From a virus (lineage: Duplodnaviria > Caudoviricetes), in the IMG/VR virus record IMGVR_UViG_3300031740_000002, positions 1 through 55,701 of that record: a stretch of 55,701 nucleotides of DNA; one strand, 5' to 3'. Of the stretch, positions 1 to 55,701 are shown one piece after another. The first letter of the stretch is position 1. The number at the start of each line of letters is the position of its first letter. The notes below the pieces were generated by a model. It did no database searches. It was given only the letters and a program-made list of their open reading frames with translations, and was not told the DNA's origin. Position numbers and translations under genes: made by a program.

Positions 1-2015
1 TTGATCGTAATGCCCCCGACGTTGGTTGAGTTGGTCGTGTTCGATCCCATGGCAGCCGGCACGATGCCGCCGATGGCCGAGCGCAGGGCGGCCATGCCGT
101 CGGTGACGCCGGTGGCTGCGCCGGCTGTGATCTGGCGTCCCACCTCATCGCGAGCCACCGTCGAAGGCGAGTGGATGCCCAGAATGTTCTGCGCCGCCCC
201 GATGGTGTTGTTGTAGATGAAATTCTTGACGCGCTCGTAAAGCCAACCGGCCAGGGACGAGATGCCGTTCCAGACACCGAAAACCATGTCACGCCCGGCG
301 CTGTAGAACTTACCGATGACCCCGCTGGCCCACTCACCGACCTTGCCGGCCAGGTCCGCGATGGCCGAGATCACCCGCCCGGGCAGGCCCATCATGTCAC
401 TGACGAAGCCGGCGACGCTGCGGTTCACCGACTCCACGGCGGTGTCGAACCAGATCAGGATCTGGTTCCAGATGCCGCCCCAGTCGGTGTTGAGCAGGAA
501 GCTGGCGAGCACCATGAGCAGATCGGTGAAGAACTGGATGGCCGCGATGATCGGTTCGAAGTTGGCGTTGCTGGCGTAGAGCTGAATCAGCCAGCCGATG
601 AATGACGCGATGGGGACCAGCAGCTTGACCACGGCCAGCAGTAGCTGACCCAGCGGGTGGATCAGCGGAATCAGCGAGATCAACAGTTGGGTCAGCGGCG
701 GCACGAGCTCGGCAAGCACCGGCGCCAGTTCCGCGATGGCCGGCGCCAACTCGACGAGCACCTCAGCGAGCACCTCACCCAGGATCGGCACCAGCGGCAG
801 CAGAGCCGTCAGTACCTGCGTGAAGGCCGCCCCGAGCGGCTCCAGTGCCGGCGTCAGTTGGTCCATGACCACGCCGAGGGTGTCCAGCAGGGGTACCAGT
901 ATCGGCGTGACGAACTCGACGAGCTTGCCGAGTAGGGGTAGCAGTCGTGCGAGCAGGCCGCCCAGGGCGGGGGCGATCTTGCCCAGCGATTCGCCCAGGA
1001 CCGGCGTCAGTTCGGTCAGCGACTCTTTGATCTGAGGTATGACCGGCTGGAACGCCTTTGTGAGCTCTATCGACAGCGTGTCCTTAAACGTGGAGAACAC
1101 ACCGAGCAGGGTCTGGGACTGCTTCTCCATGGCGCCCGCGGCGCCGGGGAACTTGGCCATCCCGGTCAGGAGCGCGTTGATGCCGGTGGTGGCGTCGACC
1201 TCGCCAGCGGTGATGGCCTCCATCGACTCGCCGACCGACAGGCCCAGCGCCGCGGCGATGGCCGCGTTCGCGTTGAAGCCGGGCAGCGCCTCGGCGAGCT
1301 GGAGCAGTTCCTCCTGACTGATCTTGCCCTTGCTGGCCATCTGGCCGAACGCACGGACAACGGAGTCGACGCTCTCCTGGGTGCCGCCCAGGACACTGAC
1401 AAGGTTGCCGATGGTGGTGATGGTCGGGATGACCTCATCGCGGGCAATCCCGACGCTGGTACCGAATGCCAGGATGCGCCGCGACGCGTCGGCCACGCCG
1501 GCGAACTCGAAGGGCGTTTTGGCCGCGAACTCCTGAATCTCCTCCAGGAAGCCGCGCGCCTCGCTGGCCGAGCCCAGCATGGCCTCGAGGCCGATCTGCA
1601 CCTGCTCGATGTTGGCCGCGGCCTTCAGGCCGAAGCCGGCGATTGCCGCCAGGCCCGCGCCGGCAGCCACGCCAAGGCTGAGCAGGCCGGCCTTGACCAG
1701 AGCCAGAGCGCCGCCCAGGCGGGCGCTCATGGCGCCGGCAGCGGCGCTGGAGCTGGCCGACACCTGGGCCATGCTGACCTGGGCCTGGTTGCCCACGCCG
1801 CGCAGGGAGCTTTCCGCGATGGCGCCGCCGCGGCGGAAGTCTGTCGCGAGTTCGCGGGAGGCCCCGGCGAACTCGCGTTCTACGCGGTCCATGGCGACGG
1901 CGACGGTCTGCTGGACCTGACGCATCGCGGAGTCGATCGCCGACTTGAGCAGGCGTTCGAACTGCGACACGTCAGGTACGAGCAGCACCGACGCTTCGTC
2001 GATCGGCTGACCCAT
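1..2015 (-). CDS. Tape measure protein (N-terminal part, runs off window start)
   Basis: ATG at 2015 (MGQPIDEAS) after GGGGGTG; Ala/Gly/Leu-rich with a FAAKTPFEF tape-measure motif; follows tail chaperone genes. Confidence 0.92.
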   Translation of the reverse strand, partial: MGQPIDEASVLLVPDVSQFERLLKSAIDSAMRQVQQTVAVAMDRVEREFAGASRELATDFRRGGAIAESSLRGVGNQAQVSMAQVSASSSAAAGAMSARLGGALALVKAGLLSLGVAAGAGLAAIAGFGLKAAANIEQVQIGLEAMLGSASEARGFLEEIQEFAAKTPFEFAGVADASRRILAFGTSVGIARDEVIPTITTIGNLVSVLGGTQESVDSVVRAFGQMASKGKISQEELLQLAEALPGFNANAAIAAALGLSVGESMEAITAGEVDATTGINALLTGMAKFPGAAGAMEKQSQTLLGVFSTFKDTLSIELTKAFQPVIPQIKESLTELTPVLGESLGKIAPALGGLLARLLPLLGKLVEFVTPILVPLLDTLGVVMDQLTPALEPLGAAFTQVLTALLPLVPILGEVLAEVLVELAPAIAELAPVLAELVPPLTQLLISLIPLIHPLGQLLLAVVKLLVPIASFIGWLIQLYASNANFEPIIAAIQFFTDLLMVLASFLLNTDWGGIWNQILIWFDTAVESVNRSVAGFVSDMMGLPGRVISAIADLAGKVGEWASGVIGKFYSAGRDMVFGVWNGISSLAGWLYERVKNFIYNNTIGAAQNILGIHSPSTVARDEVGRQITAGAATGVTDGMAALRSAIGGIVPAAMGSNTTNSTNVGGITI

Positions 2016-2047
2016 CGCCACCCCCGTGACTTATGGTCCTGGTCTGG

Positions 2048-2260
2048 CTAGGTCTGTTGTTGTACGCGGGCCGCGGCCATGCGTTCGATCTCGGCTGGCT
2101 TAATGGTCGCCCATGGTGGCATCCGTGGGTAGAGCCTGTCCGCTGCGCTCGGTGCCGGCCGCTCCGGTCGCAGGTTGATCCAGGTGCCCAGCGGGCCGGT
2201 CAGCCCTCGTATCACGGCGAGGCGGTTGTCTTCAGCCACGTTCATGAGCACGTAGTGCAT
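2048..2260 (-). CDS. Tail assembly chaperone, downstream (-1 frame) segment
   Basis: Lies between chaperone and tape measure; its frame stays open upstream past 2410, overlapping the chaperone. Confidence 0.65.
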   Translation of the reverse strand: MHYVLMNVAEDNRLAVIRGLTGPLGTWINLRPERPAPSAADRLYPRMPPWATIKPAEIERMAAARVQQQT

Positions 2261-2286
2261 GACCAGATCCAGCCAGTCGGCGAGGT

Positions 2287-2823
2287 TTAGATGGCGGTGA
2301 CCTCCGGCTGTGGCGATGGCCCATCCGTTGAAGAGGTGCCATCGTTCCGGGTGGCCGTCGGCTGCTCCGTCGATCCAGTTGGCAAGCTGGATGACGGCGT
2401 CGTAGGGCGCAGGCCGAACTTCTCCAGAAGCAGATACAGCGTCGGCATGACCTCGGTCTGCAGGTCCACCGGGTCATCTTCGTCGTAGAGCCGCTCGCGC
2501 AGGCGCCCCCCTTCGGTGCCGCCGACCATGAGCGCCATGCAGTCAGCCGCAGCCTTCAGGGTGGCCGTCAGATTGCCCTTGGACGATTCGAGCGCCGCGA
2601 GCATTCCCGTCAGACGTTCGATCTTGCCGAAGCCGAGCTTGGCCGGCGCGGTGAACACATTGGCGTCGCCGTCGCCGAGGCGGAACCGGAAGGGTGCCTT
2701 GTTGCGGTTGGTCATGTCGATGACGCCGTCGGCACCGACCATGGGAGTGGGGACGGCCAACCTGCTCAGCACCTCATCGAGAGGCATTTCAGCCGACAGG
2801 TCCGCGGGGGAGGCTTGTGTCAT
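2287..2823 (-). CDS. Tail assembly chaperone
   Basis: Position before tape measure; LLEKFGLRPT motif; TAGACT 6 nt before the ATG (leaderless-type). Confidence 0.75.
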   Translation of the reverse strand: MTQASPADLSAEMPLDEVLSRLAVPTPMVGADGVIDMTNRNKAPFRFRLGDGDANVFTAPAKLGFGKIERLTGMLAALESSKGNLTATLKAAADCMALMVGGTEGGRLRERLYDEDDPVDLQTEVMPTLYLLLEKFGLRPTTPSSSLPTGSTEQPTATRNDGTSSTDGPSPQPEVTAI

Positions 2824-2880
2824 GCAGGCAGTCTAGATCGTTGTCACCTGTCGCCCATAGTGCACCGCCTGACATGTCAC

Positions 2881-3117
2881 TTAGTCACGGGAAACCGGAT
2901 AACCGCCGCGGTTGACCCGAATAGCCGGGATGGCCCACGGCTCTTCCCAGACGTCGATTTCGCCAACGGCCATCATCTCGGCCAGCCAGTCGAGATCCTC
3001 AGCGGTCAGACCGGCGGGCCACACCTGCGGCATGACACCCGTCCTAATCGTGACGAAGTCCCAGGCCGCCGAGCTGGGCGCGCACCAACCACCGCTCGCA
3101 CTGATAACGCTGTCCAT
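2881..3117 (-). CDS. Small protein resembling the N-terminal segment of the mature major capsid protein
   Basis: ISASGGWCAPSSAAWDF and IPAIRVNRGGYPVS match capsid MVAAGGWCAPSQIRYDF and LPTFGVERGGINFPVS; promoter GTGACA-18-TATCGT-7-ATG. Confidence 0.7.
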   Translation of the reverse strand: MDSVISASGGWCAPSSAAWDFVTIRTGVMPQVWPAGLTAEDLDWLAEMMAVGEIDVWEEPWAIPAIRVNRGGYPVSRD

Positions 3118-3137
3118 GTCAGTCACGATAACGCGTC

Positions 3138-3158
3138 ACCACTTGACATGTCACTCAG
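3138..3158. promoter_or_regulatory. TGAC-N2-GTCA motif copy
   Basis: ACCACTTGACATGTCACTCAG; a weaker copy has its core at 2870-2879. Confidence 0.75.
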
Positions 3159-3589
3159 TCTCGCGCCGCAGGTAGCGCGTTGCGTAGGAACGGGTTGGCG
3201 ACCATACCCTGGACACGGCGCGCGTAGACGTAGCGGCCGCGGTGGTGCGGCCGGAAGCGCAGGAACTTGCGACTGCGCGGAGTGATCCAGCGATGGCGCG
3301 GCCCGTGCAGACCGGTGCCGTCGTGCACGTAGCGCGCGTAGACGACATTCGAGCCGATGATGCAGACCGGCAGCCCACGGCGCATCACGATCTGCGTCGT
3401 GATCGAGGCACGCAGGCGCCCGGTGTCGACGCGCTTGGGCCCTCCCACGCCGCCCAGGTTGCGCTTGGCCTGCGTCTCGACCTTCAGGCCGCGTCGTAGC
3501 AGATCCTGGGCCAGCGGGCCGCGTGAGCTGTTGATGAGGGCGCGCAGAGCCTGCGGGTTGAGCCGGTGGGTGACCACGACGCGCGCCAT
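3155..3589 (-). CDS. HK97 gp10-like tail completion/neck protein
   Basis: VDTGRLRASI, GSNVVYARYVHDGT and NPFLRNAL motifs; basic. Confidence 0.85.
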   Translation of the reverse strand: MARVVVTHRLNPQALRALINSSRGPLAQDLLRRGLKVETQAKRNLGGVGGPKRVDTGRLRASITTQIVMRRGLPVCIIGSNVVYARYVHDGTGLHGPRHRWITPRSRKFLRFRPHHRGRYVYARRVQGMVANPFLRNALPAARD

Positions 3590-3592
3590 AGC

Positions 3593-4165
3593 TCAGCCTG
3601 GACACAGACAGGTCGTCACGGCGAACGAGAATGGTATTTCTATCCCACCGCAGCCGCCGGACTCCGGATAGGTCACGGCCGGCTCGATCAGCCAGGCGCC
3701 GATGGTGAAAGCGCTGGCCAGGTCGCTCAGACAGCAGGCCATCCCCTGCAGCGCCGCAGTGCGGTCGTTTTCCAGCGTGATGGCCGCGGCGAGCAGATCA
3801 TCACAGTCCGGCGGCGCGCCGTCCTGGTCCAGTGCGGGCAGGCAGCGAGTGATCGACGCGACGGCGCGGGCGACCATGAAGCGCGGTCCGCATTTGCTCC
3901 AGGTCACGCCGTTGGCCGGCTGCGGGAAGCTGTTCGACCCGTAGACGCTGGTGATAGCCAGAGCGACCTGACCGGGCGCGCCGCAGTCGCCGTCGGTGTC
4001 GCACGGGCCGCAGTTGTCCCAGGCGATGAGGCTGGTGGGTACGAGCAGGCACTGCCGGCACGGGGCACCGGCCGGCGTCTGCTCCAGAGCCTCGACAATG
4101 CAGGCGCCTATGCCGGTGACGATGCCGGCCAGGTTCGGCGAGGTCAGGTTGACATGGACGGTCAT
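3593..4165 (-). CDS. Putative tail terminator (Cys-rich)
   Basis: Gene order between adaptor and gp10-like gene; C-terminal GGCGG; start overlaps upstream stop. Confidence 0.6.
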   Translation of the reverse strand: MTVHVNLTSPNLAGIVTGIGACIVEALEQTPAGAPCRQCLLVPTSLIAWDNCGPCDTDGDCGAPGQVALAITSVYGSNSFPQPANGVTWSKCGPRFMVARAVASITRCLPALDQDGAPPDCDDLLAAAITLENDRTAALQGMACCLSDLASAFTIGAWLIEPAVTYPESGGCGGIEIPFSFAVTTCLCPG

Positions 4166-5001
4166 GTTCCTACCCGGCGGTAACTGCCCCCTGGCTCATC
4201 GACGTCGAAGACCATGGGCACCGACTGCAGGCCCTCGGGGTTGTAGGCCGCGATGAACATGTCGCACCAGCGCAGCCCGAGCCGGCGATCCCGCAGCATC
4301 TCGCTGTAGGTCGGGAAATCGATCGTGATGCCCTGGCGCGTGACGGTGGTGGCGTTCTTGGGGATGGCGCAGGGCGCCCCGGTGCAGGCCTTGATGATCT
4401 CACAGGCCAACTCGCCGACGGCCAGCTTGCCGATTTGCGGGACGGCCTGGCCCACCTGAACGCTGACACTCCAGGTGTCGAGCTCGGTGTCGGCCAGCGT
4501 CATGTCCTGGCAGATCGGCCAGGTCTGGCCACCCAGGCGCACGAGCTCGCGGAAGTTGTCGACGCGATAGCCCGAGGCCGGCAGCGTCTCGCCATTCAGC
4601 TTGACCGACACCACCGCGGCGACCGGGGAGGGCAGCAGGGCTACGGACAACTCGGTGCACGAGCAGGAGCCGCGGCAGCCGCCGCAGGTGAGATTGAACC
4701 AGGCGCCGCCGATCAGCGCCGGGCGTGGCCAGGAGCTTCCCCACTCCCACCACGATCCGCCGCCCTGGCCGAGGCCGCCGAAGCCGCCGCCCCACCACCA
4801 GCCGTCGGCGCAGTCCTGCCGGCAGGGGCGCAGGTCGTCGAACTGGCAGATGCCGAACTGCTGGGCGGAGAGCTGGTAGAGCACCTCGGTTGCGGCCAGC
4901 AGCGCCGAACCGGTGATGGCGGGCGACGCGGTGGACAGGTCACAGCACCAGACCGGTTCCCACGGTTCGCACGGACCGCGGGTGGGTGTCGGGCTGCTCA
5001 T
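4162..5001 (-). CDS. Head-to-tail adaptor
   Basis: ATEVLYQLS, WPICQD, ELACE, TVTRQGIT and YNP motifs typical of actinophage adaptors. Confidence 0.75.
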   Translation of the reverse strand: MSSPTPTRGPCEPWEPVWCCDLSTASPAITGSALLAATEVLYQLSAQQFGICQFDDLRPCRQDCADGWWWGGGFGGLGQGGGSWWEWGSSWPRPALIGGAWFNLTCGGCRGSCSCTELSVALLPSPVAAVVSVKLNGETLPASGYRVDNFRELVRLGGQTWPICQDMTLADTELDTWSVSVQVGQAVPQIGKLAVGELACEIIKACTGAPCAIPKNATTVTRQGITIDFPTYSEMLRDRRLGLRWCDMFIAAYNPEGLQSVPMVFDVDEPGGSYRRVGT

Positions 5002-5123
5002 GGCCTACCACCTGCCTCCCGCCGTTGACAGTGCCGGTCGGTGCCCCCGTGGTACACCGACCGGCGCCGCCCTCGCGTGGCAGGCCTCGACTCGTGCCAC
5101 ACGATCAACGACACCGTACCCGA

Positions 5124-5786
5124 CTACGGGTAGGCGTTGATAGCGCAGGCCGAAGGTGGCGGCGTGGTGCTCTGCAGGTTGTAGAGATAGTGGTCCCCTG
5201 CGACCACCTGGCCCGAGCCCAGATAGCTGTTGCCGACCGTCCACAGCGGCGACGCGTCGTACGAGTTGGCCTTCAGCTGCAGCATCGACGCGTCCGGCCC
5301 GAAGGTCGTATCGCCGCGCTTGCCGTCGGACAGGTGCGGCCACGCGTGATACGGGTAGTAGGCCGTGCCGGTGCCGTCGCACGAACTGGCCGGCACCTGC
5401 CACAGCTCGAGGCTGAAGTGCTTGGGCGTCGCGTTGGACCATGTTCCGTGGGCGAAGCCGGTACCGGTCGGCGAGGCGGTGGCGGTGAGCAGCCGGGCGT
5501 TGATGATGCCGACCGGCAGTCCGACGTTCCAGCCGCACAAGTCGATCGTGACTTCGTCGTTGGTGTACTGGTCCGGGAACTTGAAGTTGACGCACAGCGT
5601 CCCGTCGGCCTTGCGGGTGATGACGCGGTTGCCGTTGTCGTACTGCGGCGACGTCTGCACCTGCGTGAAGCCGTCCCAGACCACCTGGGCCGATGACGAG
5701 CCGGTGACCGGCACGCCGCAGGCGTTGAGCGAAACCACGCGGATAACCAGACCCTGGATCGGCGAGGCACACAGAAGGTTGGTCAT
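5124..5786 (-). CDS. Major tail protein
   Basis: GGAG RBS before MTNLLCAS; RVVSLNACG and FSLELWQ motifs; directly after capsid genes. Confidence 0.75.
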   Translation of the reverse strand: MTNLLCASPIQGLVIRVVSLNACGVPVTGSSSAQVVWDGFTQVQTSPQYDNGNRVITRKADGTLCVNFKFPDQYTNDEVTIDLCGWNVGLPVGIINARLLTATASPTGTGFAHGTWSNATPKHFSLELWQVPASSCDGTGTAYYPYHAWPHLSDGKRGDTTFGPDASMLQLKANSYDASPLWTVGNSYLGSGQVVAGDHYLYNLQSTTPPPSACAINAYP

Positions 5787-5794
5787 GTGATCTC

Positions 5795-6727
5795 CTACGT
5801 TGCCGACAGAGGCGTACCGGTGATGTCGCCACCCAGGCTGATCGCTGCCGCAGGTGTGCAGCAGCACGAGTAGCCGAACAGCCAGGTCTGCTCAACCAGG
5901 GAACGCAGCGTGTTCGTTTCGCGGTCGAACATCTCGGAGAAGCGCCAGGTGTCCGGAGCGCCGCGGTAGCCGAAGATCGGCCCCGACATGTAGATCCAGG
6001 CGACGTTGGCTGTGAGCACGCCGGCCGGTGAGGTGCCTGGGTAGCCACCACCCAGCACGACCAGATTGCCCGACTGGGTCCTGAGTTGAGCGCCGTCGGT
6101 CTTCACCAGATTCCACTGCCACAGCGACGGGCCGAGCGAGGCCGGAACGTGCAGGATGCCCTGGCCGTTGGTCGGTGAGCAGGCCGCCCAGGCAGCCTCG
6201 ACGCGCTGCACGCCCTCGACGATGTCCAGCACCACCCCGGTTACCGGGGTGGCCGCACAGCCGAGCAGGCCCGGCGAGATGCCGGTGTCGACGGTGGCCG
6301 TGTTGTTGGCCAGATGCGGCCAGACCACGTTGGCATCCCCGCCGGCCGAGCCGGTCCAGAACGCCTGCTCAACCTGAAACGGCGTGACCCGCTGCAGGGC
6401 ATCGCGCGCCATGGACTGCCGCTCGGTCTCGCTGTAGCCGACCGGCGAGCAGTCCCACTGCGCGTAGACGGTGAACGCGGTGGCGGCAAACAGGGTCAGG
6501 TCGACGTTGCCGGCCTTGTCGGCAGGTGCGGGCGAGCCCTCGCAGTTGGCCTGGTAGAACGTCGCGATCGCGGCAGGATCGGCGCACCAGTCCTGCCAGG
6601 TGACACCGCCGCGCCAGTGCGGGTCGCCCGCTTCGTCGCGCATGTTAACCGCGGACAGCAGTCCGAAGTTGCGCGGCGTGTACGGAGGGGGCGCCACGAT
6701 CTGGCGCGGTCCGCCGATGGCTACCAT
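5795..6727 (-). CDS. Second capsid protein (pentamer-type/minor capsid)
   Basis: 310 aa directly after the major capsid; FGLLSAV, HWRGGV, VEQAFW, GGGY; arrangement as in actinophages with separate hexamer and pentamer proteins. Confidence 0.7.
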   Translation of the reverse strand: MVAIGGPRQIVAPPPYTPRNFGLLSAVNMRDEAGDPHWRGGVTWQDWCADPAAIATFYQANCEGSPAPADKAGNVDLTLFAATAFTVYAQWDCSPVGYSETERQSMARDALQRVTPFQVEQAFWTGSAGGDANVVWPHLANNTATVDTGISPGLLGCAATPVTGVVLDIVEGVQRVEAAWAACSPTNGQGILHVPASLGPSLWQWNLVKTDGAQLRTQSGNLVVLGGGYPGTSPAGVLTANVAWIYMSGPIFGYRGAPDTWRFSEMFDRETNTLRSLVEQTWLFGYSCCCTPAAAISLGGDITGTPLSAT

Positions 6728-6791
6728 CTCGTGTCACCCCCTCCGGTGCGTCGGGCCTAGCGTCTTTCGGGCGGTGTCGCTCACCCGACGG

Positions 6792-8684
6792 TTACGGGCA
6801 GCAGGACGTCAGGTCGGCTGCGCCGGTGGTGCCGTCCGGGCAGACGTTCATCGTGTACTCGCGCACCTCGTGACCGAACCGGGCGATGAGGTGGCACTCC
6901 TCGAGCCACGCCGCGGTGAAGTCGTTGGTCTCATTCAGCGTCGAGTCACGCACCACGCCGAGGTTGAGCGCCATGCCGTTGCCGCGGGCCACGGTGCCGG
7001 CCGCGTACATGAGGCCCTTCAGAGTCGACGGATACTGGGTGATCGCGGTGGCCGCGCCGGGCTGGCCGGACGCGCGGACCTGATAATCCTGCACGAACTG
7101 CACGCGGATGCCGCGCACGTCGAACCAGCGCGCGATCTCCGAGTTCGGCACGGCCATGAAGTCGGACACGCCGGTGCGCTTGGCCAGGTCGGCACGGACC
7201 AGGCCGAGCGACCATTCCGGCAGCACCCACTCGATCACGTCCGTGTCGCACATGCCGAACTTGGCCCGGTAGTCGATCGCGGACAGCTCGGCGGTGTTGA
7301 GCACCGGAGCCGCCGCGCCGGTGCCGGTGGCCGAACATCCGGCGACCGCGGTGGACAGGTTGGCGATGCTCGCGATGTAGCGGGCGTTGCTGGCGTGGTA
7401 GTGCGCGGACATGAGCAGGCGCAGGAAGTTGCGGGTCGACTCGGGCCATGCGTTGTCGGCCAGGTTGCCAGCAGTCATGCAGATGCCGTAGCACTCCAGG
7501 CGCACGTCGCTCATGGTCGAGCAGGGCACCCGGATGCACGGCTTCGTCGGCGAACCGGTGGCGGCCAGGATGTCCGAATGCTCGGTCCACAGCCACGGCA
7601 CGGTGGCGTTGCTGAACGCCGTGTACCAGGGCAGTGCCGGACTGAACGTGTCGGCCAGGCTCGGGCTGACCGGGAAGTTGATGCCGCCGCGCTCCACGCC
7701 GAAGGTCGGCAGGTCGATCATGCCGCACTCGCCGGCGATGTTGAAGAAGTCGTAGCGGATCTGGCTCGGTGCACACCAGCCGCCCGCGGCCACCATCGTC
7801 TCGAAGGCGGAGCCGCTGGCCTTCGAGCGCAACCCCTCGATGTAGGCGTCCACCGCGTCACGCGGAGTCGTCTCATTGAAGCGGTTGGCGCCGAAGTCGT
7901 GCGCGATCGAGGCGACCTGCACGCCGCCGTAGGGCTTCTGGTGGTCGGCATCCCCGCGCAGGCGGTGGTAGGCCGCGGCACCGTCGCGGACCTGGCGACG
8001 ACTGAAGCCGTTCTGGTCGGCCATGTTGCGGGCGCGGTCCTCGACCAGATCGGTGAGCTGACGCATCTGGGAGATGCGGCCACCCATCTCGACCTGTCCG
8101 GGAAGGCCCACGCTTGCGGTCAGTGCGAGCGGCGCGGCGCCTGGATCGCTGGACAGCGCGGGCTGTGCGGTGCGCATGCTCGACAGCGACGGGTTGAGGC
8201 TGCGCCTGGGGCCGCCCACGCCGCCGGTGTCGCGCGAGCCGGTCTGGGCGCCGCCGGTCGGGCGCGCCGATGATGCGGCGATGGCCTGCGGTGTGGGCGC
8301 CGCCACGGCGGGCTGGGCAGGCTCGGCGCCGCCCGGCACAGCGTCAGCCGCGTTGCCGTCGTCGCCGGTCGTGTCGCCTTCGTCGCCTGGCTCGGTGGCC
8401 TCGGGCGGGCGCACGTCGTTGATGAGCGCCTCGAATTCGGCGTCCGTCTCGGCGATCTCGTCGGCGATCGCCTTCTCACGGCCCTTGATCGCCTTGATGG
8501 CCTTCCCGAGCCGCTGCGCCTCGGGCAGGTTCTCCGGCGTGCGGTTCTCCAGAACCACGTCCAGTTCGGCGTCGGCCTGGGTCCGCAGCTCGGCCAGCTG
8601 TTCGACGGTCAGACTCGTCAGATCAGCGGGAAGTTGGAAGGGGGCGCCCGCGTCGCCAGCGCCGCCCGTGGTGGTCTTCGGCAT
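6792..8684 (-). CDS. Major capsid (hexamer) protein with N-terminal scaffold-like region
   Basis: Acidic coiled-coil N-terminus, then AAGGWCAPS..YDF, KPCIRVPC, AGNL..WPE and RDSTLN..ND motifs; start reassigned to MPKTT. Confidence 0.9.
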   Translation of the reverse strand: MPKTTTGGAGDAGAPFQLPADLTSLTVEQLAELRTQADAELDVVLENRTPENLPEAQRLGKAIKAIKGREKAIADEIAETDAEFEALINDVRPPEATEPGDEGDTTGDDGNAADAVPGGAEPAQPAVAAPTPQAIAASSARPTGGAQTGSRDTGGVGGPRRSLNPSLSSMRTAQPALSSDPGAAPLALTASVGLPGQVEMGGRISQMRQLTDLVEDRARNMADQNGFSRRQVRDGAAAYHRLRGDADHQKPYGGVQVASIAHDFGANRFNETTPRDAVDAYIEGLRSKASGSAFETMVAAGGWCAPSQIRYDFFNIAGECGMIDLPTFGVERGGINFPVSPSLADTFSPALPWYTAFSNATVPWLWTEHSDILAATGSPTKPCIRVPCSTMSDVRLECYGICMTAGNLADNAWPESTRNFLRLLMSAHYHASNARYIASIANLSTAVAGCSATGTGAAAPVLNTAELSAIDYRAKFGMCDTDVIEWVLPEWSLGLVRADLAKRTGVSDFMAVPNSEIARWFDVRGIRVQFVQDYQVRASGQPGAATAITQYPSTLKGLMYAAGTVARGNGMALNLGVVRDSTLNETNDFTAAWLEECHLIARFGHEVREYTMNVCPDGTTGAADLTSCCP

Positions 8685-8797
8685 GGATGCCCCCGTGGTA
8701 AGAGATGAATTCGATTCACCTTCAGCCGGTGGCACCCAGCCCAATTACGTCTTTGCGCGCCATCATAGGGTGTGGTGATCAGATTACGCCATAGACC

Positions 8798-8887
8798 CTA
8801 CTGCGCCGCACCTGATTCGCCGGAGCCGGTGGTGGGCGGTGGCGTCTGCGGCTGGGGCGGTGTCGTCCCCTTTCCACATGAACACAT
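8798..8887 (-). CDS. Micro-protein MCSCGK...SGAAQ (29 aa)
   Basis: Strong RBS GGGGAGGTG; absent from the ORF track, translated by hand. Confidence 0.7.
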   Translation of the reverse strand: MCSCGKGTTPPQPQTPPPTTGSGESGAAQ

Positions 8888-8901
8888 GGTGATCACCTCC
8901 C

Positions 8902-9030
8902 CTACTGGGCTGCGCCGGAGTCTTCGGTACCGGTGGTTTCCGGTGGCGGCACGCTCGGATCACGGTGCGGCTCGTGACGCTGCCCGCACTGCTGGCACAT
9001 CGGCCATACGACGTCCTGAGCCTCAGCCAT
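8902..9030 (-). CDS. Micro-protein with CxxC, ending SGAAQ (42 aa)
   Basis: ATG overlaps protease end; C-terminus resembles 8798-8887; translated by hand. Confidence 0.6.
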   Translation of the reverse strand: MAEAQDVVWPMCQQCGQRHEPHRDPSVPPPETTGTEDSGAAQ

Positions 9031-10963
9031 CGCGGCCTGCCGCCACCAGCACCTCGGCCCAGCGCACCTGCTGGGTACGCCCGGCAGCGTCGGCGATCAT
9101 GTCGAACAGATCGTCATAATCGGGCTCGGCGACGGGCTCGGGCTCCAGGAACACGATAGGCACCGATGATGCCACGATGGCATCCTCACGCACGCGCACG
9201 CTGGAGCGCACCGGAGTCGGGAAGCCCTCGGACGGCACAAGCAGGGCCGCCTTCAGCTTGCCGCCCTGCCAGTCGCCGGACAGCGCGCAGGCCATCATCC
9301 GCTCCACCGCGTCCGAGCTGATGCCGTGCAGCAGGCCGCCCGCGACCCAGGTGCCGAACTGGTTTTCACCGACGCGCACCCTGGCCGCGATGGAGCACGA
9401 GTTGTCGTAGTGCTGCACCGCCCAGGACGGATCGGCGCGGCGCGGATCGACCGGCGAGGCGTGCCCGCAGTCGAAGGTGATGTTGCCGGCGTTGATCCGG
9501 TACACGCCGCCGTCGGCGCCGGCGACCAGGCACGCCTTGTTCTGGAACTCGGAGTAGTCGATATTGCGCGGCGCGGTGGGCGCACGCAGCTGACTGCGGA
9601 AGGCCCGATGCGTCACGCCGGCCGGCGCGAGCAACCCATAGACGCGTCCATCGGCGGTGATGTTGAGCGCGCCGATCGGCGGCAGTTCGGTCGGCTCGTT
9701 GAACCAGGACTCGGGCCACACCTCGGGAATGGTGATGGTGTAGCCGGCCGCTACGACCGCAGCTGTCGGCTCCTCATCGCCACCGAGCGGGGGCGGCTCC
9801 AGGCCTGCGTCGCGCAGGTGTCCGGCGAGATGTTCGTAGACGCCGGACGCGTCGCCGGCCGGGATGGTGGTTCCGCCGCGGCCACCGTTGAGCACGCCGA
9901 TGCCGGACTGGCACGCCTTGATGTTGGCAGCGCCGGGCGTGCCATCCTCGCCGACCTCATGGTGTCCGAAGCGTCCGCCCGACTTGGGGATCTGGCCGTC
10001 GACCACCTGGGCGTCGTCGATCCAGGCGTAGAAGGCGCGGGCGGTGGCGACCGGCATGGGTGATGCGAGGCGCTTCTCCGCGGCCGGGCCGTCCCACGCT
10101 GTGTCCGTGGTGGGTGTGTCATGCGGACCGACCGCCGCGGCGACCATGCCCAGATCGATCGGCGGCGCGGCGGTGATGGGCGGCATGAACGGCGACTCGC
10201 CCAGGCAGGCGGTGGCCTCGACGAAGGCCGGCTCTGGCAGCAAGGTCAGCGAGCGCACCCGCCCACTGTGATAGACGATCTCGATGGGCTCTGCCATGTC
10301 CATGCTGGCGTCAGCCACCATGACAGAGTTACGCCGCTCGTATGGGCGTCGCCGCGCAGTGCCGGGCGGGCGGCTGCGGTCGTAGGTCGGGCCGCCACGC
10401 TTGCCGTGATCCTTCTGGTTGTGCTTGCCGGCCAGGTGGAAGTCTTCATCGTCGACCGACCCGTCGGGTCCTGCTTCGATGATCTCGTCGCCGAGCAGTT
10501 CCGGCTCTGCATAGATCAGTTCGATGTCGGTCTGGTCCATGTCGTCGGCGAGGATCGAATTGCCGCGCAGGAAGTTGCCGGCCATGAGCCGCTGCGCCTC
10601 GGCGCCGGCGGCGCCTGCGGAGTCCATGGTGCCGACCCAGCGGATCAGCGCGCCGTCGCGCCACATGGCGTCCACGCTACCGACGATGACCGCGCCGGCG
10701 TGACCCTCGGCCTCGGCGGGCTGCCACTTGAGCGCGAACGGAGTGGGTGCGAACTTCAGCGCGCCGACCTCCCAGCGCCGCCGCGGCATGCTGCCGTCCG
10801 TCACGCCCTCGATGCAGGCCACGCCGTAGCAGGGGGCGCCGGCACCGTCGGGCACGAGCACGGCAGCCATGACGCCGTCGGCGTCGTACTCGTCGTCACC
10901 GGTCAGTGCGAACTCGTCTTCGAGCACCTGCGGGTCGTCACTGGGTGGCGTTGTCGGCTGCAC
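9023..10963 (-). CDS. Capsid maturation protease, multidomain
   Basis: GTG after GGGGGTG; GHAGAVIVGSVD, LTLLPEPAF and ALSGDW motifs; upstream of capsid. Confidence 0.75.
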   Translation of the reverse strand: MQPTTPPSDDPQVLEDEFALTGDDEYDADGVMAAVLVPDGAGAPCYGVACIEGVTDGSMPRRRWEVGALKFAPTPFALKWQPAEAEGHAGAVIVGSVDAMWRDGALIRWVGTMDSAGAAGAEAQRLMAGNFLRGNSILADDMDQTDIELIYAEPELLGDEIIEAGPDGSVDDEDFHLAGKHNQKDHGKRGGPTYDRSRPPGTARRRPYERRNSVMVADASMDMAEPIEIVYHSGRVRSLTLLPEPAFVEATACLGESPFMPPITAAPPIDLGMVAAAVGPHDTPTTDTAWDGPAAEKRLASPMPVATARAFYAWIDDAQVVDGQIPKSGGRFGHHEVGEDGTPGAANIKACQSGIGVLNGGRGGTTIPAGDASGVYEHLAGHLRDAGLEPPPLGGDEEPTAAVVAAGYTITIPEVWPESWFNEPTELPPIGALNITADGRVYGLLAPAGVTHRAFRSQLRAPTAPRNIDYSEFQNKACLVAGADGGVYRINAGNITFDCGHASPVDPRRADPSWAVQHYDNSCSIAARVRVGENQFGTWVAGGLLHGISSDAVERMMACALSGDWQGGKLKAALLVPSEGFPTPVRSSVRVREDAIVASSVPIVFLEPEPVAEPDYDDLFDMIADAAGRTQQVRWAEVLVAAGRDG

Positions 10964-11005
10964 ATGATCACCCCCGTCAGGCCAGATCATACGCCGCCGG
11001 GTACG

Positions 11006-11045
11006 CGACAGCCGAGACCGTGAGTGGAAACAGTCTCGGCTGTCG
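11006..11045. terminator. 13-bp perfect inverted repeat
   Basis: CGACAGCCGAGAC-N14-GTCTCGGCTGTCG between 2H gene and protease; no U-tract. Confidence 0.45.
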
Positions 11046-11082
11046 ACGGTGGCCGATCCGGGCGCGGATGGACCGGCACAGT

Positions 11083-11853
11083 CTAGCGCGGCTCGCCGGC
11101 CATGCGCATTATGCAGATCTCGCCGGGCAGGTGCGCCTCCGGCGAACCGCATCTGATGCAGCCGTCTGACGGCTCGCGCAGGTCGTACTCAAAAAGGGTC
11201 GGCGACGGGGCGCAGAAGCCGCCCGCCGCGGTAGCGACGTCATCCACCGGCAACTCGTCAAGCTCTGGCGTTGCCCCTGCGTCCGACTCGGGCTCTGCAT
11301 CCGGCTCCGGCGCGGTATCGGACTGGACCGGCATGCCCAGCGGGATATCGGTGACTTCGCCAGCAAAGGCGAAGCGGAGCCGGTCGAAACGCACCGGCCC
11401 GACGCGCTGCGCCACGCTGGCGAACTGTTCGGGGACAGCCACGGACGCCTCGGCCTGGCCGACGTAGGCGAGCGTGATGTGCGGGATGAAGGGCTCGTGT
11501 TGCTCAGGCCACGCCACCAGATCAGCGCAGCCGGCCTGGACGTCGGCATGCACCTCGGCGATCTCCGGACTGTTCAGGATCAACGCCACACACGGCTCGT
11601 CACCGACCGGGTTGACCAGCGCCGCGGCGAAGGCTTCGCCCTCGACAGCCTCCCACGCTGCGGCGTACTCACGCCCCCAGGCGACCAGTGCGGCCCGTTC
11701 GTCCGACTCGATAGCCTCGCCGTCGCCGAGGTACAGCAGCGTCAGGTGCAGATCGCCGACAAGTTCGGCGCCTTCGTCGCCCAGCGCCAGGAAGTCGGCA
11801 GAGTCGGAGTCAGGGAGCAGTGCGATCATCGCTCCGGTGTGTTCGTCGGCCAT
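11083..11853 (-). CDS. 2H phosphoesterase (2'-5' RNA ligase-like)
   Basis: Two HxT motifs (LHLTL, PHITL); acidic linker, then GGFCAPS and CxxC at the C-terminus. Confidence 0.85.
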   Translation of the reverse strand: MADEHTGAMIALLPDSDSADFLALGDEGAELVGDLHLTLLYLGDGEAIESDERAALVAWGREYAAAWEAVEGEAFAAALVNPVGDEPCVALILNSPEIAEVHADVQAGCADLVAWPEQHEPFIPHITLAYVGQAEASVAVPEQFASVAQRVGPVRFDRLRFAFAGEVTDIPLGMPVQSDTAPEPDAEPESDAGATPELDELPVDDVATAAGGFCAPSPTLFEYDLREPSDGCIRCGSPEAHLPGEICIMRMAGEPR

Positions 11854-12083
11854 CAACCGCTCCGGATCTTCGTCACGTCTGCCTGATATGCCTTACGGCG
11901 CAGATGTGCAGCCAGATGGCGACGCGCCATCTTCTCGGCACGCCTGCGCCCACCGAGTACGAATCGAGAATCGTATTCAAACATGCCCTCATGCACAGTA
12001 AGCAGATAGGACCAGCGCCCGGTGCGCGCAACCGTGACGTATGGGTCAAGGTACCCGTCGTCGGCCATGAAAGCGTCAGTCAC
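11853..12083 (-). CDS. Hypothetical protein
   Basis: Start and stop overlap both neighbours. Confidence 0.55.
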   Translation of the reverse strand: MTDAFMADDGYLDPYVTVARTGRWSYLLTVHEGMFEYDSRFVLGGRRRAEKMARRHLAAHLRRKAYQADVTKIRSG

Positions 12084-12303
12084 CCTCTATCACGACCCCC
12101 TCGATCACGTCAGAAGCGGCAGCCTCGATCTCGGCCTGCGCTGCGTTCTCAACTGCCTGACCGGATGGCGCGAGCAGGTACATGAACGCTGAGGCCACCA
12201 TGGCGTCGCGCGACGGCGCCGGGCCGGTCAGCCTGCCGGCCCACTGCGCCCGAGGGTCGTCCGACGTGCCGTCGAACATATTGATGCTGACCTGCTCAGC
12301 CAT
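12076..12303 (-). CDS. Hypothetical acidic protein
   Basis: Coupled to neighbours; contains MVAS motif. Confidence 0.55.
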   Translation of the reverse strand: MAEQVSINMFDGTSDDPRAQWAGRLTGPAPSRDAMVASAFMYLLAPSGQAVENAAQAEIEAAASDVIEGVVIEGD

Positions 12304-12601
12304 CTGCGCGCACCTTCGCCTCCGGCGCCATCGCGTACTCAGGGAATTGTGCCCCGTCGTAGCGCGGTGTCCAGGTCAGACCGTTGTCCGTCGTAGAGCC
12401 GTCCGGAGCGGTGTAGGGCTGACGGTGATCGTAGCGGTTGTGCCAGATCTCGGCCGGAATGCCGAGCGGGAAGGCCTCACAGCTCGGACCCCTCATACCG
12501 ACCGCCTGCGCCGCCGAGGACAGGAACGAGCGGTAGCGCCCGCAGGACGGGGCGCACTGCGACTGCGCTCCGTCACTGATCGGCTCGGCTACCTGCGTCA
12601 T
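12296..12601 (-). CDS. Small CxAFPxGIP-motif protein
   Basis: CEAFPLGIPAEIW..DHRQPY..DNGL; I recall this motif next to MuF/peptidase head proteins. Confidence 0.7.
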   Translation of the reverse strand: MTQVAEPISDGAQSQCAPSCGRYRSFLSSAAQAVGMRGPSCEAFPLGIPAEIWHNRYDHRQPYTAPDGSTTDNGLTWTPRYDGAQFPEYAMAPEAKVRADG

Positions 12602-12628
12602 AGACCTGATGATACGTCACTAGGTCGA

Positions 12629-12805
12629 CTACGTGCGCCCACGGTTTTCGAGATCTTCCAGCAGATCGCGAGGGCCAGCCGGCAGATCGTCTGCATCGCG
12701 CACCGATCTGGGGAGGGCTGCCCGCAGTAGCTGCTCACGCTCATCGGGCGTAGCCGCACCGGCCATACAGGCGCGACCGAGACGCCTGGACAGGTCAGGC
12801 GTCAT
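12629..12805 (-). CDS. 58-aa protein, candidate immunity for the MuF C-terminal domain
   Basis: MTPDLSRRLGRA...; ATG overlaps the end of the MuF gene; translated by hand. Confidence 0.6.
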   Translation of the reverse strand: MTPDLSRRLGRACMAGAATPDEREQLLRAALPRSVRDADDLPAGPRDLLEDLENRGRT

Positions 12806-15800
12806 AGCGTCGGCTCGCCTTCTCGAATATCAGCACACTGCGGTTAAAAATGATGTATTGCGGCGGTTCGTCGTTATTGTGCACACCCGGCGGGTATTCT
12901 GCGCCATCGTTGTGCATCGGCCCGTGAATCCTGATCCCATCGTAGCCGCGCATGGCGGCATAGAAGCTGCTGTCATATAGGGAGCGCCCATATGCCGTAT
13001 TCCTAATGCCGGTACTTCCCAGGCCGCTGAATCCAAGCGACCTCAGAAATTCGACGTGCTCAGCCTTAAGATCCTCGTAGTCGACGATCCTCGCCCTCGG
13101 GTCCAGGGCCATGCGCATCAAGCCGCCACGACCATGATCCTGCACGTCGAATCCAGGCAGCCATTCATAATTAGGAGCCGACCCCCACGGTTCGCCTTTG
13201 AAGAAGTTCGTCGACGCGAAATCACTGTCACGGTAAATCTCGGCAGTAGTCCGGCGAACGGTGGTATATACGCCATTGCCGTAGATCCCCGTGGTCATGT
13301 CCCAGTCACCGGTTCGCGTAGCCTCGGCGATCTTGCGAGCGGAGATCTGGGGAACCGAACCGGACCACTGCTGAACGCCACGCCACATCTCGGTCCAACC
13401 GGCGCGGATCGCCTTGTCAAGCTCAACCTTCGTCACGACCCGCCCGGGGGTCGACCAGCCCGGCTGCTGCCTCACCATCTCGGTCAGTACACGATCCTGT
13501 GGATCGTTGATGCTCTGAGCCAATTCGGCGCGCCGAATCCATGGCGCATCATCCTTCGTCTGTTTGGTCAGATCTGTACCCGAACTCCGCACACTGGGTG
13601 GCCCGACATCCACCCGCGTGACGCGGGCCTTGATCAGCGGGATGACCTCGCCGTCCGGCATCTGCACCGTCGCGCCACGCGTGACGATCTGCACTTGCGC
13701 CCCGGCAGGAATGTCGATGTCGCCAAAGCCTTCCATCGTGTCCGGATCAAACTTGACCTTCGCGCCGGCCTTCCCGATCGGCTTGATGCCCGCTTTCGTG
13801 CTGGCGCGCGTGATCGCGCTGCGCAGCTTCGCCGCGTCCCCGGTCGCGAACGCCTTCGCCAGGATGTCCACCACGGACTCGTCGACACCGGCGTAGAACT
13901 CGCCGGACCGGCGCAGGGCGGGCGAGAACACCTGACTGATGGTCTGACGGGTGGCGCCCTTGGCGATGATCTCGTCGAGCTCGGCGATCAGCCTGGCGTT
14001 GGCCGCAGCCGTCTCGATCTGGCGGTTGCGCTCGCGCTGAGCGGTGCGGCTCAAGCGCCTGCGGTAGTCGGTGGCCTCATCGGATGTAAGCGACTCGACC
14101 ACGTTCTTACTGATCAAGCGCGGCTGGCCACCCACGATCGTCTCGTAGCCGGGGCGCACCACGCGCACGAGCTGACCGGACGCCAGACGCTCGCCGGCGA
14201 TACCCTGCGCCAGTTTCGAGTCGTAGCCGGCCACATCGCCGGCCGTACCGAGCTCGCGCAACCCGGCAGCCTTCGCACGCTTACCCAGCGCCTCGCCGAG
14301 CTTGCCCGGACCGCCGGTGCGGATGGCCCGGATCAGCGCATCGCGCTGGGCGTTGGTCACATCGTAGCGGGCAGCGTTGGACCGGATCACCGCAGCGATG
14401 GCGTCGCGGTCGCCCTCGGTGTCGACCACGGCCTGGATGACGCGCGCGTTGAAGTCTGCGATCTTGCGTCGCTCGTCGATGATCGCCTGGTCTATGCGGC
14501 CCTCGATCAGGTCGACGTCAGCGCCGGGCGAGTCGCCGATCAAGCGTACGAGATCATTCTTCGTGGCGCGTGGCGGCACCTCGATGCCACGCTGACGCGC
14601 GATGGTGCGCAACTCTGCGACAGGACGAGCAGCCAGCGCGCCAATCGGATTGGCCCGCGCCGGCGAGACAGTGCTGGTCGGCGTGAGCCGCAGCCTGAAC
14701 CCGGCAGCGCGGTATTCGGCCTCGAGCAGATCGTAGATCTCGTGCGAGATCGCCGAGGCGCGGTCGCCGCGCAGCATCACATCGGCGAAGGCCTCGGCTA
14801 CGAGCTCATGCGCGTCCGAGCCGGCGTAGGTGCTGATGTCACGCGCCACCAGCGTATCGGCGTCGATGCCCTCCAAGGTGGCGCGCCGGTTGACCGCGGT
14901 CAGCGCCCGCGATTCGATGCGCGCACCCAGGTTGTCGATGTCGAGGATGTGGCCGAACTCGTGCAACCCGACGGCCATCGGCTGCCCGCCCTCGCGGGTG
15001 AACCAGCCGGAGCGGCCCTGCTCCCAACCCTTGTTATCCGAGCGCAGCCGGCGCAGCAGCGCACCGCGCTGGTCCTGGGTAGCCCAGGACGCGTTGAAGC
15101 GGATAGCCAGGCCGCCCGCGTTGGCGTAGTCACCGCCGGGTACGCGGAACCAGCCGATCTCGTAGACGCGCACCTCGGGGAAGCGCTCGAAACCGCGCAG
15201 TACGCCCTCGGCGTACTCGCGCCAGGTGACCAGCGAGCCGTCATCGGGGATCACCACCATGACGTCGCGGCCGGTGATGCGCCGGTACTCCTGGCGCACC
15301 GCGGCCTGCAGACCCTTGGTCGTCTTGGCGCGCAGCAGCACGGCGCGGATCGGATTGGCCACCCGCGCGCCGCGGGCCAACAGCGACAGGTCAGGGCTGG
15401 GCTCGGCCAGCGGGTCAGGGCCTGGGGCAGCGGCGGAGCGGCCGGGCACGGTTGGTGGTGCGCCGAAGCGGCCGGTGTTGGGTCGCAGTACTTCGCCAGG
15501 GACGCCAGGACCGATATCGCGCGCCTGCCCCTGGGCGCGGTCTATCTCGTCGTCGTCGATGACGTAGCCGATGGTGCAGCGGCACCGGTAGCGCTCGGAC
15601 GGTGGAAGACTGGAGTCGCCGGGCACGTCGGCCGAATAGCCGCCGACGGTGAATTGATCGACAAGATCGACGCGCTGGCCATCCGCCGCGAGGTGGGTCG
15701 GGCGCGTCCGCGGATCCATGGTGGCGATCCACTCTTTGAGCATGGACAGCCCGGACGCCCGCGCGGTCTGGATCGAGCCGACGTTGGATGCCTCGATGAC

Positions 15801-16388
15801 CTGGGTGCGGGCCAGCAGCACGGCGGATTTCGCCGTCATGTCGGCGGAGTCGCGCAGGCGCTGGGTCAACTGCGGCACCGACTCGCCACGCTCGAAGCCG
15901 TCGAGCAGTTCGTTACGTGCCGTCTCCCAGAGGTCGTTGCCCACCTCGACGAAGGTGTTGCGGGCCTGAGCCATGAACTGCTCGGCCGCGATACTGCCGA
16001 CGCTGGGCAGCCCGGTCACGCCGGTGGCCGTGATCATCTGCGAGTAGGTGGTGCCGGTCGAGTCGCCCCAGACCTGGGCCACCACGGGCATCAGCTGCGT
16101 ATCGACGGCGCCGGTCCACAGCGGCGTAATACCGGCCAGGTCGTCGGGTGAGACGAACGGCTGACCGGGCATGAGGCCGTCCCCGCCCGGTACCGATGAG
16201 GCGGGCGGCTGCTCGGCCGCCACCATGGCCATGGCCGGCTCTGGCGCGAACGCTGCGGCCGGCGCCGCTTCCTCGATGCGGCGCGCGATGATGTCCATGA
16301 CGTGGTTCAGGGCGGCGCGCATGGCGGCCTCGGCCTGCTCCTCGTAGGTCGTCAGCGCCGCGTCGCTCAGACCGGTGATGCGCCGCAC
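12795..16388 (-). CDS. MuF-like head morphogenesis protein fused to zincin, HeH-like, two GrpE-like and ADP-ribosyltransferase-like domains
   Basis: ARTQV, KEWIATMDPRTRPTH, CRC (MuF); HEFGH...ELVAEAF; two FDP/RPGY-type repeats; WRG..YGNGVY..GYDGI..YIIFN; follows portal. Confidence 0.85.
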   Translation of the reverse strand: MRRITGLSDAALTTYEEQAEAAMRAALNHVMDIIARRIEEAAPAAAFAPEPAMAMVAAEQPPASSVPGGDGLMPGQPFVSPDDLAGITPLWTGAVDTQLMPVVAQVWGDSTGTTYSQMITATGVTGLPSVGSIAAEQFMAQARNTFVEVGNDLWETARNELLDGFERGESVPQLTQRLRDSADMTAKSAVLLARTQVIEASNVGSIQTARASGLSMLKEWIATMDPRTRPTHLAADGQRVDLVDQFTVGGYSADVPGDSSLPPSERYRCRCTIGYVIDDDEIDRAQGQARDIGPGVPGEVLRPNTGRFGAPPTVPGRSAAAPGPDPLAEPSPDLSLLARGARVANPIRAVLLRAKTTKGLQAAVRQEYRRITGRDVMVVIPDDGSLVTWREYAEGVLRGFERFPEVRVYEIGWFRVPGGDYANAGGLAIRFNASWATQDQRGALLRRLRSDNKGWEQGRSGWFTREGGQPMAVGLHEFGHILDIDNLGARIESRALTAVNRRATLEGIDADTLVARDISTYAGSDAHELVAEAFADVMLRGDRASAISHEIYDLLEAEYRAAGFRLRLTPTSTVSPARANPIGALAARPVAELRTIARQRGIEVPPRATKNDLVRLIGDSPGADVDLIEGRIDQAIIDERRKIADFNARVIQAVVDTEGDRDAIAAVIRSNAARYDVTNAQRDALIRAIRTGGPGKLGEALGKRAKAAGLRELGTAGDVAGYDSKLAQGIAGERLASGQLVRVVRPGYETIVGGQPRLISKNVVESLTSDEATDYRRRLSRTAQRERNRQIETAAANARLIAELDEIIAKGATRQTISQVFSPALRRSGEFYAGVDESVVDILAKAFATGDAAKLRSAITRASTKAGIKPIGKAGAKVKFDPDTMEGFGDIDIPAGAQVQIVTRGATVQMPDGEVIPLIKARVTRVDVGPPSVRSSGTDLTKQTKDDAPWIRRAELAQSINDPQDRVLTEMVRQQPGWSTPGRVVTKVELDKAIRAGWTEMWRGVQQWSGSVPQISARKIAEATRTGDWDMTTGIYGNGVYTTVRRTTAEIYRDSDFASTNFFKGEPWGSAPNYEWLPGFDVQDHGRGGLMRMALDPRARIVDYEDLKAEHVEFLRSLGFSGLGSTGIRNTAYGRSLYDSSFYAAMRGYDGIRIHGPMHNDGAEYPPGVHNNDEPPQYIIFNRSVLIFEKASRRYDA

Positions 16389-16394
16389 GGGCGG

Positions 16395-17975
16395 CTACCG
16401 GTGCGTCGAACCGTTGACGTGCCCGTTGCCGACACGGCTGAGCGCACGTCCCAGCGCCCCGGCCGATGCGACCAGTGCGGGCGGCGCAGGCCGCGGCGGC
16501 GTACCGCCCGGCTGTGGCGGTGGTTCGGCGCGGGTGTCCGGCATGGTGCGTGGGCTACCGACGGAGGGTGCCGGAGCGTCCGGTGCCACGGTCGGACCGG
16601 CACCCTCCGTCGGAGTCATGGCGGGCTGCCCGGTCAGCTCGGAGATCGCAGCAGGGATGAGCTCGGCAACGCCCTTGACGATGATCCGCTTGTTGGCCCA
16701 GGTCTCGATCTCGTCGGGATCGGTGAGCGCGTCGGACTCGTCGAAGCCGGCCTCGCGACGGTAGGCGGTTTCGTTGATCACGCCGTCGGCGTACATGGCG
16801 CCGGCGCGCTCGGCCATGTCCGGCTTCGCGCTCAACTCGGTGGTGTCGTACCAGGCGATCAGTCGACCGCCCTGCGCGCCGACCAGCGGTAGGCCTTCCT
16901 GGCGCAGGGCACGCACGAGGTAGGCCTTTGTGACCGCGCCGCAGATGACCTCGGCGAGCGGCGCGAAGCACAGCCGGATCTCCTCCTCGGAGATCTGCCA
17001 GGCGTTCCAGTGATTCTGCTCGCCCATGCCGCCAGTGACCCGGTTGCGGTCGATGCCCAGCGTGTCGCCCAGGCGCCCCAACTCGTCGAGACGCTCTTTG
17101 AGCAGCCACTCGTCCAGCGGGTCGTCGGGCTTGAGCAGCTTCCACTTCTCGATCAGCTTCTCGGTGAAGCGGATCGGGATGGGGAAGCCGGCGCTGGCCA
17201 GGCCGGGGTTCTTGATGTTGCGTGACCCGATGTCCATGAGCATCGCGATGAACGGGTCCGGCGCCTGCTTGTACTGGTCGGGCACGCCGATGGTGCCCTC
17301 TGCGGGGATGAGCAGAAAGCCGTTCATGACCAGGCGGCTGACCATCATGGCCACGATGCGCGAGTCGATCAGGAAGATACGGCGCATGATCGGGATGGCG
17401 GCCTGCGCGTTACTGGTGGCAAGCCACGGCCATTGCGGGTCGGGCTGATAGATGCGGATAGGCAGGTTGTCCGGAGCCAGGTCGCGCCAGGTCGCCTCAC
17501 CGACGCGCACCTTGTACGTGTAGCCGACCGGCCAGATGCAGTTGGTCGAGTAGACGCCCCAGTCGGCCTGAGAGAGCGGAATGCGCGGGTCGTCGCGTTC
17601 GGCGATCAGCCAGCCGTCGCCGGGGATGGTGAGCTGCGGCGTGATGGCGCGAAGAAACGCGGAGTGTCCGGGCGGCCCACCGCAGAACTCCTGCATCAGC
17701 TCGGCTGCCGGACCGTCGGTGAGCATCTCAGGCTCGTCGGCGCCGGGCACCACCTCGGCCGCGCCGAGCCTGATCCGCGACATGGCGCGAGCCTGCCAGT
17801 CGGTGGCCTCGAAGAACTCGCCGAGCGTGCGCCGGAAGGCCCAAGCCTCATCCTGCCAGGGCTGGTAGCCGAAGATCTGGGCGTTCTGGAACTGCTGCGG
17901 CGTGTAGGTGGCGCTGGCCGCTACGAGCGGTCGCTGTGCCACGGCCAACGAACGGGACGGCAGGCTGTCCGGCAT
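16395..17975 (-). CDS. Portal protein
   Basis: About 526 aa between terminase and MuF; WQDEAW and NHWNAWQI motifs. Confidence 0.85.
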   Translation of the reverse strand: MPDSLPSRSLAVAQRPLVAASATYTPQQFQNAQIFGYQPWQDEAWAFRRTLGEFFEATDWQARAMSRIRLGAAEVVPGADEPEMLTDGPAAELMQEFCGGPPGHSAFLRAITPQLTIPGDGWLIAERDDPRIPLSQADWGVYSTNCIWPVGYTYKVRVGEATWRDLAPDNLPIRIYQPDPQWPWLATSNAQAAIPIMRRIFLIDSRIVAMMVSRLVMNGFLLIPAEGTIGVPDQYKQAPDPFIAMLMDIGSRNIKNPGLASAGFPIPIRFTEKLIEKWKLLKPDDPLDEWLLKERLDELGRLGDTLGIDRNRVTGGMGEQNHWNAWQISEEEIRLCFAPLAEVICGAVTKAYLVRALRQEGLPLVGAQGGRLIAWYDTTELSAKPDMAERAGAMYADGVINETAYRREAGFDESDALTDPDEIETWANKRIIVKGVAELIPAAISELTGQPAMTPTEGAGPTVAPDAPAPSVGSPRTMPDTRAEPPPQPGGTPPRPAPPALVASAGALGRALSRVGNGHVNGSTHR

Positions 17976-18038
17976 GCTCACCCCCGTGATCGGCCGTTGT
18001 CGCCATGGTAGACCGTGATCGACCAAAGGGGCAGACAG

Positions 18039-18082
18039 GCAGAGCGCCGCGCCTCCGGGGAAGGTCAGGCGCGACGCTCTGC
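18039..18082. terminator. Intergenic hairpin upstream of portal
   Basis: GCAGAGCG-C-CGCGCCT...AGGCGCG-A-CGCTCTGC. Confidence 0.45.
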
Positions 18083-18149
18083 GTTGTGGGCGCTGCGGTC
18101 TTGCAGGGGGTCGTGTGCGCGCGCCCAGGGGAAATCCTTACGATCCCGG

Positions 18150-18818
18150 CTACGGCTCCGGCGTGACGGGAGGCTCCTGCGGGAACACCTGCGGCTCGCC
18201 GACCTTCAGGATGGCGACCTCGCCGGTCTGGATGTTGGCGGCCAGGCCAATAACGATCAACGGAGTGGTGTCAGGCACGGTCACGGTGATGAGCACCGGG
18301 CCGGCCACTCCACCGTCGGCGGCCTTGATGGGGGTCGCCTGCAGCCGGTAGTTGGCGTGCGTGTCGTCGCGCGGCAGGATCGTCGCGGTGACGACGTTAT
18401 CCGCAGACAGGGTCACGTCGAAGGTGGTGTCGACGTTGAAGCCGCGGTTGTCCTCAGGGTCGAGATCCCACTGGACGAAGTCGTCGGTGTTCAGAACTGC
18501 GTCGGCCATGCCGTTTCCTCCTGGATCGATGATGCAGATCACGCGGCCAGTGTCCTGATCGTAGATGACGGCCGGTCCGACCTTCAGCTTAGCGGGACGC
18601 CGCAGCCAGCGCACGAAGTCCTCAGCCAGGGCGGTGACGGCATTGCTGACCACCTTGGGGCCGCAGATGGCCACGGCGGTCAGGTTCGCGCTGTGCCCGA
18701 GCATCGGGCCGAGCGCTGTGGCCGCGGCCTGCAGCGACAGCACATAGTCGTCACTCGGACCGGTGTAGACGGCCATGTCGGCTGACGCGACGTCAAGATC
18801 AGAAACTTCGAAGCCCAT
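18150..18818 (-). CDS. Hypothetical protein, acidic beta-rich C-terminal half
   Basis: 222-aa ORF co-oriented with the virion genes. Confidence 0.6.
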   Translation of the reverse strand: MGFEVSDLDVASADMAVYTGPSDDYVLSLQAAATALGPMLGHSANLTAVAICGPKVVSNAVTALAEDFVRWLRRPAKLKVGPAVIYDQDTGRVICIIDPGGNGMADAVLNTDDFVQWDLDPEDNRGFNVDTTFDVTLSADNVVTATILPRDDTHANYRLQATPIKAADGGVAGPVLITVTVPDTTPLIVIGLAANIQTGEVAILKVGEPQVFPQEPPVTPEP

Positions 18819-18827
18819 GCCGTCAGC

Positions 18828-19223
18828 CTACCGATCCCGCTCAGCAGCGCGCTGGTTGCGCTCGTAGATCTGCTCGTAGAGGCTCTCGACCTGGCCTGCC
18901 ACACCGGCGACCAGCGAACCGGCGGCGATGACGAACCACGGGTAGGGCACGGACAGGTGGGCCGGCCAGACGCTCAGGCCCCAGACGGCCAGACCGACCC
19001 AGACCGACATGCACCACGGGCAGGTCCACACGTAGGCCAGCGACCAGCCGAGCATGCCCCAGCCGGGCTTGCCGCCCAGGATCGTGCCGTCAATGTTCGT
19101 CTCGGCGAAGGTGGTGATGAACCAGCGCCGCATGGCCGCGACGGGCGGCAGGGCATCGCTGACCAGCAGTCGCGTCACGCGCCAGATCGCCAACACCATG
19201 CCGATGATGAGCCACGCGGTCAT
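18828..19223 (-). CDS. DUF1360-like membrane protein
   Basis: WRVTRLLVSD and TCPWCMSVW motifs; hydrophobic segments. Confidence 0.75.
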   Translation of the reverse strand: MTAWLIIGMVLAIWRVTRLLVSDALPPVAAMRRWFITTFAETNIDGTILGGKPGWGMLGWSLAYVWTCPWCMSVWVGLAVWGLSVWPAHLSVPYPWFVIAAGSLVAGVAGQVESLYEQIYERNQRAAERDR

Positions 19224-19327
19224 GAAGCTAGCCACTTGATCGCGCCAGCTATCGCGAAAACGACGGTGACCACCGAAGCGACTATTGCACCCAGCACCAC
19301 CAGGGCGTCGCGGATCTTCGCATCCAT
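19220..19327 (-). CDS. 35-aa single-TM protein
   Basis: TTGACG-18-TAGTGT-7-ATG; ATGA overlap with next gene; translated by hand. Confidence 0.6.
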   Translation of the reverse strand: MDAKIRDALVVLGAIVASVVTVVFAIAGAIKWLAS

Positions 19328-19346
19328 GACGCGAACACTACGGCTA

Positions 19347-19370
19347 GACCTAGTGACACGTCAAGTGGTA
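19347..19370. promoter_or_regulatory. TGAC-N2-GTCA motif copy
   Basis: GACCTAGTGACACGTCAAGTGGTA between divergent genes. Confidence 0.8.
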
Positions 19371-19381
19371 GCGTCGCGGCC

Positions 19382-19969
19382 ATGAACGTATTCACACGCG
19401 TAGCAACTGCGATCCTCGCCGGCATGCTCGCGCTGGCCCTGATGGGCGCGCAGGGATGCCGCGCTCCGGTCGTCACGCCGTCGCCGTCCAGCTCGCAGAT
19501 CGCGGCGCCAGGCGCACCCACCGACGCGCCGACGCAGATCATCGAGCTGCCCCCGCTGGCTGTCGCGGTGCCGCCAGACTTCCCGCACGCGGCCAGCCCG
19601 CCGCTGCCCGGCCACCGACTGCTCACCATCCTGATCCAGACCCGCGACGCCCAGAGAGCGGTGAACCGGGCACGGGTCGGCGTGCGCATCGTCGGCTACT
19701 CCGATGACGGCTCGCCGGTGCTGGCCGACGCTCAGCCGTTCTACATCGATGAAGAGCAGAGCACGCCGTGCATCTACGACATCGACGTGGGCGCCGGCGT
19801 GGTGCTGGTGGACGTGACGGTGGCGCTGTTCGGCTGGCGCGGCGAGCAGGTGCTGATCACCGCCGAGGAGTACGGCGCACCTACCGGCCTGAGTGGTGGT
19901 GGCGCCATCGACCCGATCATGGGTGAGCGTGGCGTCATCATCGCCAGCCTGCCCATCTCGATGCTGTGA
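19382..19969 (+). CDS. Lipoprotein
   Basis: Signal peptide ending AQGC, Pro/Ser/Thr linker; TAGCGT 7 nt before ATG. Confidence 0.7.
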   Translation: MNVFTRVATAILAGMLALALMGAQGCRAPVVTPSPSSSQIAAPGAPTDAPTQIIELPPLAVAVPPDFPHAASPPLPGHRLLTILIQTRDAQRAVNRARVGVRIVGYSDDGSPVLADAQPFYIDEEQSTPCIYDIDVGAGVVLVDVTVALFGWRGEQVLITAEEYGAPTGLSGGGAIDPIMGERGVIIASLPISML

Positions 19970-20143
19970 CATGACGAGAGCGCCCCGCGCTGGCCTGCAG
20001 GGCGCTCTCACTCAGCCAGTCTTCCCTCCGGCTGGCGTCATGCTAGCGCAGAGCGGTATTTCATCGAAGGCAACTCACGGAAAACCCCTGTCCTGGGATC
20101 TCCCCAGGCACCATGCCGCCCTGCGCCGGCCATGCTACCAACC

Positions 20144-20566
20144 TCAGGCGACATACCAGAACGAGCTGGCGCGTGGCTGATTACAGAAGCCGTTCCAGGG
20201 CATGTAGGTGTCGGTGCAGTTGGCCAGTCGGTTGGTCGCGCCACCCAGCGTGGTCACTGTCGTGATCAGCGGTCCGCTGCATCCGGCGTTCTCGTAGAAC
20301 GCGGCCGAGGTGCCAGCGGTGATCTTCACCGAACGGGCCACGTCGTTGATCGGCGCGTTCATCGGGATGCACTGGTTGCTCAGCGGCGCCGTCCAGTGAT
20401 AGGTCGGCGTGCCGGTCAGGCTGGAGTTGTTCCACATGCAGATGTTGATCGACCCGCAGGACTCGCCGGCTGCAGCGGCGGGGGAGGCCACGACCAGTGA
20501 CGCGCCGGCGAGGATCAGCAGCGCCACCACCAACGACGCAGCGCGGCGCAGAATAGTAATCAGCAT
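20144..20566 (-). CDS. Secreted peptidase inhibitor I36-like protein
   Basis: Signal peptide (ASPAAA), then CGSINICMW..G and NDVARSV. Confidence 0.7.
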   Translation of the reverse strand: MLITILRRAASLVVALLILAGASLVVASPAAAAGESCGSINICMWNNSSLTGTPTYHWTAPLSNQCIPMNAPINDVARSVKITAGTSAAFYENAGCSGPLITTVTTLGGATNRLANCTDTYMPWNGFCNQPRASSFWYVA

Positions 20567-20598
20567 GCGACACACCGTAGCAGGATGGGAGTACGAGA

Positions 20599-20739
20599 AT
20601 GGGCAAGAATGACGAGCCGCGCTCCGGCCCGGTAGGCAACCAGGACCCGAGCAAGCGCGGCCTGGGCCGCGCCCAGGAGGAGTACCGCAAAGACGCCGAG
20701 CGCGACCAGAAGCAGCAGGGCAAGCCTGACAAGCGCTAG
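20599..20739 (+). CDS. 46-aa hydrophilic protein
   Basis: GGGAG RBS; high-GC codon usage; translated by hand. Confidence 0.5.
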   Translation: MGKNDEPRSGPVGNQDPSKRGLGRAQEEYRKDAERDQKQQGKPDKR

Positions 20740-20966
20740 CGCGAGCGGCGACGCTTGCGAGTCTTGCTCGGATCACGCGCCGAAATGCCGTGCGTGCTGA
20801 TGGTCCAGCCCTCCAGGCGACGGCGGTGTCCGGGCACGCCGCGATCGTCGTCGCGTCGATACCAGTCGCCACGGGCAGCGCGGCCGGGCCGCTCGGTCAC
20901 ACGTAGCGGATAGCTGCGCGACGGCGTCACAAGACGTGGTGGCGAACTCGCATCCCTGAGACTCAC
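20736..20966 (-). CDS. Arg-rich hypothetical protein
   Basis: TTGACG-18-TAGGTT-7-GTG leaderless geometry. Confidence 0.5.
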   Translation of the reverse strand: MSLRDASSPPRLVTPSRSYPLRVTERPGRAARGDWYRRDDDRGVPGHRRRLEGWTISTHGISARDPSKTRKRRRSR

Positions 20967-20985
20967 GGCCGCGAACCTACCGGTC

Positions 20986-21008
20986 GACCTAGTGACACGT
21001 CAAGCGGT
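20986..21008. promoter_or_regulatory. TGAC-N2-GTCA motif copy
   Basis: GACCTAGTGACACGTCAAGCGGT. Confidence 0.8.
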
Positions 21009-21106
21009 CAATCCTTACCACCGCCGCGCATCATGGCCGTGGACAGCAGGAACAGGATCACCGCAGCCACAATAACGATATAGACGACGGTTTCGGTGTC
21101 ATTCAT
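21008..21106 (-). CDS. 32-aa single-TM protein
   Basis: ATG abuts terminase stop; hydrophobic core; translated by hand. Confidence 0.45.
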   Translation of the reverse strand: MNDTETVVYIVIVAAVILFLLSTAMMRGGGKD

Positions 21107-22621
21107 CTAGCGCCCCCACGGCAACATACTCATCTCGGACAGAGCCAGTGCGCCGGCCGAAGACGTCGAACCGGTCGACGGCACGGGCAGCAGTTCGTAG
21201 GCCAAGTGCACGCTGGCGTCGATGCGGCCGGGCGAGTCCCCGCCCGGCGTCCAGGTCGACCACTCCGACTCCAGGTCGGGCAGGTAGGCCGAGGTGCCGC
21301 AGCGGTCCTCTATCCACTGCTGGCCGATCGGCTCGGCGCGCAGGTACTTACCGCGACGACTGTGCACGCTGATGATGCGCGGACACAGGTCGCCGAAGCG
21401 CGCCGGGTCCTCAGCGTGCAGGCGGTCCCAACTCGTGCGGATGACGTACTCAGCCTGATCGCCGCCGTAGTTGGCCTCGAAAACGATGAAGTCGGCGCCG
21501 ATGTCCGCGGCGAGCTCGCAGGCCGCACGCCCCCAAGCGTCAGCCGACATGACGCCGGAGCGGTCATGGCTGAACATGAGCCGGCCATCCTCGCCCAGGT
21601 AGCCGCCGATGATGCCCGCCGTGTCGCGGCCACCGCCGGAAGGGTCGACAGCCACCCCCACGCGTGACGGAGGCGAGCAGGTGCCGCGCTGGTGGCAGCG
21701 CCGCTCGCGCAGCAGGTCGGCCTTGACGAGCACACCCTCAGGCGCCTTCGGGTCGCACTGGTACAGGGCGCGCCAGTCGCGCACGCTGACGGTGGAGCGC
21801 ATCAACTCCCAGTGCCGGATCAGCGCCGAGACGTTGCCGGCCGGCACGGCAGGGTGCGGGATGGGATCGCCGGCGTTGCGCCCGAGCGGATCGGTGGCAG
21901 GGTTTTCGCAGAGCGCGGCCATGATGCACACGCGCCAACGCCCGCCGTTCTCAACCAGGCCCTGCTCGTTGACCACGCGGGCGCGCAGGTCGTCCGGATG
22001 CCAGGGCGTTTGGATCAACAGAACGGACGTGCCCGGCACCGAACGGGTCATCAGGTCGCCGGACCACCAGTCATAGATGGCGTCCCGGCGAGCCACCGAC
22101 TCAGCCTCGGCGCGAGACTTGGTCGGGTCGTCAACCACGATCAGGTCGCCGTCGTGGCCGGTGATACCCGACCCGACGCCGACGGCGCGCACGCCGCCCC
22201 CGGTGGTCAGCGACCAGTCCTTTTTGGTGCCGGCGCCGCGCTCGAGCACCAGCCCGTAGGCGGCGCCGTAGGTCTGCACGAGCTTGCGGATGTGCACGCC
22301 GGCGCGGGTGGCCAGGTCGTCGCCGTAGCAGCCGATGATGACGCGGTGGGTGGGATGGCGGATCAGCCACCAGAAGACGAACCACTCAACGGCGGTGCGG
22401 GTCTTGCCCACGCGCGGCGGCGTGTTGACCATCAGCCGGTCGAACTCCGCGCGCTCCAGCGCGGCGAGCTCGGCGCCGATGACCTCGAGGTGCGCTCGGA
22501 CCTCGTAGCGCGGATCGAGCTTGGCGGCCAGGGTGACCGGGTTTTCCAGCTCCGGTCGCTCGTCGCCGCGTGTCGCGTCAGGGTCGATCAGGTCGGCGAC
22601 GGCGCTATACAGGCCGGACAT
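21107..22621 (-). CDS. Terminase large subunit
   Basis: PPRVGKT, LIVVDDP, VAVDPSG, FEANYGG, SPGRIDA. Confidence 0.95.
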   Translation of the reverse strand: MSGLYSAVADLIDPDATRGDERPELENPVTLAAKLDPRYEVRAHLEVIGAELAALERAEFDRLMVNTPPRVGKTRTAVEWFVFWWLIRHPTHRVIIGCYGDDLATRAGVHIRKLVQTYGAAYGLVLERGAGTKKDWSLTTGGGVRAVGVGSGITGHDGDLIVVDDPTKSRAEAESVARRDAIYDWWSGDLMTRSVPGTSVLLIQTPWHPDDLRARVVNEQGLVENGGRWRVCIMAALCENPATDPLGRNAGDPIPHPAVPAGNVSALIRHWELMRSTVSVRDWRALYQCDPKAPEGVLVKADLLRERRCHQRGTCSPPSRVGVAVDPSGGGRDTAGIIGGYLGEDGRLMFSHDRSGVMSADAWGRAACELAADIGADFIVFEANYGGDQAEYVIRTSWDRLHAEDPARFGDLCPRIISVHSRRGKYLRAEPIGQQWIEDRCGTSAYLPDLESEWSTWTPGGDSPGRIDASVHLAYELLPVPSTGSTSSAGALALSEMSMLPWGR

Positions 22622-22832
22622 GGCTTTCCGCCGGATGGCCCTCCGGATCATCCTCCCTACCGACGAGACGCCCGCTCTCGTCGAACACGTAGGGATGGCG
22701 CCGACGGCGCGGCTGTGGCGCGCGAGGCTCAGCGGTGACCCAGGCGATGTAGCCGATCACGGCCAGCATCAGACCGACCGACAACCAGGAGCATGCCAGC
22801 ACGGTAGCCAGATCCCAGATCGTCGGCGTCAC
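22605..22832 (-). CDS. Small membrane protein
   Basis: One TM segment; coupled to both terminase genes. Confidence 0.5.
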   Translation of the reverse strand: MTPTIWDLATVLACSWLSVGLMLAVIGYIAWVTAEPRAPQPRRRRHPYVFDESGRLVGREDDPEGHPAESHVRPV

Positions 22833-23527
22833 GCCGGAACCCCCTCGATCGCCTCCGGCACAGGCATCGCGATGGACGACGCACCCGACGTAACCACGTC
22901 CAGCGCGCGCAGCTTGCGAGCCACCGCCCGGCGTTGATCCTCGCTGAGCGCCACCTCGGCGTCCAGGAGCACCGTCACGAGCGCGGCCACCTGCGACTGT
23001 TCAAAGGTGAGCCGGCGCGAGTCCAGATCGAGGCGCAGCAGGGCCTCGCCGAGCTTGGCGAAGCGGTCGCGTTCCTCGTTGAGCAGCTTGACCCAGATGT
23101 TGATGCCCGGTCCTGACTTGACCTTGCGTTCGGGCGGCGTGAGCGACTCCCCGCCGTCGCTGGCCGCGGCAGGCTGCGACTCCTCGACCGACGTGGTCCC
23201 CCAGACGACCTCGCGTGGCAGGAGTTGCACGCACATCGCTTCGTAGGCGTCGATCAGCCCGGCGGTGCGCCAGTACTCCTCCAGCAGCCCGTCGATCGGG
23301 TTGATCTCGCGCGGCACGCCGAACAGTCGCGCCGTCTCGCGTGCCGAGGCCAGCGCTGCGGCCTTGACGTGGCTCTCTGTGTTCCCGCCGTGCAGGAAGC
23401 AGGAGCCGTAGCCCAGGTGCCCGGTGCCGTGCCCAGCGGAGCGTCGACAGGTCCGCCCGCTGCCGTCCTTCACCATGGCTCCGCAGAACACGCGGCTGCG
23501 TATAGGGGGAATCTGGACAGTTGTCAT
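22829..23527 (-). CDS. Terminase small subunit (HGG-motif)
   Basis: CGA..C..AGHGTGHLGYGSCFLHGG; upstream of large subunit. Confidence 0.75.
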   Translation of the reverse strand: MTTVQIPPIRSRVFCGAMVKDGSGRTCRRSAGHGTGHLGYGSCFLHGGNTESHVKAAALASARETARLFGVPREINPIDGLLEEYWRTAGLIDAYEAMCVQLLPREVVWGTTSVEESQPAAASDGGESLTPPERKVKSGPGINIWVKLLNEERDRFAKLGEALLRLDLDSRRLTFEQSQVAALVTVLLDAEVALSEDQRRAVARKLRALDVVTSGASSIAMPVPEAIEGVPA

Positions 23528-23545
23528 AGCCCTGACATTTCCTCC

Positions 23546-24208
23546 CTATCTGCCAATACCGCCCGGACCACTTGACGTGTCACGCGATAACTGTATGCCC
23601 TCGATCGCGTCCAGTACACCGCGGCGAGGTGGCGGCACCGGCGCCGACGTGATGCCCAACTCGCGCGCCATCTCGACCAGATCGTCCCGCCGCGCGCCAG
23701 CTCTGATCTTGCCGCCACGCTCCCGGATCAGTGCGCCGAGCACCTTGACCGTAAGTTGCTGCACCGGTGCCGGTCCGGGCATGACGTCAGGCAGTCGCGC
23801 CCAACCCAGCGCCTCGATCGACGACACCGCCGAGAAATACCAGCCGTGCTGGAAGTCGCCGTGCCACCAGCCGCACCAGAGCCGCTCGTCGTGGCGGGAC
23901 GCGCGGATCGTGGCCACCCGGACCAGGCCCTTGGCCGCCACGATCGCGATGGAGCGGTAGGCCGACGCCTGCCACCCGTGGGCGCGAGCGGTGCGCAGCA
24001 CTGCCGCGGCGTTGGTCGGCAGGTCGTCCAGACGTGAATCGGATACACGTTCGCTGACCAGCACCACCGGCGCAGGCGCAGGTGGTGAATCCGATTCATG
24101 TTGAGCCGCGTTCTGCGCCGCGATGCGCTGCGCGATGCGCACGCGCTCGGCGGCCATCGCCGCGGCGCCCGGTCGCCCGAACTCGACGAGCCAGGCCTGC
24201 GCGTTCAC
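23546..24208 (-). CDS. Hypothetical protein with C-terminal HeH/Rho-N-like motif
   Basis: LTVKVLGALIRERGGKIRAGARRDDLVE; GTGA coupling. Confidence 0.55.
   Translation of the reverse strand: MNAQAWLVEFGRPGAAAMAAERVRIAQRIAAQNAAQHESDSPPAPAPVVLVSERVSDSRLDDLPTNAAAVLRTARAHGWQASAYRSIAIVAAKGLVRVATIRASRHDERLWCGWWHGDFQHGWYFSAVSSIEALGWARLPDVMPGPAPVQQLTVKVLGALIRERGGKIRAGARRDDLVEMARELGITSAPVPPPRRGVLDAIEGIQLSRDTSSGPGGIGR
23567..23583. promoter_or_regulatory. TGAC-N2-GTCA motif copy
   Basis: ACCACTTGACGTGTCAC upstream of small terminase. Confidence 0.7.
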
Positions 24209-24468
24209 TGCTCGCTGCCCCGCGCCCAGTCGGGCACAACCGTGATCTCGGCCACCTCGAAGGGTGGGCACGGAACCGGCGTACACGCCTTCGGCTCCGA
24301 GGGAGTCCACACCAGTTCGACCGCGTGCGATCCGCAGCCGGCGTAGTCGAGCCGCGCCGTGTACGGGATGCCCTCCTCCTCCATCAGGTCGAGCACGTCA
24401 CCGACGCTCGGTCCCCGCCCGGTTTGATCGAACGGCAACTCGCGCCGTCGCTCCTCAGTCGCCCCCAT
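24205..24468 (-). CDS. Hypothetical protein
   Basis: Overlaps neighbours in a minus-strand operon. Confidence 0.5.
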   Translation of the reverse strand: MGATEERRRELPFDQTGRGPSVGDVLDLMEEEGIPYTARLDYAGCGSHAVELVWTPSEPKACTPVPCPPFEVAEITVVPDWARGSEQ

Positions 24469-25042
24469 CGGCCATACCCTCTCGGTTTTGAAACTGAGGC
24501 ACGCCGCCCCAGATCTGATTGAATTTGCGCTCCCACTCCGCGGGAGTCACCGGCAGTCGGATCTCGGGCTCGCTGCCCCAGAGTTGGATGCGCACGCCCG
24601 GACCCATGGCGTCCACGACGCGCCGCTTCTCGGTCCAGCAGGTCACCACCTGCACATCGTCACCGTAGACGTGCGCATCCTGCAATGCATCGAAAACATT
24701 GCGCTCCAGCTTGTCGCTGTCGCCAGCGCCATTATCGGTCACATTGGGCACGGCCAGCGAGAAGATAAGCCACATCCGCACGTCCCATGTGCGCGGAATC
24801 CAGGGCGTTTCTTCCGTGAATTCGCGGCCCGGATCGCCCGCCTTCAAATGCTGCTCGGCGGCGTAGGCGACGATCTTCCGCCAGCGTTTGGACGACTCGC
24901 TGTCACGCAACTGCGGCATGCGCGCATAGCCCTTGCACTTGGGGCAACAATGGCACTTCGGGGCGCGCGGCTCCAGCGACCCCTTAGTGGTCGGATGGCC
25001 AGGAACCCACAGGTCCAGATGCAGCGCAGGCACGTCAGTCAC
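24455..25042 (-). CDS. RusA-like Holliday junction resolvase
   Basis: VPGHPTTKGS and DSDKLERNVFDAL..YGDDVQV. Confidence 0.85.
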   Translation of the reverse strand: MTDVPALHLDLWVPGHPTTKGSLEPRAPKCHCCPKCKGYARMPQLRDSESSKRWRKIVAYAAEQHLKAGDPGREFTEETPWIPRTWDVRMWLIFSLAVPNVTDNGAGDSDKLERNVFDALQDAHVYGDDVQVVTCWTEKRRVVDAMGPGVRIQLWGSEPEIRLPVTPAEWERKFNQIWGGVPQFQNREGMADGGD

Positions 25043-25272
25043 GACTCCGCACCCTCAAAACGCACCGCGGCTGCGGCGTAATGCGCCTGAGCCATCGTCG
25101 CCAAAGCAAGACAGGCGGCAGCGCCAGCGGCCACAATCTCAACTGGCTGCTCTGTTGCAAGCTTTTTGAGGTTCACGTGAGCTAGACGCAACGCATCGTC
25201 ACCATTACGGAGATGCTCCATCCGCCATGCCCACGTCAGGAAGACCTGCGAATCATCGGTCCCTTTGTCCAT
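25039..25272 (-). CDS. Hypothetical protein
   Basis: MDKGTDD start just after helicase stop; GTGA overlap with resolvase. Confidence 0.55.
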   Translation of the reverse strand: MDKGTDDSQVFLTWAWRMEHLRNGDDALRLAHVNLKKLATEQPVEIVAAGAAACLALATMAQAHYAAAAVRFEGAES

Positions 25273-25274
25273 CG

Positions 25275-26972
25275 TCAATTCCCCTTCATCCAGGCCGGCA
25301 GATGCGGATCGATCCGACTCGACGCCAGCACCAACGAAATGGCCGCGGACACCTCGCCCGAGCGTGCGCCCGGATCGACGTGCACACCCAGTCGTGCCGC
25401 CAGGGCCTGCATCTTCTGACTGGGCGGCGCGGCCCGCCAACTGCGTTTCTTGGTGGCTGTGGTCCGCTCAGCCGCGCTGACCTCGCCCTCAGCCCAGGCC
25501 ATCGCGTAGGGCAGGTCCGGCACGGCCTGCACGATCCAGCGGCCGGTATGGCGCTGGGTGCGGTGCATCGCGGTCACGTCGTAGCCACCCATGGCGCCGG
25601 GCACGATCGCTATGTAGCGCTCGCCGGCCTCGATGTAGAACACGCCAGCGCGGGTACGGTGCCACTGCATCGGCGACGCGGCGAACAGATCCACCTCATC
25701 GGCGACCAGCGGACCGCCGTTCCAGTCGCCGAGCAGGGCGCGGCGCGCGTCCATCTGGCCCGGCGCCAACTCGTCAGGATCTTCGTCGCCGAGTAGAAGC
25801 TGATCCTTTTCGGTCAGCTTGCGTGGCGACCGGTCGGTGTCGTCACCGAACAGGCTGATGCCCGACACCAGCGAGTGGTGCCGCGTCACACCGACCACGT
25901 CCAACAACAGCGCGTCGGTCTTGCCGGGGTAGGGGCGGATCACCCGGCCGGCGATCTGCTTGTAGAGCACCGGCGAGCGGGTCGGGCGGGCGATCAGCGC
26001 GCAGTCGGCGGACGGATCGTCGAAGCCCTCCGTCAGGATCATGCAGTTGAGCATGATCTTGGTTCTACCGGCCCTGAAATCGTCCAGGACGGCCTTTCGC
26101 TCCCCGGCGGGCATTCCGCCATGCACGAGCCCTACGGCGTGCCCAGCGTCGCGCAGGGCGTCCGCAATGAGCGCCGCAGACGCCACGGTGGGCGCGAACG
26201 CGATGATCCTGCGGTCGGCGGCATGCTCAGCCACCGCCTTGACGATCGCCTCCGGCGCCATGGAGCGCATGAGCGCGTCACCGAGATCCTCGGCCCGGTA
26301 GTCCCCGCCACTGCTGCGCACCGCGCTCAGGTCAAGATCGTCGACCTGGACGTGGATGCCGCGGGGGCGTACCAGCCAGCCCGCGGCGATCGCGTCAGCG
26401 ATCGACATCGAGTGCACGACGTCCTGCCACACCTGGCCCAGGGCGAGCTCGTCGCCGCGCTCCATGGTGGCGGTGAAACCGACGGCCACGGCGGTGCCGG
26501 GCGTGCCGATCGGCGCGTTCGCGGCCTCCCCGAGCGCGCCGAAATGGGTGAGCACGTCGAGGTACGTGCGTGCCGGCGCGTGATGGCACTCGTCGATGAT
26601 CAACAGTCCGACGTTGCGCAGCATGTCGCGCCGGTTGCCGCGCGAGAGCGTCTGCACCGAGGCGCACACCAGCCGGGCCAGCGTCTCGTTCCAGTGCGCC
26701 TGCACCCGCCCGACCCGAAGGCCCGGCGCCACCGAGCGGAACTTGTCGGTCATCTGGTCGAGCAGCTCGCCGGTGTGGGCGATGCCGACCGCCCGCCCAC
26801 CTGGGTTGGCCTCCAGCCAGTTCACCGCGAGGCGGGCGAAGCCGACGGTCTTGCCTGCGCCGGTCGGCCACACCACGGCAGGGCGGCGCAGGCCTCGCGC
26901 CCACGCCGCCTCGACCGCAGCCACACCCTCGAGCTGGTAGGGACGAAGGGCCAGCATCTGCCCCGTCGTCAT
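25275..26972 (-). CDS. Superfamily 2 (DEAD/DEAH-like) helicase
   Basis: LRPYQ, PTGAGKT, DECHH, TAT, LTEGFD, QIAGRVIR. Confidence 0.93.
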   Translation of the reverse strand: MTTGQMLALRPYQLEGVAAVEAAWARGLRRPAVVWPTGAGKTVGFARLAVNWLEANPGGRAVGIAHTGELLDQMTDKFRSVAPGLRVGRVQAHWNETLARLVCASVQTLSRGNRRDMLRNVGLLIIDECHHAPARTYLDVLTHFGALGEAANAPIGTPGTAVAVGFTATMERGDELALGQVWQDVVHSMSIADAIAAGWLVRPRGIHVQVDDLDLSAVRSSGGDYRAEDLGDALMRSMAPEAIVKAVAEHAADRRIIAFAPTVASAALIADALRDAGHAVGLVHGGMPAGERKAVLDDFRAGRTKIMLNCMILTEGFDDPSADCALIARPTRSPVLYKQIAGRVIRPYPGKTDALLLDVVGVTRHHSLVSGISLFGDDTDRSPRKLTEKDQLLLGDEDPDELAPGQMDARRALLGDWNGGPLVADEVDLFAASPMQWHRTRAGVFYIEAGERYIAIVPGAMGGYDVTAMHRTQRHTGRWIVQAVPDLPYAMAWAEGEVSAAERTTATKKRSWRAAPPSQKMQALAARLGVHVDPGARSGEVSAAISLVLASSRIDPHLPAWMKGN

Positions 26973-27175
26973 GACCCGTACAGGAGTACGCCGGCGCGCA
27001 ATACCCGAGACTGCGACTGCCACCAACGGAACTCGCGCGCCGCCTCGGCGACCCGGTGCGCCAGGTCGCGATCCACCGACCCGAACACTCGACGGTCCTG
27101 CACCACCACGGCCACTGCAGCGAGATAGCGCCGCTGCGCCCGTTCCAGATCCGGTGACCACGCCCGATCAGTCAT
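26969..27175 (-). CDS. Hypothetical protein
   Basis: TTGACA-19-TAGAGT-7-ATG; ATGA overlap with helicase. Confidence 0.55.
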   Translation of the reverse strand: MTDRAWSPDLERAQRRYLAAVAVVVQDRRVFGSVDRDLAHRVAEAAREFRWWQSQSRVLRAGVLLYGS

Positions 27176-27195
27176 GGGCGGAACTCTACCCGCCA

Positions 27196-27219
27196 GACCT
27201 AGTGACGTGTCAAGTGGTA
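27196..27219. promoter_or_regulatory. TGAC-N2-GTCA motif copy
   Basis: GACCTAGTGACGTGTCAAGTGGTA. Confidence 0.8.
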
Positions 27220-27402
27220 GCGGCGTGCGCAGCAGTGCGGCGGTAGGCCGGCGTGCAGGTCGGTGCGCCCCCAGCACGGGCATCCCCAGGGTGTCGACTT
27301 GCCGCAGTCGCGCGGGGACTCCCAGCACCGGCACGGGTACGCCTCGCCGGCACCCACGCCGCGCCCGAGCATCCCCGACGCGGCCAGCCACACGCCCCTC
27401 AC
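27199..27402 (-). CDS. Small Cys-rich protein
   Basis: CRC, C, CPC and CC in 67 aa; GTGA coupling. Confidence 0.5.
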   Translation of the reverse strand: MRGVWLAASGMLGRGVGAGEAYPCRCWESPRDCGKSTPWGCPCWGRTDLHAGLPPHCCARRYHLTRH

Positions 27403-27686
27403 GGCGCGCTGCGCCGGTACCAGGCGACGAGCAGACCGCTGCCGCGCCCCTGCTCCGACGTCCGCCTGGACGCCTTCTCGATCAGCCCGTGCTTCGCCGC
27501 GGCGTGCAGCAGGTTCGCCACCGTAGTGATCTTGAGTCCGCACGCTGCGGCGACCACTCGAGCCAGGGCCATCCCGCGCAGCCACTGCCCGCAGCCGAGC
27601 AGAGCCCAGGCCATCCGCCAGGCCGGCCCGACGCGTACGCCACAGTTCGGGTACCGACCCCAGAAGTTCGGAGCTTCCTCATCCAT
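27399..27686 (-). CDS. Putative winged-helix DNA-binding protein
   Basis: GLKITTVANLLHAAAKHGLIE. Confidence 0.5.
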   Translation of the reverse strand: MDEEAPNFWGRYPNCGVRVGPAWRMAWALLGCGQWLRGMALARVVAAACGLKITTVANLLHAAAKHGLIEKASRRTSEQGRGSGLLVAWYRRSAP

Positions 27687-27689
27687 AGC

Positions 27690-27936
27690 CGCACTATAGC
27701 GCAACAACGGAAATGAGTTGATCTTAGGTGTTGCGTTGCGCAGTGCTGCGCCGTTCTTGGGAGCACATGCCGTCAGGCTGGGTGGTGCTGTGTTCCCCGC
27801 CGTTCTTAGCGGGGAACACCACCAGCCATGTGCCCCAAGGCGCTGCTGCGGTTTTTAAATTTGCAGCACTGCCGCAGCACCTCAATGCAGCACATGGAAT
27901 TGCTCAGAATCAGATTTAGGATATCCGAGATGATGC
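27690..27936. other. Candidate replication origin
   Basis: Non-coding; nested palindrome centred on 27790-27819; GCAGCAC x3 plus one inverted copy; TTTTTAAATTT; directly downstream of the helicase. Confidence 0.6.
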
Positions 27937-29619
27937 TTAATTAGGCTTAGAACCCAGGTGATGATACTTAGTCCGGTTCGGCCCTATCTCGATCCAGACC
28001 ATCGACTGCTCGATCAGCCACTGCACGGCCGCCATGACACGCCTGGACGACCCGAGATCGCACCGTGTCTGGAGATCGTTCTGGGTGGCTGGGGAGGCCT
28101 CAGTCCAGTCCCGCAGCGCCGCCATGATGCGCGCCGCGTCGCGCTCCAGTCCTACCTCGCGGCGCCCACGACCGGGCTCGCCGATACTCATGGATCGGCT
28201 GTCCACGTCGAAGTAGAGCTGCGTCTCGGCGAGATCGACATTGCGGCCGGTGGCACGCAGAAACCTGACCTGATCGACGACGGACAGGTACCAGAGCGCG
28301 TCCGCCCAGTCCTCCAGGCGCCCCGCTCCACGCACTGTCTCTGCGCCGGACTCGACGTCGGTCTTGCTGGACGCGTGGGCCGGCATCACGATCTCGGACA
28401 CGCCTGCCTCAGCCTTGATCTCATCCAGCAGACCGGTGAGCCGGTTGGCCTGACCGTTGTCATTCTCGTTGTCGACCACGCCCTGGCCCACCCGCGCGTA
28501 CGGATCAGGTATCCATACCGACACGTTGCGCGAGGCCAGCCAGTCCACCACGAAAGCGCGCACCTGCGGCACGGCCAGCGACAGCGCCGACCCGCGCAGA
28601 TGCAGGACGTGCACTCGCGACGCTGCGGCGATGCCCAGTCCGCGCAGCCAGTCCCGCTGCGTACGTGGCGTGTTCTCATAGTTGAACAGGGCCACCGAGC
28701 CTTCAAGCGGCGTGACCGGGTAGCGGCCGAGGAATGCCACGCCGTCGACCAGGGCGCGGATCAGACAGCCCATCATGGTGGTCTTGCCGGCCTTGCGGGC
28801 GGCCACCACCACCGCGTTACCGCCGGCGGGCAGCAGGCCAGCCACCCGCCACGGCGGGGACTCCTCCGGCGTGGCCAGTTCGGCAGCCAGGTCGCCCAGG
28901 CTGACCGGCTCGCGCCACGACCGCAGGAACTCCGCATCGGACAATCGCGCCCGCGCCGTCTCGCGCACCACGATGCGAGCCATCTCGGTACGCACCGCAG
29001 TCTCGAACGGGTCCATGGCCACCGCGACCGCGACACTCGACACGGCGCCGTTACTGAGGGCGTGACCGCCGTGGCCGTTCACGCCAGGGTCGACGAAGGG
29101 CGACGATGAGCCGAGCGCCGGGCCATACCCGGCGTGGTCAAAATCGGACGGAGGCGCCGCCCAGTCGGTGGTCGTACCCAGAAAGTCGGCGACCGGCAGC
29201 ACGGCCGGCGTGCGCGCCTTTCGTTCGGCGTGCAGCCAGCACGACCACGCTTCTCCGTAGGGGAAGGCCTCGGCTGCGCCACCGTTGCCGCTGGCCGCCG
29301 CGGCGGCCACGAAATAGGCATCCTGGACCTCTGTGACGTCCAGGTGCGCCCAGTCGGCCAGGCACAGCTCTATGAGACGGCAGGCCACCCGGTAGGCGGT
29401 GGCGTTGCGCGAGCCGGGCATGGCCGCCCGGAGGCTGGCGAGCTCGCCGCGCACCGCGCTGACCGCGTAGGCGTGCCCGTCGCGGCCGCTGTAGTCGGCG
29501 TGGATGGAGCGGTCGGCGTCGGCGACGCGGGGGCGCAGGATGTCCAGCAGCCACGCGCCGGGGCGATCCGGCCCAGATGGTCCCGGCAGCGCCGCACGCG
29601 TGGGCACCGGCTCTGTCAT
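27937..29619 (-). CDS. AAA/RecA-family replicative helicase
   Basis: AARKAGKT, YEN, WIPDP, PAH, RGAGRLEDWAD; C-terminal wHTH-like region. Confidence 0.85.
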   Translation of the reverse strand: MTEPVPTRAALPGPSGPDRPGAWLLDILRPRVADADRSIHADYSGRDGHAYAVSAVRGELASLRAAMPGSRNATAYRVACRLIELCLADWAHLDVTEVQDAYFVAAAAASGNGGAAEAFPYGEAWSCWLHAERKARTPAVLPVADFLGTTTDWAAPPSDFDHAGYGPALGSSSPFVDPGVNGHGGHALSNGAVSSVAVAVAMDPFETAVRTEMARIVVRETARARLSDAEFLRSWREPVSLGDLAAELATPEESPPWRVAGLLPAGGNAVVVAARKAGKTTMMGCLIRALVDGVAFLGRYPVTPLEGSVALFNYENTPRTQRDWLRGLGIAAASRVHVLHLRGSALSLAVPQVRAFVVDWLASRNVSVWIPDPYARVGQGVVDNENDNGQANRLTGLLDEIKAEAGVSEIVMPAHASSKTDVESGAETVRGAGRLEDWADALWYLSVVDQVRFLRATGRNVDLAETQLYFDVDSRSMSIGEPGRGRREVGLERDAARIMAALRDWTEASPATQNDLQTRCDLGSSRRVMAAVQWLIEQSMVWIEIGPNRTKYHHLGSKPN

Positions 29620-30191
29620 GGCGTGGAGCCGACCGCGATAGCTGCCGCGTTCGGGTCGCCGAGCACCACGTAGGCGCCGCGGCCGGACACCGAGGGCGGC
29701 GCCACCACGAAGCCACCGCGCCCGCGCACGTCCAGCCCGACAGGCAGGGTGCCGCGGCGGTTGGTCAGGTCGAAGTCGACACCGGCGAGCGACCAGTACA
29801 GGTGCAGGCCGCCCGAGCCGGTGCGCACGGTGTAGGTGCGCGGCAGGGCGCCGTGCGCCAACTCCAGCGCGGCCAGGGCAGCGTCACCGCCGTGCAGGGG
29901 ATCGACGTCCAGGACCCAGATGCCCGAGGCCGGCCCGGTGACGATGCCGACGTTGGCCGCAGGGCGGGCGGCCCAGGCGGCGTAGACCTCGGGGACGCTA
30001 CCCAGGTGCAGATCCTGCCAGCGCTCCAGGACCGGGTGTTTGCCGGGCGATTTGCAGTACTGGGCATCGCGGCAGGAGCAGGCGCCGGTGGCGTAGTCGT
30101 GCAGTGCGATCACGCGCCAGCCGCGCATCACGTAGCCGGCCGCTGCGCCGGCCAGGGCCGCGGCTGCCGGTGCCAGCATAGGGGAGGCCAT
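29616..30191 (-). CDS. Bifunctional DNA primase/polymerase (Prim-Pol) domain
   Basis: CSC..C..PGKHP, NVGIVTG, VLDVD, TGSGGLHLY, DVRG..FVVAPPS. Confidence 0.92.
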   Translation of the reverse strand: MASPMLAPAAAALAGAAAGYVMRGWRVIALHDYATGACSCRDAQYCKSPGKHPVLERWQDLHLGSVPEVYAAWAARPAANVGIVTGPASGIWVLDVDPLHGGDAALAALELAHGALPRTYTVRTGSGGLHLYWSLAGVDFDLTNRRGTLPVGLDVRGRGGFVVAPPSVSGRGAYVVLGDPNAAAIAVGSTP

Positions 30192-30273
30192 CGTTTGTCA
30201 CACTCCTGCTGCCCGGACCCGATGACGAATGCCCGACGCTACATCGCTACGGCGCCGGGTGTGCCACGATCGT

Positions 30274-30555
30274 TCAGGCCATCTGCTCCGGATCGATCGT
30301 GCCGTCGCGCAGGCCATCCTCGACGCAGGCCAGGCCGTGGTCGATGACGGCGCGCATGACGCGCGCCTGGCTCATCCGGTGCGTCCTGGTCAGCGCCACC
30401 ACGCGTTCCTTGCGGTCGGGCAGCACCAGTGCGACGAGCTGCGCGGTGAAGCGTGCCGTGGCGTTGGTGCCGCGGTAGCCGCCGATGTTGGGTGCCGGGT
30501 CAGCCACTACTACACCGCCGTCCAGGGCGTCGATCGGATTGGTTTGTCCAGCCAT
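30274..30555 (-). CDS. Putative ribbon-helix-helix regulator
   Basis: QLVALV strand, then two helices (MSQARVMRAVIDHGL); TTGACC-18-TAGTGT-6-ATG. Confidence 0.55.
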   Translation of the reverse strand: MAGQTNPIDALDGGVVVADPAPNIGGYRGTNATARFTAQLVALVLPDRKERVVALTRTHRMSQARVMRAVIDHGLACVEDGLRDGTIDPEQMA

Positions 30556-30566
30556 GGCCAGACACT

Positions 30567-30586
30567 ACTTGACTTGTCACTAGGTG
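30567..30586. promoter_or_regulatory. TGAC-N2-GTCA motif copy
   Basis: ACTTGACTTGTCACTAGGTG between RHH-like gene and methylase. Confidence 0.8.
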
Positions 30587-30603
30587 GTCAACAGCCGTAG
30601 CCT

Positions 30604-31122
30604 GTGACCATGCTCGTCGGATACCAGGCCAACAACCATCCTCAGCAGGTCGCCAGGCGCGGCGCCGCCGCGAAGGTCGACGACCGGGCCATCCATCCGG
30701 ACGATTTCGCCCCGTTGCATGCGCGGTTCCGATTCACGATCGATGCCGCGGCCTCGGCTGAGAATGCGCGCCTGCCGCGTTTCTGGACCGAGCAGGACGA
30801 CGCGCTGTCGCGGTCGTGGGCCGGTGAGCGGGTCTGGTGCAACCCGCCGTACTCCGACATCCGGCCATGGGTGCTCAAGGCTCACGACGAGCAGGCCAAC
30901 GGGGCCGAGCTGATCGTGATGCTGCTGCCCGCCAACCGCACCGAGCAGGCGTGGTGGCAGGACGAAGTTGAGCCGTTCCGCGATGATGACGGCAGTTTCA
31001 CGGTCACGTTTCTGCGCGGACGTATGCGGTTCATTCAGGCCGGGCGTACCGACGTCGGTCCGAACGAGCGACCACCGTTCGGCTGCTGCCTGCTCATCTG
31101 GACGCAGAGCCATGTCCAGTGA
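30604..31122 (+). CDS. Phage Dam-type DNA N6-adenine methyltransferase
   Basis: FTIDAAAS, WCNPPYS, MLLPA, GRMRF. Confidence 0.9.
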   Translation: MTMLVGYQANNHPQQVARRGAAAKVDDRAIHPDDFAPLHARFRFTIDAAASAENARLPRFWTEQDDALSRSWAGERVWCNPPYSDIRPWVLKAHDEQANGAELIVMLLPANRTEQAWWQDEVEPFRDDDGSFTVTFLRGRMRFIQAGRTDVGPNERPPFGCCLLIWTQSHVQ

Positions 31123-31267
31123 CGGTCCACGCACCGCGCAGGAATGGCTGGAGCACTTCGCAGCGCAGGAAGCCGCGGCGCATGCTCGTACCATGGCCGC
31201 GGCTCTGCTGGCGGTGTTCCTGGCCTTCCCCGCCTCGGAGGTGCTGACGTCGCCCGGTCGTCCTGGC

Positions 31268-32176
31268 CTAGTCGGCGATCAGCACCGAGCCGGTGGCCAG
31301 GGCTGAGCGGATCGCGTCGACCACCACGAAGTAGGTGTCATTGCGGCTGGCCCAGCGGGCTTCGTCGCCGGCGAAGTTGTCGAACATGGCCATCCGGATG
31401 CCCTTCTCGAATTCGGCCTGGACGCCCTGGCCGCTGACGCAGTCATTCGTGATCGAGGTGGGCTCGGTGCCGGCGATGCTCTTGCCGTTGGCGTCGAGGT
31501 CGGCGATGACCGCGGCAAAGCCTGACGGCATGCCCGTGAGCGCGTTCAGGGCCGCGATGACGCGATCGCGCATCAGGATGTCCAGACCGCCGACGTGGAC
31601 CTTCATACCCACGCCTGGCGCGCCGTGCACGGCGACCACGCGCATCGCACGTCGGCCTGCCCAGCGGCAGATCGGCTCGTCGAAGTTGACCGAGGTGATG
31701 TGCAGTTGGGCGTTGCCGCCCGCGGGCATGACGCCCTTGAATTCGTAGAAATCCCACAGCGCTCCGGGCATCTCCACGCCGGCGATGCCCGCACCGATCG
31801 CCGCCGTGCCCAACTCGATGCCGCCGCTGTGCGGCGCCTCGACCAGCACGTCCGTGCCGGTGCGGTGCAGCGTGATGGTGAAGGCCCCAGTCGGGTGGGC
31901 CGCCTTCAGTGCGGCGAAGTTCGGGTAAACGTCAGACATGGCCTTTACAGCATCCTTAGCTAGTTGTTCGATCTTCTCGTCATAGCCGGAATCGTGGAAC
32001 TCCCAGCCGTCATTGGCCGCTTCGTCGTCAAGCCACTCCGCGTCAAGGCCGTATAGATCACCAAATTTACGCGCCGCATCGGTGACGATGCCCGGATCTC
32101 CGGGCACGCCTCCCGCGTAGTACCAGTACGGTCCATTTGCGGATGCAAACTCACTACTTGTCTGCCCACGCCCCAT
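31268..32176 (-). CDS. Poly-gamma-glutamate hydrolase family protein (PghP-like)
   Basis: YPNFAAL, APHSGGIELGT, HITSVNFDEP, VHG, GVQAE; domain begins at Met 31939, so the start is uncertain. Confidence 0.85.
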   Translation of the reverse strand: MGRGQTSSEFASANGPYWYYAGGVPGDPGIVTDAARKFGDLYGLDAEWLDDEAANDGWEFHDSGYDEKIEQLAKDAVKAMSDVYPNFAALKAAHPTGAFTITLHRTGTDVLVEAPHSGGIELGTAAIGAGIAGVEMPGALWDFYEFKGVMPAGGNAQLHITSVNFDEPICRWAGRRAMRVVAVHGAPGVGMKVHVGGLDILMRDRVIAALNALTGMPSGFAAVIADLDANGKSIAGTEPTSITNDCVSGQGVQAEFEKGIRMAMFDNFAGDEARWASRNDTYFVVVDAIRSALATGSVLIAD

Positions 32177-32412
32177 TACGCGGCGCACCAGCACCGGTCG
32201 AACTCGTACACGCCGCCGGTCTGGACATCCTCGCAGTCGACCTGATCGTCCGGCCCGACCAGGACCGTGTCCTGGCGCGGCGCATCGCTCCTGAACTCCG
32301 CACGGTAGCTGCGGACCATGTCGCAGGCGGACATCGGTGCCACCTGCGTACCGGCGATGAGGCTGCCCAGAGCGATCCCCAGCGCAATGCCGGTCGGTAG
32401 TGGGCGCCTCAT
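32176..32412 (-). CDS. Small secreted/membrane protein
   Basis: Hydrophobic N-terminus, 4 Cys; coupled to neighbours. Confidence 0.5.
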   Translation of the reverse strand: MRRPLPTGIALGIALGSLIAGTQVAPMSACDMVRSYRAEFRSDAPRQDTVLVGPDDQVDCEDVQTGGVYEFDRCWCAA

Positions 32413-32774
32413 GCTCGCACCATGAGCAGAGTTACTCGTCCGTCGGCACCCATGTCAATGGTGCTCGATCCTGCGAACAGCCATTCGCCGCTCAGACCGG
32501 GGATGGTGTAGCGGTAGCCCGCACTCATCGGGATCGGTGCCGCAGAACCGACGGGCTCAGACAACCCTGAGTCAGGGCTCATGTCGATTTCGCTGGGCTG
32601 CGGCCAGGTCACCGGAACGGTAGGAGGCAACACGCCGATACCGTCGATAGTGAGCGGCCAGAAGCCAGCAGGCAGTGCAGCGAGGAACGCCTGCGCGGCA
32701 CGACTGATCTGCGCTATCTCGGCCGGCGTCCAACCGCGGTCGATTGGCGCCGTGATGATCCAGCGATCGCTCAT
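32409..32774 (-). CDS. Hypothetical protein
   Basis: ATGA coupling at both ends. Confidence 0.55.
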   Translation of the reverse strand: MSDRWIITAPIDRGWTPAEIAQISRAAQAFLAALPAGFWPLTIDGIGVLPPTVPVTWPQPSEIDMSPDSGLSEPVGSAAPIPMSAGYRYTIPGLSGEWLFAGSSTIDMGADGRVTLLMVRA

Positions 32775-32995
32775 GAGCACACCTCGGCATCTGCCCGGTC
32801 CAGGCGTACCCGGACATCCTCAGCGTTGCTCGGCGTCCAGCACTCGATGTGCGGCCCGGCACAACACTCGTCGTAGATCTGCAGGTCGTCTGGTGAACCG
32901 CCGTGCATCATGGCGTGCACATCCGGCTTTGGGCAAACCGGAGCTACGCCGGTCGGACCCTCGCTGTCGGTCAGGATCACGCGCCACTGGCTCAT
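32771..32995 (-). CDS. Hypothetical protein
   Basis: MSQWRV start in an ATGA overlap. Confidence 0.55.
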   Translation of the reverse strand: MSQWRVILTDSEGPTGVAPVCPKPDVHAMMHGGSPDDLQIYDECCAGPHIECWTPSNAEDVRVRLDRADAEVCS

Positions 32996-33738
32996 GACGC
33001 ATCCTCGACCTGACCGGCGTCCGCCGCGGCGTAGGACCAGTCGATGTCGCCCGCGGCGAGCAGCGCGGTCACGCTGCGCCGCATGCTGCGCAGGTCCGAC
33101 CCGAGCCATGCCAGCACCAGCGCGCGGCGCACCGGACCCAGGTGGGCGGTGCGGGCGATGGCCGCGAGTCGTGCGATGAACTCCCCGCCGGTGGCCGCCG
33201 ACGTCACGTCGGGCAGCACGTGCACCTTGCGTGCGTCACCGGCGTAGCCACGCGTGCGCAGGCCCTGGCGCAGGATCTGCGCCCAGCGCGCGTGCGGCGT
33301 GGTGACCGCGTGGGCCAGGTGGATCAGTCGGATGGCGCGGTCGATGCGCTCAGGATCGGACCAGTCGAGCTGTGCGGCCAGGTCGTCGGCGAGCTCGCGC
33401 GGCGCGCCGGGCTGCTCGGGCAGCGACAGGATCTGCGTCGGCGCGAACAGCGGGAAGTGCACATCTAGGATCATCTTCGCCGAGGCGAGCCGCTCCGGCT
33501 GGTACAGGTTCGGGTGCGCCGCCTCGGCCGTGGTCAGATCGGTGAACCACAGTCCGGTCCCGATCCCGACCCGCCCGCCTCCGCCATCGCCCAGGCGCGG
33601 CCAGTGCACGCGCACGCCGTACTCGTCGGGATCATCGACGGCCAGAAACGCGTGGCCGCCGCGGAGCTGGTTGGCCCGCTTGTGTCGTGGGTCGCGCTGA
33701 AGGTAGATGTGGAGCACTCTCGTGTCATCGTCGGTCAT
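32992..33738 (-). CDS. Hypothetical protein
   Basis: TAGCGT 8 nt before ATG; first gene of the leftward operon. Confidence 0.6.
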   Translation of the reverse strand: MTDDDTRVLHIYLQRDPRHKRANQLRGGHAFLAVDDPDEYGVRVHWPRLGDGGGGRVGIGTGLWFTDLTTAEAAHPNLYQPERLASAKMILDVHFPLFAPTQILSLPEQPGAPRELADDLAAQLDWSDPERIDRAIRLIHLAHAVTTPHARWAQILRQGLRTRGYAGDARKVHVLPDVTSAATGGEFIARLAAIARTAHLGPVRRALVLAWLGSDLRSMRRSVTALLAAGDIDWSYAAADAGQVEDAS

Positions 33739-33757
33739 GGCTGCACACGCTATCACA

Positions 33758-33780
33758 ACCACTTGACATGTCACTAGGTG
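33758..33780. promoter_or_regulatory. TGAC-N2-GTCA motif copy
   Basis: ACCACTTGACATGTCACTAGGTG at the main divergence point. Confidence 0.85.
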
Positions 33781-33800
33781 CGTCGGTAGCGTCCTCGGAC

Positions 33801-35423
33801 ATGATGACAGACACCGCGCCCACCTCGACCGACGCGGCGCGCACCACGGCCGGCGACGCCAAAGAGATCCGCGAGCGCAGTGCCGCGGCGCGCGAGCGCA
33901 TCCTCAATGCCGCCCTGGCCGCCTACGGGTTCACCGACACGGTCAGCGGCGCCCGACGCGAGGCCATCGGAGACGCCGTCGAGGCAGCTCTGCTCGAGGC
34001 CGCTCAGGTGCTGCGCGAGGAGGCCGACTGGTGGGAGGCCCAGCGTCGGCGTGGCTGGAAGACGACCGCCGAGCAGATCCGCCAGGCGGCGTCACGCATC
34101 GCTGGCCTGGGCCTGGGCGTCTCGATGATCGCTTCGACCGAGCCGTTCGTGCCCGCCGAGCCGACCATGCCAGAGCCCTCCGACGGCGAGCACGCAATCA
34201 TCGAGGAGACGGGTAACTGCGTCTGCGGCCAGCCGGCCGGGCACCTGGAACTGGAGGCGCAGCAGGCCGCTCAGCAGACCCAGATCGCTGCCGACACGGC
34301 TGCGCACTCGCAGCATCTGATGGACTACCTGACGGGAGCCAGCAACGTGTACGACCCTGTCCAGCCGCCACCGCCGGCTCCGGCTATCCCTGCGCCGCCC
34401 ATCCCGATCGTAGGCACGCCGTTCGTTGACCCGGTCGGTCCGGGCGCGAACGCTCCAGCGGCACGGTTGGCCTTTCGCGACCTGGACGGTCTGGTCAGCA
34501 CCCTGGCGATAACGACCACCTCGCCGTCGTCGCTGTCGCACAGTTCGGTGACCACGTATGAGGGCTGCGGCGTGCGTGCGCTGATGACCCGTGCGTCCCG
34601 CCATGGACTGATCGGCGTCGGTCGACCGCAGTGGTCGATGATCGGTGGCCGCGCCTTCCATCTGGCCGTGCAGCAGGTCGAGCAGTACGCGGCCACCGCA
34701 GTCCCAGGCGGTGCACCACCCGCACTCAGTGACAGCGACGTCACCGGCCTGTGGACCAACAGTCTGAACGCCACCATCGCGGAGGAGTCGGAGAAGGTCG
34801 CTAACAGTCCGTACTGGGACATGACGACCTGGCGCGCCTCGGCACAGGGCAAAGAGGGCTACGACTGGTGGCGCGTGGAGGGCCGGGCCATGCTGGCCCG
34901 CTACCTGGACGTGCACGACGCAGCCTGGCGTGCCGCACGCACGTTGCTGTCCGTGGCCGACCCTGCCGCCGTCAACTCGCTGACTCCGGTCCTGGAATGG
35001 TCCTATGAGTCCAGCATCAAAGGTGACGCCATCATCACCACCGGCGCCATCATGACCAGGGGCGTGATCGATTCGGCCTGGACGGTGATGGGCACCAAGG
35101 GCATCGAGTTGCCGACCATCGACATCATCGACCTGAAGTCAGGCTCACGCATGCCGCGCGACCACTTCCAGCTTGATGAGTACGCGGCCGCGCTGCGCTG
35201 CGTCCTGCCGCCGAACTTCGCCCTGCCGATCCGCGGCCTCTACTACAACGCGCGCAAGGGCACCTACAGCGAGCCGGTGGTGCTCAACGGAACAGGTGCC
35301 GCGGCGCAGGAGTACCGCTATGCGCAGGTGCACCGTGGCATGACGGCCGGCGTGTACGCGGCCAACCCGTCCGACTTCTGTGCGGCGTGCCCCTTCGCCG
35401 ACTACTGCCCGACGCAGCGTTGA
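33801..35423 (+). CDS. RecB-like/Cas4-like PD-(D/E)XK exonuclease
   Basis: SHSSVTTYEGC, G.AFH, GVID, IIDLKSG, QLDEYA, CAACPFADYC; TTGACA-18-TAGCGT promoter. Confidence 0.88.
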   Translation: MMTDTAPTSTDAARTTAGDAKEIRERSAAARERILNAALAAYGFTDTVSGARREAIGDAVEAALLEAAQVLREEADWWEAQRRRGWKTTAEQIRQAASRIAGLGLGVSMIASTEPFVPAEPTMPEPSDGEHAIIEETGNCVCGQPAGHLELEAQQAAQQTQIAADTAAHSQHLMDYLTGASNVYDPVQPPPPAPAIPAPPIPIVGTPFVDPVGPGANAPAARLAFRDLDGLVSTLAITTTSPSSLSHSSVTTYEGCGVRALMTRASRHGLIGVGRPQWSMIGGRAFHLAVQQVEQYAATAVPGGAPPALSDSDVTGLWTNSLNATIAEESEKVANSPYWDMTTWRASAQGKEGYDWWRVEGRAMLARYLDVHDAAWRAARTLLSVADPAAVNSLTPVLEWSYESSIKGDAIITTGAIMTRGVIDSAWTVMGTKGIELPTIDIIDLKSGSRMPRDHFQLDEYAAALRCVLPPNFALPIRGLYYNARKGTYSEPVVLNGTGAAAQEYRYAQVHRGMTAGVYAANPSDFCAACPFADYCPTQR

Positions 35424-35545
35424 GCGACCTGCCACAAACACCGGTTGAACAGCGCGAGGCAGCATCGCCGGTTACCGATCAGTAATTGAGCAGGCAAGTT
35501 GCGCAACTTGCGCATGCAACGACCGCAACATCGGAGGGGAGCGCC

Positions 35546-35767
35546 ATGGACGAGCACGCGTCTGAGGTCGGCGAGCTCAACGAGCGGATCGGCGACCTCG
35601 AGACCGAGTTGCACGAGGCGACGGAAACACTCGACGCCCGCGCGGAGGCGCTCAAGACGTTCGCCGAGGCCATCGCCACATGGGACGACGGCGAGCGCGA
35701 TCACGGCAGTGACGTCGCGCTGCTCGTCGCCTGGGATGAGTACCGGTGCGCGGTGAGCCATGACTGA
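35546..35767 (+). CDS. Acidic coiled-coil protein
   Basis: GGAGGGGAG RBS before MDEHASE. Confidence 0.55.
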   Translation: MDEHASEVGELNERIGDLETELHEATETLDARAEALKTFAEAIATWDDGERDHGSDVALLVAWDEYRCAVSHD

Positions 35768-36257
35768 CATCGAACTGCCCGTAGAGCCTGCCGCTCCGTC
35801 CGTCGAGGATCAACTACGCGCCGCGCTCTACGGGGCGTGCACGTACCACCGGGCCACGCGCATCACGTCGGGGCATCGGGTCGGCTACATCGTCAGTGAG
35901 GCGATGTGGCAGCGTGCCGGCGGCGCAGGCTTCCCCGCGCCTTGCCCGGTTACCCGCCTCGACTGGGCATCACCGCCGCATGGGCCGAGGTGCACGCTGG
36001 ACGAAGGCCACGCCGGCTACCACGCCTGGGAGTACCAGGAAGTGCGCAAATGGCCCGAGCGACCTGAGTCTGCCGTGTCACGCGAGTCGCTGCTGGATCT
36101 CGGATCGGCGGTGGCCGTGCGAGACCGCCGCGCTCGCCGCTGGGTCCGCGACGCTCAGGGAGACTGGGTCCATCGCGGCGGACTGCTGACCTCCCGCCTT
36201 TCCTACGAAGCGCTGTCGCGCTGCTATGGGCCGCTTACCGCAGACCCTGGGGATTGA
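35760..36257 (+). CDS. Hypothetical protein
   Basis: Overlaps upstream stop; CTLDEGHAGYH motif. Confidence 0.55.
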   Translation: MTDIELPVEPAAPSVEDQLRAALYGACTYHRATRITSGHRVGYIVSEAMWQRAGGAGFPAPCPVTRLDWASPPHGPRCTLDEGHAGYHAWEYQEVRKWPERPESAVSRESLLDLGSAVAVRDRRARRWVRDAQGDWVHRGGLLTSRLSYEALSRCYGPLTADPGD

Positions 36258-36311
36258 CAATGCTCCCTCGGTCGAGGTGGCCGGGGACGGTGCAACGGAA
36301 GGAACACGGCA

Positions 36312-37094
36312 ATGAACCTGATCCGTCACGGCAGAGCGCGCGCCAAGCGGGCCGAGGGTACGAGTAGACAGAACCAGCTCCGGCACGCCACGGCGCTCGC
36401 CCTCGCGGGCAGCCTGGTCGCGGTGCTTCTGCTCGCGCTGGCCTCCCCCGCCAGCGCCAAACCGGTCACGCCGCACAAGGGCGAAGGGCTCATCTCGATG
36501 ACCCAGCGCACCTGCGGTTCCGCGGCGACCTGGCAGGCTGAGGCCGCTCGCAACAAGGTGAGCTCGGCGAATGGGTACCGGATCTATCTGGGCTCCAGCT
36601 ACGACATCACCTGTGTCGGACGCGGCGACGAACCGCAGTTTGATGCCGGCAACGCGCGTCCGAAGCCGCCGCAGGCGTCACGCTCCGGTCGTAGCGACAA
36701 CTGGGTGCACCCGCTCGCCTCCGGCGTCAGGGCCAGCAACTGGAAGGCATGTCCGGGCGCGCCGCGCGACGGACACACCCACGTCGGCATCGACCTGTCC
36801 GCAGGCACCGGTAGTGCAGTGCGGGCGGTCTGGGGCGGCCAGGTGATCGTGTCGCACTACTCGGGCTCGGCCGGCTGGTACGTGAAGATCGCCCATGGCG
36901 GCGCGACGACGTCCACGTATATGCATCTGCGGTCGCGTGGCCTACCGGTCGGTACCGGTGTCGCGCCGGGCACGGTGATCGGTTACAGCGGAGCGACGGG
37001 CAACGCGAAGGGTCCGCATCTGCACTTCGAGGCGACCGGCGCAGGCAACACCGCGCAGACCGTGAAAGCCCATGGCCTGAATCTGGGCTGTTGA
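36312..37094 (+). CDS. Secreted M23 peptidase with LysM-like N-terminal domain
   Basis: Signal ASPASA; HVGID, YMHL, GPHLHFE. Confidence 0.9.
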   Translation: MNLIRHGRARAKRAEGTSRQNQLRHATALALAGSLVAVLLLALASPASAKPVTPHKGEGLISMTQRTCGSAATWQAEAARNKVSSANGYRIYLGSSYDITCVGRGDEPQFDAGNARPKPPQASRSGRSDNWVHPLASGVRASNWKACPGAPRDGHTHVGIDLSAGTGSAVRAVWGGQVIVSHYSGSAGWYVKIAHGGATTSTYMHLRSRGLPVGTGVAPGTVIGYSGATGNAKGPHLHFEATGAGNTAQTVKAHGLNLGC

Positions 37095-37172
37095 TCCACA
37101 TATAGAGCCGGGCCGGCTCTGGTTATGACAGGGCCGGGCCGGCACCAAAACCGGGCGAGAAGATGACGTGTC

Positions 37173-37484
37173 ATGCAGACAACCGAGATCGTCATGTACT
37201 GGACGGTAGGCACCGCGCCGGACTGCGAAGTGCGCATCACCGGCGACGAGTACGTGAGCGCGCGACACGCTGCGGTAGCGCTGCGCACCGATGGCGAGTA
37301 CTACGCGAGGGATCTGGGTTCGACAAACGGCACGTACATCGAGCGCCCGAATCGTGGTGATCCCGTGTTCGGTCGACGCGATCAGCCGCGCTCGCACACC
37401 ACGAAGGTCACCGCTTGGACGATCATCAAACCTGGCGACACGTTGATCATTGGACGCACCAGAATCCCGAGGGGGAAGTCGTGA
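37173..37484 (+). CDS. FHA domain protein
   Basis: VSARHA, DLGSTNGTY, PGDTLIIG. Confidence 0.88.
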   Translation: MQTTEIVMYWTVGTAPDCEVRITGDEYVSARHAAVALRTDGEYYARDLGSTNGTYIERPNRGDPVFGRRDQPRSHTTKVTAWTIIKPGDTLIIGRTRIPRGKS

Positions 37485-37489
37485 ACTTC

Positions 37490-37828
37490 ATGAGCGCACA
37501 GGTGCTGTTTCTGATCGGCGGCGCCGCGGCGGTGCTGGTCGGGCTGGCACTGCTCGCCTACGTGGTCCGCGACGCGCGCCGCCTGCGACGTGCTGAGCGT
37601 CGCGTAGTCGTCGCCGCCACGCGCTGGTACACCAACAGCGTGGCCGCGCCCTCGACGGTCGCGGGTGCCATGACCTTCGGCAATCCGGTCTACCAGCGTC
37701 AACTGGAGCTGGCGGTGCGGGCGTACCTCGACTGGCGCCAGAGTCCAGCACGTCGCACCGAGCCGATCCGCCGTGCCCAGCCCGTACGCGTGCGCACCCA
37801 TCGCGGCGGCGGGGGAGGCCACCGGTAA
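37490..37828 (+). CDS. Membrane protein
   Basis: N-terminal TM segment, basic tail. Confidence 0.5.
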   Translation: MSAQVLFLIGGAAAVLVGLALLAYVVRDARRLRRAERRVVVAATRWYTNSVAAPSTVAGAMTFGNPVYQRQLELAVRAYLDWRQSPARRTEPIRRAQPVRVRTHRGGGGGHR

Positions 37829-37932
37829 TGGAGCAGGATCGCGGCCCGCTGTGGCCGACACTGCTCATCGTCGCAGCGCTGATCGCGCTGGTCGTCTTCC
37901 TGGCGCTCTGCGCCGCCCCGAAAGGATGAGTC

Positions 37933-38256
37933 ATGCGTAATCCCCCGTTGACCCAGCAGGCCTGGGCGTCGGCCTACCGCCGCGCTGGCTGGCGAGTGCT
38001 GATTGGTACAACTCTGCTGATCGTCGCGATCATGCTGCACTACGCCGCCTATCAGGACGGACCGGTCGCCATGGTCCTCTCCGTCGTGATCGCCGTCTGC
38101 ATGATCGTGGTGATGCAGGCCAGCGGTCTTCGCGACTGGCTGCGCGGCTACGCGGCCGTTCATCATGCCGACCGCGTAGCCGCCCGCGCCGAAACTGTCG
38201 CCATGCGTGCTAGTGCGGTCAACCCCTGGCGCGACCGAGAAGACGAAGACGCATGA
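37933..38256 (+). CDS. Membrane protein (2 TM)
   Basis: Two hydrophobic segments. Confidence 0.55.
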   Translation: MRNPPLTQQAWASAYRRAGWRVLIGTTLLIVAIMLHYAAYQDGPVAMVLSVVIAVCMIVVMQASGLRDWLRGYAAVHHADRVAARAETVAMRASAVNPWRDREDEDA

Positions 38257-38489
38257 GCGCGACCGGACCGCATCCTGGGCATGATCGATGAGACTGGAGA
38301 TTCATCGATTGCCGGGAATGCAGTGGTGGATAATCCAACTCCGGCGTCGCGGTCAGGGCGATGAGAACTACACATCTACTGCCGATGATCATTTTGACGG
38401 CGCATTGAAGATCCGCACCCGCGTGTGGTGGTGTCTCGCCGTGGACGTGATGTGGGTCAAGCGATAGCTCGCCGAACACGTCCCGATCC

Positions 38490-38511
38490 ACCACTTGACC
38501 CGTCACTAGGT
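38490..38511. promoter_or_regulatory. TGAC-N2-GTCA motif copy
   Basis: ACCACTTGACCCGTCACTAGGT. Confidence 0.8.
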
Positions 38512-38559
38512 TTTCAAGTAGCGTTGTGCCATCTCAGACCGTAGTCGAAGGGGAAGCCC

Positions 38560-39408
38560 ATGCAGCCAGGAATGACATTCGTAGATCCAGCCATGCCGGG
38601 CGGGGGTGGCAAGGCGCCGCGACCGCGTGACCTGGAAGGCTGCCTGGTCGCCTACGTTCCGCGCCAGTTCACTGCGGCCGGCGCGCCGGGCAACACCGAC
38701 GGATACAAGAAAAGCGAGCCACGCGACCGCGTTACCGCAGATCTGTACGTGCTGACCAACCCCGTCGACCTGGCCACCGGCCAGGCGCGGCGCATCCTGT
38801 TCGGTGGCTACCCCGAGGTGGACGCAGACCCGGTGGCGCATGATCGAATGGTGTCCGCGCCGGCGAAGTTCACCGGCGTCTGGGTGCAGAACTCCAACAT
38901 CGTTGTCGCGCTGGCGCCCAACGGTAAGCCCATCCAGGACGGCGTCGTGGTGGGCCGCGTCGAGCGCAGCACGGTCGGCAATCGCCCGTTCAATCTCGTC
39001 AAGATCTCCGGCACGCCCGAGATGAACGTGGCCATCGACATCTGGAACCGGCTGTCCGCTGGAGCGCTGGCCTACAACGCCCCGACCGACCTGCAGGGCA
39101 ACCCGCTGCCTGACGAGTCCCAGTCTGCCGGTCCGGCCGCCCAGGTCGTCTACCCGCATCAGGCCGCAGCGACACCGCCAGCAGCTCCTGCGCCCCCTGC
39201 GCCGCCAGCACCTCCGGTCACGGTGCCGCTCCCGCCTCCCCCGCCGGCACCCCCAGCACCTCCGGTCGCTGCGCCCATGCCGCCGGCCTTGACGCAGGCC
39301 GGCTGGACGCAGGCGAATTGGGACAGCCTTACCCCGACCCAGCAGGCGGCAGTACTGGCGCAGCTGGCCGGCACGCCGGCAGTGCCGTCGACACCCAATC
39401 CCTACTAG
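38560..39408 (+). CDS. Putative ssDNA-binding protein with Pro-rich tail
   Basis: Beta-rich N-terminal domain (RVTADLYVL, VVGRV), poly-Pro/Ala linker; own promoter TTGACC-18-TAGCGT. Confidence 0.5.
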   Translation: MQPGMTFVDPAMPGGGGKAPRPRDLEGCLVAYVPRQFTAAGAPGNTDGYKKSEPRDRVTADLYVLTNPVDLATGQARRILFGGYPEVDADPVAHDRMVSAPAKFTGVWVQNSNIVVALAPNGKPIQDGVVVGRVERSTVGNRPFNLVKISGTPEMNVAIDIWNRLSAGALAYNAPTDLQGNPLPDESQSAGPAAQVVYPHQAAATPPAAPAPPAPPAPPVTVPLPPPPPAPPAPPVAAPMPPALTQAGWTQANWDSLTPTQQAAVLAQLAGTPAVPSTPNPY

Positions 39409-39486
39409 CCTCGAAGCACCTGGATGTCGCCGGCGCGTGGCGCCCCATGACCCACGCGCCGGCAGACCCAACGATGGGAGACGCCA

Positions 39487-40079
39487 TGCAGGCCACGCAC
39501 CGCCTACCCGCCAGTCTGGGCTCGCTGCCCTGCGAGATCATCGGCGAGCCGTTTCCAGGCTGGATGCGCGTCAAGCTGGTCGACGAGTCGAGGCAGGTGC
39601 TGGACGTGATGCGCACGGATCTCATCTCGGCGCTCCCGCCCGAGCCGGCAGACACGATGGTGGTGCTGGTCGTGCCGTACAACGGCGAGCCGGCCTACCC
39701 CGCGCAGCGCCAGGACAACGACCCGCAGAGCCACGACGAATACCACTGGTACAGCTCGGGCAGCGACGACGTGAACAGTTGGGCCGAGGTGCTGCGGATC
39801 GGCCCGGCCATCCCGATGGTGCCTCAGTCCGAGGTCGCGTTGCCGTGGACCGGCACTGCGACCGGACTCAAAATCAAGGTCTACGCCAGCCTTACTCAGG
39901 TGCAACTCACGACGGATAGGCCGATCGGCCTCGGCCTCCCCTTCACTCACGCCGAGGCGAGCGAAGTGGCCCAGGCGCTGACCAGTGCTGCAGCGAAGCT
40001 GCGCAGCACCCTGAACGCCGTTGCCGCCGCGACGGTCCGATCCGTCACGACTGACCTGCGCGCGAGCATCAGCCCATGA
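39487..40079 (+). CDS. Hypothetical protein
   Basis: GGGAG RBS before MQATH; ATGA coupling downstream. Confidence 0.55.
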
Positions 40080-40396
40080 TCACCGTTGCGGACATGCAGC
40101 GCGAAACAGGGTTGACCTATCGTCAACTCGATCACTGGACACGCCGCGGCTGGCTGACGCCGGACAATGCTCACGCCGGCACCGGCACGTCCAGGCTCTG
40201 GAACCGCTCGGACCTGCTGGTTGGCCGACTGATGGCGCACCTGGGGGCGGCCGGCTTCGCCCCCGACATCGCCTATGACCATGCGCTGCGCCTGCTCGCT
40301 GCGCCGACGCGGCCAGCCCAGATCGAGTTGGCGCCGGGCCATCTCGGCGCCCAGGCGCACAAGCTGACTCTCGCGCTGCACTGGCCGCCGTCATGA
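40076..40396 (+). CDS. MerR-like HTH protein
   Basis: TGLTYRQLDHWTRRGWL..G.GTSRLW. Confidence 0.8.
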   Translation: MITVADMQRETGLTYRQLDHWTRRGWLTPDNAHAGTGTSRLWNRSDLLVGRLMAHLGAAGFAPDIAYDHALRLLAAPTRPAQIELAPGHLGAQAHKLTLALHWPPS

Positions 40397-40587
40397 GCGA
40401 TTGGAAGGACGCACGCATGGTGCAGCCGGAGGAAGTCGGCACGCTGGCAAAGTGCATGCACCCCGACTGCCTCAAGATGACGAGGATCACGTTCAAAACC
40501 GAGGTGCAGACCGACAACGGCTGGTCCGCCACCGTGGACCTGTCGTGTGGCCACCGCCAGACCTACAACATTCGCAGCCTGTCATGA
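40393..40587 (+). CDS. Small putative Zn-binding protein
   Basis: CMHPDC and LSCGH; ATGA coupled. Confidence 0.55.
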   Translation: MSDWKDARMVQPEEVGTLAKCMHPDCLKMTRITFKTEVQTDNGWSATVDLSCGHRQTYNIRSLS

Positions 40588-40913
40588 GCGCCGCGGTGCT
40601 GCTGATCCTGACCGTGAGCCACCTCGCCGCGGCGCTCGCCGGTGGCTGGCTGGCCGCCGGCTACGTACGCGCCGGGCAACGCCAGCTCGAAGCCGAAGCA
40701 GAACTGCTGGATCTGCGTCGTCGCTTCGGTCCGCGTCCGCCGACGGTGACCGGCCGCGTGGTCATGCCACTGCCGAGCGTGGCGGGCATGACGGTGGCGC
40801 AGGCGCAGGTAAGCCTGGCGCTGCGTCGCGCACGCCACGCGGAGCGCAGTCTCGCCTTCCAGGCGTTGATGTGGAAGGCCAAGCACCGCGCCCCGGCGTA
40901 CGGCTCGCGCTAG
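40584..40913 (+). CDS. Membrane protein
   Basis: N-terminal TM segment; ATGA coupled. Confidence 0.55.
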   Translation: MSAAVLLILTVSHLAAALAGGWLAAGYVRAGQRQLEAEAELLDLRRRFGPRPPTVTGRVVMPLPSVAGMTVAQAQVSLALRRARHAERSLAFQALMWKAKHRAPAYGSR

Positions 40914-41143
40914 TCGTTGGCCTTCCAGGCCAACCCGCGCTCGATGCGGCGCACCACCTCACGCGTCACGCCGAGCAGCGCGGCCACCTCACCCTGCCCT
41001 GTGCCCGCGGCGCGCGCCGCGATGATGACCGGCACGAGCTCGCGGCGCAGCGCGGCCAGGTCGCTCTCCAGTTGTCGGTACCGGGCGGCCATGAATCGGA
41101 GCCGGTCCACTTCCGTCAGGGCGCGGCGCGTGTTCGTCGTCAT
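40910..41143 (-). CDS. Small HTH DNA-binding protein
   Basis: QGEVAALLGVTREVVRRI; TTGACA-18-CATAGT-7-ATG. Confidence 0.75.
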   Translation of the reverse strand: MTTNTRRALTEVDRLRFMAARYRQLESDLAALRRELVPVIIAARAAGTGQGEVAALLGVTREVVRRIERGLAWKAND

Positions 41144-41228
41144 GCCTACGACTATGGCCCACAAGCTATGCCTATGTCAAATGCCCATTCGGTGGGCATG
41201 ACTGACCGAAAGTATGACCCGTTCAGGC

Positions 41229-41257
41229 TTGACACGCCTACACTCTAGGCATACACT
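41229..41257 (+). promoter_or_regulatory. Sigma70-type promoter
   Basis: TTGACA-17-TACACT in an AT-richer segment carrying GCCTA/TAGGC repeats. Confidence 0.7.
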
Positions 41258-41480
41258 TAAGGCATAACTACAGAGGAACCTCCCACACCAAGGGGACCGA
41301 AGGGCGCCGGAAGCGCCTCGCGGGAACCGGGCCGGGATCGCAGGGGAACCCGAACAGGGCAGGCAAGAGCGACCGGGAGACGTGACCAAAGGGATCAGCC
41401 ACTCACCAAATGCAACGACATGCACAACCGCCCTGGCGCAGCGCGACACCGCATCTGCGACCGCAGCAGCCCAGGGGCAC

Positions 41481-41564
41481 GGACCGCGGGCCCGCAACGA
41501 CGGCAGCCTGAACGAACACCGAGGCGTAAGGCCTCGTGGCCAGGTTCGACTCCTGGCAGGTCCA
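41481..41564 (+). tRNA. tRNA-like element (non-canonical)
   Basis: T-arm CCAGG-TTCGACT-CCTGG; stem CGAGG-N7-CCTCG; GGACC/GGTCC acceptor; oversize D region and no U33. Confidence 0.45.
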
Positions 41565-41605
41565 CTCCCGCCGCCATCCGGGCGGCCAGTCGGAGGGAGA
41601 CCGAC

Positions 41606-41743
41606 ATGGCAAGACAGCGACGTTACTACCACCGGCCGGAATGGCCCGCTGGTCTCCGGCTCTTCATCGGCGACCAGTGGACGCGGTGGCTGTTGCAGTA
41701 CCGGCTGAACTGCCGGGGCTACGTCGTCCGGGGCGTCCGGTAG
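41606..41743 (+). CDS. 45-aa basic protein
   Basis: GGAGGGAG RBS before MARQRRYY. Confidence 0.45.
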   Translation: MARQRRYYHRPEWPAGLRLFIGDQWTRWLLQYRLNCRGYVVRGVR

Positions 41744-42231
41744 CCAAGCCGGCCGGGAGGGTGCGAGGCCCTCCCGCCCACGAAGGACCGGGACCTCCTA
41801 TGGCCCCAGCGGTTACGAACCCGGTCCGCACCAAGCACCCCAGGAGCCCGATCTGTAAACCGGGGGGCGACCTATGGCCGGGCCTGCTGACGCTAGCGGG
41901 GGCGGTTACGTCGCCCCGGTCCGGGACCTGGGAAGCCCATCCCGAGGGACCCGTCCATCCAGGGCGAACTGAGGGGTACGGGTACGCAGGCCGCGACCAC
42001 CATGACGGGCGCGGTATCGGTCGCGAGTCGCGGCCCAGTAACGGCCGGAGCGATCCCGGCCCCTCCCCGCGTCGAGCGCCCACCGTGCGCGCTCCGCGAA
42101 CCCCTGACGGGACCGCCATGAAAGTGGCCGAGGTCCGAAACCACCATGTGTGGCTGCCCGCTCGGGCGCCCGTGGTCGCGCCGGTGAGTACCGGCGCCTG
42201 ACGAGAGTCAGGGATGCCTGAGGAGGCACCC

Positions 42232-42834
42232 ATGAGCATCAACCGCGTAACTGCGGCAAAGGTCGGAGCGTACGGAATCGCCACCGTCGCGGCAGTCGCC
42301 AGCTTCGGCCACCAGATCCACCTCCTCGAAGGGGCGGATCTGCCCCCACTGTTCGGTGTCGTGCCGTCCGAGTGGGTAACTCCTCTGACCGTTGACCTCC
42401 TGGCGATGGTCGCACTGGCGGTGCGTACCTCGGACACGGTCACCGAGGCAACCCGTAGGGCTGCCTTGATCCCGCTGGTTCTGGCTGGCGGGCTGAGCAT
42501 CGCGGCTAACGTCGCGGAGGCTCGAAACCCCATCCAGGTCGTCGTAGGCGTCTGGACGGTGGCGGCGTACATCCTGGCCGAGCTGTTCGTCCAGAAGATG
42601 GAGCGCAAGGCGGCGCCGGCCGCCAAGGCTGCGACCCGGTCCCGCCGCTGGGTTGTTACGCAGTCGGAGCAGGCAGCGCGCAAGCGTGCCGGCTACGACA
42701 AGCTGGACCGCGCGGCGAAAGCTGAGTGGACCAGGCAGTACCGCGAGCGGGTCTCGAAGCGGACCCCCACGTCGCCCGGCCGGCCGCCGGTGCACGCGCC
42801 TTCCGCCGAGGAGGTTGAGCAGCTCGCAGCGTGA
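42232..42834 (+). CDS. DUF2637-like membrane protein
   Basis: GAGGAGG RBS; ASFGH, PLTVD and SIAANV motifs; about 4 TM, basic tail. Confidence 0.75.
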   Translation: MSINRVTAAKVGAYGIATVAAVASFGHQIHLLEGADLPPLFGVVPSEWVTPLTVDLLAMVALAVRTSDTVTEATRRAALIPLVLAGGLSIAANVAEARNPIQVVVGVWTVAAYILAELFVQKMERKAAPAAKAATRSRRWVVTQSEQAARKRAGYDKLDRAAKAEWTRQYRERVSKRTPTSPGRPPVHAPSAEEVEQLAA

Positions 42835-42878
42835 TCGGACCGTGCTGAGCGGTCCGGTTAGGCGCTCGGCACAATGAG

Positions 42879-42928
42879 AAGGGCGATACCCCCGGTTCTA
42901 ACCGGTCGGGGGTATCGCCCTTTTTTAT
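42879..42928 (+). terminator. Rho-independent terminator
   Basis: AAGGGCGATACCCCC...GGGGGTATCGCCCTT followed by a T-tract. Confidence 0.9.
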
Positions 42929-43004
42929 TGCCCACGCCCAGGTCGTGCGAGCCGTGCTACATTGACATGTCCGCACATCGAAATGACCGGAAGGATCTTC
43001 CCCC

Positions 43005-43349
43005 GTGCATACCGTCAACATCCTGCAGGTGCTGCCTCGCCGGGCGCTGTTCGCGCCCCGCTTCACCCGCACCGACGCCGAGCGACTCGCCGACGTCCTG
43101 AAGGCCCTGGCCGACCCGGCACGGCTGCAGATCGTCGCAGTGCTCTACGCCGCGCCGGAGCACGAGATGGCCGTCTCCCACGTCACGGCAGCCCTGGGCA
43201 CGCTCAAGCAGCCGACCGTGACGCATCACCTGCACATCCTCACCGAGGTCGGGCTGCTGGAGTACCGCAAGCAGGGTGTCTGGACGATGTTCAAACTGGT
43301 GCCCGACGCCATCGCCGCGGTCACCGCCTGCCTGGCGCCACCCGCCTAG
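43005..43349 (+). CDS. ArsR/SmtB family regulator
   Basis: LKALADPARLQI, QPTVTHHL..L..GLL..RKQG. Confidence 0.9.
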   Translation: MHTVNILQVLPRRALFAPRFTRTDAERLADVLKALADPARLQIVAVLYAAPEHEMAVSHVTAALGTLKQPTVTHHLHILTEVGLLEYRKQGVWTMFKLVPDAIAAVTACLAPPA

Positions 43350-43354
43350 CCGGA

Positions 43355-44200
43355 TCAGCTCGGCGCCATCCGCCGGTGCGTCTCGTCGGCGACCGCCACA
43401 GCGACACCGGTGGTCGCCGACGGCGTCAGCGCCACACCACCGGTGTTGATCTGCTTCGCGACCTCGGCCGCGATCGCCTCGATCTGGGCCGGCGTCAACT
43501 CTGCGGCCACCCGCGCCCAGTACGGGCGCATGTCGACCTCGGTGATGACGCCGGCCTCATCCATCGCGCCGGCAGTGTCCGAGCCGGCAGCCGCGGCGCC
43601 GGCGAAGCTCGCCGCGCGGAACAGCCAACTACGCTCCTGAGCGTCCATGTCGCCATCATCTCCATTGCCGAGCGCTGCGTTGACGGAATCGAAAAGGCGG
43701 TCCCAGGGATAGTTGGGACCAGGGTCGGTGTGGGTGGTGCCGCCCCAGGCCTGGCGCATGTCGTCGTGGCTGTAGAACGCCATCACCTGCGGGTTGGCCT
43801 TCATCTCGGCGACGCTGGCGCGGCGGACCTGGAAACCGGACAGCTCAGCTCTGATGACCGTGGCCAGCGCGTAGGCCTGCTGCGTCCAGTTGATGTTGTC
43901 CAGCCACTGCTGGCGCGTCCAAGAGTTGAGTCCGGTCTGCTCGAGGCAGTTGGCGTAGTTGTTGCCGTTGGACGATCCGGAGTGGTTGACCTTGTAGATG
44001 GTGTCGATCGACTGGATGACCTCGATGCGGTCGGTGTAGAGGTGCGAGCCGATGCTGTCGGTGCGCCGGGTGGCGTAGTCCGCTTCCTGGCGGGCGGTGG
44101 CCGTGCTGGCTGTGGCGTGCACGGCCCACCCGTAGTGCCGGCCGGCAGGGTTGGTGTAGTAGTTGCGGCCCTGGATGTATGCGATGCCGGGGATTCTCAC
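43355..44200 (-). CDS. Endolysin, N-acetylmuramoyl-L-alanine amidase
   Basis: VHAT, SH, H, E and HTDPG amidase_2 pattern; follows holin. Confidence 0.88.
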   Translation of the reverse strand: MRIPGIAYIQGRNYYTNPAGRHYGWAVHATASTATARQEADYATRRTDSIGSHLYTDRIEVIQSIDTIYKVNHSGSSNGNNYANCLEQTGLNSWTRQQWLDNINWTQQAYALATVIRAELSGFQVRRASVAEMKANPQVMAFYSHDDMRQAWGGTTHTDPGPNYPWDRLFDSVNAALGNGDDGDMDAQERSWLFRAASFAGAAAAGSDTAGAMDEAGVITEVDMRPYWARVAAELTPAQIEAIAAEVAKQINTGGVALTPSATTGVAVAVADETHRRMAPS

Positions 44201-44209
44201 GGCCGGCGC

Positions 44210-44566
44210 CTAGATCGGCGCTGGGTCGTAGACCGGAGTCGACTGGCTGCGCACGATCAACGCCACGATGCCGGCCACCCCTGCCGTCAGGGTCGCGATC
44301 TGGCTCTGCGCCAGGTGCAGCCCGAAGTAGGCCCCGAGCGGCGCCAGGGCGACGATCAGGCCGGACATGACGGTCGGGGCGACCGGGCGCACCAGCAGCG
44401 CCTGCCAGGTCGTCAGGGCCGCTGCGATGAGCGCCATGATGGCCGCGGCCACGCTGTCGGTCAGGCCGGGCAGACCCAGGCCGACCAGGATCACCAGCAG
44501 GCCCGACACGGCCTGCAGCCACAGTGCGGGATCGCGGCCGAACAGCCGCGGCGCCAGTTCGTTCAT
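44210..44566 (-). CDS. Holin
   Basis: LFGRDPAL start, about 4 TM, R..TP C-terminus; adjacent to endolysin. Confidence 0.8.
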   Translation of the reverse strand: MNELAPRLFGRDPALWLQAVSGLLVILVGLGLPGLTDSVAAAIMALIAAALTTWQALLVRPVAPTVMSGLIVALAPLGAYFGLHLAQSQIATLTAGVAGIVALIVRSQSTPVYDPAPI

Positions 44567-44588
44567 GGTCCACCCCCGTGGATGTTGG

Positions 44589-45035
44589 TTACACCGACAC
44601 CGGCGCCGGCTCGGCAGCCAGGTCGGTCTTGAACCCATTGTTACTCATGATCTCGCCGAAGTTGGCGAGGATCTGTGCGGCCTGCGGGACGTTGGCCACG
44701 ATCAGCCGCTTCATCTCGGCCAGGGTCACCTCGGCCGCGGTCGCGCGGTGCTCAGCGGAGGCCGCGCGTGCCTCGGCCGCGGTGGCGCGCAGGTTGGCCT
44801 CCCGCGCTTCCGCCTTCGCGCCGCGGGCCTCATCGCGGGCCATGGCGGCGTAGCCCTGGATCTCCTCGATGAGCTCGCCGTATGACTCGTAGATCTGGTG
44901 GTGGGCGGCTGCGGTCATCTGCACGGCGGTGGCATCCTCGCGCCTGCGGGAGTAGTAGCCCTGCACCAGCGCCGTAGTTACGCTGCCACCGCTGACGCCG
45001 AAGATTCCGGTGAGGATGATCGCCACCCAGTCCAT
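44589..45035 (-). CDS. Membrane-anchored coiled-coil protein (lysis-associated?)
   Basis: N-terminal TM, Ala/Glu/Arg coil; upstream of holin. Confidence 0.65.
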   Translation of the reverse strand: MDWVAIILTGIFGVSGGSVTTALVQGYYSRRREDATAVQMTAAAHHQIYESYGELIEEIQGYAAMARDEARGAKAEAREANLRATAAEARAASAEHRATAAEVTLAEMKRLIVANVPQAAQILANFGEIMSNNGFKTDLAAEPAPVSV

Positions 45036-45050
45036 GTGCGCCCCCCGTGC

Positions 45051-46163
45051 TCAGCGACGTAGGTACGATGCCGTCCTGATCTTAACCTGTCGCTGGATCT
45101 TCACCGCGTCCGTCCAAGCCTCGATCCACCGCCAGGCGTTGCCCTCGACCGTGTAGTCCGCCGCGGCCTGCCGGCCGGCCTGCGTCTGCTCGGCGCGCAG
45201 GTCGTCGTCGTCGAGCAGAGTCTTGGCGCGCTGGTACCACTGCCGCGGGTTGTTGGCCAGGAACCCGACGCCGGTCGTCCGCGCCAGCTCCGCGTATTCG
45301 GCGCGCGGGGAGGCCACCCAGGGCACTCCGCAGGCCATCGCCTCCAGCGGCTTGAGCCACGACTTGGCTGTGTTGAAAACGGTGTCGGCCAGCGGCGCCA
45401 GGACGACACCCATGTTGGCGACCTTGCGCGGATAGTCGTCGAAGTCGGTATTGCCGGCGGTGTCCAGGTCGTCCTCATCAACGGTCATGCCGAAGGCCCG
45501 GTGAAGCATGCCGTCGCCGGGCGCATAACCGTAGTTCGGCCCGACGCCCCAGTACTTGTAGCCCTCCCGGATCAGCCTGGCCACGGCCGCCCCGAGCACC
45601 GGCAGATCGCTCGGGTGCGAGTGGATCGAGCCGGGCCAGCCGAAGGTCGCCCGGTCCACATGCTCGATACCCAGGTAGCCGCGCGGGACGGTGTTGCGCA
45701 CCACTACGCCGCGCCCATGCGGTGCGTAGGTCTTGAGCAGCGCCGGCGTGGAGACGGTAACCATGGTGGCGTCCAGACAGGCCTGGACAGCGTTCTCCCA
45801 GTTGTGCTGCACCACGCCCATGTCTTTGCGCATCGCGACCCAGGCCGGATTGGACGGGTCGATGCGGGCAAGATCGTCGTCCATGTCGACGATGACGGCC
45901 ACCCCCTGATCGCGCAGCAGGGGAATGCCCGAGGCCAGGTTGAGCATCGAGACACGCTGCAACACGATCGCCTCGGCGTCGGGCGGCACGAAGGCCGATA
46001 CGGCGCGGTTGGTGCGTAGGTCGATGTCCCCGCCGATGCCCTGCCGCGAACCGGGCATGACAATCTTGACGTCGTGGCCCTGCGCCGCGGCGGCCGCGGC
46101 CGGCCAGATCATCCGGTAGTGCCCGCAGCCGTACTTGTCGGCGGGGTAGACATAGATCGTCAC
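45051..46163 (-). CDS. Glycosyltransferase, GT-B type
   Basis: GCGHYR, DMDD, APLADTVFNTAKSWLKPLE, GVPWVAS. Confidence 0.88.
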   Translation of the reverse strand: MTIYVYPADKYGCGHYRMIWPAAAAAAQGHDVKIVMPGSRQGIGGDIDLRTNRAVSAFVPPDAEAIVLQRVSMLNLASGIPLLRDQGVAVIVDMDDDLARIDPSNPAWVAMRKDMGVVQHNWENAVQACLDATMVTVSTPALLKTYAPHGRGVVVRNTVPRGYLGIEHVDRATFGWPGSIHSHPSDLPVLGAAVARLIREGYKYWGVGPNYGYAPGDGMLHRAFGMTVDEDDLDTAGNTDFDDYPRKVANMGVVLAPLADTVFNTAKSWLKPLEAMACGVPWVASPRAEYAELARTTGVGFLANNPRQWYQRAKTLLDDDDLRAEQTQAGRQAAADYTVEGNAWRWIEAWTDAVKIQRQVKIRTASYLRR

Positions 46164-46294
46164 GAGCTACCGGCCCGGCGCTTCAGAGCTGCTCTCCGTC
46201 GCTGCGCGGGTCTGAGAATCAGGTAGTAGGCGGTGAGGACGCCGGCCATGAGGCCAGCGAATCCCCCACCGAGCACCGCGAGCGCGTATTTCAT
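46160..46294 (-). CDS. 44-aa single-TM protein
   Basis: ATGA and GTGA overlaps with both flanking GT genes; translated by hand. Confidence 0.6.
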   Translation of the reverse strand: MKYALAVLGGGFAGLMAGVLTAYYLILRPAQRRRAALKRRAGSS

Positions 46295-46995
46295 GGTGTA
46301 GCCCTAGCCGTACTCGCGGCCTGGGCGATGAGGTGCTGGGCGTCCGGCGCGTCGTCGCCGCGGTCCGGCATGCCCGAGGTGTTGCCCGGCTTGCTGGTGC
46401 CGGGTAGCTGGTGGTGCGTCCAGAGCCAGGTCTTGCGTACGAGATGGCCGACCCTGGCGCCGGCCTTGACGCACTCCAGGGTGAAGTAGCGATCGTCGCC
46501 GGCATTCTCGCTGTGACCGCGGTCGAGGTTGACGAAGCCGACCTGTTGGGCCAACTCGGTGCGGACCAGGGTGGTGATCGTCGTTTCGATCGGATTCTCC
46601 GGATCGAACGGGTCGAGGTAGTGGCTCATCGGGAAGATCGGGTCATCGTCGAGTACGCGGGTCGTGCCGTTGCCGAGCTGTTGTACGACCTTGAACCACG
46701 AATAGACGTAGTCGACCTGCCTGTCGAGGGCGTACTTGAGTAGCAGTTCCAGGTGTCGCGGCAGGAACGCGTCGTCCGAGTCGAGGAAGGCCACCCAGTC
46801 CGTACGCGCCTGCATCAGCGCGTGCTGGCGGGTCGGAGCGCTGCCCTGCTTGTCGATGTCGATGGCGATGCAGATCGCGTCGGGCAGCAGGGTCTGGGCG
46901 TAGACGGAGCGGTGCGCGCGTTCCAGCATCCCCGAGGTGATGCGGGCCGGATGTGCTGGCGTGACCACCGAGATGGTCTGTCGAGGCTTCGGCAT
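46291..46995 (-). CDS. Glycosyltransferase family 2
   Basis: ISVVTP, SVYAQT, WVAFLDSDD. Confidence 0.88.
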   Translation of the reverse strand: MPKPRQTISVVTPAHPARITSGMLERAHRSVYAQTLLPDAICIAIDIDKQGSAPTRQHALMQARTDWVAFLDSDDAFLPRHLELLLKYALDRQVDYVYSWFKVVQQLGNGTTRVLDDDPIFPMSHYLDPFDPENPIETTITTLVRTELAQQVGFVNLDRGHSENAGDDRYFTLECVKAGARVGHLVRKTWLWTHHQLPGTSKPGNTSGMPDRGDDAPDAQHLIAQAASTARATP

Positions 46996-47035
46996 GTCCA
47001 GAGGCTACGTGACAAGCTGGTGACGGATCAAGCGG

Positions 47036-47815
47036 TCATGAGCCGTGCGCGCGCAGCTCCCACCATTTCGACCAGGGCAGGTCGTAGTTGATGCGTAGCG
47101 GCTTGAGCATGGCGCCGTTGCCGTTGGTCGCCCACGGCTCGGCTGCTGCGTGCATCAGCACGGGCAGGCTGACCTGATCCTGGTGCGACCACGTCAGGTT
47201 GTGATGCCACCACTCAGCACCCAGGGCGAACGTGGCCACGCTGTGGCGGCGTACGCAGTGCCCGGTGGCCATGAGGCCCCAATGCTCCGGATGCTTCCAC
47301 TCGTCGCGGTAGTGGGCGACCTGACGCAGCAGGGCGGCGCGGTCGTAGCGCGGCAAAGTCGAGGAGTACACACCTTCGTCCAGCGCGCAGTCACGCCACG
47401 GGTGGCGCACCATGGACCAGTCGTCCCCGCCCAGAGCGTCGAGGTTGCGCTTGACGAACTGGCCGACCGTGACGCTCATGTTGGCGTCGAGCCAGATGCT
47501 GGCGACGTCGTAGCGCGCGGAGTGCCGCACGCCGGCGAAGTAGGCGGCCATGTTCGGGTGGCACTTCCACCACTTGTGTCTAAGCATCGGCAGCGTGATG
47601 AGCGGGTCACCGTTGGCAGGGTTGGGCTGGATGTGATCGTCAGGCTCGGCCAGGATGACCTGCCAGCCGCGGCCAACCTGCAGATCGACGTCATCGGTGA
47701 ACACGAAGGCCGGCGCATCGATGTCGCCGGGCAGGTCGGTCACCCGCGCCTCGTAGCCGCCGTAGACGGCGGTGTAGATCATGACCTTCTCGATGGGCAG
47801 CGCCGGCCACTTCAT
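47036..47815 (-). CDS. DUF616-like glycosyltransferase
   Basis: YTAVYGGY, FTD, SIWLDAN, HPWRDC, DQVSLP. Confidence 0.8.
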   Translation of the reverse strand: MKWPALPIEKVMIYTAVYGGYEARVTDLPGDIDAPAFVFTDDVDLQVGRGWQVILAEPDDHIQPNPANGDPLITLPMLRHKWWKCHPNMAAYFAGVRHSARYDVASIWLDANMSVTVGQFVKRNLDALGGDDWSMVRHPWRDCALDEGVYSSTLPRYDRAALLRQVAHYRDEWKHPEHWGLMATGHCVRRHSVATFALGAEWWHHNLTWSHQDQVSLPVLMHAAAEPWATNGNGAMLKPLRINYDLPWSKWWELRAHGS

Positions 47816-48678
47816 CCCAGAGCCAACGACTCGTAGGACCGGGCAGCCTCGGCGATCAGGCCGGCGTCAAACTGTGGGCGCCAGCCCAGCAGCGCCCAGC
47901 CCTCGCCGTCGGCGCAGACGGTGGACTCGACCTCGCCGTCGCGCATCGGCAGATAGTCGATGTCGGGCTGGAACCAACCGGTCGCCTTCGCCACCAGATG
48001 GGCCACGTGGAGCACGCTCACGGCCTGACCTGTGCCGCCGTCGAAAACCAGATTGGCCCTCGCGCCGGCCTTGACGTTGTCCGGCGTTATCCAACCGCGG
48101 GCGTGCGGGATCGCGTCGATGAGCATGCGCGCGATGTCGTCGACATGGATCATGTCGACGGTCTGGTAGCCGGTGCCCCAGATCGGCAGCGGCTGACGGC
48201 GCCAGGCGTGCACGGCGAAGGTCGGCAGGATCTTCTGGGGATGCCCGACGCCGAAGCGCTGGCCCGGACCGTAGGCGTTGAAGGCGCGTACGTGGGCCAT
48301 CCGCAGCCCGCGCGAGTGGTGCAGCGCGTCGGCCAGCCGCTTGGCCGCGATCTTCGTCGCGGTGTAGATCGACGGGAACACGTCGGGCATCAGGATGCCG
48401 ATGTAGACCGCGTCGTTTCGCACGCACCACTGCATGACGTTGAGCGCGCCCAGGACGTTGACCTCGACGGCCTTCATTGCGTCGTCGAACAGTTCGGCCG
48501 TACCGAGCACGCCGGCCAGATGGATGACGGCGTCGGCGCCCTTCAGACCGGACAGATCGCCCATGATGTTGCCGCCGGTGTCGCGGTCCACCGACCAGGC
48601 GGTGTGTCCGCGGGCCTGCGCCGCGGCGATGGTGGCCGCACCGATGAAGCCCGCGCCGCCCGTGACTGCGATATGCAT
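47812..48678 (-). CDS. NAD-dependent epimerase/dehydratase
   Basis: TGGAGFIG, HLAG, YTATK, NAYGPGQ. Confidence 0.92.
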   Translation of the reverse strand: MHIAVTGGAGFIGAATIAAAQARGHTAWSVDRDTGGNIMGDLSGLKGADAVIHLAGVLGTAELFDDAMKAVEVNVLGALNVMQWCVRNDAVYIGILMPDVFPSIYTATKIAAKRLADALHHSRGLRMAHVRAFNAYGPGQRFGVGHPQKILPTFAVHAWRRQPLPIWGTGYQTVDMIHVDDIARMLIDAIPHARGWITPDNVKAGARANLVFDGGTGQAVSVLHVAHLVAKATGWFQPDIDYLPMRDGEVESTVCADGEGWALLGWRPQFDAGLIAEAARSYESLALG

Positions 48679-48687
48679 GCCCGCTCC

Positions 48688-49347
48688 CTACTTGCCGGCG
48701 ATGTAGTCGAGGAATGACTCAGCGCTGTGGACCCTCAGTGCGCCGCCGCGTGTGATCACATCATCGGGCACCCGTGTGACCGTCGTCCACCTCTCGATGA
48801 TCTCTGCGACCGACACCGGCGTGTCGAAGATCCAGCCGCCGGTCGGCGAAAAGCCTGTGACGACGAGCAGGCCGGTAGCGGACGCGTCGACCAGCATGCA
48901 GTCGAGATCAGGCCGGTGCTCGGCCAGAATGTAGATCAGTTTCCAGACGTCGCCGGTCCAGTCGCCGGGCGGCTGCACGCGCTCGGCGATGGCCTGGCCG
49001 TAGGGCAGCACGTCATCGAAGACAACCACGGTATCGGGGTGCGACTGCATTTCGATGTGGATGAAGTCCCACAGCGCATCCTCGAAAAGGTGCGACCCGT
49101 CGATGAACGCCAGATCGATCTTCGGTCGCTCGCACTGGACGCAGTCGAAGTAATCGACACCGTAGAGCTTCTGGTTGGGGCGGGCGTTGCGGGAGTCGAA
49201 CCAGCGCAGGTCGGGCTCTACCCCGATGGCCATCCCCGCCTTCTCGGCGAGCGCCAGGGATGCACCGGTCTGGACTCCGACCTCGAGATAGACCTCCGGG
49301 CGCAGAATGGCGTGCAGTTCGGCCAGGACCTGGTGACGCGTCAGCAT
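48688..49347 (-). CDS. Class I SAM methyltransferase (Methyltransf_24-like)
   Basis: YLEVGV..G, FIDGSH, FDD, WTGDVWK. Confidence 0.88.
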   Translation of the reverse strand: MLTRHQVLAELHAILRPEVYLEVGVQTGASLALAEKAGMAIGVEPDLRWFDSRNARPNQKLYGVDYFDCVQCERPKIDLAFIDGSHLFEDALWDFIHIEMQSHPDTVVVFDDVLPYGQAIAERVQPPGDWTGDVWKLIYILAEHRPDLDCMLVDASATGLLVVTGFSPTGGWIFDTPVSVAEIIERWTTVTRVPDDVITRGGALRVHSAESFLDYIAGK

Positions 49348-49390
49348 GTTGTCACTATGTCAGGTGGCGCGCCGACGCGCCAGATCCGGC

Positions 49391-50110
49391 TCACCACGGC
49401 GCCGGCTGCACCCACTTCTCCTCGAAGGCGAGGCGGTCCAGGCCGCACCGCGCGCCCAGCTCAGGCTTGACCGCGGTCCAATGGTCCGGCTCGCGGTTGG
49501 GTACGGTATGCGTGCCTACCAGCACCATGCCGCCGTGCTGGCGTGCCTGCCAGTCGATGTCGGTGTCCCCCCACCACCACTGGAAGCGCTCATCCGGCAG
49601 GACCGGCGAGCGACCGTCCAGGATGAACGCCCAGCCCGGCATGCGCCCCATGAGGTCACGGTCAGGCGTGGTCTTGATCCTGGGAGGGCCACCGAACGGC
49701 CAGGGCGACGTGGCGCCGGCCACCGCGCCAGTCGACACCATGGCCTCGACCACGACGTCGAACCAGCCCGGCGGTGGTGGCGCGTCGTCGCACAGGAAGG
49801 CCACCCAGAACGGCGGAAGCACGTCAGCAACTACGGGTTCCCGGATCGCCTTCAGACGGTTGGCCTCCGACCAGTCCGGCAGGCACCTGGCCATCCCGGC
49901 ACGCCACAGCTCGGACAGGTTGGGCGGCTGGGTGAGCACACGCAGCACGACCGCTTTCCGGTCGCCAGCCGGCAGCGCGTCCAGGCGCACGGCTGGATCC
50001 GAGGCGTTGTCGATGACCACGACCATGTCCACCTGTGGCCCGATCGCGGCCACCGTCTCGGCCAGCAGTGCCGGCCGGTTGTGCGTCAGGATCACTGCGA
50101 ATCGGTGCAC
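49391..50110 (-). CDS. Glycosyltransferase family 2-like
   Basis: ILTHNRP, VVIDNAS, FLCDD, WWGDTD. Confidence 0.82.
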   Translation of the reverse strand: MHRFAVILTHNRPALLAETVAAIGPQVDMVVVIDNASDPAVRLDALPAGDRKAVVLRVLTQPPNLSELWRAGMARCLPDWSEANRLKAIREPVVADVLPPFWVAFLCDDAPPPPGWFDVVVEAMVSTGAVAGATSPWPFGGPPRIKTTPDRDLMGRMPGWAFILDGRSPVLPDERFQWWWGDTDIDWQARQHGGMVLVGTHTVPNREPDHWTAVKPELGARCGLDRLAFEEKWVQPAPW

Positions 50111-50117
50111 CGCGCCC

Positions 50118-50807
50118 TCAGATCTGTACTGCGTTGGTGTAGCGGGATGCCGGTCCGACGTAGCGGACCTCCATGTAACGGATGCGGGTGGCGTTGGCGT
50201 TACTGACCACGGTGCCGGTGCTGGCCGCAAGAGTGCAGACGATCGCGCTGACGACCTCGACGGCGGTCGCGTTGCGTACGATGATCCTATCCAGAGTCGT
50301 AGTGCCCTGGCCTGCCGTGAGGTGGTTCTGGTTGGCCGTCACGTCGGACAGGTCGGTACCGACCAGGGTGCCCTTTCGCACGCGGCGCTGGGCGGTGTTG
50401 CTGGCTACGCTGCCGGTGATGGCCGGGTGGAAGACGATCACCTCGTAGGCGCACCCGGCCTGCCAGCGGATCGAGTTGCTGGTGAGCGCGACGGCCTCGG
50501 CGCCGATCGCCGCGGTCGCGGTGACCGAACTGACGTAGTCGACGAGCTCGCCAGAGGCGGGCTGGACGGAACCGACGATGAAGTTCGCAGCCGGAGGAAC
50601 CTTGTCGACGTAGACGCGCTGATTGGTGAGCAGTGGTCCGATCATCGGCACGGCGTTGACCGGCACGCTGTCGCCGTCGATGGTCACGGTGGGGGCGTTC
50701 GGGTCCTCCACGGTGGCCAGGACACGCTCCCAGGTCAGCCCGAGCCGGCGCGCGTTGTCGACAATGGCGCGGGCTATGTCGATCGATCGCTGGTCAGGAT
50801 GGGTCAT
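50118..50807 (-). CDS. Minor tail protein
   Basis: Coupled to tail genes; beta-rich. Confidence 0.6.
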   Translation of the reverse strand: MTHPDQRSIDIARAIVDNARRLGLTWERVLATVEDPNAPTVTIDGDSVPVNAVPMIGPLLTNQRVYVDKVPPAANFIVGSVQPASGELVDYVSSVTATAAIGAEAVALTSNSIRWQAGCAYEVIVFHPAITGSVASNTAQRRVRKGTLVGTDLSDVTANQNHLTAGQGTTTLDRIIVRNATAVEVVSAIVCTLAASTGTVVSNANATRIRYMEVRYVGPASRYTNAVQI

Positions 50808-51894
50808 AGGATTTCCGCATCACATGGGCCATGGGCTCGCCCTCCAGCAGGGTCAGCGACCAGGCGATCTCGAGCCAGTTCGCGCCGTCCCAGCGGATCA
50901 CGTTGTACGAGTCGTGACGTGGGTCCGGCGGCGTGTTGAGCGTGACCGTCTCGGCAATGGTCTGACGTTGCGCCAGGCCCTGCGCCACGGCGGTGGCCTG
51001 GTTGCCGTCGGCGAGCTGCAGGGTCCGCACGTCGGGGATGGCGAAGCCTCTGTTGACCACCGAGTTGGGCGCGGAGTTGGGCACTGCGGCCCTCCCGACT
51101 ACCGGCTGGTTCGGGTCGTTGGCCGCATTTGACGTGATGATGAAGACGTTGGGCGCGGTGAGCAGATCGCTGCTGTGCATGATCGAGTCACGCTCCACGC
51201 GCGGCCACCGGTCCAGGTCGATGTCGGGCACGCGCAGCGCCGGATCGAACGTGCGCTGGAAGCGCAGCACGCCGGTGTTGTCCAGCCACGGTGACCAGAA
51301 GTCGCCGGTAACCGACAGCGCCTCCAGAACCTGGCTGCCCCGGTGCGCCCCGATCGCCCAGGACTCGACGGAGCTGTACGGGCTGGCCTCGACCTCAATA
51401 TGTACGTCGATGCCGGCCATGGCCGCGGCGATGACGGCCACGGTGGGCCGGCCAGCGCCGGTCAGGCCCTGCTCGATCTGCTGGTCGATGCGGAACATCT
51501 CGTCATACAGACGCTCGGTGCCCAGGTCGCCCGAGGTGAACTTCTGCCGCGAGTCGTCGGCGAACATGTAGCGCCCGAGCGGGTAGGCGTTGTTACCGAT
51601 CAGCATGAACGGGCTCACCCGGTCACGCACCGGGTCGATCGCCGCGGTGTCGGCGCGGCCAAGGGAGAAGCTGAGCTCGCGCTTGATGACGCGACTGGTG
51701 TCGTGGGTGAGTTGGGCGGGCCGGATGGGTGCGAGGTCGCCGAGGATCTCGCCGGTAATGCCGTCGGTCAGGGCGAAGGCATAGGTGGCCACCCGCTGGC
51801 CGACGGCTTCGTTCAGGTCGAACTGGGGGTTGTAGGGCGACGTGACCAGGGCGCCCAGGCCCGGCCACGCTGCGCCTACGCTGGGCGCCGTCAT
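50794..51894 (-). CDS. Minor tail protein (hub-like)
   Basis: YPLGRY, PWLDNTG, PDPRH motifs; ATGA coupled. Confidence 0.7.
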   Translation of the reverse strand: MTAPSVGAAWPGLGALVTSPYNPQFDLNEAVGQRVATYAFALTDGITGEILGDLAPIRPAQLTHDTSRVIKRELSFSLGRADTAAIDPVRDRVSPFMLIGNNAYPLGRYMFADDSRQKFTSGDLGTERLYDEMFRIDQQIEQGLTGAGRPTVAVIAAAMAGIDVHIEVEASPYSSVESWAIGAHRGSQVLEALSVTGDFWSPWLDNTGVLRFQRTFDPALRVPDIDLDRWPRVERDSIMHSSDLLTAPNVFIITSNAANDPNQPVVGRAAVPNSAPNSVVNRGFAIPDVRTLQLADGNQATAVAQGLAQRQTIAETVTLNTPPDPRHDSYNVIRWDGANWLEIAWSLTLLEGEPMAHVMRKSYDPS

Positions 51895-54800
51895 GGGTTG
51901 ACCGGGTAGGGCGAGACGTTGGTTTCCACGATCTCGATGCGCGCCAGGTAGGTGGTGCGCACGTTGCGCACGTTGACGTTGGGGACGCGCACGCTGGAGT
52001 ACCAGCGGTCGCCGATGTCGTCGCGCACGCACACGTAGGGCAGATCGTCCCAGGCCAGATCGCGGATCGTCTTCGCGTCGGCGAGGCGGACCGGCGAGAT
52101 GGCCGCGGCCTGCAGCTGCACGACGCGGGTGAAGGTTTCCAGGCCGCGCTCTGTGCCGTGGAAGGCGATGGAGCCGTCCCGGCCGTAGACAGGCTGGTAG
52201 CGCACCATGTCCGCCTCGGGCAGTCCGAACGCCTCTACCGGCTCGTTGTCCCAGGCCATCAGGTAGGCCGCATTGTTCGCGCCGGTCTGGTCCGCGTTGG
52301 ACGTGAAGATCAACGATCCGGTCATGGCGCACCCGCCACCACCGCTGACGCCCGGCGCCACAGGCGCGCCGGACACCATGGCCGACCACGGACCGGCGAA
52401 ATTCAGGATGTTGAGCATGCGTATGCGGTAGACCGACGTGATGCCCACGCGGGCCTCGAAGTCTTTGAAGCTGGTCACGCCGGCCGAGGTCGCAAGCATG
52501 ATCGTCTCAAAGTCGTCGCCGACCATGGTGGTGTCCCAGCGCTGCATCTCGTACGCGCCGAAGTTCCAGGTCGACGGCGTGACGGTGAAATCGTCGTAGG
52601 ACATGACCGCGTCGGAGTTGGTGTTGCCGGTGGTGCGGATGGAGCGCAGGCCGAAACCGCCGGTGCTCCACACCGCCGGCGCGTCGGCCTGGTAGCCGGC
52701 CGGCTCCGGGTTGTTCACCGGCCACGCCTTCGCCCGGACCGTCGTGCCGTTGAAATCGACGTCCAGGTACCACTCGTCGTTGGCCGCGATCGCGCCGACG
52801 TTGATGTTCGTGAGGCTGGTCTGAGTGCCGCCGGTGAAGCTGCCGATGACGATTTCCAGGGTGCCGCTGGTGGCGAAACGGAAGTCGACGAGATCGTAGT
52901 TGCTGGTGTCGACGAAGTGACCGATGATGGTGGCCCGGATCGAGGCCCCGGCGGTGACCACGTTCAGGGACGCCTTCACCCGGATGTGCAGGTCGGTGTA
53001 GGCCACGCCGCTGATGACGGATCTTCGGCTGACGTTGGCGCTGGTGAGCACGTGGGTGCCCTTGGTGCCGGTGGTGATGTAGTCGCCCTCGACGGTGCCG
53101 CCGACGTCCAGCCAGGCGGGTCCGCTGTCGGGTGTGCCCCAACCGGTGGCGGCGCGGCTGAACGTGTCCAGGAAGGTGGTTCCGCCGGCCGGCGGGCTCC
53201 AGGACAGCGCGTTGTAGCCGATGCCGGAGGGGATGCAGCAGTCCAGCCCGTTACAGCCCAGACCTATCCCGGTGACGCTCTGGGTTGCCTGGGACAGGCT
53301 GACGCCGGTGATGGTGGCAGGGTCCTGGCTGAAGATCAGGACGGCGTCGCTGGACTGGTCGATACTGGCGCCCGTCACCCACGCAGAACCCACCCCCTGT
53401 GGCATCCAGGACAGGTAGACGCCGGTGCCAGTGGGCGGCTGGTACGTGGCCGTGCCGAGAGCGTTCGGGCTGGCCACGTAGTTGAGCATGTTGCCGATAG
53501 CGGGCGACCCTGAGATGGCCGGAGCCGAGGCGCCGAGGATCTCCCAGCGGTTGCCCGCGGTCTCGTTCGCCGACGACCAGACCCAGGCGGGCAGGCCGGA
53601 GATCGCGCCCATGGCGGGCGGCGTGGCGAAACGCAGGGTGATCTCTTTCCAGCCGTCGATGATCTCCTGGTAGTCATCCCATTCGGCCGGCGTGATGGTC
53701 ACGCTCGAGCCGGACAGGCTGCCCGCGCCGGTCAGGGTCAGCGGCATGGTGGTGTCGCCGAAGCGGCGGGTGTAGAAACGCACCCACGGGTAGGACGCGG
53801 ACACGCCGCTGATGTCGTCGTAGATCACCTGCGTGGCGGTCTGGCTTCCCCACACCTGCGCGGCGACCTGGCGCCCGTAGACGTGCGGCTCGGTCAGCGT
53901 TCCGCCAGAGGCGTGCACCGAGATCTGCGGCAGCACCATGACCGGCTCAGAGGTGAACGTGTCGCCTACCGCATCCTCGATCGGGAACGGGATGTTGACC
54001 TGCACGCCGGGATGGGGCGGGATCTCGTAGAGCTGGCGCAGCGCGTTCAGGTTGGGCGAGATCGCCGCGTTGGCGATGGTGCTCACGATCGGGCTGGACA
54101 GGGTCAGCAGGTAGTTGCCGGCTGGCAGCACGGGGTTGATCGTGTGCGGGTAGTACGGCGAGCGGAATTCGGGCAGTACGTTCGTTGCCATCTGGTAGGG
54201 CAGAAGTATGGTGGAGCCGCCGACGCGATAGGCGGTGACGGCGAGCCGCTGCTCTTCGCAGTAGAACACCTGCAACGCCACGTAGTTCAGCGACAGGTTG
54301 CCGGTCGTGGTGGTAACGGCGATGCTGCCCAGATTGACTGCGGCGCGACTGGCTGAGCTGGCCTCGAGCTTGCGCAGAGCGTCCCACGTCCAGGGCATCA
54401 ACTGCTTGACGCCGCCACTGGAGAACGCAGCGCTCAACCACCACGGACTGACGCCGCCCATGCTGAGCCTGTTGATCGTCGGTCCGGCGATGTCGCTCAG
54501 GAAGATGTTCTGAACGTTCCCTCCGGGAACGGCGTTGGTGCTGAGCAGATTGCCGTAGAGCTGGCTCTGGGTGGCCGTGTCGTTCTGTATCTGTATCCGG
54601 AAGCTGGGCAGCGTCGGGTCCATGGTCGGAGTCGAGGATGTGTCTGCCGACAGCGCGTAGAGCAGGTGAACGGCGACGATGCGCTTGTTGCTGAGCTGTG
54701 GGTAGCGGTTCACATCGAAGTAACACGAGATGGTCTGCGTTGCTGTGACGTCGAAGGTGAAGGCTGATCCGTCGCCGGGTGACCAGAGCGTGCTCGGGCT

Positions 54801-55109
54801 GGCCGTGCCGGTGGCGCCGGTGGCCGTGACGGAGTTGACCGGAATGATGACACTCTCGATCGGGCCGCTCTGGTCCTCATAGCCGCGCGGGTAGATGGCC
54901 GCCATGTAGTTCTGATTGGAAACCGCTTCGCCCTCGGGCCAGGAGTTGATGTAGAACCTGGCGTTGTCCGGGATGCGCGAGGTGGCCAGCGTGAAACCGT
55001 GGCCCACCTCGACCTCGTTGACCTCGGCCGTGAAGATCAGATTTTCGTCACGGATCGGCACCCACTCCTCGCCGAGGATGTAGGGGGCGCGCGGGTTGTA
55101 GGAGCCCAT
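51891..55109 (-). CDS. Large minor tail protein
   Basis: 1072 aa, Ser/Thr/Gly-rich; lectin-like insert (DTFSR..GWG..RAKAW..EP..Q); first structural gene after tape measure and HNH. Confidence 0.75.
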   Translation of the reverse strand: MGSYNPRAPYILGEEWVPIRDENLIFTAEVNEVEVGHGFTLATSRIPDNARFYINSWPEGEAVSNQNYMAAIYPRGYEDQSGPIESVIIPVNSVTATGATGTASPSTLWSPGDGSAFTFDVTATQTISCYFDVNRYPQLSNKRIVAVHLLYALSADTSSTPTMDPTLPSFRIQIQNDTATQSQLYGNLLSTNAVPGGNVQNIFLSDIAGPTINRLSMGGVSPWWLSAAFSSGGVKQLMPWTWDALRKLEASSASRAAVNLGSIAVTTTTGNLSLNYVALQVFYCEEQRLAVTAYRVGGSTILLPYQMATNVLPEFRSPYYPHTINPVLPAGNYLLTLSSPIVSTIANAAISPNLNALRQLYEIPPHPGVQVNIPFPIEDAVGDTFTSEPVMVLPQISVHASGGTLTEPHVYGRQVAAQVWGSQTATQVIYDDISGVSASYPWVRFYTRRFGDTTMPLTLTGAGSLSGSSVTITPAEWDDYQEIIDGWKEITLRFATPPAMGAISGLPAWVWSSANETAGNRWEILGASAPAISGSPAIGNMLNYVASPNALGTATYQPPTGTGVYLSWMPQGVGSAWVTGASIDQSSDAVLIFSQDPATITGVSLSQATQSVTGIGLGCNGLDCCIPSGIGYNALSWSPPAGGTTFLDTFSRAATGWGTPDSGPAWLDVGGTVEGDYITTGTKGTHVLTSANVSRRSVISGVAYTDLHIRVKASLNVVTAGASIRATIIGHFVDTSNYDLVDFRFATSGTLEIVIGSFTGGTQTSLTNINVGAIAANDEWYLDVDFNGTTVRAKAWPVNNPEPAGYQADAPAVWSTGGFGLRSIRTTGNTNSDAVMSYDDFTVTPSTWNFGAYEMQRWDTTMVGDDFETIMLATSAGVTSFKDFEARVGITSVYRIRMLNILNFAGPWSAMVSGAPVAPGVSGGGGCAMTGSLIFTSNADQTGANNAAYLMAWDNEPVEAFGLPEADMVRYQPVYGRDGSIAFHGTERGLETFTRVVQLQAAAISPVRLADAKTIRDLAWDDLPYVCVRDDIGDRWYSSVRVPNVNVRNVRTTYLARIEIVETNVSPYPVNP

Positions 55110-55110
55110 G

Positions 55111-55560
55111 TCAGCCGGTCCTCAGGGCACGTCGATGTCCGGCCCGAGCGCATGTCCTACAAGTTCGACAGCCACGGTAAAGTCGCGTGTTTTCCTTCGT
55201 GTACTCGTGTCCGCGCGGACAGTGAGTCTTGACCGCGTTAATTTTGCCGCTACCGCTACGCCCCCGCTGTTCGCGGTCTTGGATGTTCTGCCACTGAGAT
55301 CCAATATAGAGATGAGCCGGATTGCAGCATGGCGGATAATCACATTTATGGCATACGACCTCCCTTGAGTCGAGGTGTCCGCCTGCAAGCATGCGCATCA
55401 CCCATCGATGAGCGCCCTGCTGTCGACCATTGAGCATTACGAACTGACCGTGCCCGCTATGCCATCTGGCACCCATCCATGGCCAGCACTGATCAGGACC
55501 GCCCGTAGCGTCCACCCGCGGCCAGAACTTCGCAGCCTCATGCTGTGCCGGCGTCGCCAT
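55111..55560 (-). CDS. HNH homing endonuclease
   Basis: FWPRV..CWPW, AHR, HKCDYPPCCNPAHL..N, KTHCPRGH..CRTC. Confidence 0.92.
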   Translation of the reverse strand: MATPAQHEAAKFWPRVDATGGPDQCWPWMGARWHSGHGQFVMLNGRQQGAHRWVMRMLAGGHLDSREVVCHKCDYPPCCNPAHLYIGSQWQNIQDREQRGRSGSGKINAVKTHCPRGHEYTKENTRLYRGCRTCRTCARAGHRRALRTG

Positions 55561-55561
55561 C

Positions 55562-55701
55562 TCAGCCTCCCGCGCTCGCGCCGACGGTGCGCACACCGAA
55601 GCTGATACCGCGTCGCGCCAGGGTGCTCGCCACTCCGGCGCCGACGGCCGCCCCGGTACGCCTGGCCTCAGCCTCGGTGGGTGTGGCACCGGAGAACATG
55701 A
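55562..55701 (-). CDS. C-terminal end of tape measure protein (partial)
   Basis: MFSGATPTEAEARRTGAAVG...GG* plausibly continues ...NVGGITI at base 1. Confidence 0.65.
   Translation of the reverse strand, partial: MFSGATPTEAEARRTGAAVGAGVASTLARRGISFGVRTVGASAGG

What the first reader, a model, noticed from the sequence alone, without database searches (positions are those of the whole stretch)
2881..3117. Mini-capsid paralog: 78-aa copy of the mature capsid N-terminus in the tail module
Seen: two collinear matches to the major capsid (SASGGWCAPSSAAWDF vs VAAGGWCAPSQIRYDF; PAIRVNRGGYPVS vs PTFGVERGGINFPVS) around an unrelated acidic insert; flanked by two motif copies and with its own promoter. 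Inference: an independently expressed capsid mimic acting as assembly modulator, internal cement or decoy against capsid-sensing immunity.
Basis: partly seen in the sequence, partly recalled or inferred. Interest (0 to 1): 0.75.

Follow-up and report, generated by a model that had tools for sequence, protein, structure and literature searches.

The report
Stand-alone copy of the capsid N-arm
A soil phage carries a small, conserved extra gene whose protein is built from the two most conserved stretches of its own capsid protein's N-terminal arm wrapped around a short acidic helix, a previously unnamed family that probably acts on the capsid shell by imitating that arm.

Summary
The minus-strand ORF 2881-3117 encodes a 78-aa acidic protein. 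Its N-terminal block (ISASGGWCAPSSAAWDF) and C-terminal block (IPAIRVNRGGYPVS) match, in order, the start of the mature part of the phage's own major capsid protein (MCP 317-360). A ~40-aa helical insert separates them.

It is not a decayed duplicate.
- It belongs to an unnamed family of at least 41 stand-alone proteins (56-122 aa) from metagenomes, all keeping both blocks and the insert.
- The family profile aligns to the MCP profile at 98.35% probability, E 1.1e-14.
- There is no DNA-level similarity to the phage's own MCP gene.

The gene is accessory and mobile.
- Only 2 of 11 phage records with this MCP type carry a copy.
- It sits at three different loci in three related phages.
- Here it fills a variable slot between the tail-completion and tail-chaperone genes, behind a promoter-like copy of the phage-wide motif placed for a leaderless ATG.

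In an AlphaFold model both blocks lie in the MCP N-arm, before the E-loop. Alone, only the insert helix folds.

My best reading (0.45) is an N-arm surrogate that docks on the capsid lattice. The decoy, competitor-poison and third-partner readings remain open. Binding, expression and presence in virions are untested.

The parts
2881..3117 (-). Small gene, 78 aa plus TAA stop (N-arm mini-protein). The public gene call keeps only the last 50 aa.
   Evidence: ORF. The codon-position GC pattern 0.62/0.54/0.76 is the coding-like frame of the six. 16 stand-alone homologues and 41. The truncated 50-aa call is P0001.
3055..3105 (-). Block 1, residues 5-21, ISASGGWCAPSSAAWDF. It matches MCP 317-336.
   Evidence: G10, W11, C12 and P14 are invariant in 42 family members.
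2932..3054 (-). Insert, residues 22-62, with the acidic amphipathic helix WPAGLTAEDLDWLAEMMAVGEID. It has no counterpart in the MCP.
   Evidence: It is unaligned in hhalign. W33, L37, D41 and W44 are invariant. It is the only confidently folded part: helix 39-51, with block-mean pLDDT 91, 93 and 80 for residues 31-40, 41-50 and 51-60.
2890..2931 (-). Block 2, residues 63-76, IPAIRVNRGGYPVS. It matches MCP 344-360.
   Evidence: P64, R70, G71 and G72 are nearly invariant.
3125..3154 (-). Promoter-like site GTGACA-18 nt-TATCGT, ending 7 nt before ATG 3117 (leaderless layout).
   Evidence: The same layout (-10, then 7-8 nt, then a start codon) is seen at other copies of the motif. Consensus only.
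3137..3163 (.). Upstream copy of the phage-wide motif, with the palindromic core TGACATGTCA.
2863..2889 (.). Downstream copy of the motif. It overlaps the stop codon and lies upstream of the chaperone-like gene.
   Evidence: A copy at the same junction exists in the relative G001 (L014 position 2574).
7665..7796 (-). MCP segment (residues 317-360) homologous to the two blocks. This is the N-arm of the mature capsid protein.
   Evidence: In the AF2 model of MCP 300-650 it precedes the E-loop hairpin (111-126) and the spine helix (135-164).
6792..8744 (-). Major capsid protein gene, 650 aa, with a ~300-aa N-terminal extension.
   Evidence: phrog_777 E 1e-118. NF033847 scores 463 bits against a cut-off of 75. 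HK97-fold matches at prob 1.0.
3155..3589 (-). Upstream neighbour: the tail-completion/Neck1 gene.
   Evidence: phrog_5 E 7e-14 and a sub-threshold HK97-gp10_like hit.
2287..2823 (-). Downstream neighbour: the chaperone-like gene upstream of the tape measure. The name is given by position only.
   Evidence: No family hit. Homologues sit at the same position in L003, L007, L014 and L017. The tape measure is at 3-2021.

Best explanation
The ORF is a real, conserved, mobile accessory gene. Its product is an acidic 78-aa protein made of the two most conserved segments of the capsid protein's N-terminal arm (N-arm), separated by a short helical insert.

Most likely it works as an N-arm surrogate. 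The two arm segments are unstructured on their own. They would dock, probably by adding strands, onto the capsid-protein surface that normally receives a neighbour's N-arm. The helix would then be displayed or would act as a spacer. By doing so the protein would act on the capsid lattice: as an accessory cement or vertex filler, or as a modulator of how subunits join.

Shown:
- homology to the N-arm
- family conservation
- coding frame
- mobility and sporadic distribution
- location of the blocks before the E-loop in a model
- disorder of the blocks in a model

Inferred:
- that it binds the capsid protein
- where it binds
- the effect of binding
For: (1) Homology to the N-arm.
- hhalign prob 98.35%, E 1.1e-14 over both blocks.
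- 16 of 17 members hit phrog_777 and 16 of 17 hit NF033847.

(2) Real and selected.
- 41 stand-alone relatives at E <= 6.5e-16.
- 8 invariant and 8 nearly invariant positions in 42 sequences that are 36-49% identical to the window protein.
- Synonymous codons differ from the MCP gene at the shared residues.
- A coding-like GC pattern.

(3) The blocks are the constant part.
- P0172 and P0173 keep both blocks but carry different inserts.

(4) In 27 of 42 members at most 10 residues precede the GW of the motif, so the proteins start about where the conserved MCP part starts.

(5) Models.
- In the MCP, the blocks lie before the E-loop hairpin and spine helix. Block 2 forms strands 48-50 and 56-60.
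- In the small protein, only the insert helix is confident and both blocks are low-confidence. This is what one expects of arms that fold on a partner.

(6) The gene is co-oriented with late structural genes in all three contexts seen. In L006 its start and stop overlap the flanking genes.

(7) Precedents, read as passages only.
- P74-26 Dec and the portal-vertex protein use N-arms that join MCP sheets (PMC12407722).
- Patience/Adjutor gp4 is a small accessory protein that is a random coil when free and lies next to the MCP N-arm (PMC11965321).
Against: - The gene is present in only 2 of 11 records with this MCP type, and absent from 4 records rated 98-100% complete. It is therefore not needed to build this capsid.
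- It is not next to the MCP gene in any context seen.
- In a closed lattice every N-arm site is normally filled, so a free docking site is not obvious.
- No structure of this MCP family is solved, and the N-arm is low-confidence in the model. The docking geometry is therefore unknown.
- The strict invariance of GWCAP could reflect a partner other than the MCP.
- There are no data on expression or on virion content.
Confidence: 0.45

Rival explanations
1. Trans-acting capsid poison for phage-against-phage competition. The free N-arm copy caps subunits of a co-infecting relative that uses the same capsid type and blocks its assembly. The phage's own capsid protein would tolerate it.
For: - The distribution is sporadic and mobile, at three loci in three relatives.
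- It diverges fast relative to core genes. The window copy and the G001 copy are 46% identical, while the MCPs are 78% and Neck1 is 62%.
- It may have its own promoter of the phage-wide type.
Against: - It would also threaten the carrier's own assembly. The blocks are at least as close to the own MCP as to others.
- No integrase or repressor family was found among the 52 window proteins scanned, so there is no obvious lysogen to protect.
- It is embedded in late operons.
Confidence: 0.17
2. Decoy or shield against a host immune sensor that recognises the capsid N-arm. The mini-protein would soak up or mask the sensor.
For: - The N-arm blocks are among the invariant columns of the MCP (A20, G22-A26, D45-P47, R53 and G55 of 48 invariant columns). 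That would make them a good target for a sensor.
- The gene is accessory, mobile and fast-diverging.
- Capsid-sensing immunity exists in other bacteria. For 10.1101/2022.05.30.493996 I saw only the title and the start of the abstract. The rest is recalled.
Against: - No sensor for this motif is known.
- There is no anti-defence neighbourhood around the gene.
- In L006 and G001 it is placed inside late or packaging operons rather than among early genes.
- Nothing in PADLOC matches, although that library holds defence proteins rather than counter-defence proteins.
Confidence: 0.15
3. It binds a third partner that also recognises the capsid N-arm. Candidates are the prohead protease, the scaffold-like N-terminal domain, or the virion glycosyltransferases. 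The mini-protein would tune maturation or modification.
For: - GWCAP is strictly invariant in both the MCPs and the mini-proteins.
- The similarity extends a few residues upstream of the motif. MCPs often have an acidic residue there, and so do the longer mini-protein leaders (read by eye).
- In L006 the gene sits between two glycosyltransferase genes with overlapping stop and start codons. The window has the orthologous pair, at 43% and 46% identity.
Against: - The cleavage site of this MCP family is not known from any call here.
- Only 1 of 3 contexts is next to glycosyltransferases.
- No similarity to any protease or transferase partner was tested.
Confidence: 0.15
4. A decayed fragment of a capsid gene with no function.
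For: - The GC3 of 0.76 is lower than in neighbouring genes, which range 0.81-0.90.
- The public gene call is truncated to 50 aa.
- The gene is absent from most relatives.
Against: - 41 diverged stand-alone homologues share intact frames, conserved blocks and a conserved insert.
- There is no DNA similarity to the MCP gene.
- The gene shows translational-coupling geometry in L006.
Confidence: 0.03

Closest known systems
N-arm of HK97-fold major capsid proteins of the NF033847 / phrog_777 family (actinophage type; tblastn hits include Mycobacterium, Gordonia and Microbacterium phages)
   Same: It shares sequence homology over both conserved N-arm blocks, in the same order, beginning at about the same distance from the N-terminus as the conserved part of the MCP.
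   Different: It has no E-loop, P-domain or A-domain, so there is no HK97 fold. A ~40-aa helical insert is absent from the MCPs. It scores far below the family cut-off (23 bits against 75).
Small capsid accessory proteins that use an extended arm: P74-26 Dec and the portal-vertex protein, and Patience/Adjutor gp4
   Same: These are small proteins. Where reported they are disordered when free, and their arm joins or lies against MCP elements next to the MCP N-arm (passages of PMC12407722 and of PMC11965321).
   Different: No sequence relation to them was found. Those proteins are not reported in those passages to be derived from the MCP itself. Presence in virions is unknown here.
phrog_20604 ('virion structural protein', 76-position profile)
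   Same: It covers the same N-arm blocks. The window MCP 316-362 matches profile positions 2-49, and 7 of 17 family members match weakly.
   Different: The profile is a contiguous N-arm without the insert. The window mini-protein does not reach E 0.1 against it.
Phage morons (independent small transcription units inserted between conserved late genes). The concept is recalled, not read here.
   Same: - It is an extra gene in a slot that is empty in L003, L004 and L007 and holds unrelated ORFs in L014, L016 and L017.
- It has a promoter-like site.
- Its GC3 is lower than that of its neighbours.
   Different: No terminator-like site follows it on its strand. Its product is derived from a structural protein.

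Membership tests
NF033847 / phrog_777 major capsid protein | Score above the curated family cut-off over the full profile | tested here: not met
   23.1 bits against a cut-off of 75, matching only profile positions 236-256 of 549. For phrog_777 it matches positions 258-278 of 580.
NF033847 / phrog_777 major capsid protein | HK97 fold (E-loop hairpin, spine helix, P and A domains) | tested here: not met
   The 78-aa model has one helix and no capsid-like fold. No structural match reached Z >= 2 among 48,161 chains.
NF033847 / phrog_777 major capsid protein | Homology to the N-arm segment | tested here: met
   hhalign prob 98.35%, E 1.1e-14. BLASTP E 6e-6.
Unnamed N-arm mini-protein family (defined here) | GWCAP block within about 25 residues of the N-terminus | tested here: met
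   G10, W11, C12 and P14 are invariant in 42 sequences. The motif starts after 9 residues in the window protein.
Unnamed N-arm mini-protein family (defined here) | Insert helix W-P-x-G-L-x(3)-D-x(2)-W | tested here: met
   W33, L37, D41 and W44 are invariant. P34 and G36 are at least 90% conserved.
Unnamed N-arm mini-protein family (defined here) | C-terminal P-x(5)-R-G-G block and an overall length of 56-122 aa | tested here: met
   P64, R70, G71 and G72 are at least 90% conserved. The window protein is 78 aa.
Capsid decoration / cement / vertex accessory proteins | Present in the virion and bound to the MCP lattice | not testable with these tools
   This is an uncultured soil virus. There are no proteomics and no map.
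Capsid decoration / cement / vertex accessory proteins | Gene next to the MCP gene. This is usual rather than strict, and is recalled. | tested here: not met
   The gene lies 3.7 kb from the MCP gene in the window. In the relatives it lies next to the large terminase gene or between glycosyltransferase genes.
Moron | Inserted between genes that are adjacent in relatives | tested here: met
   Neck1 and the chaperone-like gene are adjacent in L003, L004 and L007.
Moron | Own promoter and own terminator | tested here: inconclusive
   One promoter-like site was found. No terminator-like site was found on the minus strand. There are no RNA data.

The most novel reading that the evidence does not exclude
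Phages have turned the most invariant piece of their own capsid protein into a free-standing, horizontally traded mini-protein that acts in conflict rather than in construction. It would either be a decoy that blinds a host sensor of the capsid N-arm, or a dominant-negative cap that sabotages the capsid assembly of competing phages with the same capsid type. The variable insert would serve as the swappable effector part.
Probability: 0.25. Interest if true: 0.85.

Novelty: new variant of a known kind. Interest (0 to 1): 0.6.

Why it matters
Small phage proteins that act on capsids are usually found only by cryo-EM or proteomics. Here a family can be recognised from sequence because it is derived from the capsid protein itself.

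If it binds the lattice, it marks the N-arm docking site of a large capsid family for which no solved structure was found here (NF033847; 1549 relatives at E <= 1e-10 among the 8000 candidates scored). It would also show a simple evolutionary route from a structural protein to an accessory protein: keep the arm, swap the middle.

If instead it is a decoy or a competitor poison, it would be a new type of conflict protein.

Either way it is directly testable, because cultured Mycobacterium, Gordonia and Microbacterium phages use related capsid proteins.

Tried and rejected
- **Complex prediction** of MCP 300-650 with the mini-protein, both given as alignments: no verdict (score 0.00, mark 0.32; controls not run). 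It is not used as evidence either way.
- **Sequencing runs:** no RNA holder was listed. The single holder is a DNA run of a soil metagenome that may be the source. No reads were laid.
- **Isolated phages.** megablast of 2200-9000 gave no match. tblastn of the mini-protein found no stand-alone homologue in 50,697 records. It gave only weak hits (E 1-10), and 37 of the 40 listed rows lie in capsid genes.
- **First word-index search** with the single protein: only the window's own 50-aa call was found. Relatives appeared only with the exhaustive phmmer search and with the profile.
- **Three long hits** (P0006, P0009, P0018) are repetitive, low-complexity proteins. I dropped them as spurious after reading them.
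- **Weak likeness to the Dinoroseobacter phage R4C hub protein** (8gtc_P, E 0.045; the same phage at E 6) and to Tail_P2_I (E 0.11). I treated these as chance. No other family member supports them.
- **Other libraries:**
  - ESM Atlas: no usable hit.
  - Fold search of the mini-protein model: nothing at Z >= 2.
  - PADLOC: nothing.
  - Pfam: nothing significant.
- **PDB by sequence and by profile for the MCP:** no relative found. The N-arm docking geometry could therefore not be read from a structure.
- **The search for related loci with the family alignment:** I used single members instead. P0008, P0169 and P0167 gave no locus.
- **dN/dS:** not possible. The two contigs with a shared member (L005 and L006) are identical over the gene, and the other pairs are too diverged.
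- **Literature:** no paper with all four of 'major capsid protein', 'N-arm', 'paralog' and 'bacteriophage', and none containing 'GGWCAP'. Searches listed nothing that describes a stand-alone N-arm copy. Supplements were not seen.

Full report
**What the window is**

The window is a whole IMG/VR virus record of 55,701 bases, rated 75% complete. Its GC content is 67.7%, and the only sequencing run listed as holding it is a soil metagenome.

The late genes run on the minus strand, in this order:

| Gene | Coordinates | Evidence |
|---|---|---|
| Large terminase | 21110-22651 | |
| Portal | 16398-18026 | |
| 1197-aa MuF-like protein | (upstream of the capsid gene) | |
| Major capsid protein (MCP), 650 aa | 6792-8744 | phrog_777 E 1e-118; NF033847 463 bits |
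| Major tail protein | 5124-5867 | |
| Head-tail adaptor | 4162-5001 | |
| Neck1 / tail-completion | 3155-3589 | |
| The ORF in question | 2881-3117 | |
| Chaperone-like gene | 2287-2823 | named by position only |
| Tape measure | 3-2021 | |

No integrase or repressor family was hit among the 52 proteins scanned.

**The observation**

The ORF is open from 3126 (GTG) or 3117 (ATG) down to 2881. Of the six frames, this one has the coding-like GC pattern, 0.62/0.54/0.76. Its GC3 is lower than that of neighbouring genes, which range 0.81-0.90.

- *Block 1.* BLASTP against the phage's own MCP gives 11/18 identities, E 6e-6.
- *Block 2.* BLASTP did not find it for this pair. It is recovered at family level:
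  - the profile-profile alignment spans both blocks around an unaligned insert (prob 98.35%, E 1.1e-14);
  - tblastn of the MCP aligns residues 303-358 across the entire homologous mini-gene of L005/L006 (E 3e-7);
  - the mini-protein profile hits the two blocks separately inside the MCP ORF in 9 of 10 related phage records.
- *Independent libraries.* 16 of 17 family members hit phrog_777, and 16 of 17 hit NCBIfam NF033847.

The two flanking motif copies are real (27 nt, 85% identical, 274 nt apart). So is the promoter-like site.

**It is a gene family, not a remnant**

An exhaustive phmmer search of 1.84 billion representatives gave 20 hits at E <= 0.001:
- the window's own truncated 50-aa call;
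- three repetitive proteins, which I discarded after reading them;
- 16 stand-alone proteins of 56-97 aa, 38-54% identical over nearly the full length.

A profile search then gave 61 hits. Of these, 41 are full-length members at E <= 6.5e-16. None has a name beyond 'hypothetical protein', and none has a Pfam domain.

In the 42-sequence alignment, G10, W11, C12, P14, W33, L37, D41 and W44 are invariant. A13, P34, G36, M48, P64, R70, G71 and G72 are at least 90% conserved. Mean column identity is only 27%. All 42 proteins are acidic, with net charge -3 to -11. In 27 of 42, at most 10 residues precede the motif.

At the residues shared with the phage's own MCP the codons mostly differ, and blastn finds no match at the corresponding positions. 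The similarity is therefore old and is kept at the protein level.

The 78-aa ATG form fits the family N-termini. The public 50-aa call cuts off block 1.

**It is accessory and mobile**

- *Census.* Of 10 other IMG/VR records with this capsid type, only G001 has a stand-alone member. Four of the records that lack it are rated 98-100% complete.
- *G001.* Its MCP is 78% identical to the window's (P0065; P0065 and P0013 share a longest-contig length of 56,681 bases). Its member, P0013, is 46% identical to the window protein and lies just upstream of the large terminase gene.
- *L005/L006.* The member lies between two glycosyltransferase genes, with overlapping stop and start codons. The window has the orthologous pair, 43% and 46% identical, but holds a 44-aa hydrophobic ORF at that spot instead.
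- *The slot used in the window (Neck1 to chaperone)* is variable:
  - empty in L003, L004 and L007;
  - two reverse-strand ORFs in G001;
  - one reverse-strand ORF each in L016 and L017;
  - a 250-bp gap in L015.

**The motif**

The palindromic core TGACNNGTCA occurs 11 times in the window. The canonical form is TTGAC-N2-GTCACTAGGT. At most non-structural sites, about 8 nt after that form comes TAGNGT, then 7-8 nt, then a start codon. This is a leaderless promoter layout (read by eye). The relative G001 uses the same motif, including one copy at the same junction.

At 33764 the palindrome seems to serve both directions. The copy at 3144 shares 18 bases, AGTGACATGTCAAGTGGT, with the minus-direction side of 33764. 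It gives GTGACA-18-TATCGT-7-ATG(3117). This is suggestive of independent, leaderless expression, but no RNA data exist.

**Where the blocks sit**

The AF2 model of MCP 300-650 (pTM 0.73) has an HK97 fold. Foldseek returned 232 matches at E <= 0.001, and the listed ones are almost all phage capsids, with a few encapsulin and virus-like shells. In model numbering:

| Element | Model residues | Note |
|---|---|---|
| Block 1 | 18-37 | mostly low confidence (7-34 under pLDDT 50) |
| Block 2 | strands 48-50 and 56-60 | |
| E-loop hairpin | 111-126 | |
| Spine helix | 135-164 | |

Both blocks therefore belong to the N-arm.

Within the MCP family the block residues A20, G22-A26, D45-P47, R53 and G55 are among the invariant columns.

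The mini-protein model is confident only for the insert helix 39-51.

P0172 and P0173 keep both blocks but have different inserts. One of them has a weak, sub-threshold Rho_N-like hit. This suggests the arm blocks are the working constant and the middle is exchangeable.

**Mechanism**

I favour an N-arm surrogate (0.45). The two arm segments would dock where a neighbour's N-arm docks on the MCP, so the protein acts on the capsid lattice.

Passages I read describe analogous small proteins. The Dec and portal-vertex proteins of P74-26 thread N-arms into MCP sheets (PMC12407722). Patience/Adjutor gp4 is a random coil when free and lies beside the MCP N-arm (PMC11965321).

Points against this reading:
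- the gene is dispensable for this capsid type;
- it is not next to the MCP gene;
- no free N-arm site is known;
- no structure of this capsid family exists.

The sporadic, mobile and fast-diverging pattern fits a conflict role equally well: a competitor poison (0.17) or an immune decoy (0.15). A shared third partner, such as the prohead protease, the scaffold domain or a glycosyltransferase, would also explain the strict invariance of GWCAP (0.15). A dead remnant is very unlikely (0.03).

**Comparison and novelty**

The protein is homologous to part of NF033847/phrog_777 but is not a member. It scores 23 bits against a cut-off of 75, and it has no HK97 fold. phrog_20604 covers the same blocks but is a contiguous N-arm without the insert.

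- No Pfam, PADLOC or own PHROG family exists.
- No isolate phage in 50,697 records has a stand-alone member detectable by tblastn.
- The literature searches found no description.

I rate it a new variant of a known kind, a small capsid-directed accessory protein or moron, with moderate-to-high interest. Function is unproven, but the family is clear, conserved and testable.

Noticed in passing
window 19354, 20993, 23573, 27203, 30570, 33764, 38496 (also 2870 and 3144): A phage-wide promoter-like motif, TTGAC-N2-GTCACTAGGT, is followed about 8 nt later by TAGNGT and then, 7-8 nt further on, by a start codon (leaderless layout). At several sites the palindromic core seems to serve divergent genes. 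The relative G001 uses the same motif.
   Followed up: partly
L014 1926-2557; L016 724-951; L017 3438-3908; L015 545-797: The Neck1-to-chaperone junction is an insertion hot spot in this phage group. Relatives hold unrelated reverse-strand ORFs there (107+103 aa, 75 aa, 156 aa) or a 250-bp gap.
   Followed up: partly
proteins P0172 and P0173 (metagenomic): Two small proteins keep the same two N-arm blocks but carry unrelated inserts. The P0173 insert has a weak Rho_N/HeH-like hit (E 0.034, below the cut-off).
   Followed up: partly
window 46164-46293 (-): A 44-aa hydrophobic ORF sits between the two glycosyltransferase genes, exactly where the related contig L006 carries its N-arm mini-gene.
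   Followed up: no
window 45054-49347 (-): A cluster of glycosyltransferase and nucleotide-sugar epimerase genes follows the tail genes (phrog_7162, phrog_14775, phrog_540). It recalls the virion-glycosylation clusters of mycobacteriophages, a comparison made from memory.
   Followed up: no
window 6792-8744 (-), residues 1-~300: The capsid protein carries a ~300-aa N-terminal extension ahead of the conserved part. Relatives have the same layout (L009 639 aa, L007 549 aa). The cleavage site is not known.
   Followed up: no
window 11083-11856 (-) and 9023-11152 (-): A LigT-like 2H phosphoesterase (Pfam E 8e-8) sits in the head module and also hits a PHROG named 'head maturation protease'. The adjacent 709-aa protein hits portal- and protease-named PHROGs.
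   Followed up: no
window 4162-5001 (-): The head-tail adaptor (phrog_783) is unusually rich in cysteine (CEPWEPVWCC, CGGCRGSCSC). Relatives show the same.
   Followed up: no
window 55111-55689 (-): An HNH endonuclease gene lies directly downstream of the tape-measure gene across the record ends. The record is circularly permuted relative to the gene order.
   Followed up: no

Follow-up and report, generated by a model that had tools for sequence, protein, structure and literature searches.

In phages T4 and phiKZ, cargo proteins of the head carry a terminal propeptide, which the prohead protease trims at a short consensus shared with the major capsid protein (MCP). Protease-trimmed head proteins are also described for SPN3US, in the available part of PMC10052503. 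Head-packaged 2H enzymes fused to MuF or portal proteins were predicted in 2017 by Iyer, Burroughs, Anand, de Souza and Aravind in their account of 'polyvalent proteins' (PMC5512222), and 2H domains in phage head proteins were likewise reported by Iyer et al. in 2022 (PMC9503650), according to the available parts of both papers. The initial annotation of the locus described here had put forward a virion-loaded 2H enzyme; judged from the same parts, that idea was already in print.

The window, by which we mean the whole stretch of 55,701 nucleotides in IMG/VR record IMGVR_UViG_3300031740_000002, comes from a phage of high-GC bacteria. Its head-morphogenesis genes follow the order portal, MuF, Cys-rich protein, two small ORFs, 2H, protease, MCP and pentamer protein, and are given here with the matches on which their names rest.

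16398..18137 (-), portal protein (phrog_776, E 5.9e-89)
12795..16388 (-), MuF-like head protein of 1197 aa with a long uncharacterised C-terminal extension (Pfam Phage_Mu_F, E 7.4e-18; several MuF-containing PHROGs)
12296..12601 (-), Cys-rich protein of 101 aa (alignment A1)
11083..11856 (-), 2H phosphoesterase
9023..10990 (-), capsid maturation protease polyprotein, S78-like domain plus C-terminal protease-like domain (phrog_859, phrog_18402, phrog_21470; alignment A4)
6792..8684 (-), major capsid (hexamer) protein with an N-terminal scaffold/delta domain of about 300 aa, junction motif at 7746-7796 (phrog_777, E 1e-118)
5795..6727 (-), probable major capsid pentamer protein, possibly what the initial annotation called a 'mini-capsid' (phrog_779, E 2.6e-47; synteny)

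Successive ORFs of this operon overlap by 4-8 nt, and the 2H gene occupies a translationally coupled position. The protease polyprotein probably starts at the Met at about 10990 rather than at 11152, and the Ser of GVSID in its S78-like domain is invariant among the 23 sequences of alignment A4. The pentamer protein takes its name from synteny with the gene that follows the MCP in Rosebush, Athena, Vincenzo and Clawz.

The 2H ORF encodes 257 aa from a TTG codon; the collection's gene call takes the ATG one codon downstream as its start, for a protein of 256 aa. The protein is made up as follows.

11332..11856 (-), residues 1-175, 2H (LigT-type) phosphoesterase catalytic domain (Pfam, AF2, Foldseek, 58 homologues)
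11236..11331 (-), residues 176-207, acidic, Pro-rich disordered linker (sequence; AF2)
11179..11235 (-), residues 208-226, copy of the MCP scaffold/N-arm junction motif, A-T-A-A-G-G-F-C-A-P-S...aromatic, a proposed extended maturation-protease site (PHROG, HMM, tblastn)
11113..11160 (-), C233-C248, C-terminal C-x2-C-x5-H-x5-C knuckle (sequence; homologue alignment)

An HxT/HxT domain and an acidic linker had been described ahead of a capsid-like tag, with a CxxC behind it. Domain and linker are both present in this ORF, and the CxxC proved to be part of C233-x2-C236-x5-H242-x5-C248. The HxT motifs are H36-L-T38 and H125-I-T127, and H36, T38 and H125 are invariant in the alignment of 58 homologues. 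The protein scored 32.8 bits against Pfam LigT_PEase (cut-off 23.3) and 31.1 bits against 2_5_RNA_ligase2 (cut-off 27). A sequence search of the PDB gave no match at E <= 1. The AF2 model of the core (residues 1-175) has a pLDDT of about 97, and Foldseek found 53 PDB matches to it at E <= 0.001, headed by 1vdx, 1jh6, 5v1m and 5ldm, with E values of about 1e-7 for LigT/ThpR-like 2H enzymes, plant CPDase and Usb1. Two HxT motifs on an internally duplicated fold, a profile score above the curated cut-off and a 2H fold, by which the 2H superfamily is recognised, were thus all found in the window protein. By its motifs, profiles and fold model, it belongs to the LigT/ThpR branch of the superfamily and is predicted to be catalytically intact. 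A link to the anti-CBASS enzyme Acb1 had been suggested, but Acb1 was absent from the PDB sequence matches and came only at Foldseek rank 48 (7t26, E 2.1e-4), against about 1e-7 for the enzymes above; an Acb1-like anti-CBASS activity is unsupported.

Beyond the core, pLDDT falls from 71 to 48 across the linker, which lacks predicted secondary structure. The knuckle is kept as 'DGC.RC.GP.H.G.C' in the 2H tails of 12 of 20 sequences in alignment A1. Metagenomes scanned for close relatives of this enzyme yielded 596 pattern matches, none of which was confirmed, and a literature search for the phosphodiesterase 9q2g of phage BCSR5 found no paper.

Relatives carry this enzyme as a domain within a head polyprotein; in the window phage it is a separate protein. 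A single family, phrog_18402 ('head maturation protease'), matches the 2H protein at profile positions 399-590 and the protease next to it at 20-179. The 2H domain matched 407 phage records by tblastn, annotated among the matches listed as capsid maturation protease or MuF-like fusion, head maturation protease, portal, RNA ligase or hypothetical protein. Maih gp11 is a MuF-2H-protease fusion, the Gordonia phage Flatwoods likewise has 2H in its fusion protein, and the polyprotein P0159 joins a Cys-rich domain, 2H and a protease part very close to that of the window. P0159 also has a knuckle-like stretch between 2H and protease. The Cys-rich domain, encoded in the window at 12296..12601, is joined to the 2H N-terminus in many relatives; it comprises 127 representative clusters, with fusions to 2H, ADP-ribosyltransferase, zeta toxin and MuF. 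That the Cys-rich ORF had broken away from the 2H gene was considered and rejected, since most of these clusters are stand-alone small proteins. The 2H gene thus lies within a head-morphogenesis module and is fused to head proteins in relatives, as expected of head cargo. These results indicate a genuine and apparently intact 2H phosphoesterase inside a head-morphogenesis operon.

The motif copied in the 2H tail is the most invariant block of 35 aligned MCPs, in which A299, G301, G302, W303, C304, P306, Y311, D324, P326 and R332-G334 do not vary. In the AF2 model of the MCP it lies in a low-confidence, unstructured linker leading from the delta-domain helices to the HK97-like body; a PDB sequence search with the MCP gave no match. 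The capsid motif coordinates in the initial annotation, 7746-7796, are exact, and the tail motif occupies 11179-11235, one residue less than the 11179-11238 given there. The match itself was borne out by a PHROG scan, a junction HMM and a comparison of AGGFCAP occurrences. Pairwise BLASTP of tail against MCP gave E 0.012 for this single pair, which is weak when taken alone; correction for all protein pairs in the window would abolish it. When the 60-aa tail was compared with all 38,880 PHROG families, the sole match was the family of the phage's MCP, phrog_777 (E 0.0076), and it fell at profile positions 259-273, exactly the position of the junction. A junction HMM made from 36 distinct MCP segments scored the tail at 15.7 bits, against 7.8 bits for the best reversed-sequence decoy (11,977 six-frame ORFs). 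Among 107 metagenomic sequences forced to hold AGGFCAP, 14-15 bits were reached only by two real MCPs, and the best unrelated sequence scored 12.2. With tblastn the tail matched 127 phage records, nearly all of the matches listed falling on the junction of the MCP (major capsid hexamer or major head protein).

At the DNA level serine is encoded by different codon families (TCG and AGC) in the tail and MCP copies, and several third positions also disagree. The tail copy is therefore no recent duplication, and these differences argue that the peptide has been maintained rather than recently copied. Tested against phrog_777 positions ~252-304 (junction, N-arm and RGG hairpin), the tail covers 259-273 only. 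It holds just the first 15-20 residues of the N-arm copy and has no RGG element.

Relatives of the tail were sought in proteins and metagenomes. When 5.8 billion proteins were searched by word index with just the tail region, 26 candidates came back, none of them genuine but the query itself. A degenerate DNA scan of metagenomes for the F-variant AGGFCAP gave at least 119 loci, 107 in frame, with no relative of the tail; almost all in-frame occurrences were unrelated, and two were the MCPs, with F replacing W. A pattern scan for the motif gave at least 112 loci. Neither the protein search nor the metagenome scans yielded a close relative of the window's tail on which conservation could be tested.

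Conservation of the tag in homologues, on which the initial annotation had staked its proposal, was not found: GG[WF]CAPS is present in two of the 58 2H homologues. The extension is not a conserved tag of the 2H family and, from this alignment, appears dispensable there. What recurs around 2H domains is a shorter motif, [LIVM]-[TV]-A-[AS]. Of 52 distinct 2H-bearing ORFs, 16 have it in the 80 aa that follow the 2H domain, and of 57 such ORFs, 24 have it 20-70 aa ahead of the first HxT, compared with 8.7% of random 80-aa windows and 4.0% of shuffled tails; at the regex stringency used, the short core is thus seen in only 31-42% of 2H ORFs. In the window, the head proteins portal, MuF, protease and MCP (3,150 aa) hold ten such sites, and the other 51 listed frames (12,344 aa) hold five. 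Five of the sites are in the protease polyprotein, one of them at its extreme C-terminus.

The extended motif is also found at domain boundaries outside MCPs. Four of six head fusion proteins (Rosebush, Athena, Oline and Saguaro) have it at the MuF/protease junction as TVAA(S)GGW.APSE...Y, and the other two (Vincenzo and Clawz) have a shortened TAS-AAPSE at the same boundary. The claim that the motif occurs outside capsid proteins thus held up: several phages reuse it, in MuF/protease fusions, in small proteins and in a RusA-like fusion. A full-text literature search for the strings GGWCAPS, GGWCAP, AGGWCAPSE and GGWCSPS found no paper, and the shared junction motif appears to be undescribed.

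The explanation we prefer, to which we give about an even chance, is that the tail carries an extended maturation-protease site on a head-loaded enzyme, either left from a head polyprotein junction or mimicking one. It is drawn from the presence of the motif at the MCP junction and at the MuF/protease boundary, together with the enrichment of the short core round 2H domains and in head proteins. The disordered C-terminal tail would keep a polyprotein-type junction, x-T/V-A followed by A/S-G-G-W/F-x-A-P-S...aromatic, and then a small zinc knuckle, and the junction would serve the phage's own prohead protease as an extended site for recognition and cleavage. We infer that the 2H enzyme would join the procapsid with the core of protease, scaffold and MuF, perhaps through the knuckle or the junction itself, would be clipped at the A-A bond during maturation, and would exit the capsid with the DNA. 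Its host targets might be RNA 2',3'-cyclic or 2'-5' ends, or nucleotide second messengers. The 'processing tag' of the initial annotation agrees well with the comparative data in this respect, although GG[WF]CAPS is unconserved as a tag.

Several points count against a protease site. P3 of the window's site is Ala instead of the usual hydrophobic residue, a motif of 13-15 residues exceeds what most protease sites need, and a cleavage site leaves unexplained the further MCP 'RGG' hairpin of the small proteins described below. The available part of an actinophage capsid preprint states that the cleavage sites of these capsids are not predictable. Neither that part nor the available part of the Rosebush capsid paper gives a cleavage site, and the site of this MCP family is not experimentally established. 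Mass spectrometry of Rosebush virions gave 2-3 spectra of the MuF-protease fusion gp13, with termini not given (supplement of PMC7150772). A predicted complex of the S78-like protease domain (A4) with 2H tail residues 190-257 had a score of 0.06 and a mark of 0.32, which counts neither way.

The small proteins bear on a second explanation. Three copies of the motif had been claimed for the window, the third in the 'mini-capsid'. The pentamer protein has the N-terminus MVAIGG and no HMM score above 5 bits, and so drops out; a much better third copy, at 23.6 bits, is found in a small ORF.

2881..3126 (-), small conserved protein of 81 aa (GTG start) or 78 aa (ATG 3117), beginning with the junction motif I-S-A-S-GGWCAPS (HMM 23.6 bits; phrog_777 positions 258-278, E 9.9e-5)

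As this protein starts with the junction motif and ends in an MCP-like 'V.RGG' element, we regard it as a mimic of the MCP N-arm. A word-indexed protein search with the 81-aa ORF returned just a 50-aa gene call of the window itself; its homologue, which begins M-T-I-T-A-A-GGWCAPS (BLASTP E 2e-16), came from the record of a related phage (G006). Further copies are a 114-aa ORF in G001 (phrog_777 E 5.9e-5, positions 252-300), a 160-aa ORF in G017 (E 6.1e-9) and a junction copy in L157 fused to a RusA-like resolvase (phrog_34 E 9.7e-6 and phrog_777 E 0.0017; the resolvase is called by PHROG, with no RusA match in Pfam). The copies in L149, L157 and G017 reach phrog_777 positions 300-334. A 150-aa ORF in L127 (VINAGGWCAPI) was dropped as a candidate, having found no confirmation by PHROG or by phage-record search.

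These copies could be read as N-arm mimicry serving as an addressing or anchoring tag, which would dock on the scaffold/delta domain or on MCP neighbours and load or fix the enzyme independently of cleavage; we consider this unlikely for the 2H protein. It would account for the longer copies, running from N-arm to 'RGG' hairpin, in non-capsid proteins (the 81-aa ORF and those of G006, G001 and G017), and for the fusion to a RusA-like resolvase. In a variable stretch the G001 copy tracks the MCP of its own phage (ITARRGGLTFT compared with VTARRGGISYT), the small copies mostly keep the invariant Cys, unlike those at MuF junctions, and 2 of 19 additional phage records with an MCP hold extra copies. 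However, the short 2H copy stops before the RGG element, and the motif lies in a low-confidence segment of the AF2 model, so that no docking site can be named. Several mimic genes stand outside head modules, beside Xis-like HTH or small Zn-finger genes in early-looking regions, and the window's 81-aa ORF has a promoter-like site of its own; a role as decoy or regulator suits these genes as well as one as cargo. A broader form of the idea, which we offer tentatively and likewise doubt, is that the MCP junction (A followed by A/S-GGWCAPS...aromatic, sometimes extending to the RGG hairpin) may be a portable module addressing unrelated proteins to the head and marking them for trimming. Its carriers are the 2H phosphoesterase, the RusA-like resolvase, the protease itself and several small proteins that stand alone. 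The invariant Cys may link cargo to the shell through the other invariant Cys of the MCP, and with the Cys-rich domain common to 2H, ADP-ribosyltransferase, zeta-toxin and MuF proteins the module would form a two-part cargo-loading code of actinophage capsids.

The tail copy might instead be a neutral scar: the 3' end of the 2H gene would have acquired a short copied stretch of an MCP gene, for instance by illegitimate recombination at shared TVAA-coding microhomology, and the disordered tail would have tolerated it. About 15 residues are inserted in the window tail, relative to its closest homologues (A1), precisely between 'TAA' and the knuckle, which, with the rarity of the extension among the 58 homologues, the mosaicism of phage genomes and the modest pairwise E value, would suit such an event. 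We nevertheless consider it improbable: the codons differ but the positions invariant in MCPs (A, GG, aromatic, C, P and the aromatic at P+5) are preserved, an independent 2H protein (P0033, 39% identical, alignment A3) has the motif elsewhere in its tail, and conservation at the MuF/protease junction of four cluster-B subgroups shows selection on the motif outside MCPs.

It is comparably improbable that the 2H protein is a cytoplasmic enzyme and not cargo, healing tRNA or RNA 2',3'-cyclic ends or degrading defence signals late in infection, with a tail that may bind nucleic acid through its zinc knuckle or allow regulated degradation by the prohead protease: most 2H enzymes, including the Foldseek neighbours, are soluble RNA-end or nucleotide processors, the 2H gene is free-standing in the window and the Cys-rich partner domain is mostly a stand-alone small protein, but fusion and fission link 2H strongly to MuF, portal and protease domains, its gene is translationally coupled in the head operon, and a late counter-defence enzyme would come too late to shield the infecting genome.

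If the junction is a prohead protease signal, as the preferred explanation holds, it would provide the first sequence rule for the trimming site of these MCPs and of other head-processed proteins, and the 2017 prediction that 2H enzymes are injected against RNA-targeting or nucleotide-signalling defences would become directly testable in cultivable phages; phrog_777-type capsids are known from 878 sequenced phage records, those of cluster-B mycobacteriophages among them. Should the motif address cargo as well, proteins could be loaded into the heads of mycobacteriophages by a simple handle. If it is a scar only, the window adds one more member to the known class of head-associated 2H enzymes.

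Among enzymes of known structure, the LigT/ThpR family (1vdx, 5ldm, 1iuh and 2d4g; 2',3'-cyclic phosphodiesterase / 2'-5' RNA ligase) provides the best Pfam and structural neighbours of the 2H protein, with 12-19% identity among the Foldseek alignments listed; these enzymes lack the phage head-operon context, the C-terminal junction motif and the knuckle. Acb1 (PDB 7t26/7t27) shares the 2H fold, the two HxT motifs and a phage origin, and to our knowledge is not a head-module protein. On the protease side, the S78-like core of the window enzyme resembles herpesvirus assemblin and HK97-type (S78) prohead proteases. Assemblin cleaves at the A-S bond of the consensus (V/L/I)-x-A-S, to which the proposed core site, hydrophobic-x-Ala followed by Ser or Ala, is similar. 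Compared with those systems, the P' side of the window's site (GGW.APS...aromatic) shows much stronger conservation, and cleavage there is our proposal. The internal and ejection proteins of T4 (IPI-III, Alt), phiKZ and SPN3US would be alike in kind if the protease-site reading is right; they differ in being unrelated proteins with another protease consensus, and the T4 tag is N-terminal.

The head 2H proteins of Iyer et al., as presented in the available parts of PMC5512222 and PMC9503650, belong to the same enzyme superfamily and share the head-module context and the same logic, in which the enzyme is packaged, injected and acts on RNA ends, 2'-5' oligoadenylate or cyclic (oligo)nucleotide signals. 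Unlike the fusions presented there, the window 2H is a separate protein whose tail copies the MCP scaffold/N-arm junction. Also close are Maih and the cluster-B phages, which have the same MCP family and, as in the window, separate hexamer and pentamer proteins. The 2H domain of Maih is homologous to that of the window (35.8% identity over 98% of the query), as is its protease, and the cluster-B fusions have the same junction motif, there between MuF and protease. The cluster-B fusions examined lack a 2H domain, and Maih gp11 has 2H without the GGW motif. In contrast to these fusions, the polyprotein of the window phage is split into separate genes.

At 55,701 bases and 68% G+C, the window is a phage record that is close to complete. 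Its head module lies on the minus strand, in the order portal, MuF, Cys-rich ORF, two small ORFs, 2H, protease, major capsid protein (MCP) and phrog_779 protein.

Features of the head module
16398-18137, minus strand: portal (phrog_776, E 5.9e-89)
12795-16388, minus strand: MuF-like protein, 1197 aa (Pfam Phage_Mu_F)
12296-12601, minus strand: Cys-rich ORF, 101 aa, without Pfam or PHROG family
12076-12303, minus strand: small ORF, 75 aa, no match in Pfam or PHROG
11853-12083, minus strand: small ORF, 76 aa, no match in Pfam or PHROG
11083-11856, minus strand: 2H phosphoesterase ORF (LigT_PEase, 2_5_RNA_ligase2)
9023 to about 10990, minus strand: protease polyprotein (phrog_859, phrog_18402)
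6792-8684, minus strand: MCP (phrog_777, E 1e-118)
5795-6727, minus strand: 310-aa protein downstream of the MCP gene (phrog_779)

From the Cys-rich gene through the 2H gene, each ORF overlaps the next by 4-8 bases, an arrangement that resembles a translationally coupled operon. The two small ORFs, which overlap each other, separate the Cys-rich and 2H genes; these two flanking genes are fused into one in many relatives. In Rosebush, Athena, Vincenzo and Clawz the gene that follows the MCP gene carries the annotation 'major capsid pentamer protein'; the correspondence is by synteny only. The protease core is S78-like, with the serine invariant in the alignment. A short conserved element, FHL.G.HNQ.DH, lies at about residues 250-262 of the protease-polyprotein frame (9023-11152, minus strand) and recurs in several phages (also at loci L014, L037, L005 and L007), in post-2H linkers or a protease insertion. 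Some 900 residues of the MuF protein beyond the MuF domain (12795 to about 15500) matched no family, the last 501 residues also being scanned separately; they could be another delivered effector.

The initial annotation had described a 2H phosphoesterase with two HxT motifs. Both are present (HLT, residues 36-38; HIT, 125-127), their histidines are invariant across 58 homologues, and the Pfam models LigT_PEase and 2_5_RNA_ligase2 exceed their cut-offs. In the AF2 model, residues 1-175 have a pLDDT of about 97, and everything from about residue 180 onwards is disordered. The best Foldseek matches in the PDB were LigT/ThpR-like enzymes, plant CPDase, Usb1 and a Burkholderia phage phosphodiesterase (E 3e-7 to 3e-6). 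The anti-CBASS nuclease Acb1 (7t26), to which the enzyme had been linked, ranked 48th (E 2.1e-4), and a sequence search of the PDB matched no chain. Nothing was particular to Acb1 or CBASS; by sequence and model the product is a generic LigT-type 2H enzyme, with a predicted activity.

After an acidic linker, the tail of this protein reads A-T-A-A-G-G-F-C-A-P-S-P-T-L-F-E-Y-D-L (residues 208-226, window 11179-11235). The proposed capsid counterpart at 7746-7796 was confirmed, the MCP reading M-V-A-A-G-G-W-C-A-P-S-Q-I-R-Y-D-F there, and the CxxC said to follow the tail motif lies within a C-x2-C-x5-H-x5-C knuckle. Pairwise BLASTP of tail and MCP gave an E value of 0.012 only. When the tail alone was compared with all 38,880 PHROG families, one family matched, the phage's own MCP family phrog_777 (profile positions 259-273, E 0.0076). 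With an HMM built from 36 distinct MCP junction segments the tail scored 15.7 bits, against 7.8 for the best reversed decoy (11,977 six-frame ORFs). Among 107 metagenomic sequences containing AGGFCAP by construction, only two, both real MCPs, scored 14-15 bits, and unrelated sequences scored at most 12.2. On these three comparisons the match is not due to chance. The two DNA copies use different serine codon families (TCG, AGC) and differ at several third positions; the tail copy is therefore no recent duplication.

Among 35 aligned MCPs, invariant residues cluster at A299, G301, G302, W303, C304, P306 and Y311, and then at D324, P326 and R332-G334 (residue numbers assume the start at 8684). 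In the AF2 model of the MCP the motif occupies a low-confidence link, with the helices of an N-terminal scaffold (delta) domain of about 290 residues on one side and the HK97-like body, from near residue 325, on the other. It therefore marks the scaffold/N-arm junction, the place of maturation trimming in such capsid proteins. C304, in the motif, and C388, in the body, are both invariant in the 35 MCPs, and the MCP and the probable pentamer protein both have Cys-rich C-terminal tails; the shell may contain a disulfide or a metal site. In sequenced phages, the best tblastn match to the N-arm segment was the MCP of the cyanophage Pseudanabaena phage Pam4 (47.5% identity, with 97% of the query covered), so that the capsid family extends past actinobacterial phages. 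An actinophage capsid preprint states that such cleavage sites cannot be predicted, and the accessible text of the Rosebush capsid paper and its supplement (PMC7150772) gives none.

GG[WF]CAPS had been put forward as a head-targeting or processing tag. It is not conserved in this enzyme family: G-G-[WF]-C-A-P occurs in only two of the 58 2H homologues, the window's own protein and the homologue P0033. Twenty of the 58, picked for coverage, were aligned; 12 have T-V-A-[AS] and then a knuckle in their tails, relative to which the window tail carries an insertion of about 15 residues. A shorter motif, [LIVM][TV]A[AS], was surveyed in 62 distinct 2H-bearing ORFs (83 loci plus the window). Of 52 ORFs whose tail is long enough, 16 carry it no more than 80 residues past the 2H domain, and 24 of 57 carry it 20-70 residues ahead of the first HxT; the background rate was 8.7% for random windows and 4.0% for shuffled tails. 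Within the window, portal, MuF, protease and MCP (3,150 residues) hold 10 such sites; the remaining 51 frames listed (12,344 residues) hold five. Half of the 10 belong to the protease polyprotein, where they lie at what look like domain boundaries and at the very C-terminus.

Six MuF-protease head fusion proteins were inspected: that of Gordonia phage Clawz and those of five cluster-B mycobacteriophages. In four (Rosebush gp13, Athena gp13, Oline gp9, Saguaro gp12) the sequence [TV]-A-A-(S)-G-G-W-x-A-P-S-E-x-x-Y lies exactly between the MuF and protease parts (loci L196, which is Rosebush 10766-10993, and L197, L198 and L199), mirroring the same phage's MCP, L-[VTI]-A-A-G-G-W-C-A-P-S-E-Q-L-Y. 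In these copies the Cys is substituted, with A, GG, W, P and the aromatic position retained. The Vincenzo and Clawz fusions have a shortened form, T-A-S-A-A-P. The proposed core site, hydrophobic-x-Ala↓Ser/Ala, recalls the assemblin consensus. The MuF/protease junction region was found in 527 phage records (tblastn). These boundary copies give the strongest support for an extended maturation site common to the MCP and other head proteins.

The 2H domain itself was matched in 407 phage records (tblastn), head polyproteins among them: Maih gp11 is MuF-2H-protease, and the homologue P0159 is Cys-domain-2H-knuckle-like stretch-protease, with a protease very close to the window's. Given these relatives, the free-standing 2H enzyme, ending in the proposed site plus knuckle, looks like a module of such a polyprotein that now has its own gene. 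The family of the 101-aa Cys-rich protein comprises 127 representative clusters, of which most are free-standing proteins 60-140 aa long. Its domain is also N-terminal to 2H (P0066, P0159), ADP-ribosyltransferase exoenzyme (P0104) and zeta-toxin (P0124) domains, and C-terminal in the MuF protein P0097, which is the pattern of a putative adaptor for head-delivered effectors. The most economical account, to which we give about an even chance, is a head-loaded LigT-type enzyme bearing an extended prohead-protease site that derives from, or mimics, a head-polyprotein junction. The enzyme would enter the head, its tail carrying a predicted prohead-protease site common to the MCP.

The motif was also sought outside capsids, as the initial annotation had proposed. 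Among 112 matches listed in a W-variant pattern scan, about 95 were MCPs, 10 were off-frame chance matches and four had no in-frame match; three were plausible non-capsid proteins, two of them confirmed. In 20 further 2H-bearing records, an MCP was found in 19 and an extra motif copy in two. ORF 2881-3126 begins I-S-A-S-G-G-W-C-A-P-S and ends in an MCP-like V-x-R-G-G (HMM 23.6 bits; phrog_777 E 9.9e-5). A gene caller chose a 50-residue form; a 76-residue homologue in the related phage G006, starting M-T-I-T-A-A-G-G-W-C-A-P-S (BLASTP E 2e-16), indicates that the longer version is a genuine and conserved gene. On either side lies the partly palindromic GTGACA[T/C]GTCAAG (2868-2880 and 3142-3154), which recurs at 19353, 20992, 23571, 27202, 30568 and 33762; genome-wide there are 12 matches with at most two mismatches, against 2.25 expected. 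The upstream copy resembles a sigma-70 promoter (GTGACA-18 nt-TATCGT) and ends 7-8 bases short of ATG 3117. This suggests a moron-like gene within the tail/connector block that is transcribed separately and without a leader.

Copies running from N-arm to RGG also occur in a 114-aa ORF of G001 (phrog_777 E 5.9e-5), which tracks its own phage's MCP in a variable stretch, and in a 160-aa ORF of G017 (locus L328, 3083-3565, minus strand; E 6.1e-9). The latter protein is Cys-rich at its N-terminus and very basic in its tail, and between these is an N-arm-like part with Val for Cys; its gene neighbours are small Zn-finger-like genes. A third such copy is at locus L157 (= L324; 1809-2768, plus strand), where a 320-aa frame places an N-arm-like segment (phrog_777 positions 251-334), with Met directly ahead of AAGGWCAP, N-terminal to a RusA-like Holliday-junction resolvase. 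A shorter, junction-only copy is in a 155-aa ORF of G004 (E 0.039). G001, G004 and G017 each encode a full phrog_777 MCP too; L157 lies in G002, a 37% fragment in which only the mimic was seen. The longer copies exceed what a cleavage site alone explains, which keeps alive the idea that the N-arm is mimicked to provide an address or anchor. Several are found away from head modules, however, which makes a decoy or regulatory role equally likely for them, and for the 2H tail we rank mimicry second and consider it improbable. The remaining probability is shared between a neutral scar and a purely cytoplasmic role.

Of the initial proposal, then, the match of the tail motif stands and the interpretation is supported in part; the Acb1 link and conservation of the tag among homologues are not supported. 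A full-text search of the open-access literature for GGWCAPS, GGWCAP, AGGWCAPSE and GGWCSPS returned no paper. Head-packaged 2H enzymes, as in the account preferred here, were already predicted in 2017 and 2022 (PMC5512222, PMC9503650); judged against open-access full text, the new element is the junction motif shared with the MCP and its spread to non-capsid proteins.

Follow-up and report, generated by a model that had tools for sequence, protein, structure and literature searches.

A conserved probable leader element with covarying helices ahead of a DUF2637 gene in soil virus contigs

A promoter, a long 5′ leader, a small open reading frame (ORF), a gene for a DUF2637 membrane protein and an intrinsic terminator follow one another on the plus strand near position 41200 of the window, by which we mean the whole 55,701-nt stretch of viral DNA analysed here (Duplodnaviria; Caudoviricetes; IMG/VR record IMGVR_UViG_3300031740_000002). 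A sequence-only reading had flagged 41264-42215 of this locus as a candidate structured, largely non-coding transcript. The features that we now place there are as follows.

41229-41257, plus strand: sigma-70-like promoter, TTGACA-17-TACACT, matching at 10/12 positions
41264-41469, plus strand: upstream 5′ leader, U-poor, with GGA(A)CC repeats, not kept in relatives
41470-41564, plus strand: conserved three-way junction (P1, P3 and T-arm-like P4), from model R1, covariation and RNAalifold
41570-41586, plus strand: P5 hairpin, GCCGCC / GGCGGC with a 5-nt loop, from covariation
41589-41605, plus strand: P6 hairpin, GUCGG / CCGAC, ending one base before the ATG at 41606
41606-41743, plus strand: 45-aa orphan ORF, a probable small gene, using the start codon of the P5-P6 cassette
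41609-42240, plus strand: insertion of 632 nt with respect to relatives, between the cassette ATG and AACCGC, where DUF2637 homology resumes
41755-41775, plus strand: GC-rich hairpin, GGGAGGG / CCCUCCC, 12 nt past the stop of the 45-aa ORF, without a U-tract and not terminator-like in a scan
42133-42213, plus strand: look-alike of a type II hammerhead
42232-42834, plus strand: DUF2637 membrane-protein gene (PF10935, E = 1.1e-4)
42878-42923, plus strand: intrinsic terminator, 20-bp stem and T-run, closing the operon

The near-consensus promoter noted in the sequence-only reading is indeed present, and 40500-43500 contains two promoter-like sites where 0.2 would be expected; the transcript probably starts near 41264, downstream of it. 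By eye, the leaders of two related loci, L016 and L003, are preceded by similar −10 boxes (TACACT and TATACT, respectively). Downstream of the promoter, 41264-41500 contains just 13 T in 237 nt together with five GGA(A)CC motifs, a number reached by 1 of 1110 windows of equal size. The description of the region as the longest gene-poor stretch was likewise borne out: using a crude, composition-based gene call (ORFs of at least 50 aa, GC3 ≥ 0.75, GC3-GC2 ≥ 0.2), 41165-42213 is the longest stretch of the whole window without a supported gene, measuring 1049 nt against 592 nt for the runner-up. "Largely non-coding" has to be qualified for the 45-aa ORF, whose composition is coding-like (GC1/2/3 = 0.65/0.50/0.85). 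With a GC3-GC2 of 0.35, this ORF is level with the average for known genes read in frame, a value that only 4.5% of 795 off-frame chunks attain. No homologue of this ORF was found among proteins of 24-79 aa, and the 151-aa translation of 41746-42198 matched only an ORF called on the source contig itself. The DUF2637 gene has its own ribosome site, GAGGAGG, and an alternative ATG at 42214. Upstream of the promoter, a helix-turn-helix (HTH) protein encoded at 40910-41164 returned no relatives when used as a query.

All seven stems listed in the sequence-only reading could be located in the sequence, at the following positions.

41431 and 41471: CCCTGG / CCAGGG
41755 and 41769: GGGAGGG / CCCTCCC
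41989 and 42027: GGCCGCGAC / GTCGCGGCC
42043 and 42056: GGCCGG / CCGGCC
42115 and 42124: GCCAT / GTGGC
42178 and 42190: GCGCCGGT / ACCGGCGC
42197 and 42207: CCTGAC / GTCAGG

They lie outside the part of the region that is conserved, the sole exception being CCAGGG at 41471, on its edge.

That conserved part emerged from relatives retrieved via the DUF2637 protein and via a pattern of the conserved core. Using blastn, conservation was limited to 41425-41612 and the DUF2637 gene, with no match in relatives upstream of about 41425; within the flagged span, it is confined to 41470-41608. Records that carry this conserved leader element have it once, on the same strand as the gene, and its helices covary. 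It recurs in eight other distinct contigs (soil viruses and one metagenome-assembled genome, MAG). A model of the element, R1, gave 124.3 bits in the window (41470-41593) and, across 36 sources, 12 matches scoring 86-124 bits, corresponding to nine distinct sequences, with exactly one match in each of five whole records, one of which is a complete, terminally repeated genome of 44 kb. A DUF2637 gene follows on the same strand in eight of the nine distinct cases, the ninth contig stopping 81 nt past the element. The DUF2637 protein is 55-76% identical to those of relatives (tblastn).

The distribution of the element is very narrow, and its nine distinct sequences all stem from contigs of soil viruses or metagenomes and from one MAG. 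No RNA sequencing run was listed as containing the sequence, and the single DNA run containing it in full may be the sample of origin. A looser core pattern yielded 12 new viral loci, none of which passed R1 (best three, E 0.32-0.84). The pattern also matched 70 times in contigs of species genomes; 16 of these matches were scored with R1, and by eye only L057 had matching flanks. Among 150 relatives of the MAG containing L057, the sole match was in that MAG itself. Searches of cultured phages and plasmids returned no match for 41100-42300, 41264-42231 or 41606-42231, nor for the two DUF2637 proteins tried. With the 141-nt element as query, the same collections gave short matches only (16-39% coverage), the best being the T arms of phage tRNA-Trp genes. 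No Rfam family reached its gathering score on 14 related loci.

The 5′ part of the element is predicted to fold into the three-way junction, built as follows.

41481-41485 / 41559-41563, plus strand: P1
C41504-G41526 and G41503-U41527, plus strand: P3 extension
41506-41509 / 41522-41525, plus strand: P3, with the 12-nt loop GAACGAACACCG
41526-41533, plus strand: strand J3/4, GUAAGGCC
41539-41544 / 41552-41557, plus strand: T-arm-like P4, with the loop UUCGACU

Across the nine distinct rows of the alignment, 92.6% of pairing cells are filled by pairs compared to 74.1% after shuffling, and 14 of the 21 pairs show changes on both sides. The covariation score of 0.458 (shuffled, 0.116) was reached by 0 of 500 shuffles; these counts are biased towards the structure, since the alignments had been fitted to the model, and come from only nine distinct sequences. 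Sliding the 3′ partners by one to three columns lowered pairing to 32-51%. P1, P3 and P4 were recovered independently by RNAalifold, which added an invariant G-U pair that fits the plus strand. The unpaired bases GGCA, GAACGAnCACYG (loop) and GUAAGRCC in the junction are invariant, such that the combination looked for in a factor-binding leader, conserved junction bases and covarying helices in a 5′ UTR, is present. When eight members were folded singly, their z-scores were unremarkable (−0.15 to −1.83). Note that A-C mismatches outnumber G-U pairs in the paired columns, by 6 to 1 in one alignment (A6) and 14 to 1 in another (A8), an excess that at face value favours the opposite strand. Most of it may stem from P5 being shifted by one column in L013 and L010 and from the three weak rows of A8.

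The 3′ part of the element is a cassette of two hairpins, P5 and P6, abutting a start codon, with the Shine-Dalgarno sequence AGGGAGA (41594-41600) sitting in the loop of P6. Its own model, R2, scored 71.4 bits in the window (41557-41608) and gave 22 matches of at least 38 bits. Both hairpins covary: among relatives, four to five of the six P5 pairs are altered on both sides, P6 stems read GUGGG/CCCAC, GUCCG/CGGAC or GGUGG/CCACC, and P6 pair 84/96 is CG in six cases, GC in six and UA in one. The cassette covariation score was 0.311 versus 0.082 in shuffles, 0 of 500 of which reached it. In 14/14 aligned cassette copies, P6 ends 0-3 nt ahead of the ATG. The cassette is also found more than once in some contigs. 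That is, the window has one copy, L008 has three matches of at least 38 bits, and L020 has two such matches plus a divergent hairpin pair after the full element. Within L008 and L020, which have three start sites each, the hairpin sequences differ from one another and yet each is self-complementary, which argues for a folded strand rather than the operator of one protein. The cassette ATG is the start of DUF2637 in L013, L010 and L018, and in L003, L002 and L004 a second cassette copy, without the junction, starts this gene. A CUCCC able to mask the Shine-Dalgarno sequence is present in just four of the nine full elements, so no conserved switching mechanism is visible. No antisense partner of the ribosome-site cassette was found in the window.

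In the window, the DNA that follows the cassette ATG departs from that of relatives for 632 nt, before homology to DUF2637 resumes (68% protein identity to L002 in an alignment). In the collections searched, this insertion matched nothing but the window itself, and the orphan part shows no self-similarity within the window. Its ends have neither terminal inverted repeats nor a target duplication, only CATG microhomology at both. We also considered an intron but rejected it. By inspection, the boundaries are unfit for group I, lacking both a U ahead of the 5′ junction and a G at the end; for group II, there is no GUGYG, and no intron family scored in an Rfam E-value scan. It is the 632-nt insertion that gives the region its long, gene-poor look.

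Could the flagged stretch nevertheless be one or several stand-alone large structured ncRNAs? GOLLD and ROOL are large phage ncRNAs that are often found near tRNA genes, and the flagged span resembles them in being phage-borne and non-coding and in lying in a gene-poor stretch, the longest without a supported gene. It also contains a perfect 13-nt long-range complement (41329-41341 with 42050-42062), although by a rough estimate about 0.05 such complements are expected by chance in 1.2 kb at this composition. The folding statistics proposed in the sequence-only reading gave a divided answer: the whole 952 nt folds below its shuffles (z = −3.75 on the plus and −2.80 on the minus strand, 20 shuffles each), which is weakly above chance, but most 150-nt windows are ordinary. 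Specifically, of 23 overlapping windows from 41150 to 42399, those starting at 41200-42050 have plus-strand z-scores of +0.70 to −1.63 against a genome background of −0.36 ± 1.05 (mean and SD, 186 windows), the only outliers being those starting at 42100 and 42150 (z = −3.15 and −3.30). Searching Rfam 15, as that reading had suggested, returned no match at gathering score in the window, and E-value scans gave chance-level matches only, without GOLLD or ROOL at E up to 10. Unlike GOLLD and ROOL, the span has no tRNA neighbour, ARAGORN finding no tRNA or tmRNA gene in the 55,701 bases, and its conserved part is about 150 nt of mRNA leader as opposed to 400-800 nt. The remaining ∼800 nt have no homologue in any collection searched, nothing outside 41425-41612 is kept in 13 related loci, relatives with the same gene order lack the sequence, and mid-span there is a probably coding 45-aa ORF. 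A single structured ncRNA of about 950 nt is therefore not what we find, and one or several RNAs of the GOLLD/ROOL kind are extremely improbable; of the broader proposal of novel ncRNAs, what survives is a new covarying RNA element of about 150 nt (41470-41608). Local folding is strong at just one place in the span, and there lies the hammerhead look-alike, which as a type II ribozyme would cut the leader after C42177 and leave the DUF2637 mRNA with a 5′ hairpin. By inspection, it has all core bases (CUGACGA, GAAA, an A-U pair closing stem III and the triplet GUC), an 8-bp stem I (42178-42185 / 42190-42197) and a 5-bp stem III. The canonical stem II, however, is missing: one G-C pair is followed by a mismatch, and the stem can be closed only through a branched helix, 42102-42108 / 42207-42213. 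The family model (RF02276) gave 23.6 bits against a gathering score of 37 (E = 0.067 in a 1.9-kb search), the match is not listed in the whole-window scan, where five unrelated matches have E 0.14 to 6.1, and none was found in 14 related loci. The sequence has no homologue in the collections searched. We judge the match to be due to chance and a ribozyme at this site to be very doubtful.

The conserved element itself might instead be a DNA site or a relic, i.e., an attP core carrying the 3′ end of a host tRNA or a decayed phage tRNA gene, without a function as RNA. P4 and P1b of the window resemble a T arm and the 3′ strand of an acceptor stem; 18 bases are identical to the tRNA-Trp T arm of Microbacterium phage Caron, with similarity continuing past the tRNA end (E = 0.01); and in L018, L011, L016 and L003 a tyrosine integrase gene is found 0.6-2.3 kb upstream. 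The likeness is limited. A loop UUCGAC(U/C) occurs in three of nine members, and the T-loop consensus is missing in L010, L008a, L020 and L057, yet the stem covaries there. P1 has 5 bp where a tRNA acceptor has 7, the gap between P4 and P1 is one or two bases, P3 is a 4-6-bp stem with a 12-14-nt loop rather than an anticodon arm with its 7-nt loop, and no D arm is conserved. Neither ARAGORN (zero tRNAs in the window and 10 loci) nor the Rfam tRNA model (E up to 10) detects the element. An attP half-tRNA would also leave the covariation of the P1 5′ strand, P3, P5 and P6 unexplained. Searches of 185,579 species genomes and of IMG/VR gave no exact match to the 27-mer, though the host may be unsampled, and the record of the window, about 75% complete, has the element but no PF00589 match. 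We regard a DNA site or relic as quite improbable; the element may still descend from a tRNA gene, which is compatible with the leader reading that we favour. Processive antitermination, in which the junction would make RNA polymerase read through downstream hairpins, has precedents in put of phage HK022 and EAR of Bacillus subtilis, RNAs that modify RNA polymerase. The element does lie, as a single copy in each genome, past an early-type promoter and ahead of the first genes, and in the window GC-rich hairpins such as 41755-41775 follow. But in L013, L010 and L018 the operon consists of DUF2637 and then a terminator-like hairpin only, so there is nothing to read through; moreover, the element always adjoins a start codon, which antitermination does not require, and has no sequence likeness to any Rfam family. 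This role is improbable.

Our best reading is that the element represents a new cis-acting mRNA leader, closest to the start-associated sequences (SAS/ESAS) of Cluster K mycobacteriophages, with its function, strand and RNA ends all predicted. On this view, transcription from the promoter at 41229-41257 to the terminator at 42878-42923 would yield a single mRNA for the DUF2637 protein, with the flagged kilobase as its extended 5′ portion; the leader of about 150 nt, 41470-41608, would be the only conserved non-coding part of this mRNA. Acting in cis on the RNA, the junction may serve as the recognition site for a factor, be it a protein, a small ligand or a processing RNase, and the P5-P6 cassette may govern, for the first reading frame, either access by ribosomes or the stability of the mRNA. 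In this phage, an unmatched segment of 632 nt would have been inserted right behind the cassette ATG, creating or bringing along the 45-aa ORF, a spacer of about 490 nt and the new ribosome site of DUF2637. Taken as a whole, conserved leader, single mRNA and insertion probably account for the flagged kilobase, although we hold this full explanation with moderate confidence.

Riboswitch-type and protein-binding 5′ leaders combine a multi-helix junction and invariant unpaired bases with subsequent hairpins that involve the ribosome-binding site. The present element likewise has a 5′ UTR junction, invariant unpaired bases and freely covarying peripheral helices; it differs in matching none of 4227 Rfam families and in showing no conserved pair of mutually exclusive structures. 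A bolder version, which we think rather unlikely, is that the junction represents a new class of sensing or processing RNA (a riboswitch-like aptamer, a site bound by a protein of the phage or its host, or a tRNA mimic cleaved by RNase P or RNase Z) that would switch on a prophage-borne DUF2637 operon, and that the hairpins, with the Shine-Dalgarno sequence in a loop, would show the actinophage start-associated sequences to function through RNA structure.

Conserved structured RNAs of actinophages are poorly charted, and the start-associated sequences, described in 2011, are still without a mechanism. The leader family offers a small, tractable case, having one copy per genome, clear compensatory changes and invariant junction bases; RNA-type covariation of its ribosome-site hairpin is seen not only from genome to genome but also from copy to copy inside a single genome. 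The family further points to a hot spot, adjoining integration or regulatory genes and lysis genes, at which the leader and the membrane-protein gene stay fixed while small genes and unmatched DNA come and go between them. As a caution, a long, GC-rich, gene-poor and stem-rich stretch proved mostly unconserved, and only by comparing relatives did the real signal appear.

In the sections of Pope et al. (2011; PMC3203893) that deal with them, the SAS/ESAS of Cluster K mycobacteriophages are described as a Shine-Dalgarno core with complementary outer bases, 5′-GGGNNNNNNNCCC, in 11-19 copies per genome. Their function was unknown to the authors, who suspected a role in translation initiation; in their view, departures from the repeat do not support RNA pairing, and DNA-binding sites were favoured (PMC3203893). 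As in these accounts, our element is a short conserved unit just upstream of the ATG of non-structural genes, often has a variably spaced inverted repeat ahead of it, and precedes genes of different families (PMC3203893). Compared to what those sections report, the window has one copy instead of 11-19, P6-type stems have 5 bp instead of 3, the upstream inverted repeat covaries as an RNA hairpin, and a junction domain, which is not part of the SAS/ESAS as described there, is present. The SAS 13-mer given there, GGGATAGGAGCCC, has no site in the window at up to two deviations and six at three deviations, none of them at the cassette. The L013 cassette carries GGGTTAGGAGCCG at 884-896, two deviations from GGGATAGGAGCCC, a match that 19 of 200 shuffles also produce. 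As for placement, the cassette, similar to the SAS/ESAS of those sections, holds a Shine-Dalgarno core a few bases upstream of the ATG.

The span 41264..42215 lies in a linear IMG/VR virus record of 55,701 bases, about 75% complete and with a G+C content of 64-74%, which carries a siphovirus-type gene set by profile searches (tape measure protein, major head protein, portal, large terminase, helicase, exonuclease and glycosyltransferases). Its neighborhood is as follows.

40910-41164, minus strand: HTH gene, on one flank of the span
42232-42834, plus strand: DUF2637 membrane-protein gene, on the other flank (PF10935, E 1.1e-4)
42878-42923: intrinsic terminator of 20 bp, after the DUF2637 gene
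43355-44200, minus strand: endolysin gene (profile searches)
44210-44638, minus strand: holin gene (profile searches)

A gene for an ArsR/SmtB-type regulator (43005-43349; NF033788, E 4.9e-19) sits between this terminator and the lysis genes, an unusual phage position for a metalloregulator-like gene.

The sequence-only reading had proposed a structured, largely non-coding transcript of about 950 nt here, and what it observed was largely right. When genes are called crudely by composition, no stretch lacking a supported ORF is longer than 41165-42213 (1049 nt, followed by one of 592 nt), and all seven stems it listed are found in the sequence. Its proposed folding check came out mixed: the whole span gives z-scores of -3.75 on the plus and -2.80 on the minus strand (20 shuffles per strand), but the 150-nt windows are mostly ordinary, ranging on the plus strand from +0.70 to -1.63 apart from 42100-42299, the only part with an unusual fold (z -3.15, -3.30); the genome background has a mean of -0.36 (sd 1.05, 186 windows). 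Folding energy adds little to the case for the span. Nor is the span entirely non-coding: a 45-aa ORF at 41606-41743, preceded by the ribosome site GGAGGGAG and with GC1/2/3 of 0.65/0.50/0.85, is probably a gene. Its GC3-GC2 difference is 0.35, the same as the average for the window's known genes read in frame, a value reached by only 4.5% of 795 off-frame chunks. One large ncRNA or several, as proposed, would overstate what is there: the genuine signal is a new RNA motif, about 150 nt long, within a predicted mRNA leader, the rest being an unmatched insertion.

Comparison with relatives delimits this motif. A DUF2637 protein query retrieved one viral and 13 metagenome loci, in which blastn of 40500-43100 found conservation confined to 41444-41612 and the DUF2637 gene. 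A pattern from the invariant core added five viral loci (four distinct contigs); in species genomes it gave 70 matches, mostly chance, among them one contig of a metagenome-assembled genome (MAG), L057. With duplicates collapsed (L010 identical to L011 and L019, L020 to L021), there are nine distinct full-length copies: the window, L057 and the related loci L003, L008, L010, L013, L016, L018 and L020. A covariance model of the full element (124 positions, 21 pairs) scores these nine at 86-124 bits and nothing else in 36 sources; five whole records searched with it yielded a single copy each, and 12 further pattern matches and 150 relatives of L057's MAG yielded none. The DUF2637 gene follows on the same strand in eight of the nine, the L016 contig stopping 81 nt past the element. 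L057 itself, the sole species-genome copy, is a 38-kb contig of a MAG labeled Chloroflexota, adjoins an NlpC/P60-LysM gene as well as DUF2637, and may be a prophage or a wrongly binned phage contig.

The element (41470-41608) consists of a three-way junction (P1, P3, P4) followed by two hairpins (P5, P6), the second directly before an ATG.

41481-41485 with 41559-41563: P1, GGACC/GGUCC (relatives GGACU/AGUCC, GGGCU/AGCCC)
Between P1 and P3: variable stretch of 18-20 nt
41502-41505: invariant GGCA
41506-41509 with 41522-41525: P3, GCCU/AGGC (relatives GUCU/AGAC, CGCU/AGCG)
P3 loop: GAACGAnCACYG, 12-14 nt
C41504-G41526 and G41503-U41527: invariant extension of P3 (RNAalifold)
41526-41533: invariant GUAAGRCC
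41539-41544 with 41552-41557: P4, 7-nt loop
41570-41575 with 41581-41586: P5
41589-41593 with 41601-41605: P6, Shine-Dalgarno AGGGAGA in its loop; ATG at 41606

The homologue alignment suggested as a check bears this structure out, with a covariation score of 0.458 versus 0.116 in shuffled alignments and none of 500 shuffles reaching it, on an alignment fitted to the model, a fit that favors the structure. Among the nine distinct rows, 92.6% of pairing cells pair (74.1% shuffled) and both sides change in 14 of 21 pairs; sliding the 3′ partners by one to three columns lowers pairing to 32-51% and the scores to 0.04-0.10. RNAalifold recovered the same helices from that model-fitted alignment, and P1 and P3 were visible beforehand in a plain MAFFT alignment. 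Stability is unremarkable (z -0.15 to -1.83 for eight members folded alone). In the paired columns, A-C mismatches are more frequent than G-U pairs, which counts against the cis-acting reading given below; the excess may be due mainly to a one-column misalignment of P5 and to weak rows.

The P5-P6-ATG cassette is also found on its own, lacking the junction: in L008 and L020 it precedes additional reading frames of the same operon, and in L003, L002 and L004 it precedes DUF2637. Its own covariance model gave 22 matches of at least 38 bits plus three weak ones, with a covariation score of 0.311 versus 0.082, reached by none of 500 shuffles and counted on all 17 distinct rows, weak ones included; P6 pair 84/96, for instance, is CG in six, GC in six and UA in one. 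Within single contigs the cassette hairpins vary in sequence while keeping self-complementarity, which is better explained by a folded strand than by an operator for one protein. Only one cassette occurs in the window, where a search for an antisense partner to it found none.

The cassette ATG is the DUF2637 start in L013, L010 and L018, as is that of a second cassette copy in L003, L002 and L004. In the window, the match to the relatives' starts stops at 41608 and DUF2637 homology returns near 42241, at AACCGC; the 632 nt between match nothing in relatives, in cultured phages or plasmids, or among proteins. The window thus looks gene-poor because of this insertion, which would supply the 45-aa frame off the old ATG, some 490 nt in which no ORF is convincing, and a new ribosome site, GAGGAGG. 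Since the same slot holds small ORFs of coding-like composition in other relatives, we regard it as a place of gene exchange.

Searches against known RNA families, also suggested earlier, returned no Rfam 15 match at gathering score, either for the window or for 14 related loci, and ARAGORN found no tRNA or tmRNA. A permissive scan of 40800-42700 picked up a resemblance to Hammerhead_II at 42133-42213 (23.6 bits against a gathering score of 37, E 0.067), which is probably a chance match; it is not among the matches listed for the whole window, five of which are unrelated (E 0.14 to 6.1). The look-alike overlaps a 27-aa ORF (MKVAEV..., 42118-42201) that is ambiguous for coding (GC1/2/3 0.75/0.54/0.79) and stops 12 nt before an alternative ATG at 42214. 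A weak ohsC_RNA match at 42857-42921 (E 0.14; 34.9 bits against a gathering score of 50) falls on the 20-bp terminator hairpin after DUF2637 and probably reflects nothing else.

Could the element be a tRNA or an attP site? In the window, L018 and L013, P4 and the 3′ strand of P1 look like a T arm and acceptor strand; 18 bases are identical to the tRNA-Trp T arm in Microbacterium phage Caron, a weaker likeness extends past the tRNA end, and a tyrosine integrase gene lies 0.6-2.3 kb upstream of the element in four relatives. Against this, an exact copy of the 27-mer examined was found neither among 185,579 species genomes nor in IMG/VR, the T-loop consensus is missing in four members although their stem persists, and the remaining helices are unlike those of tRNA. 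We do not class the element as a tRNA and consider an attP site unlikely; descent from a tRNA gene is possible. The window's record, about 75% complete, shows no tyrosine integrase gene, the divergent HTH gene standing there instead. Between integrase gene and element, relatives share ATGGACA / TGTCCG-like repeated words (L011 ~2450-2760, L018 ~5130-5330, and upstream of the element in L020 and L013) and the hairpin CCCCTATAAGTAGAGGGG, which looks like a putative attP or arm-site region; this repeat region is absent from the window, where the HTH gene occupies its place.

Among known elements, the nearest are the start-associated sequences of Cluster K mycobacteriophages and their extended form (PMC3203893): a 13-mer whose Shine-Dalgarno core is flanked by GGG and CCC, lying 3-7 bp upstream of ATG codons and often preceded by an inverted repeat. 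The cassette's anatomy is alike, and the L013 copy, unlike the window's, is within two deviations of the 13-mer. In contrast, there is one copy here versus 11-19 in Cluster K, the junction domain is an addition, and the repeats covary as RNA, which the authors of that study did not see for theirs.

The element is a conserved, single-copy, strand-specific, folded unit directly before a start codon, heading the DUF2637 operon. It would be cis-acting on the mRNA: the junction and its invariant unpaired bases would be recognized by a protein, a ligand or an RNase, and the P5-P6 cassette would set ribosome access or message stability; judged from sequence comparison, we hold this scheme as a whole to be somewhat favored. 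Against it, no conserved switching pair was found, and a CUCCC that could mask the Shine-Dalgarno sequence is present in only four of the nine full elements.

Upstream, the near-consensus promoter is real as a pattern (TTGACA-17-TACACT, 41229-41257; 10 of 12 positions match), and a divergent minus-strand partner serves the HTH gene. GGCAT/ATGCC pentamers occur six times in 156 nt of this divergent region (41142-41265; 0.45 expected), more than six being found in no other 156-nt window of the genome, and look like putative operator half-sites for the neighboring HTH protein. In the 5′ leader 41264-41500, U is markedly scarce (13 T in 237 nt), and GGA(A)CC motifs, five in number, cluster more densely than anywhere else in the window (a count of five is reached in 1 of 1110 windows). 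The L016 and L003 leaders have CAGGAACCGGGACC in common, and L002, L003, L008, L016 and L020 carry the motif (TT)GACAACTCCA(CAG) 5-25 nt past the likely transcript start, just after -10-like boxes. The window, by eye, has ATAACTACAG at that place (41266-41275); the motif may represent another conserved part of the leader, or a site for binding. Finally, a perfect 13-nt inverted repeat, GGGCCGGGATCGC / GCGATCCCGGCCC (41329-41341 and 42050-42062, 708 nt apart), joins the two non-conserved leader parts, with a chance expectation roughly estimated at ~0.05.

Follow-up and report, generated by a model that had tools for sequence, protein, structure and literature searches.

Lambda-type nut sites consist of boxA and a small boxB hairpin, to which an N-family protein binds, the put site of phage HK022 is composed of two stem-loops, and the target hairpins of ANTAR proteins are small and carry hexanucleotide loops. 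In the parts of the sources used here, ANTAR targets are described as two tandem hairpins with variable stems that are recognised by protein (PMC3369931, PMC8934654). The portion of a further source on which we draw describes five processing signals in the polycistronic early precursor of phage T7, and internal loops that direct single-strand cleavage (PMC3867540). We compared with these systems a pair of hairpin-forming units in the genome of an actinophage-like virus. An earlier note, made from the bare sequence, had interpreted the pair as a repeated RNA module in which a conserved core is enclosed by exchanged helices.

The window, by which we mean the whole stretch of DNA analysed, is an entire IMG/VR virus record of 55,701 bases; it is linear, has a GC content of 68%, and was estimated by CheckV to be ~75% complete. 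Its gene content is that of a tailed actinophage-like virus (terminase, Mu-F-like head protein, Prim-Pol, helicases, endolysin, holin, and glycosyltransferases). Among named phages, Saccharomonospora phage PIS 136 has the most similar terminase (47% identity) and Gordonia phages come next at ~40%, and ten IMG/VR contigs with terminases 51–68% identical served as the kin set. The sole sequencing run containing the sequence is a DNA run, probably its source, in which the contig was identical with zero variants; no RNA run is listed.

Both nine-nucleotide cores described in the earlier note were indeed present twice, inside two + strand hairpins that we call unit 1 (41785–41827) and unit 2 (41864–41917). 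The two units share four collinear blocks on the + strand: block 1, ACCGGG (41787–41792 and 41859–41864), identified by sequence reading; the two cores, block 2, CCTATGGCC (41797–41805 and 41871–41879), and block 3, GCGGTTACG (41809–41817 and 41902–41910), both obtained from a direct-repeat listing and a pattern count; and block 4, CCCGGTCCG (41820–41828 and 41915–41923), obtained from a repeat listing and sequence reading. These blocks are identical at 33 of 33 positions, with zero substitutions, while three further blocks are swapped or inserted. Unit 1 reads block 1, J1 (ACCT), block 2, the apex CCA, block 3, J2 (AA), and block 4. Unit 2 keeps this order, with GGGCGA as J1, TCGC as J2, and a + strand block of 22 nt (41880–41901) standing for the CCA of unit 1; reading the sequence thus confirmed the inserts of 3 and 22 nt that had been reported. 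The units are separated by a + strand linker of 36 nt (41828–41863) that is predicted to be unstructured (−2.6 kcal/mol, z +1.3). Immediately after unit 2, GGTCCGGGACCT (41918–41929), which overlaps the end of the second copy of block 4, repeats the start of unit 1, GGACCGGGACCT (41785–41796), at 11 of 12 positions.

The duplicated feature is real and non-random. The two-core pattern (CCTATGGCC plus GCGGTTACG) occurred twice in the window, and two or more matches were obtained in none of 100 shuffles; no further exact copy of either core was found in the 55.7 kb. We also applied a word-free test, which asks for two neighbouring perfect 8-bp hairpins whose loops have two ordered 7-mers in common. 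The window contained one such case, namely units 1 and 2, and at least one case arose in only 2 of 200 dinucleotide shuffles. No comparable case was found in six kin records (325,554 bases). The sole kin-record matches of this test were three overlapping pairs within one GCC-rich, low-complexity coding repeat in a single record (G002). Perfect 8-bp hairpins as such are commonplace in DNA of 68% GC (window, 191; per shuffle, 91). The word GGACCGGG, which begins unit 1, was found nine times (5.4 expected window-wide), three of these within 140 nt at the hairpin locus. TRF detected no simple tandem array at the locus. A dispersed REP- or MITE-like repeat was rejected, as the exact cores are confined to one locus and the descriptor search described below was blank in ~486 kb of related viral loci. 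From the order and identity of their blocks, units 1 and 2 are evidently paralogues that arose by local tandem duplication of one hairpin-forming segment.

We next consider how the two units are predicted to fold. The unit 1 hairpin had a predicted energy of −19.3 kcal/mol (z −1.8), with 8 of 200 shuffles equally stable, and the unit 2 hairpin one of −34.4 kcal/mol (z −3.4), equalled by none of 200. In unit 1, the closing helix P1 pairs GGACCGGG with CCCGGUCC over 8 bp (in DNA, GGACCGGG/CCCGGTCC, 41785–92 with 41820–27). Above it lie an internal loop of 8 + 4 nt (ACCUCCUA/CGAA), the 5-bp helix P2 (UGGCC/GGUUA, including two G·U pairs), and the loop CCAGC. In unit 2, the closing stem pairs GGGGCGAC with GUCGCCCC, again over 8 bp (in DNA, GGGGCGAC/GTCGCCCC, 41864–71 with 41910–17), and takes in the first C and the last G of the cores. 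It is followed by a loop of CUA/C, a 6-bp P2 (UGGCCG/CGGUUA, two G·U pairs), a GG/GG internal loop, and a 7-bp apical extension (CCUGCUG/UAGCGGG, two G·U pairs) ending in the loop ACGC. Unit 1 therefore comprises 13 pairs, and unit 2 comprises 21 (8 + 6 + 7) in three stacked helices with small loops. Both closing stems, which the earlier note had listed, are perfect 8-bp inverted repeats.

That the two stems are unrelated, as had also been claimed, did not hold. Since ACCGGG and CCCGGTCCG are shared and collinear, the homologue of the unit 1 helix is kept in unit 2, where ACCGGG(G) at 41859–65 can form seven pairs with (C)CCCGGU at 41914–20. The second stem described previously uses the same G-run and C-run in another register; the replaced junctions, with the bases at the outer ends of the cores, add four pairs, CGAC/GUCG. 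In either register, the closing helix of unit 2 has 11 pairs with a sliding GG bulge. The inner helix UGGCC/GGUUA is common to both units when each is folded alone, and it is the internal loop that is unlike between them (8 + 4 nt in unit 1; 3 + 1 nt plus the GG bulge in unit 2). The J1 and J2 replacements of unit 2 pair with each other, and the 22-nt block is self-complementary, its 7-bp self-pairing lengthening the hairpin; each difference between the units thus keeps or lengthens the hairpin. Comparison of homologous pairs between unit 1 and unit 2 yielded no compensatory change, so covariation evidence is nil. The reading of the locus as a conserved core with exchanged helices therefore gives way to one of largely homologous helices around a differing internal loop. 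Of the proposed repeated RNA module, the shared inner helix and the stable predicted + strand hairpins stand, and the exchanged-helix signature falls away.

The predicted fold also depended on the strand. The minus strand of unit 2 folded at −27.9 kcal/mol, 6.5 kcal/mol worse than the + strand, and the G·U pairs, of which the inner helix and the extension contain two each, tie the fold to one strand, the one predicted to be transcribed. When the whole leader was folded (41744–42240, 497 nt), the pair probabilities were 0.83–0.97 for P1 and 0.56–0.62 for P2 of unit 1, and 0.78–0.94 for unit 2. A long-range alternative, in which 41785–92 would pair with 41915–22, reached at most 0.03 in the same fold. 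For the 488-nt leader, the + strand gave a z of −1.9, with 7 of 100 shuffles equally stable, and the minus strand a z of −1.6; the whole leader is thus predicted to be only marginally more stable than shuffled sequence. The G·U pairs and the orientation of the flanking genes favour a + strand RNA.

The genes on either side of the units are arranged as one putative rightward transcript. A promoter-like sequence, TTGACA-17-TACACT, matching at 10 of 12 positions, lies on the + strand at 41229–41257 and would start the hairpin transcript. It was one of two sites found by the promoter scan, against 0.2 expected in shuffles, and the pair is divergent, the minus-strand site (TTGACA-18-CATAGT) serving an HTH gene. 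Downstream of the + promoter is a leader of ~340 nt that is A-rich and T-poor (AT skew 0.45–0.73 across 41250–41549); the same stretch can also be described as A+C-rich. RNA of A+C-rich, T-poor composition suits Rho loading. A + strand ORF of 45 aa (41606–41743) follows, with the RBS GGAGGGAG 6 nt upstream and a third-position GC of 0.82–0.93. Its product has an Arg-rich N-terminus; it matched no family and had no homologue among proteins of 24–79 aa. Eight nucleotides past its stop codon begins a stable + strand GC hairpin that has no U tract (41751–41779; −22.3 kcal/mol, z −2.65) and was not called as a terminator.

Units 1 and 2 come next, in a non-coding + strand stretch of 488 nt (41744–42231) with ~0.7 GC at all three codon positions, unlike the neighbouring genes, which show a strong third-position GC bias. 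We read this stretch as a probable untranslated intercistronic leader. Long ORFs do cross the hairpins (41536–42201 on the + strand and 41664–42683 on the minus strand), but they are not credible genes since they have no codon-position GC bias, and a coding explanation was rejected; by reading, the cores also lie in different frames in the two units. After unit 2 there would be ~315 nt more of GC-rich non-coding RNA before a + strand DUF2637-like gene (42232–42834), which scored 22.3 bits against a cut-off of 22.8, a borderline match, and has the RBS GAGGAGG. A canonical intrinsic terminator on the + strand (42878–42923; 20-bp stem plus T run) ends the rightward unit, and none was predicted between the hairpins and the DUF2637-like gene. 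The + strand order is therefore promoter, 45-aa ORF, U-tract-less hairpin, unit 1, linker, unit 2, DUF2637-like gene, and terminator, which would place the hairpins in the intercistronic, untranslated part of a rightward transcript. This transcript presumably lies beside an immunity switch. HTH-type regulator ORFs occur around the hairpins (MerR-like, 40076–40396; HTH, 40910–41143; ArsR-like, 43005–43349), and the operator-like repeats at the promoters are of the GCCTAC/TAGGCAT type, a word unlike the hairpin cores.

We then looked for relatives of the units. Rfam 15 gave no match at the gathering threshold in the whole window, and at E ≤ 10 nothing was found on the + strand units within 41300–42400; the only overlaps were on the minus strand, to DUF3800-XI (13.9 bits, cut-off 37.8) and MEG3_2 (15.6 bits, cut-off 60). 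In the named-phage collection, 41500–42250 had no blastn match and the DUF2637-like protein no tblastn match. Scanning IMG/VR for both cores yielded seven stretches, none of which had a convincing closing helix by eye: four were evidently or apparently coding, two were one sequence in two records, and one was a tRNA-Cys. A relaxed tandem pattern retrieved 25 IMG/VR stretches, and in none of these did a second GGTTAC follow within 60 nt of the second TATGGCC. The 3′-half pattern (core B plus CCCGGTCC) gave five IMG/VR stretches, a number that fits chance. One of these (L216) was in a coding frame; another (L217), a hairpin in non-coding sequence immediately beyond an integrase gene, shared only 11–12-mers with no wider similarity and was judged a chance match.

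Cellular genomes and metagenomes gave a similar picture. The metagenome search, which covered the tandem pattern, returned a single stretch, read as a Pro/Gly/Gln-rich coding repeat and rejected. The tandem pattern had no match in GTDB, and the single-unit pattern had at least 120. Among these, the 80 loci that we read were scattered over phyla and none was tandem; three of the 80 (L116, L121, and L128, likewise not tandem) had a flanking helix of at least eight pairs, G·U allowed. In 401 Actinomycetes-class genomes, two matches were found, both coding and so dismissed; a reversed-pattern control also gave two, and one of the two matches was in the centre genome of the sample, which had been picked for its match.

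The kin of the virus yielded no relative either. BLAST of 41200–42240 against the ten kin records gave nothing usable (best E 0.0075, a 20-nt match). A descriptor search, which allowed mismatches in the cores and required a helix of at least 6 bp to close them, found background only in six kin genomes and other loci (~486 kb). In the two syntenic relatives, the equivalent leader did not contain the motif, neither that of G006, whose DUF2637-like protein is 67% identical, nor that of G003, in which this protein is 41% and the endolysin 80% identical. The G003 leader is comparably long and carries other repeats. When a covariance model was made from just unit 1, it recovered unit 2 with a score of only 11 bits (E 3.1; rank 14 of 56) and is thus too weak for searching, and MAFFT produced no structural alignment of the two units. 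A search of the literature, mostly at the level of abstracts, found no description of such an element. As no second occurrence was obtained in Rfam, IMG/VR, the metagenomes, GTDB, the sampled genomes, or the kin loci, comparative support is nil, and because nothing similar was present in any collection searched, the role of the hairpins is unproven. The earlier note had proposed descriptor and covariance searches of actinophage genomes, which here gave background and a weak model, and had named two outcomes that would count against a recurring motif; the first of them, absence elsewhere, is what we observed in everything searched.

Among described systems, the T7 RNase III signals are the closest model. 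The likeness is that those signals are related, loop-interrupted hairpins of about two helical turns in untranslated polycistronic spacers (in part after PMC3867540). Unit 2, with 21 pairs interrupted by small loops and a position between two cistrons, falls in the size class of RNase III substrates and has the structural feature of such signals, a ~20-bp interrupted hairpin in an untranslated spacer. However, the locus differs from T7 in having only two copies, both in one spacer; unit 1, at 13 pairs, is short, and similarity in sequence to the T7 signals is not expected. The nut sites of lambda and put of HK022 are similar in being cis-acting RNA hairpins located a short way downstream of an early promoter and of a small first gene. 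They differ in that the present units have no Rfam match, the hairpins are 36 nt apart, no N-like protein family was found, and no terminator needing read-through is predicted before 42878. A dual-hairpin ANTAR target was rejected, as the units have loops of 5 and 4 nt and their stems, with 13 and 21 pairs, are interrupted; no ANTAR protein was found among the ORFs scanned.

Other families resembled the locus in fewer respects. Intrinsic terminators, including the U-tract-poor actinobacterial ones, are likewise GC-rich, stable stem-loops directly past a gene, whereas terminators are not characterised by conserved internal blocks. This assignment was also rejected because no T run follows the units (CGCACC and GGTCCG follow) and the terminator scan called none at 41751–41930. 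A likeness to tRNA lies in 10 + 13 nt of identity to one viral tRNA-Cys and in a closing helix of 7–8 bp; in contrast to tRNA, the units have no cloverleaf and no T arm. A type II hammerhead ribozyme in the neighbouring 42133–42213 was rejected at 23.6 bits against a cut-off of 37. By reading, its stem II would consist of G-C, A·C, G·U, U·G, and C-G, and the core word of the hammerhead lies inside a CCUGAC-GAGA-GUCAGG hairpin. We claim membership in no named family; each defining family feature that could be tested here is either absent or generic.

We tentatively prefer the explanation that the units may work in cis as RNA hairpins within an intercistronic leader, where processing, stability, or the binding of a protein would depend on them. 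We infer that the units are transcribed and that it is their RNA structures that act in cis. A single hairpin-forming segment, duplicated locally in tandem, gave units 1 and 2, and a rightward early or immunity-region transcript would carry both of them between the 45-aa ORF and the DUF2637-like gene. Their most likely role there would be to offer a double-strand-specific factor sites at which it recognises, processes, or stabilises the RNA, with the RNase III signals between the cistrons of T7 early mRNA as the model system. Through processing or stabilisation, the small ORF and the gene that follows could be expressed independently of each other, or downstream expression could be tuned. On this view, protein contacts would be made by the identical blocks, and the replaced blocks would represent variation that is tolerated.

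A functionless relic, the chief alternative, is possible but somewhat doubtful: slippage or recombination would have duplicated a segment of non-coding spacer, and the identical blocks would simply be young. Both copies would fold because the segment they come from was, by chance, already a palindromic GC-rich hairpin, for example a weak terminator-like stem. There are just two copies at one locus and none of the motif in kin phages or in any collection searched, which suits a relic, as do stems that are homologous and not swapped, an internal loop that is not conserved, the abundance of hairpins in GC-rich DNA, and a leader z that is marginal on both strands. On the other hand, neutral decay should scatter substitutions, yet not one of the 33 block positions differs, three other blocks have been replaced in full, and the three replacements all preserve or extend pairing, through the 7-bp self-pairing insert and through CGAC/GUCG. 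The failure of TRF to find a simple tandem array also speaks against it. At the other extreme, we give hardly any weight to a coincidence of two unrelated hairpins. Very many windows were scanned, and a p of ~0.01 per window will be matched by chance somewhere, but chance does not produce four ordered identical blocks that add up to 33 nt in a stretch of 140 nt, and the duplication is directly visible. Descent from tRNA, in which the cores would be remnants or mimics of tRNA positions 4–12 and of the 3′ anticodon stem plus variable loop, is highly improbable. It was suggested by the tRNA-Cys among the seven IMG/VR both-core matches, whose 10 + 13 nt are common with unit 2, and by a perfect T-arm consensus hairpin upstream (41540–41556). 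Against this, ARAGORN found no tRNA gene in the window, and relaxed thresholds gave overlapping low-score calls on both strands; Rfam gave no tRNA match even at E 10. The best local score against 33 tRNAs was 26, which 5 of 60 random 171-nt windows of the record equalled, and none of the 80 GTDB loci read was tRNA-like by eye. The two matches in the 401 Actinomycetes-class genomes, both coding, equalled the reversed-pattern control; within this sample, the cores do not characterise actinobacterial tRNAs, and the T-arm-like 25-mer (≤2 mismatches) occurred in none of these genomes. The record, ~75% complete, also has no integrase match. Descent from tRNA is close to refuted.

The same sequences might instead act at the level of DNA, which we regard as improbable. 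The 9-mers and the clustered GGACCGGG/CCCGGTCC words would bind protein, or the hairpins would be single-stranded DNA structures; as part of this reading, and no more probable than it, the sites could belong to a neighbouring HTH regulator, to a recombinase as arm-type sites, or to a translocase- or partition-type repeat. The region is flanked by MerR-like, HTH, and ArsR-like ORFs, three of the nine GGACCGGG words of the window fall within 140 nt here, and a tRNA 3′-half-like element lies 230 nt upstream (41520–41568). However, a core spacing of 3 versus 22 nt is unusual for a bipartite DNA site, and the helix made by the additional 19 nt is relevant for a single strand only; G·U pairs, moreover, are weak in DNA. 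At the promoters, the operator-like repeats consist of another word. The ~75% complete record has no match to an integrase or serine recombinase (PF00589, PF07508), and the T-arm-like 25-mer is missing from all 401 genomes; on the absence of an integrase and of this 25-mer, an attP arm of a tRNA-integrating phage was also rejected. Less probable still is antitermination, in which a nut- or put-like RNA would modify the polymerase, or would bind the Arg-rich 45-aa peptide, to enable read-through into the DUF2637-like gene. The units would then form a two-hairpin platform, a new cis-regulatory RNA that offers its identical inner blocks for contact and is bound by that peptide or acts directly on RNA polymerase, which seems to us a rather slim prospect. 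It is equally hard to credit that such a platform, in the immunity or early region of an actinophage, would control the membrane-protein gene that follows, through its translation or read-through into it, in an N/nut- or put-like manner but unrelated in sequence to the known systems. The position fits (promoter, small ORF, U-tract-less hairpin, paired hairpins, next gene), the N-terminus of the peptide is Arg-rich, and the upstream leader is A+C-rich and T-poor. Yet the peptide has no homologue, the kin phages have no similar element, no terminator is predicted between the hairpins and the gene, and the hairpins are unlike the small loops of boxB or ANTAR type as defined at the outset.

As found, the locus is a single-locus duplication without relatives in the collections searched. 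It also offers a caution: a core held in differing stems, in two adjacent copies, can arise by tandem duplication plus block replacement, and such a two-copy pattern is not to be read as covariation. The virus belongs to a little-known group of soil actinophages, whose nearest named phage shares 47% terminase identity with it. If the hairpins are functional, they would provide a first handle on how the early or immunity region of these phages is controlled post-transcriptionally, be it by processing, stability, or antitermination.

The predicted fold of the whole 488-nt leader upstream of the DUF2637-like gene is a chain of hairpins. Perfect complementarity of 8-9 bp was found both at long range (41992-42012 with 42166-42180) and locally (41989-97 with 42027-35), and the leader also contains a direct repeat, CCGCGACCACCATG / CCGAAACCACCATG, identical at 12 of 14 positions. 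At 42133-42213 on the plus strand, we detected a weak match to Hammerhead_II, which scored 23.6 bits where the cut-off is 37 and had an E of 0.039 for a search space of 1.1 kb. The core words CUGACGA, CGAAAC and GUC are all present. However, stem II would be almost without pairs, and the core word forms part of a CCUGAC-GAGA-GUCAGG hairpin located directly upstream of the RBS. The match is probably due to chance.

In the syntenic kin record G003 (2801-3560, read on the minus strand), the untranslated leader before the DUF2637-like gene is comparable in length to that of the window. No copy of the window's hairpin motif was detected in this leader, which carries repeats of its own (CTGACCTGCGCA three times and GTGTCCTAGTT twice) close to an AT-richer, promoter-like stretch. 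A non-coding hairpin, ACGGACCG...CGGTCCGT enclosing GCGGTTACG, was observed at 7155-7200 of L217, an unrelated viral contig of 68% GC. It lies 45-85 nt beyond the point where a tyrosine integrase ORF terminates and adjoins a stretch that reads as tRNA 3'-end-like on the minus strand. No wider similarity to the window was found. The resemblance of this hairpin to the motif is probably a coincidence.

The window itself contains a tRNA 3'-half look-alike at 41520-41568 (plus strand), consisting of a hairpin CGAGGCGTAAGGCCTCG, a T-arm CCAGG-TTCGACT-CCTGG that perfectly matches the consensus, and then CAGGTCCA. Neither ARAGORN nor Rfam called a tRNA here, no integrase was found in the record, and a 25-mer of the look-alike occurred in none of 401 sampled Actinomycetes-class genomes.

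Elsewhere on the minus strand, an ORF at 11083-11856 matches the LigT / 2'-5' RNA ligase-superfamily phosphoesterases. Enzymes of this type are linked to RNA end repair; no link between this ORF and the hairpins is evident. A sugar-modification gene block (45051-50230, minus strand), comprising three glycosyltransferase-type ORFs, one NAD-dependent epimerase/dehydratase-type ORF and one methyltransferase, adjoins the lysis genes.

For the HTH gene, the most probable start codon is ATG 41143 on the minus strand, 7 nt downstream of the -10 element of the predicted minus-strand promoter; with this start, the mRNA would be leaderless. Around both divergent promoters, GCCTAC/TAGGCAT-type half-sites are repeated, including a palindrome at 41237-41251. 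These half-sites look like operators, and 41140-41270 resembles a switch region.
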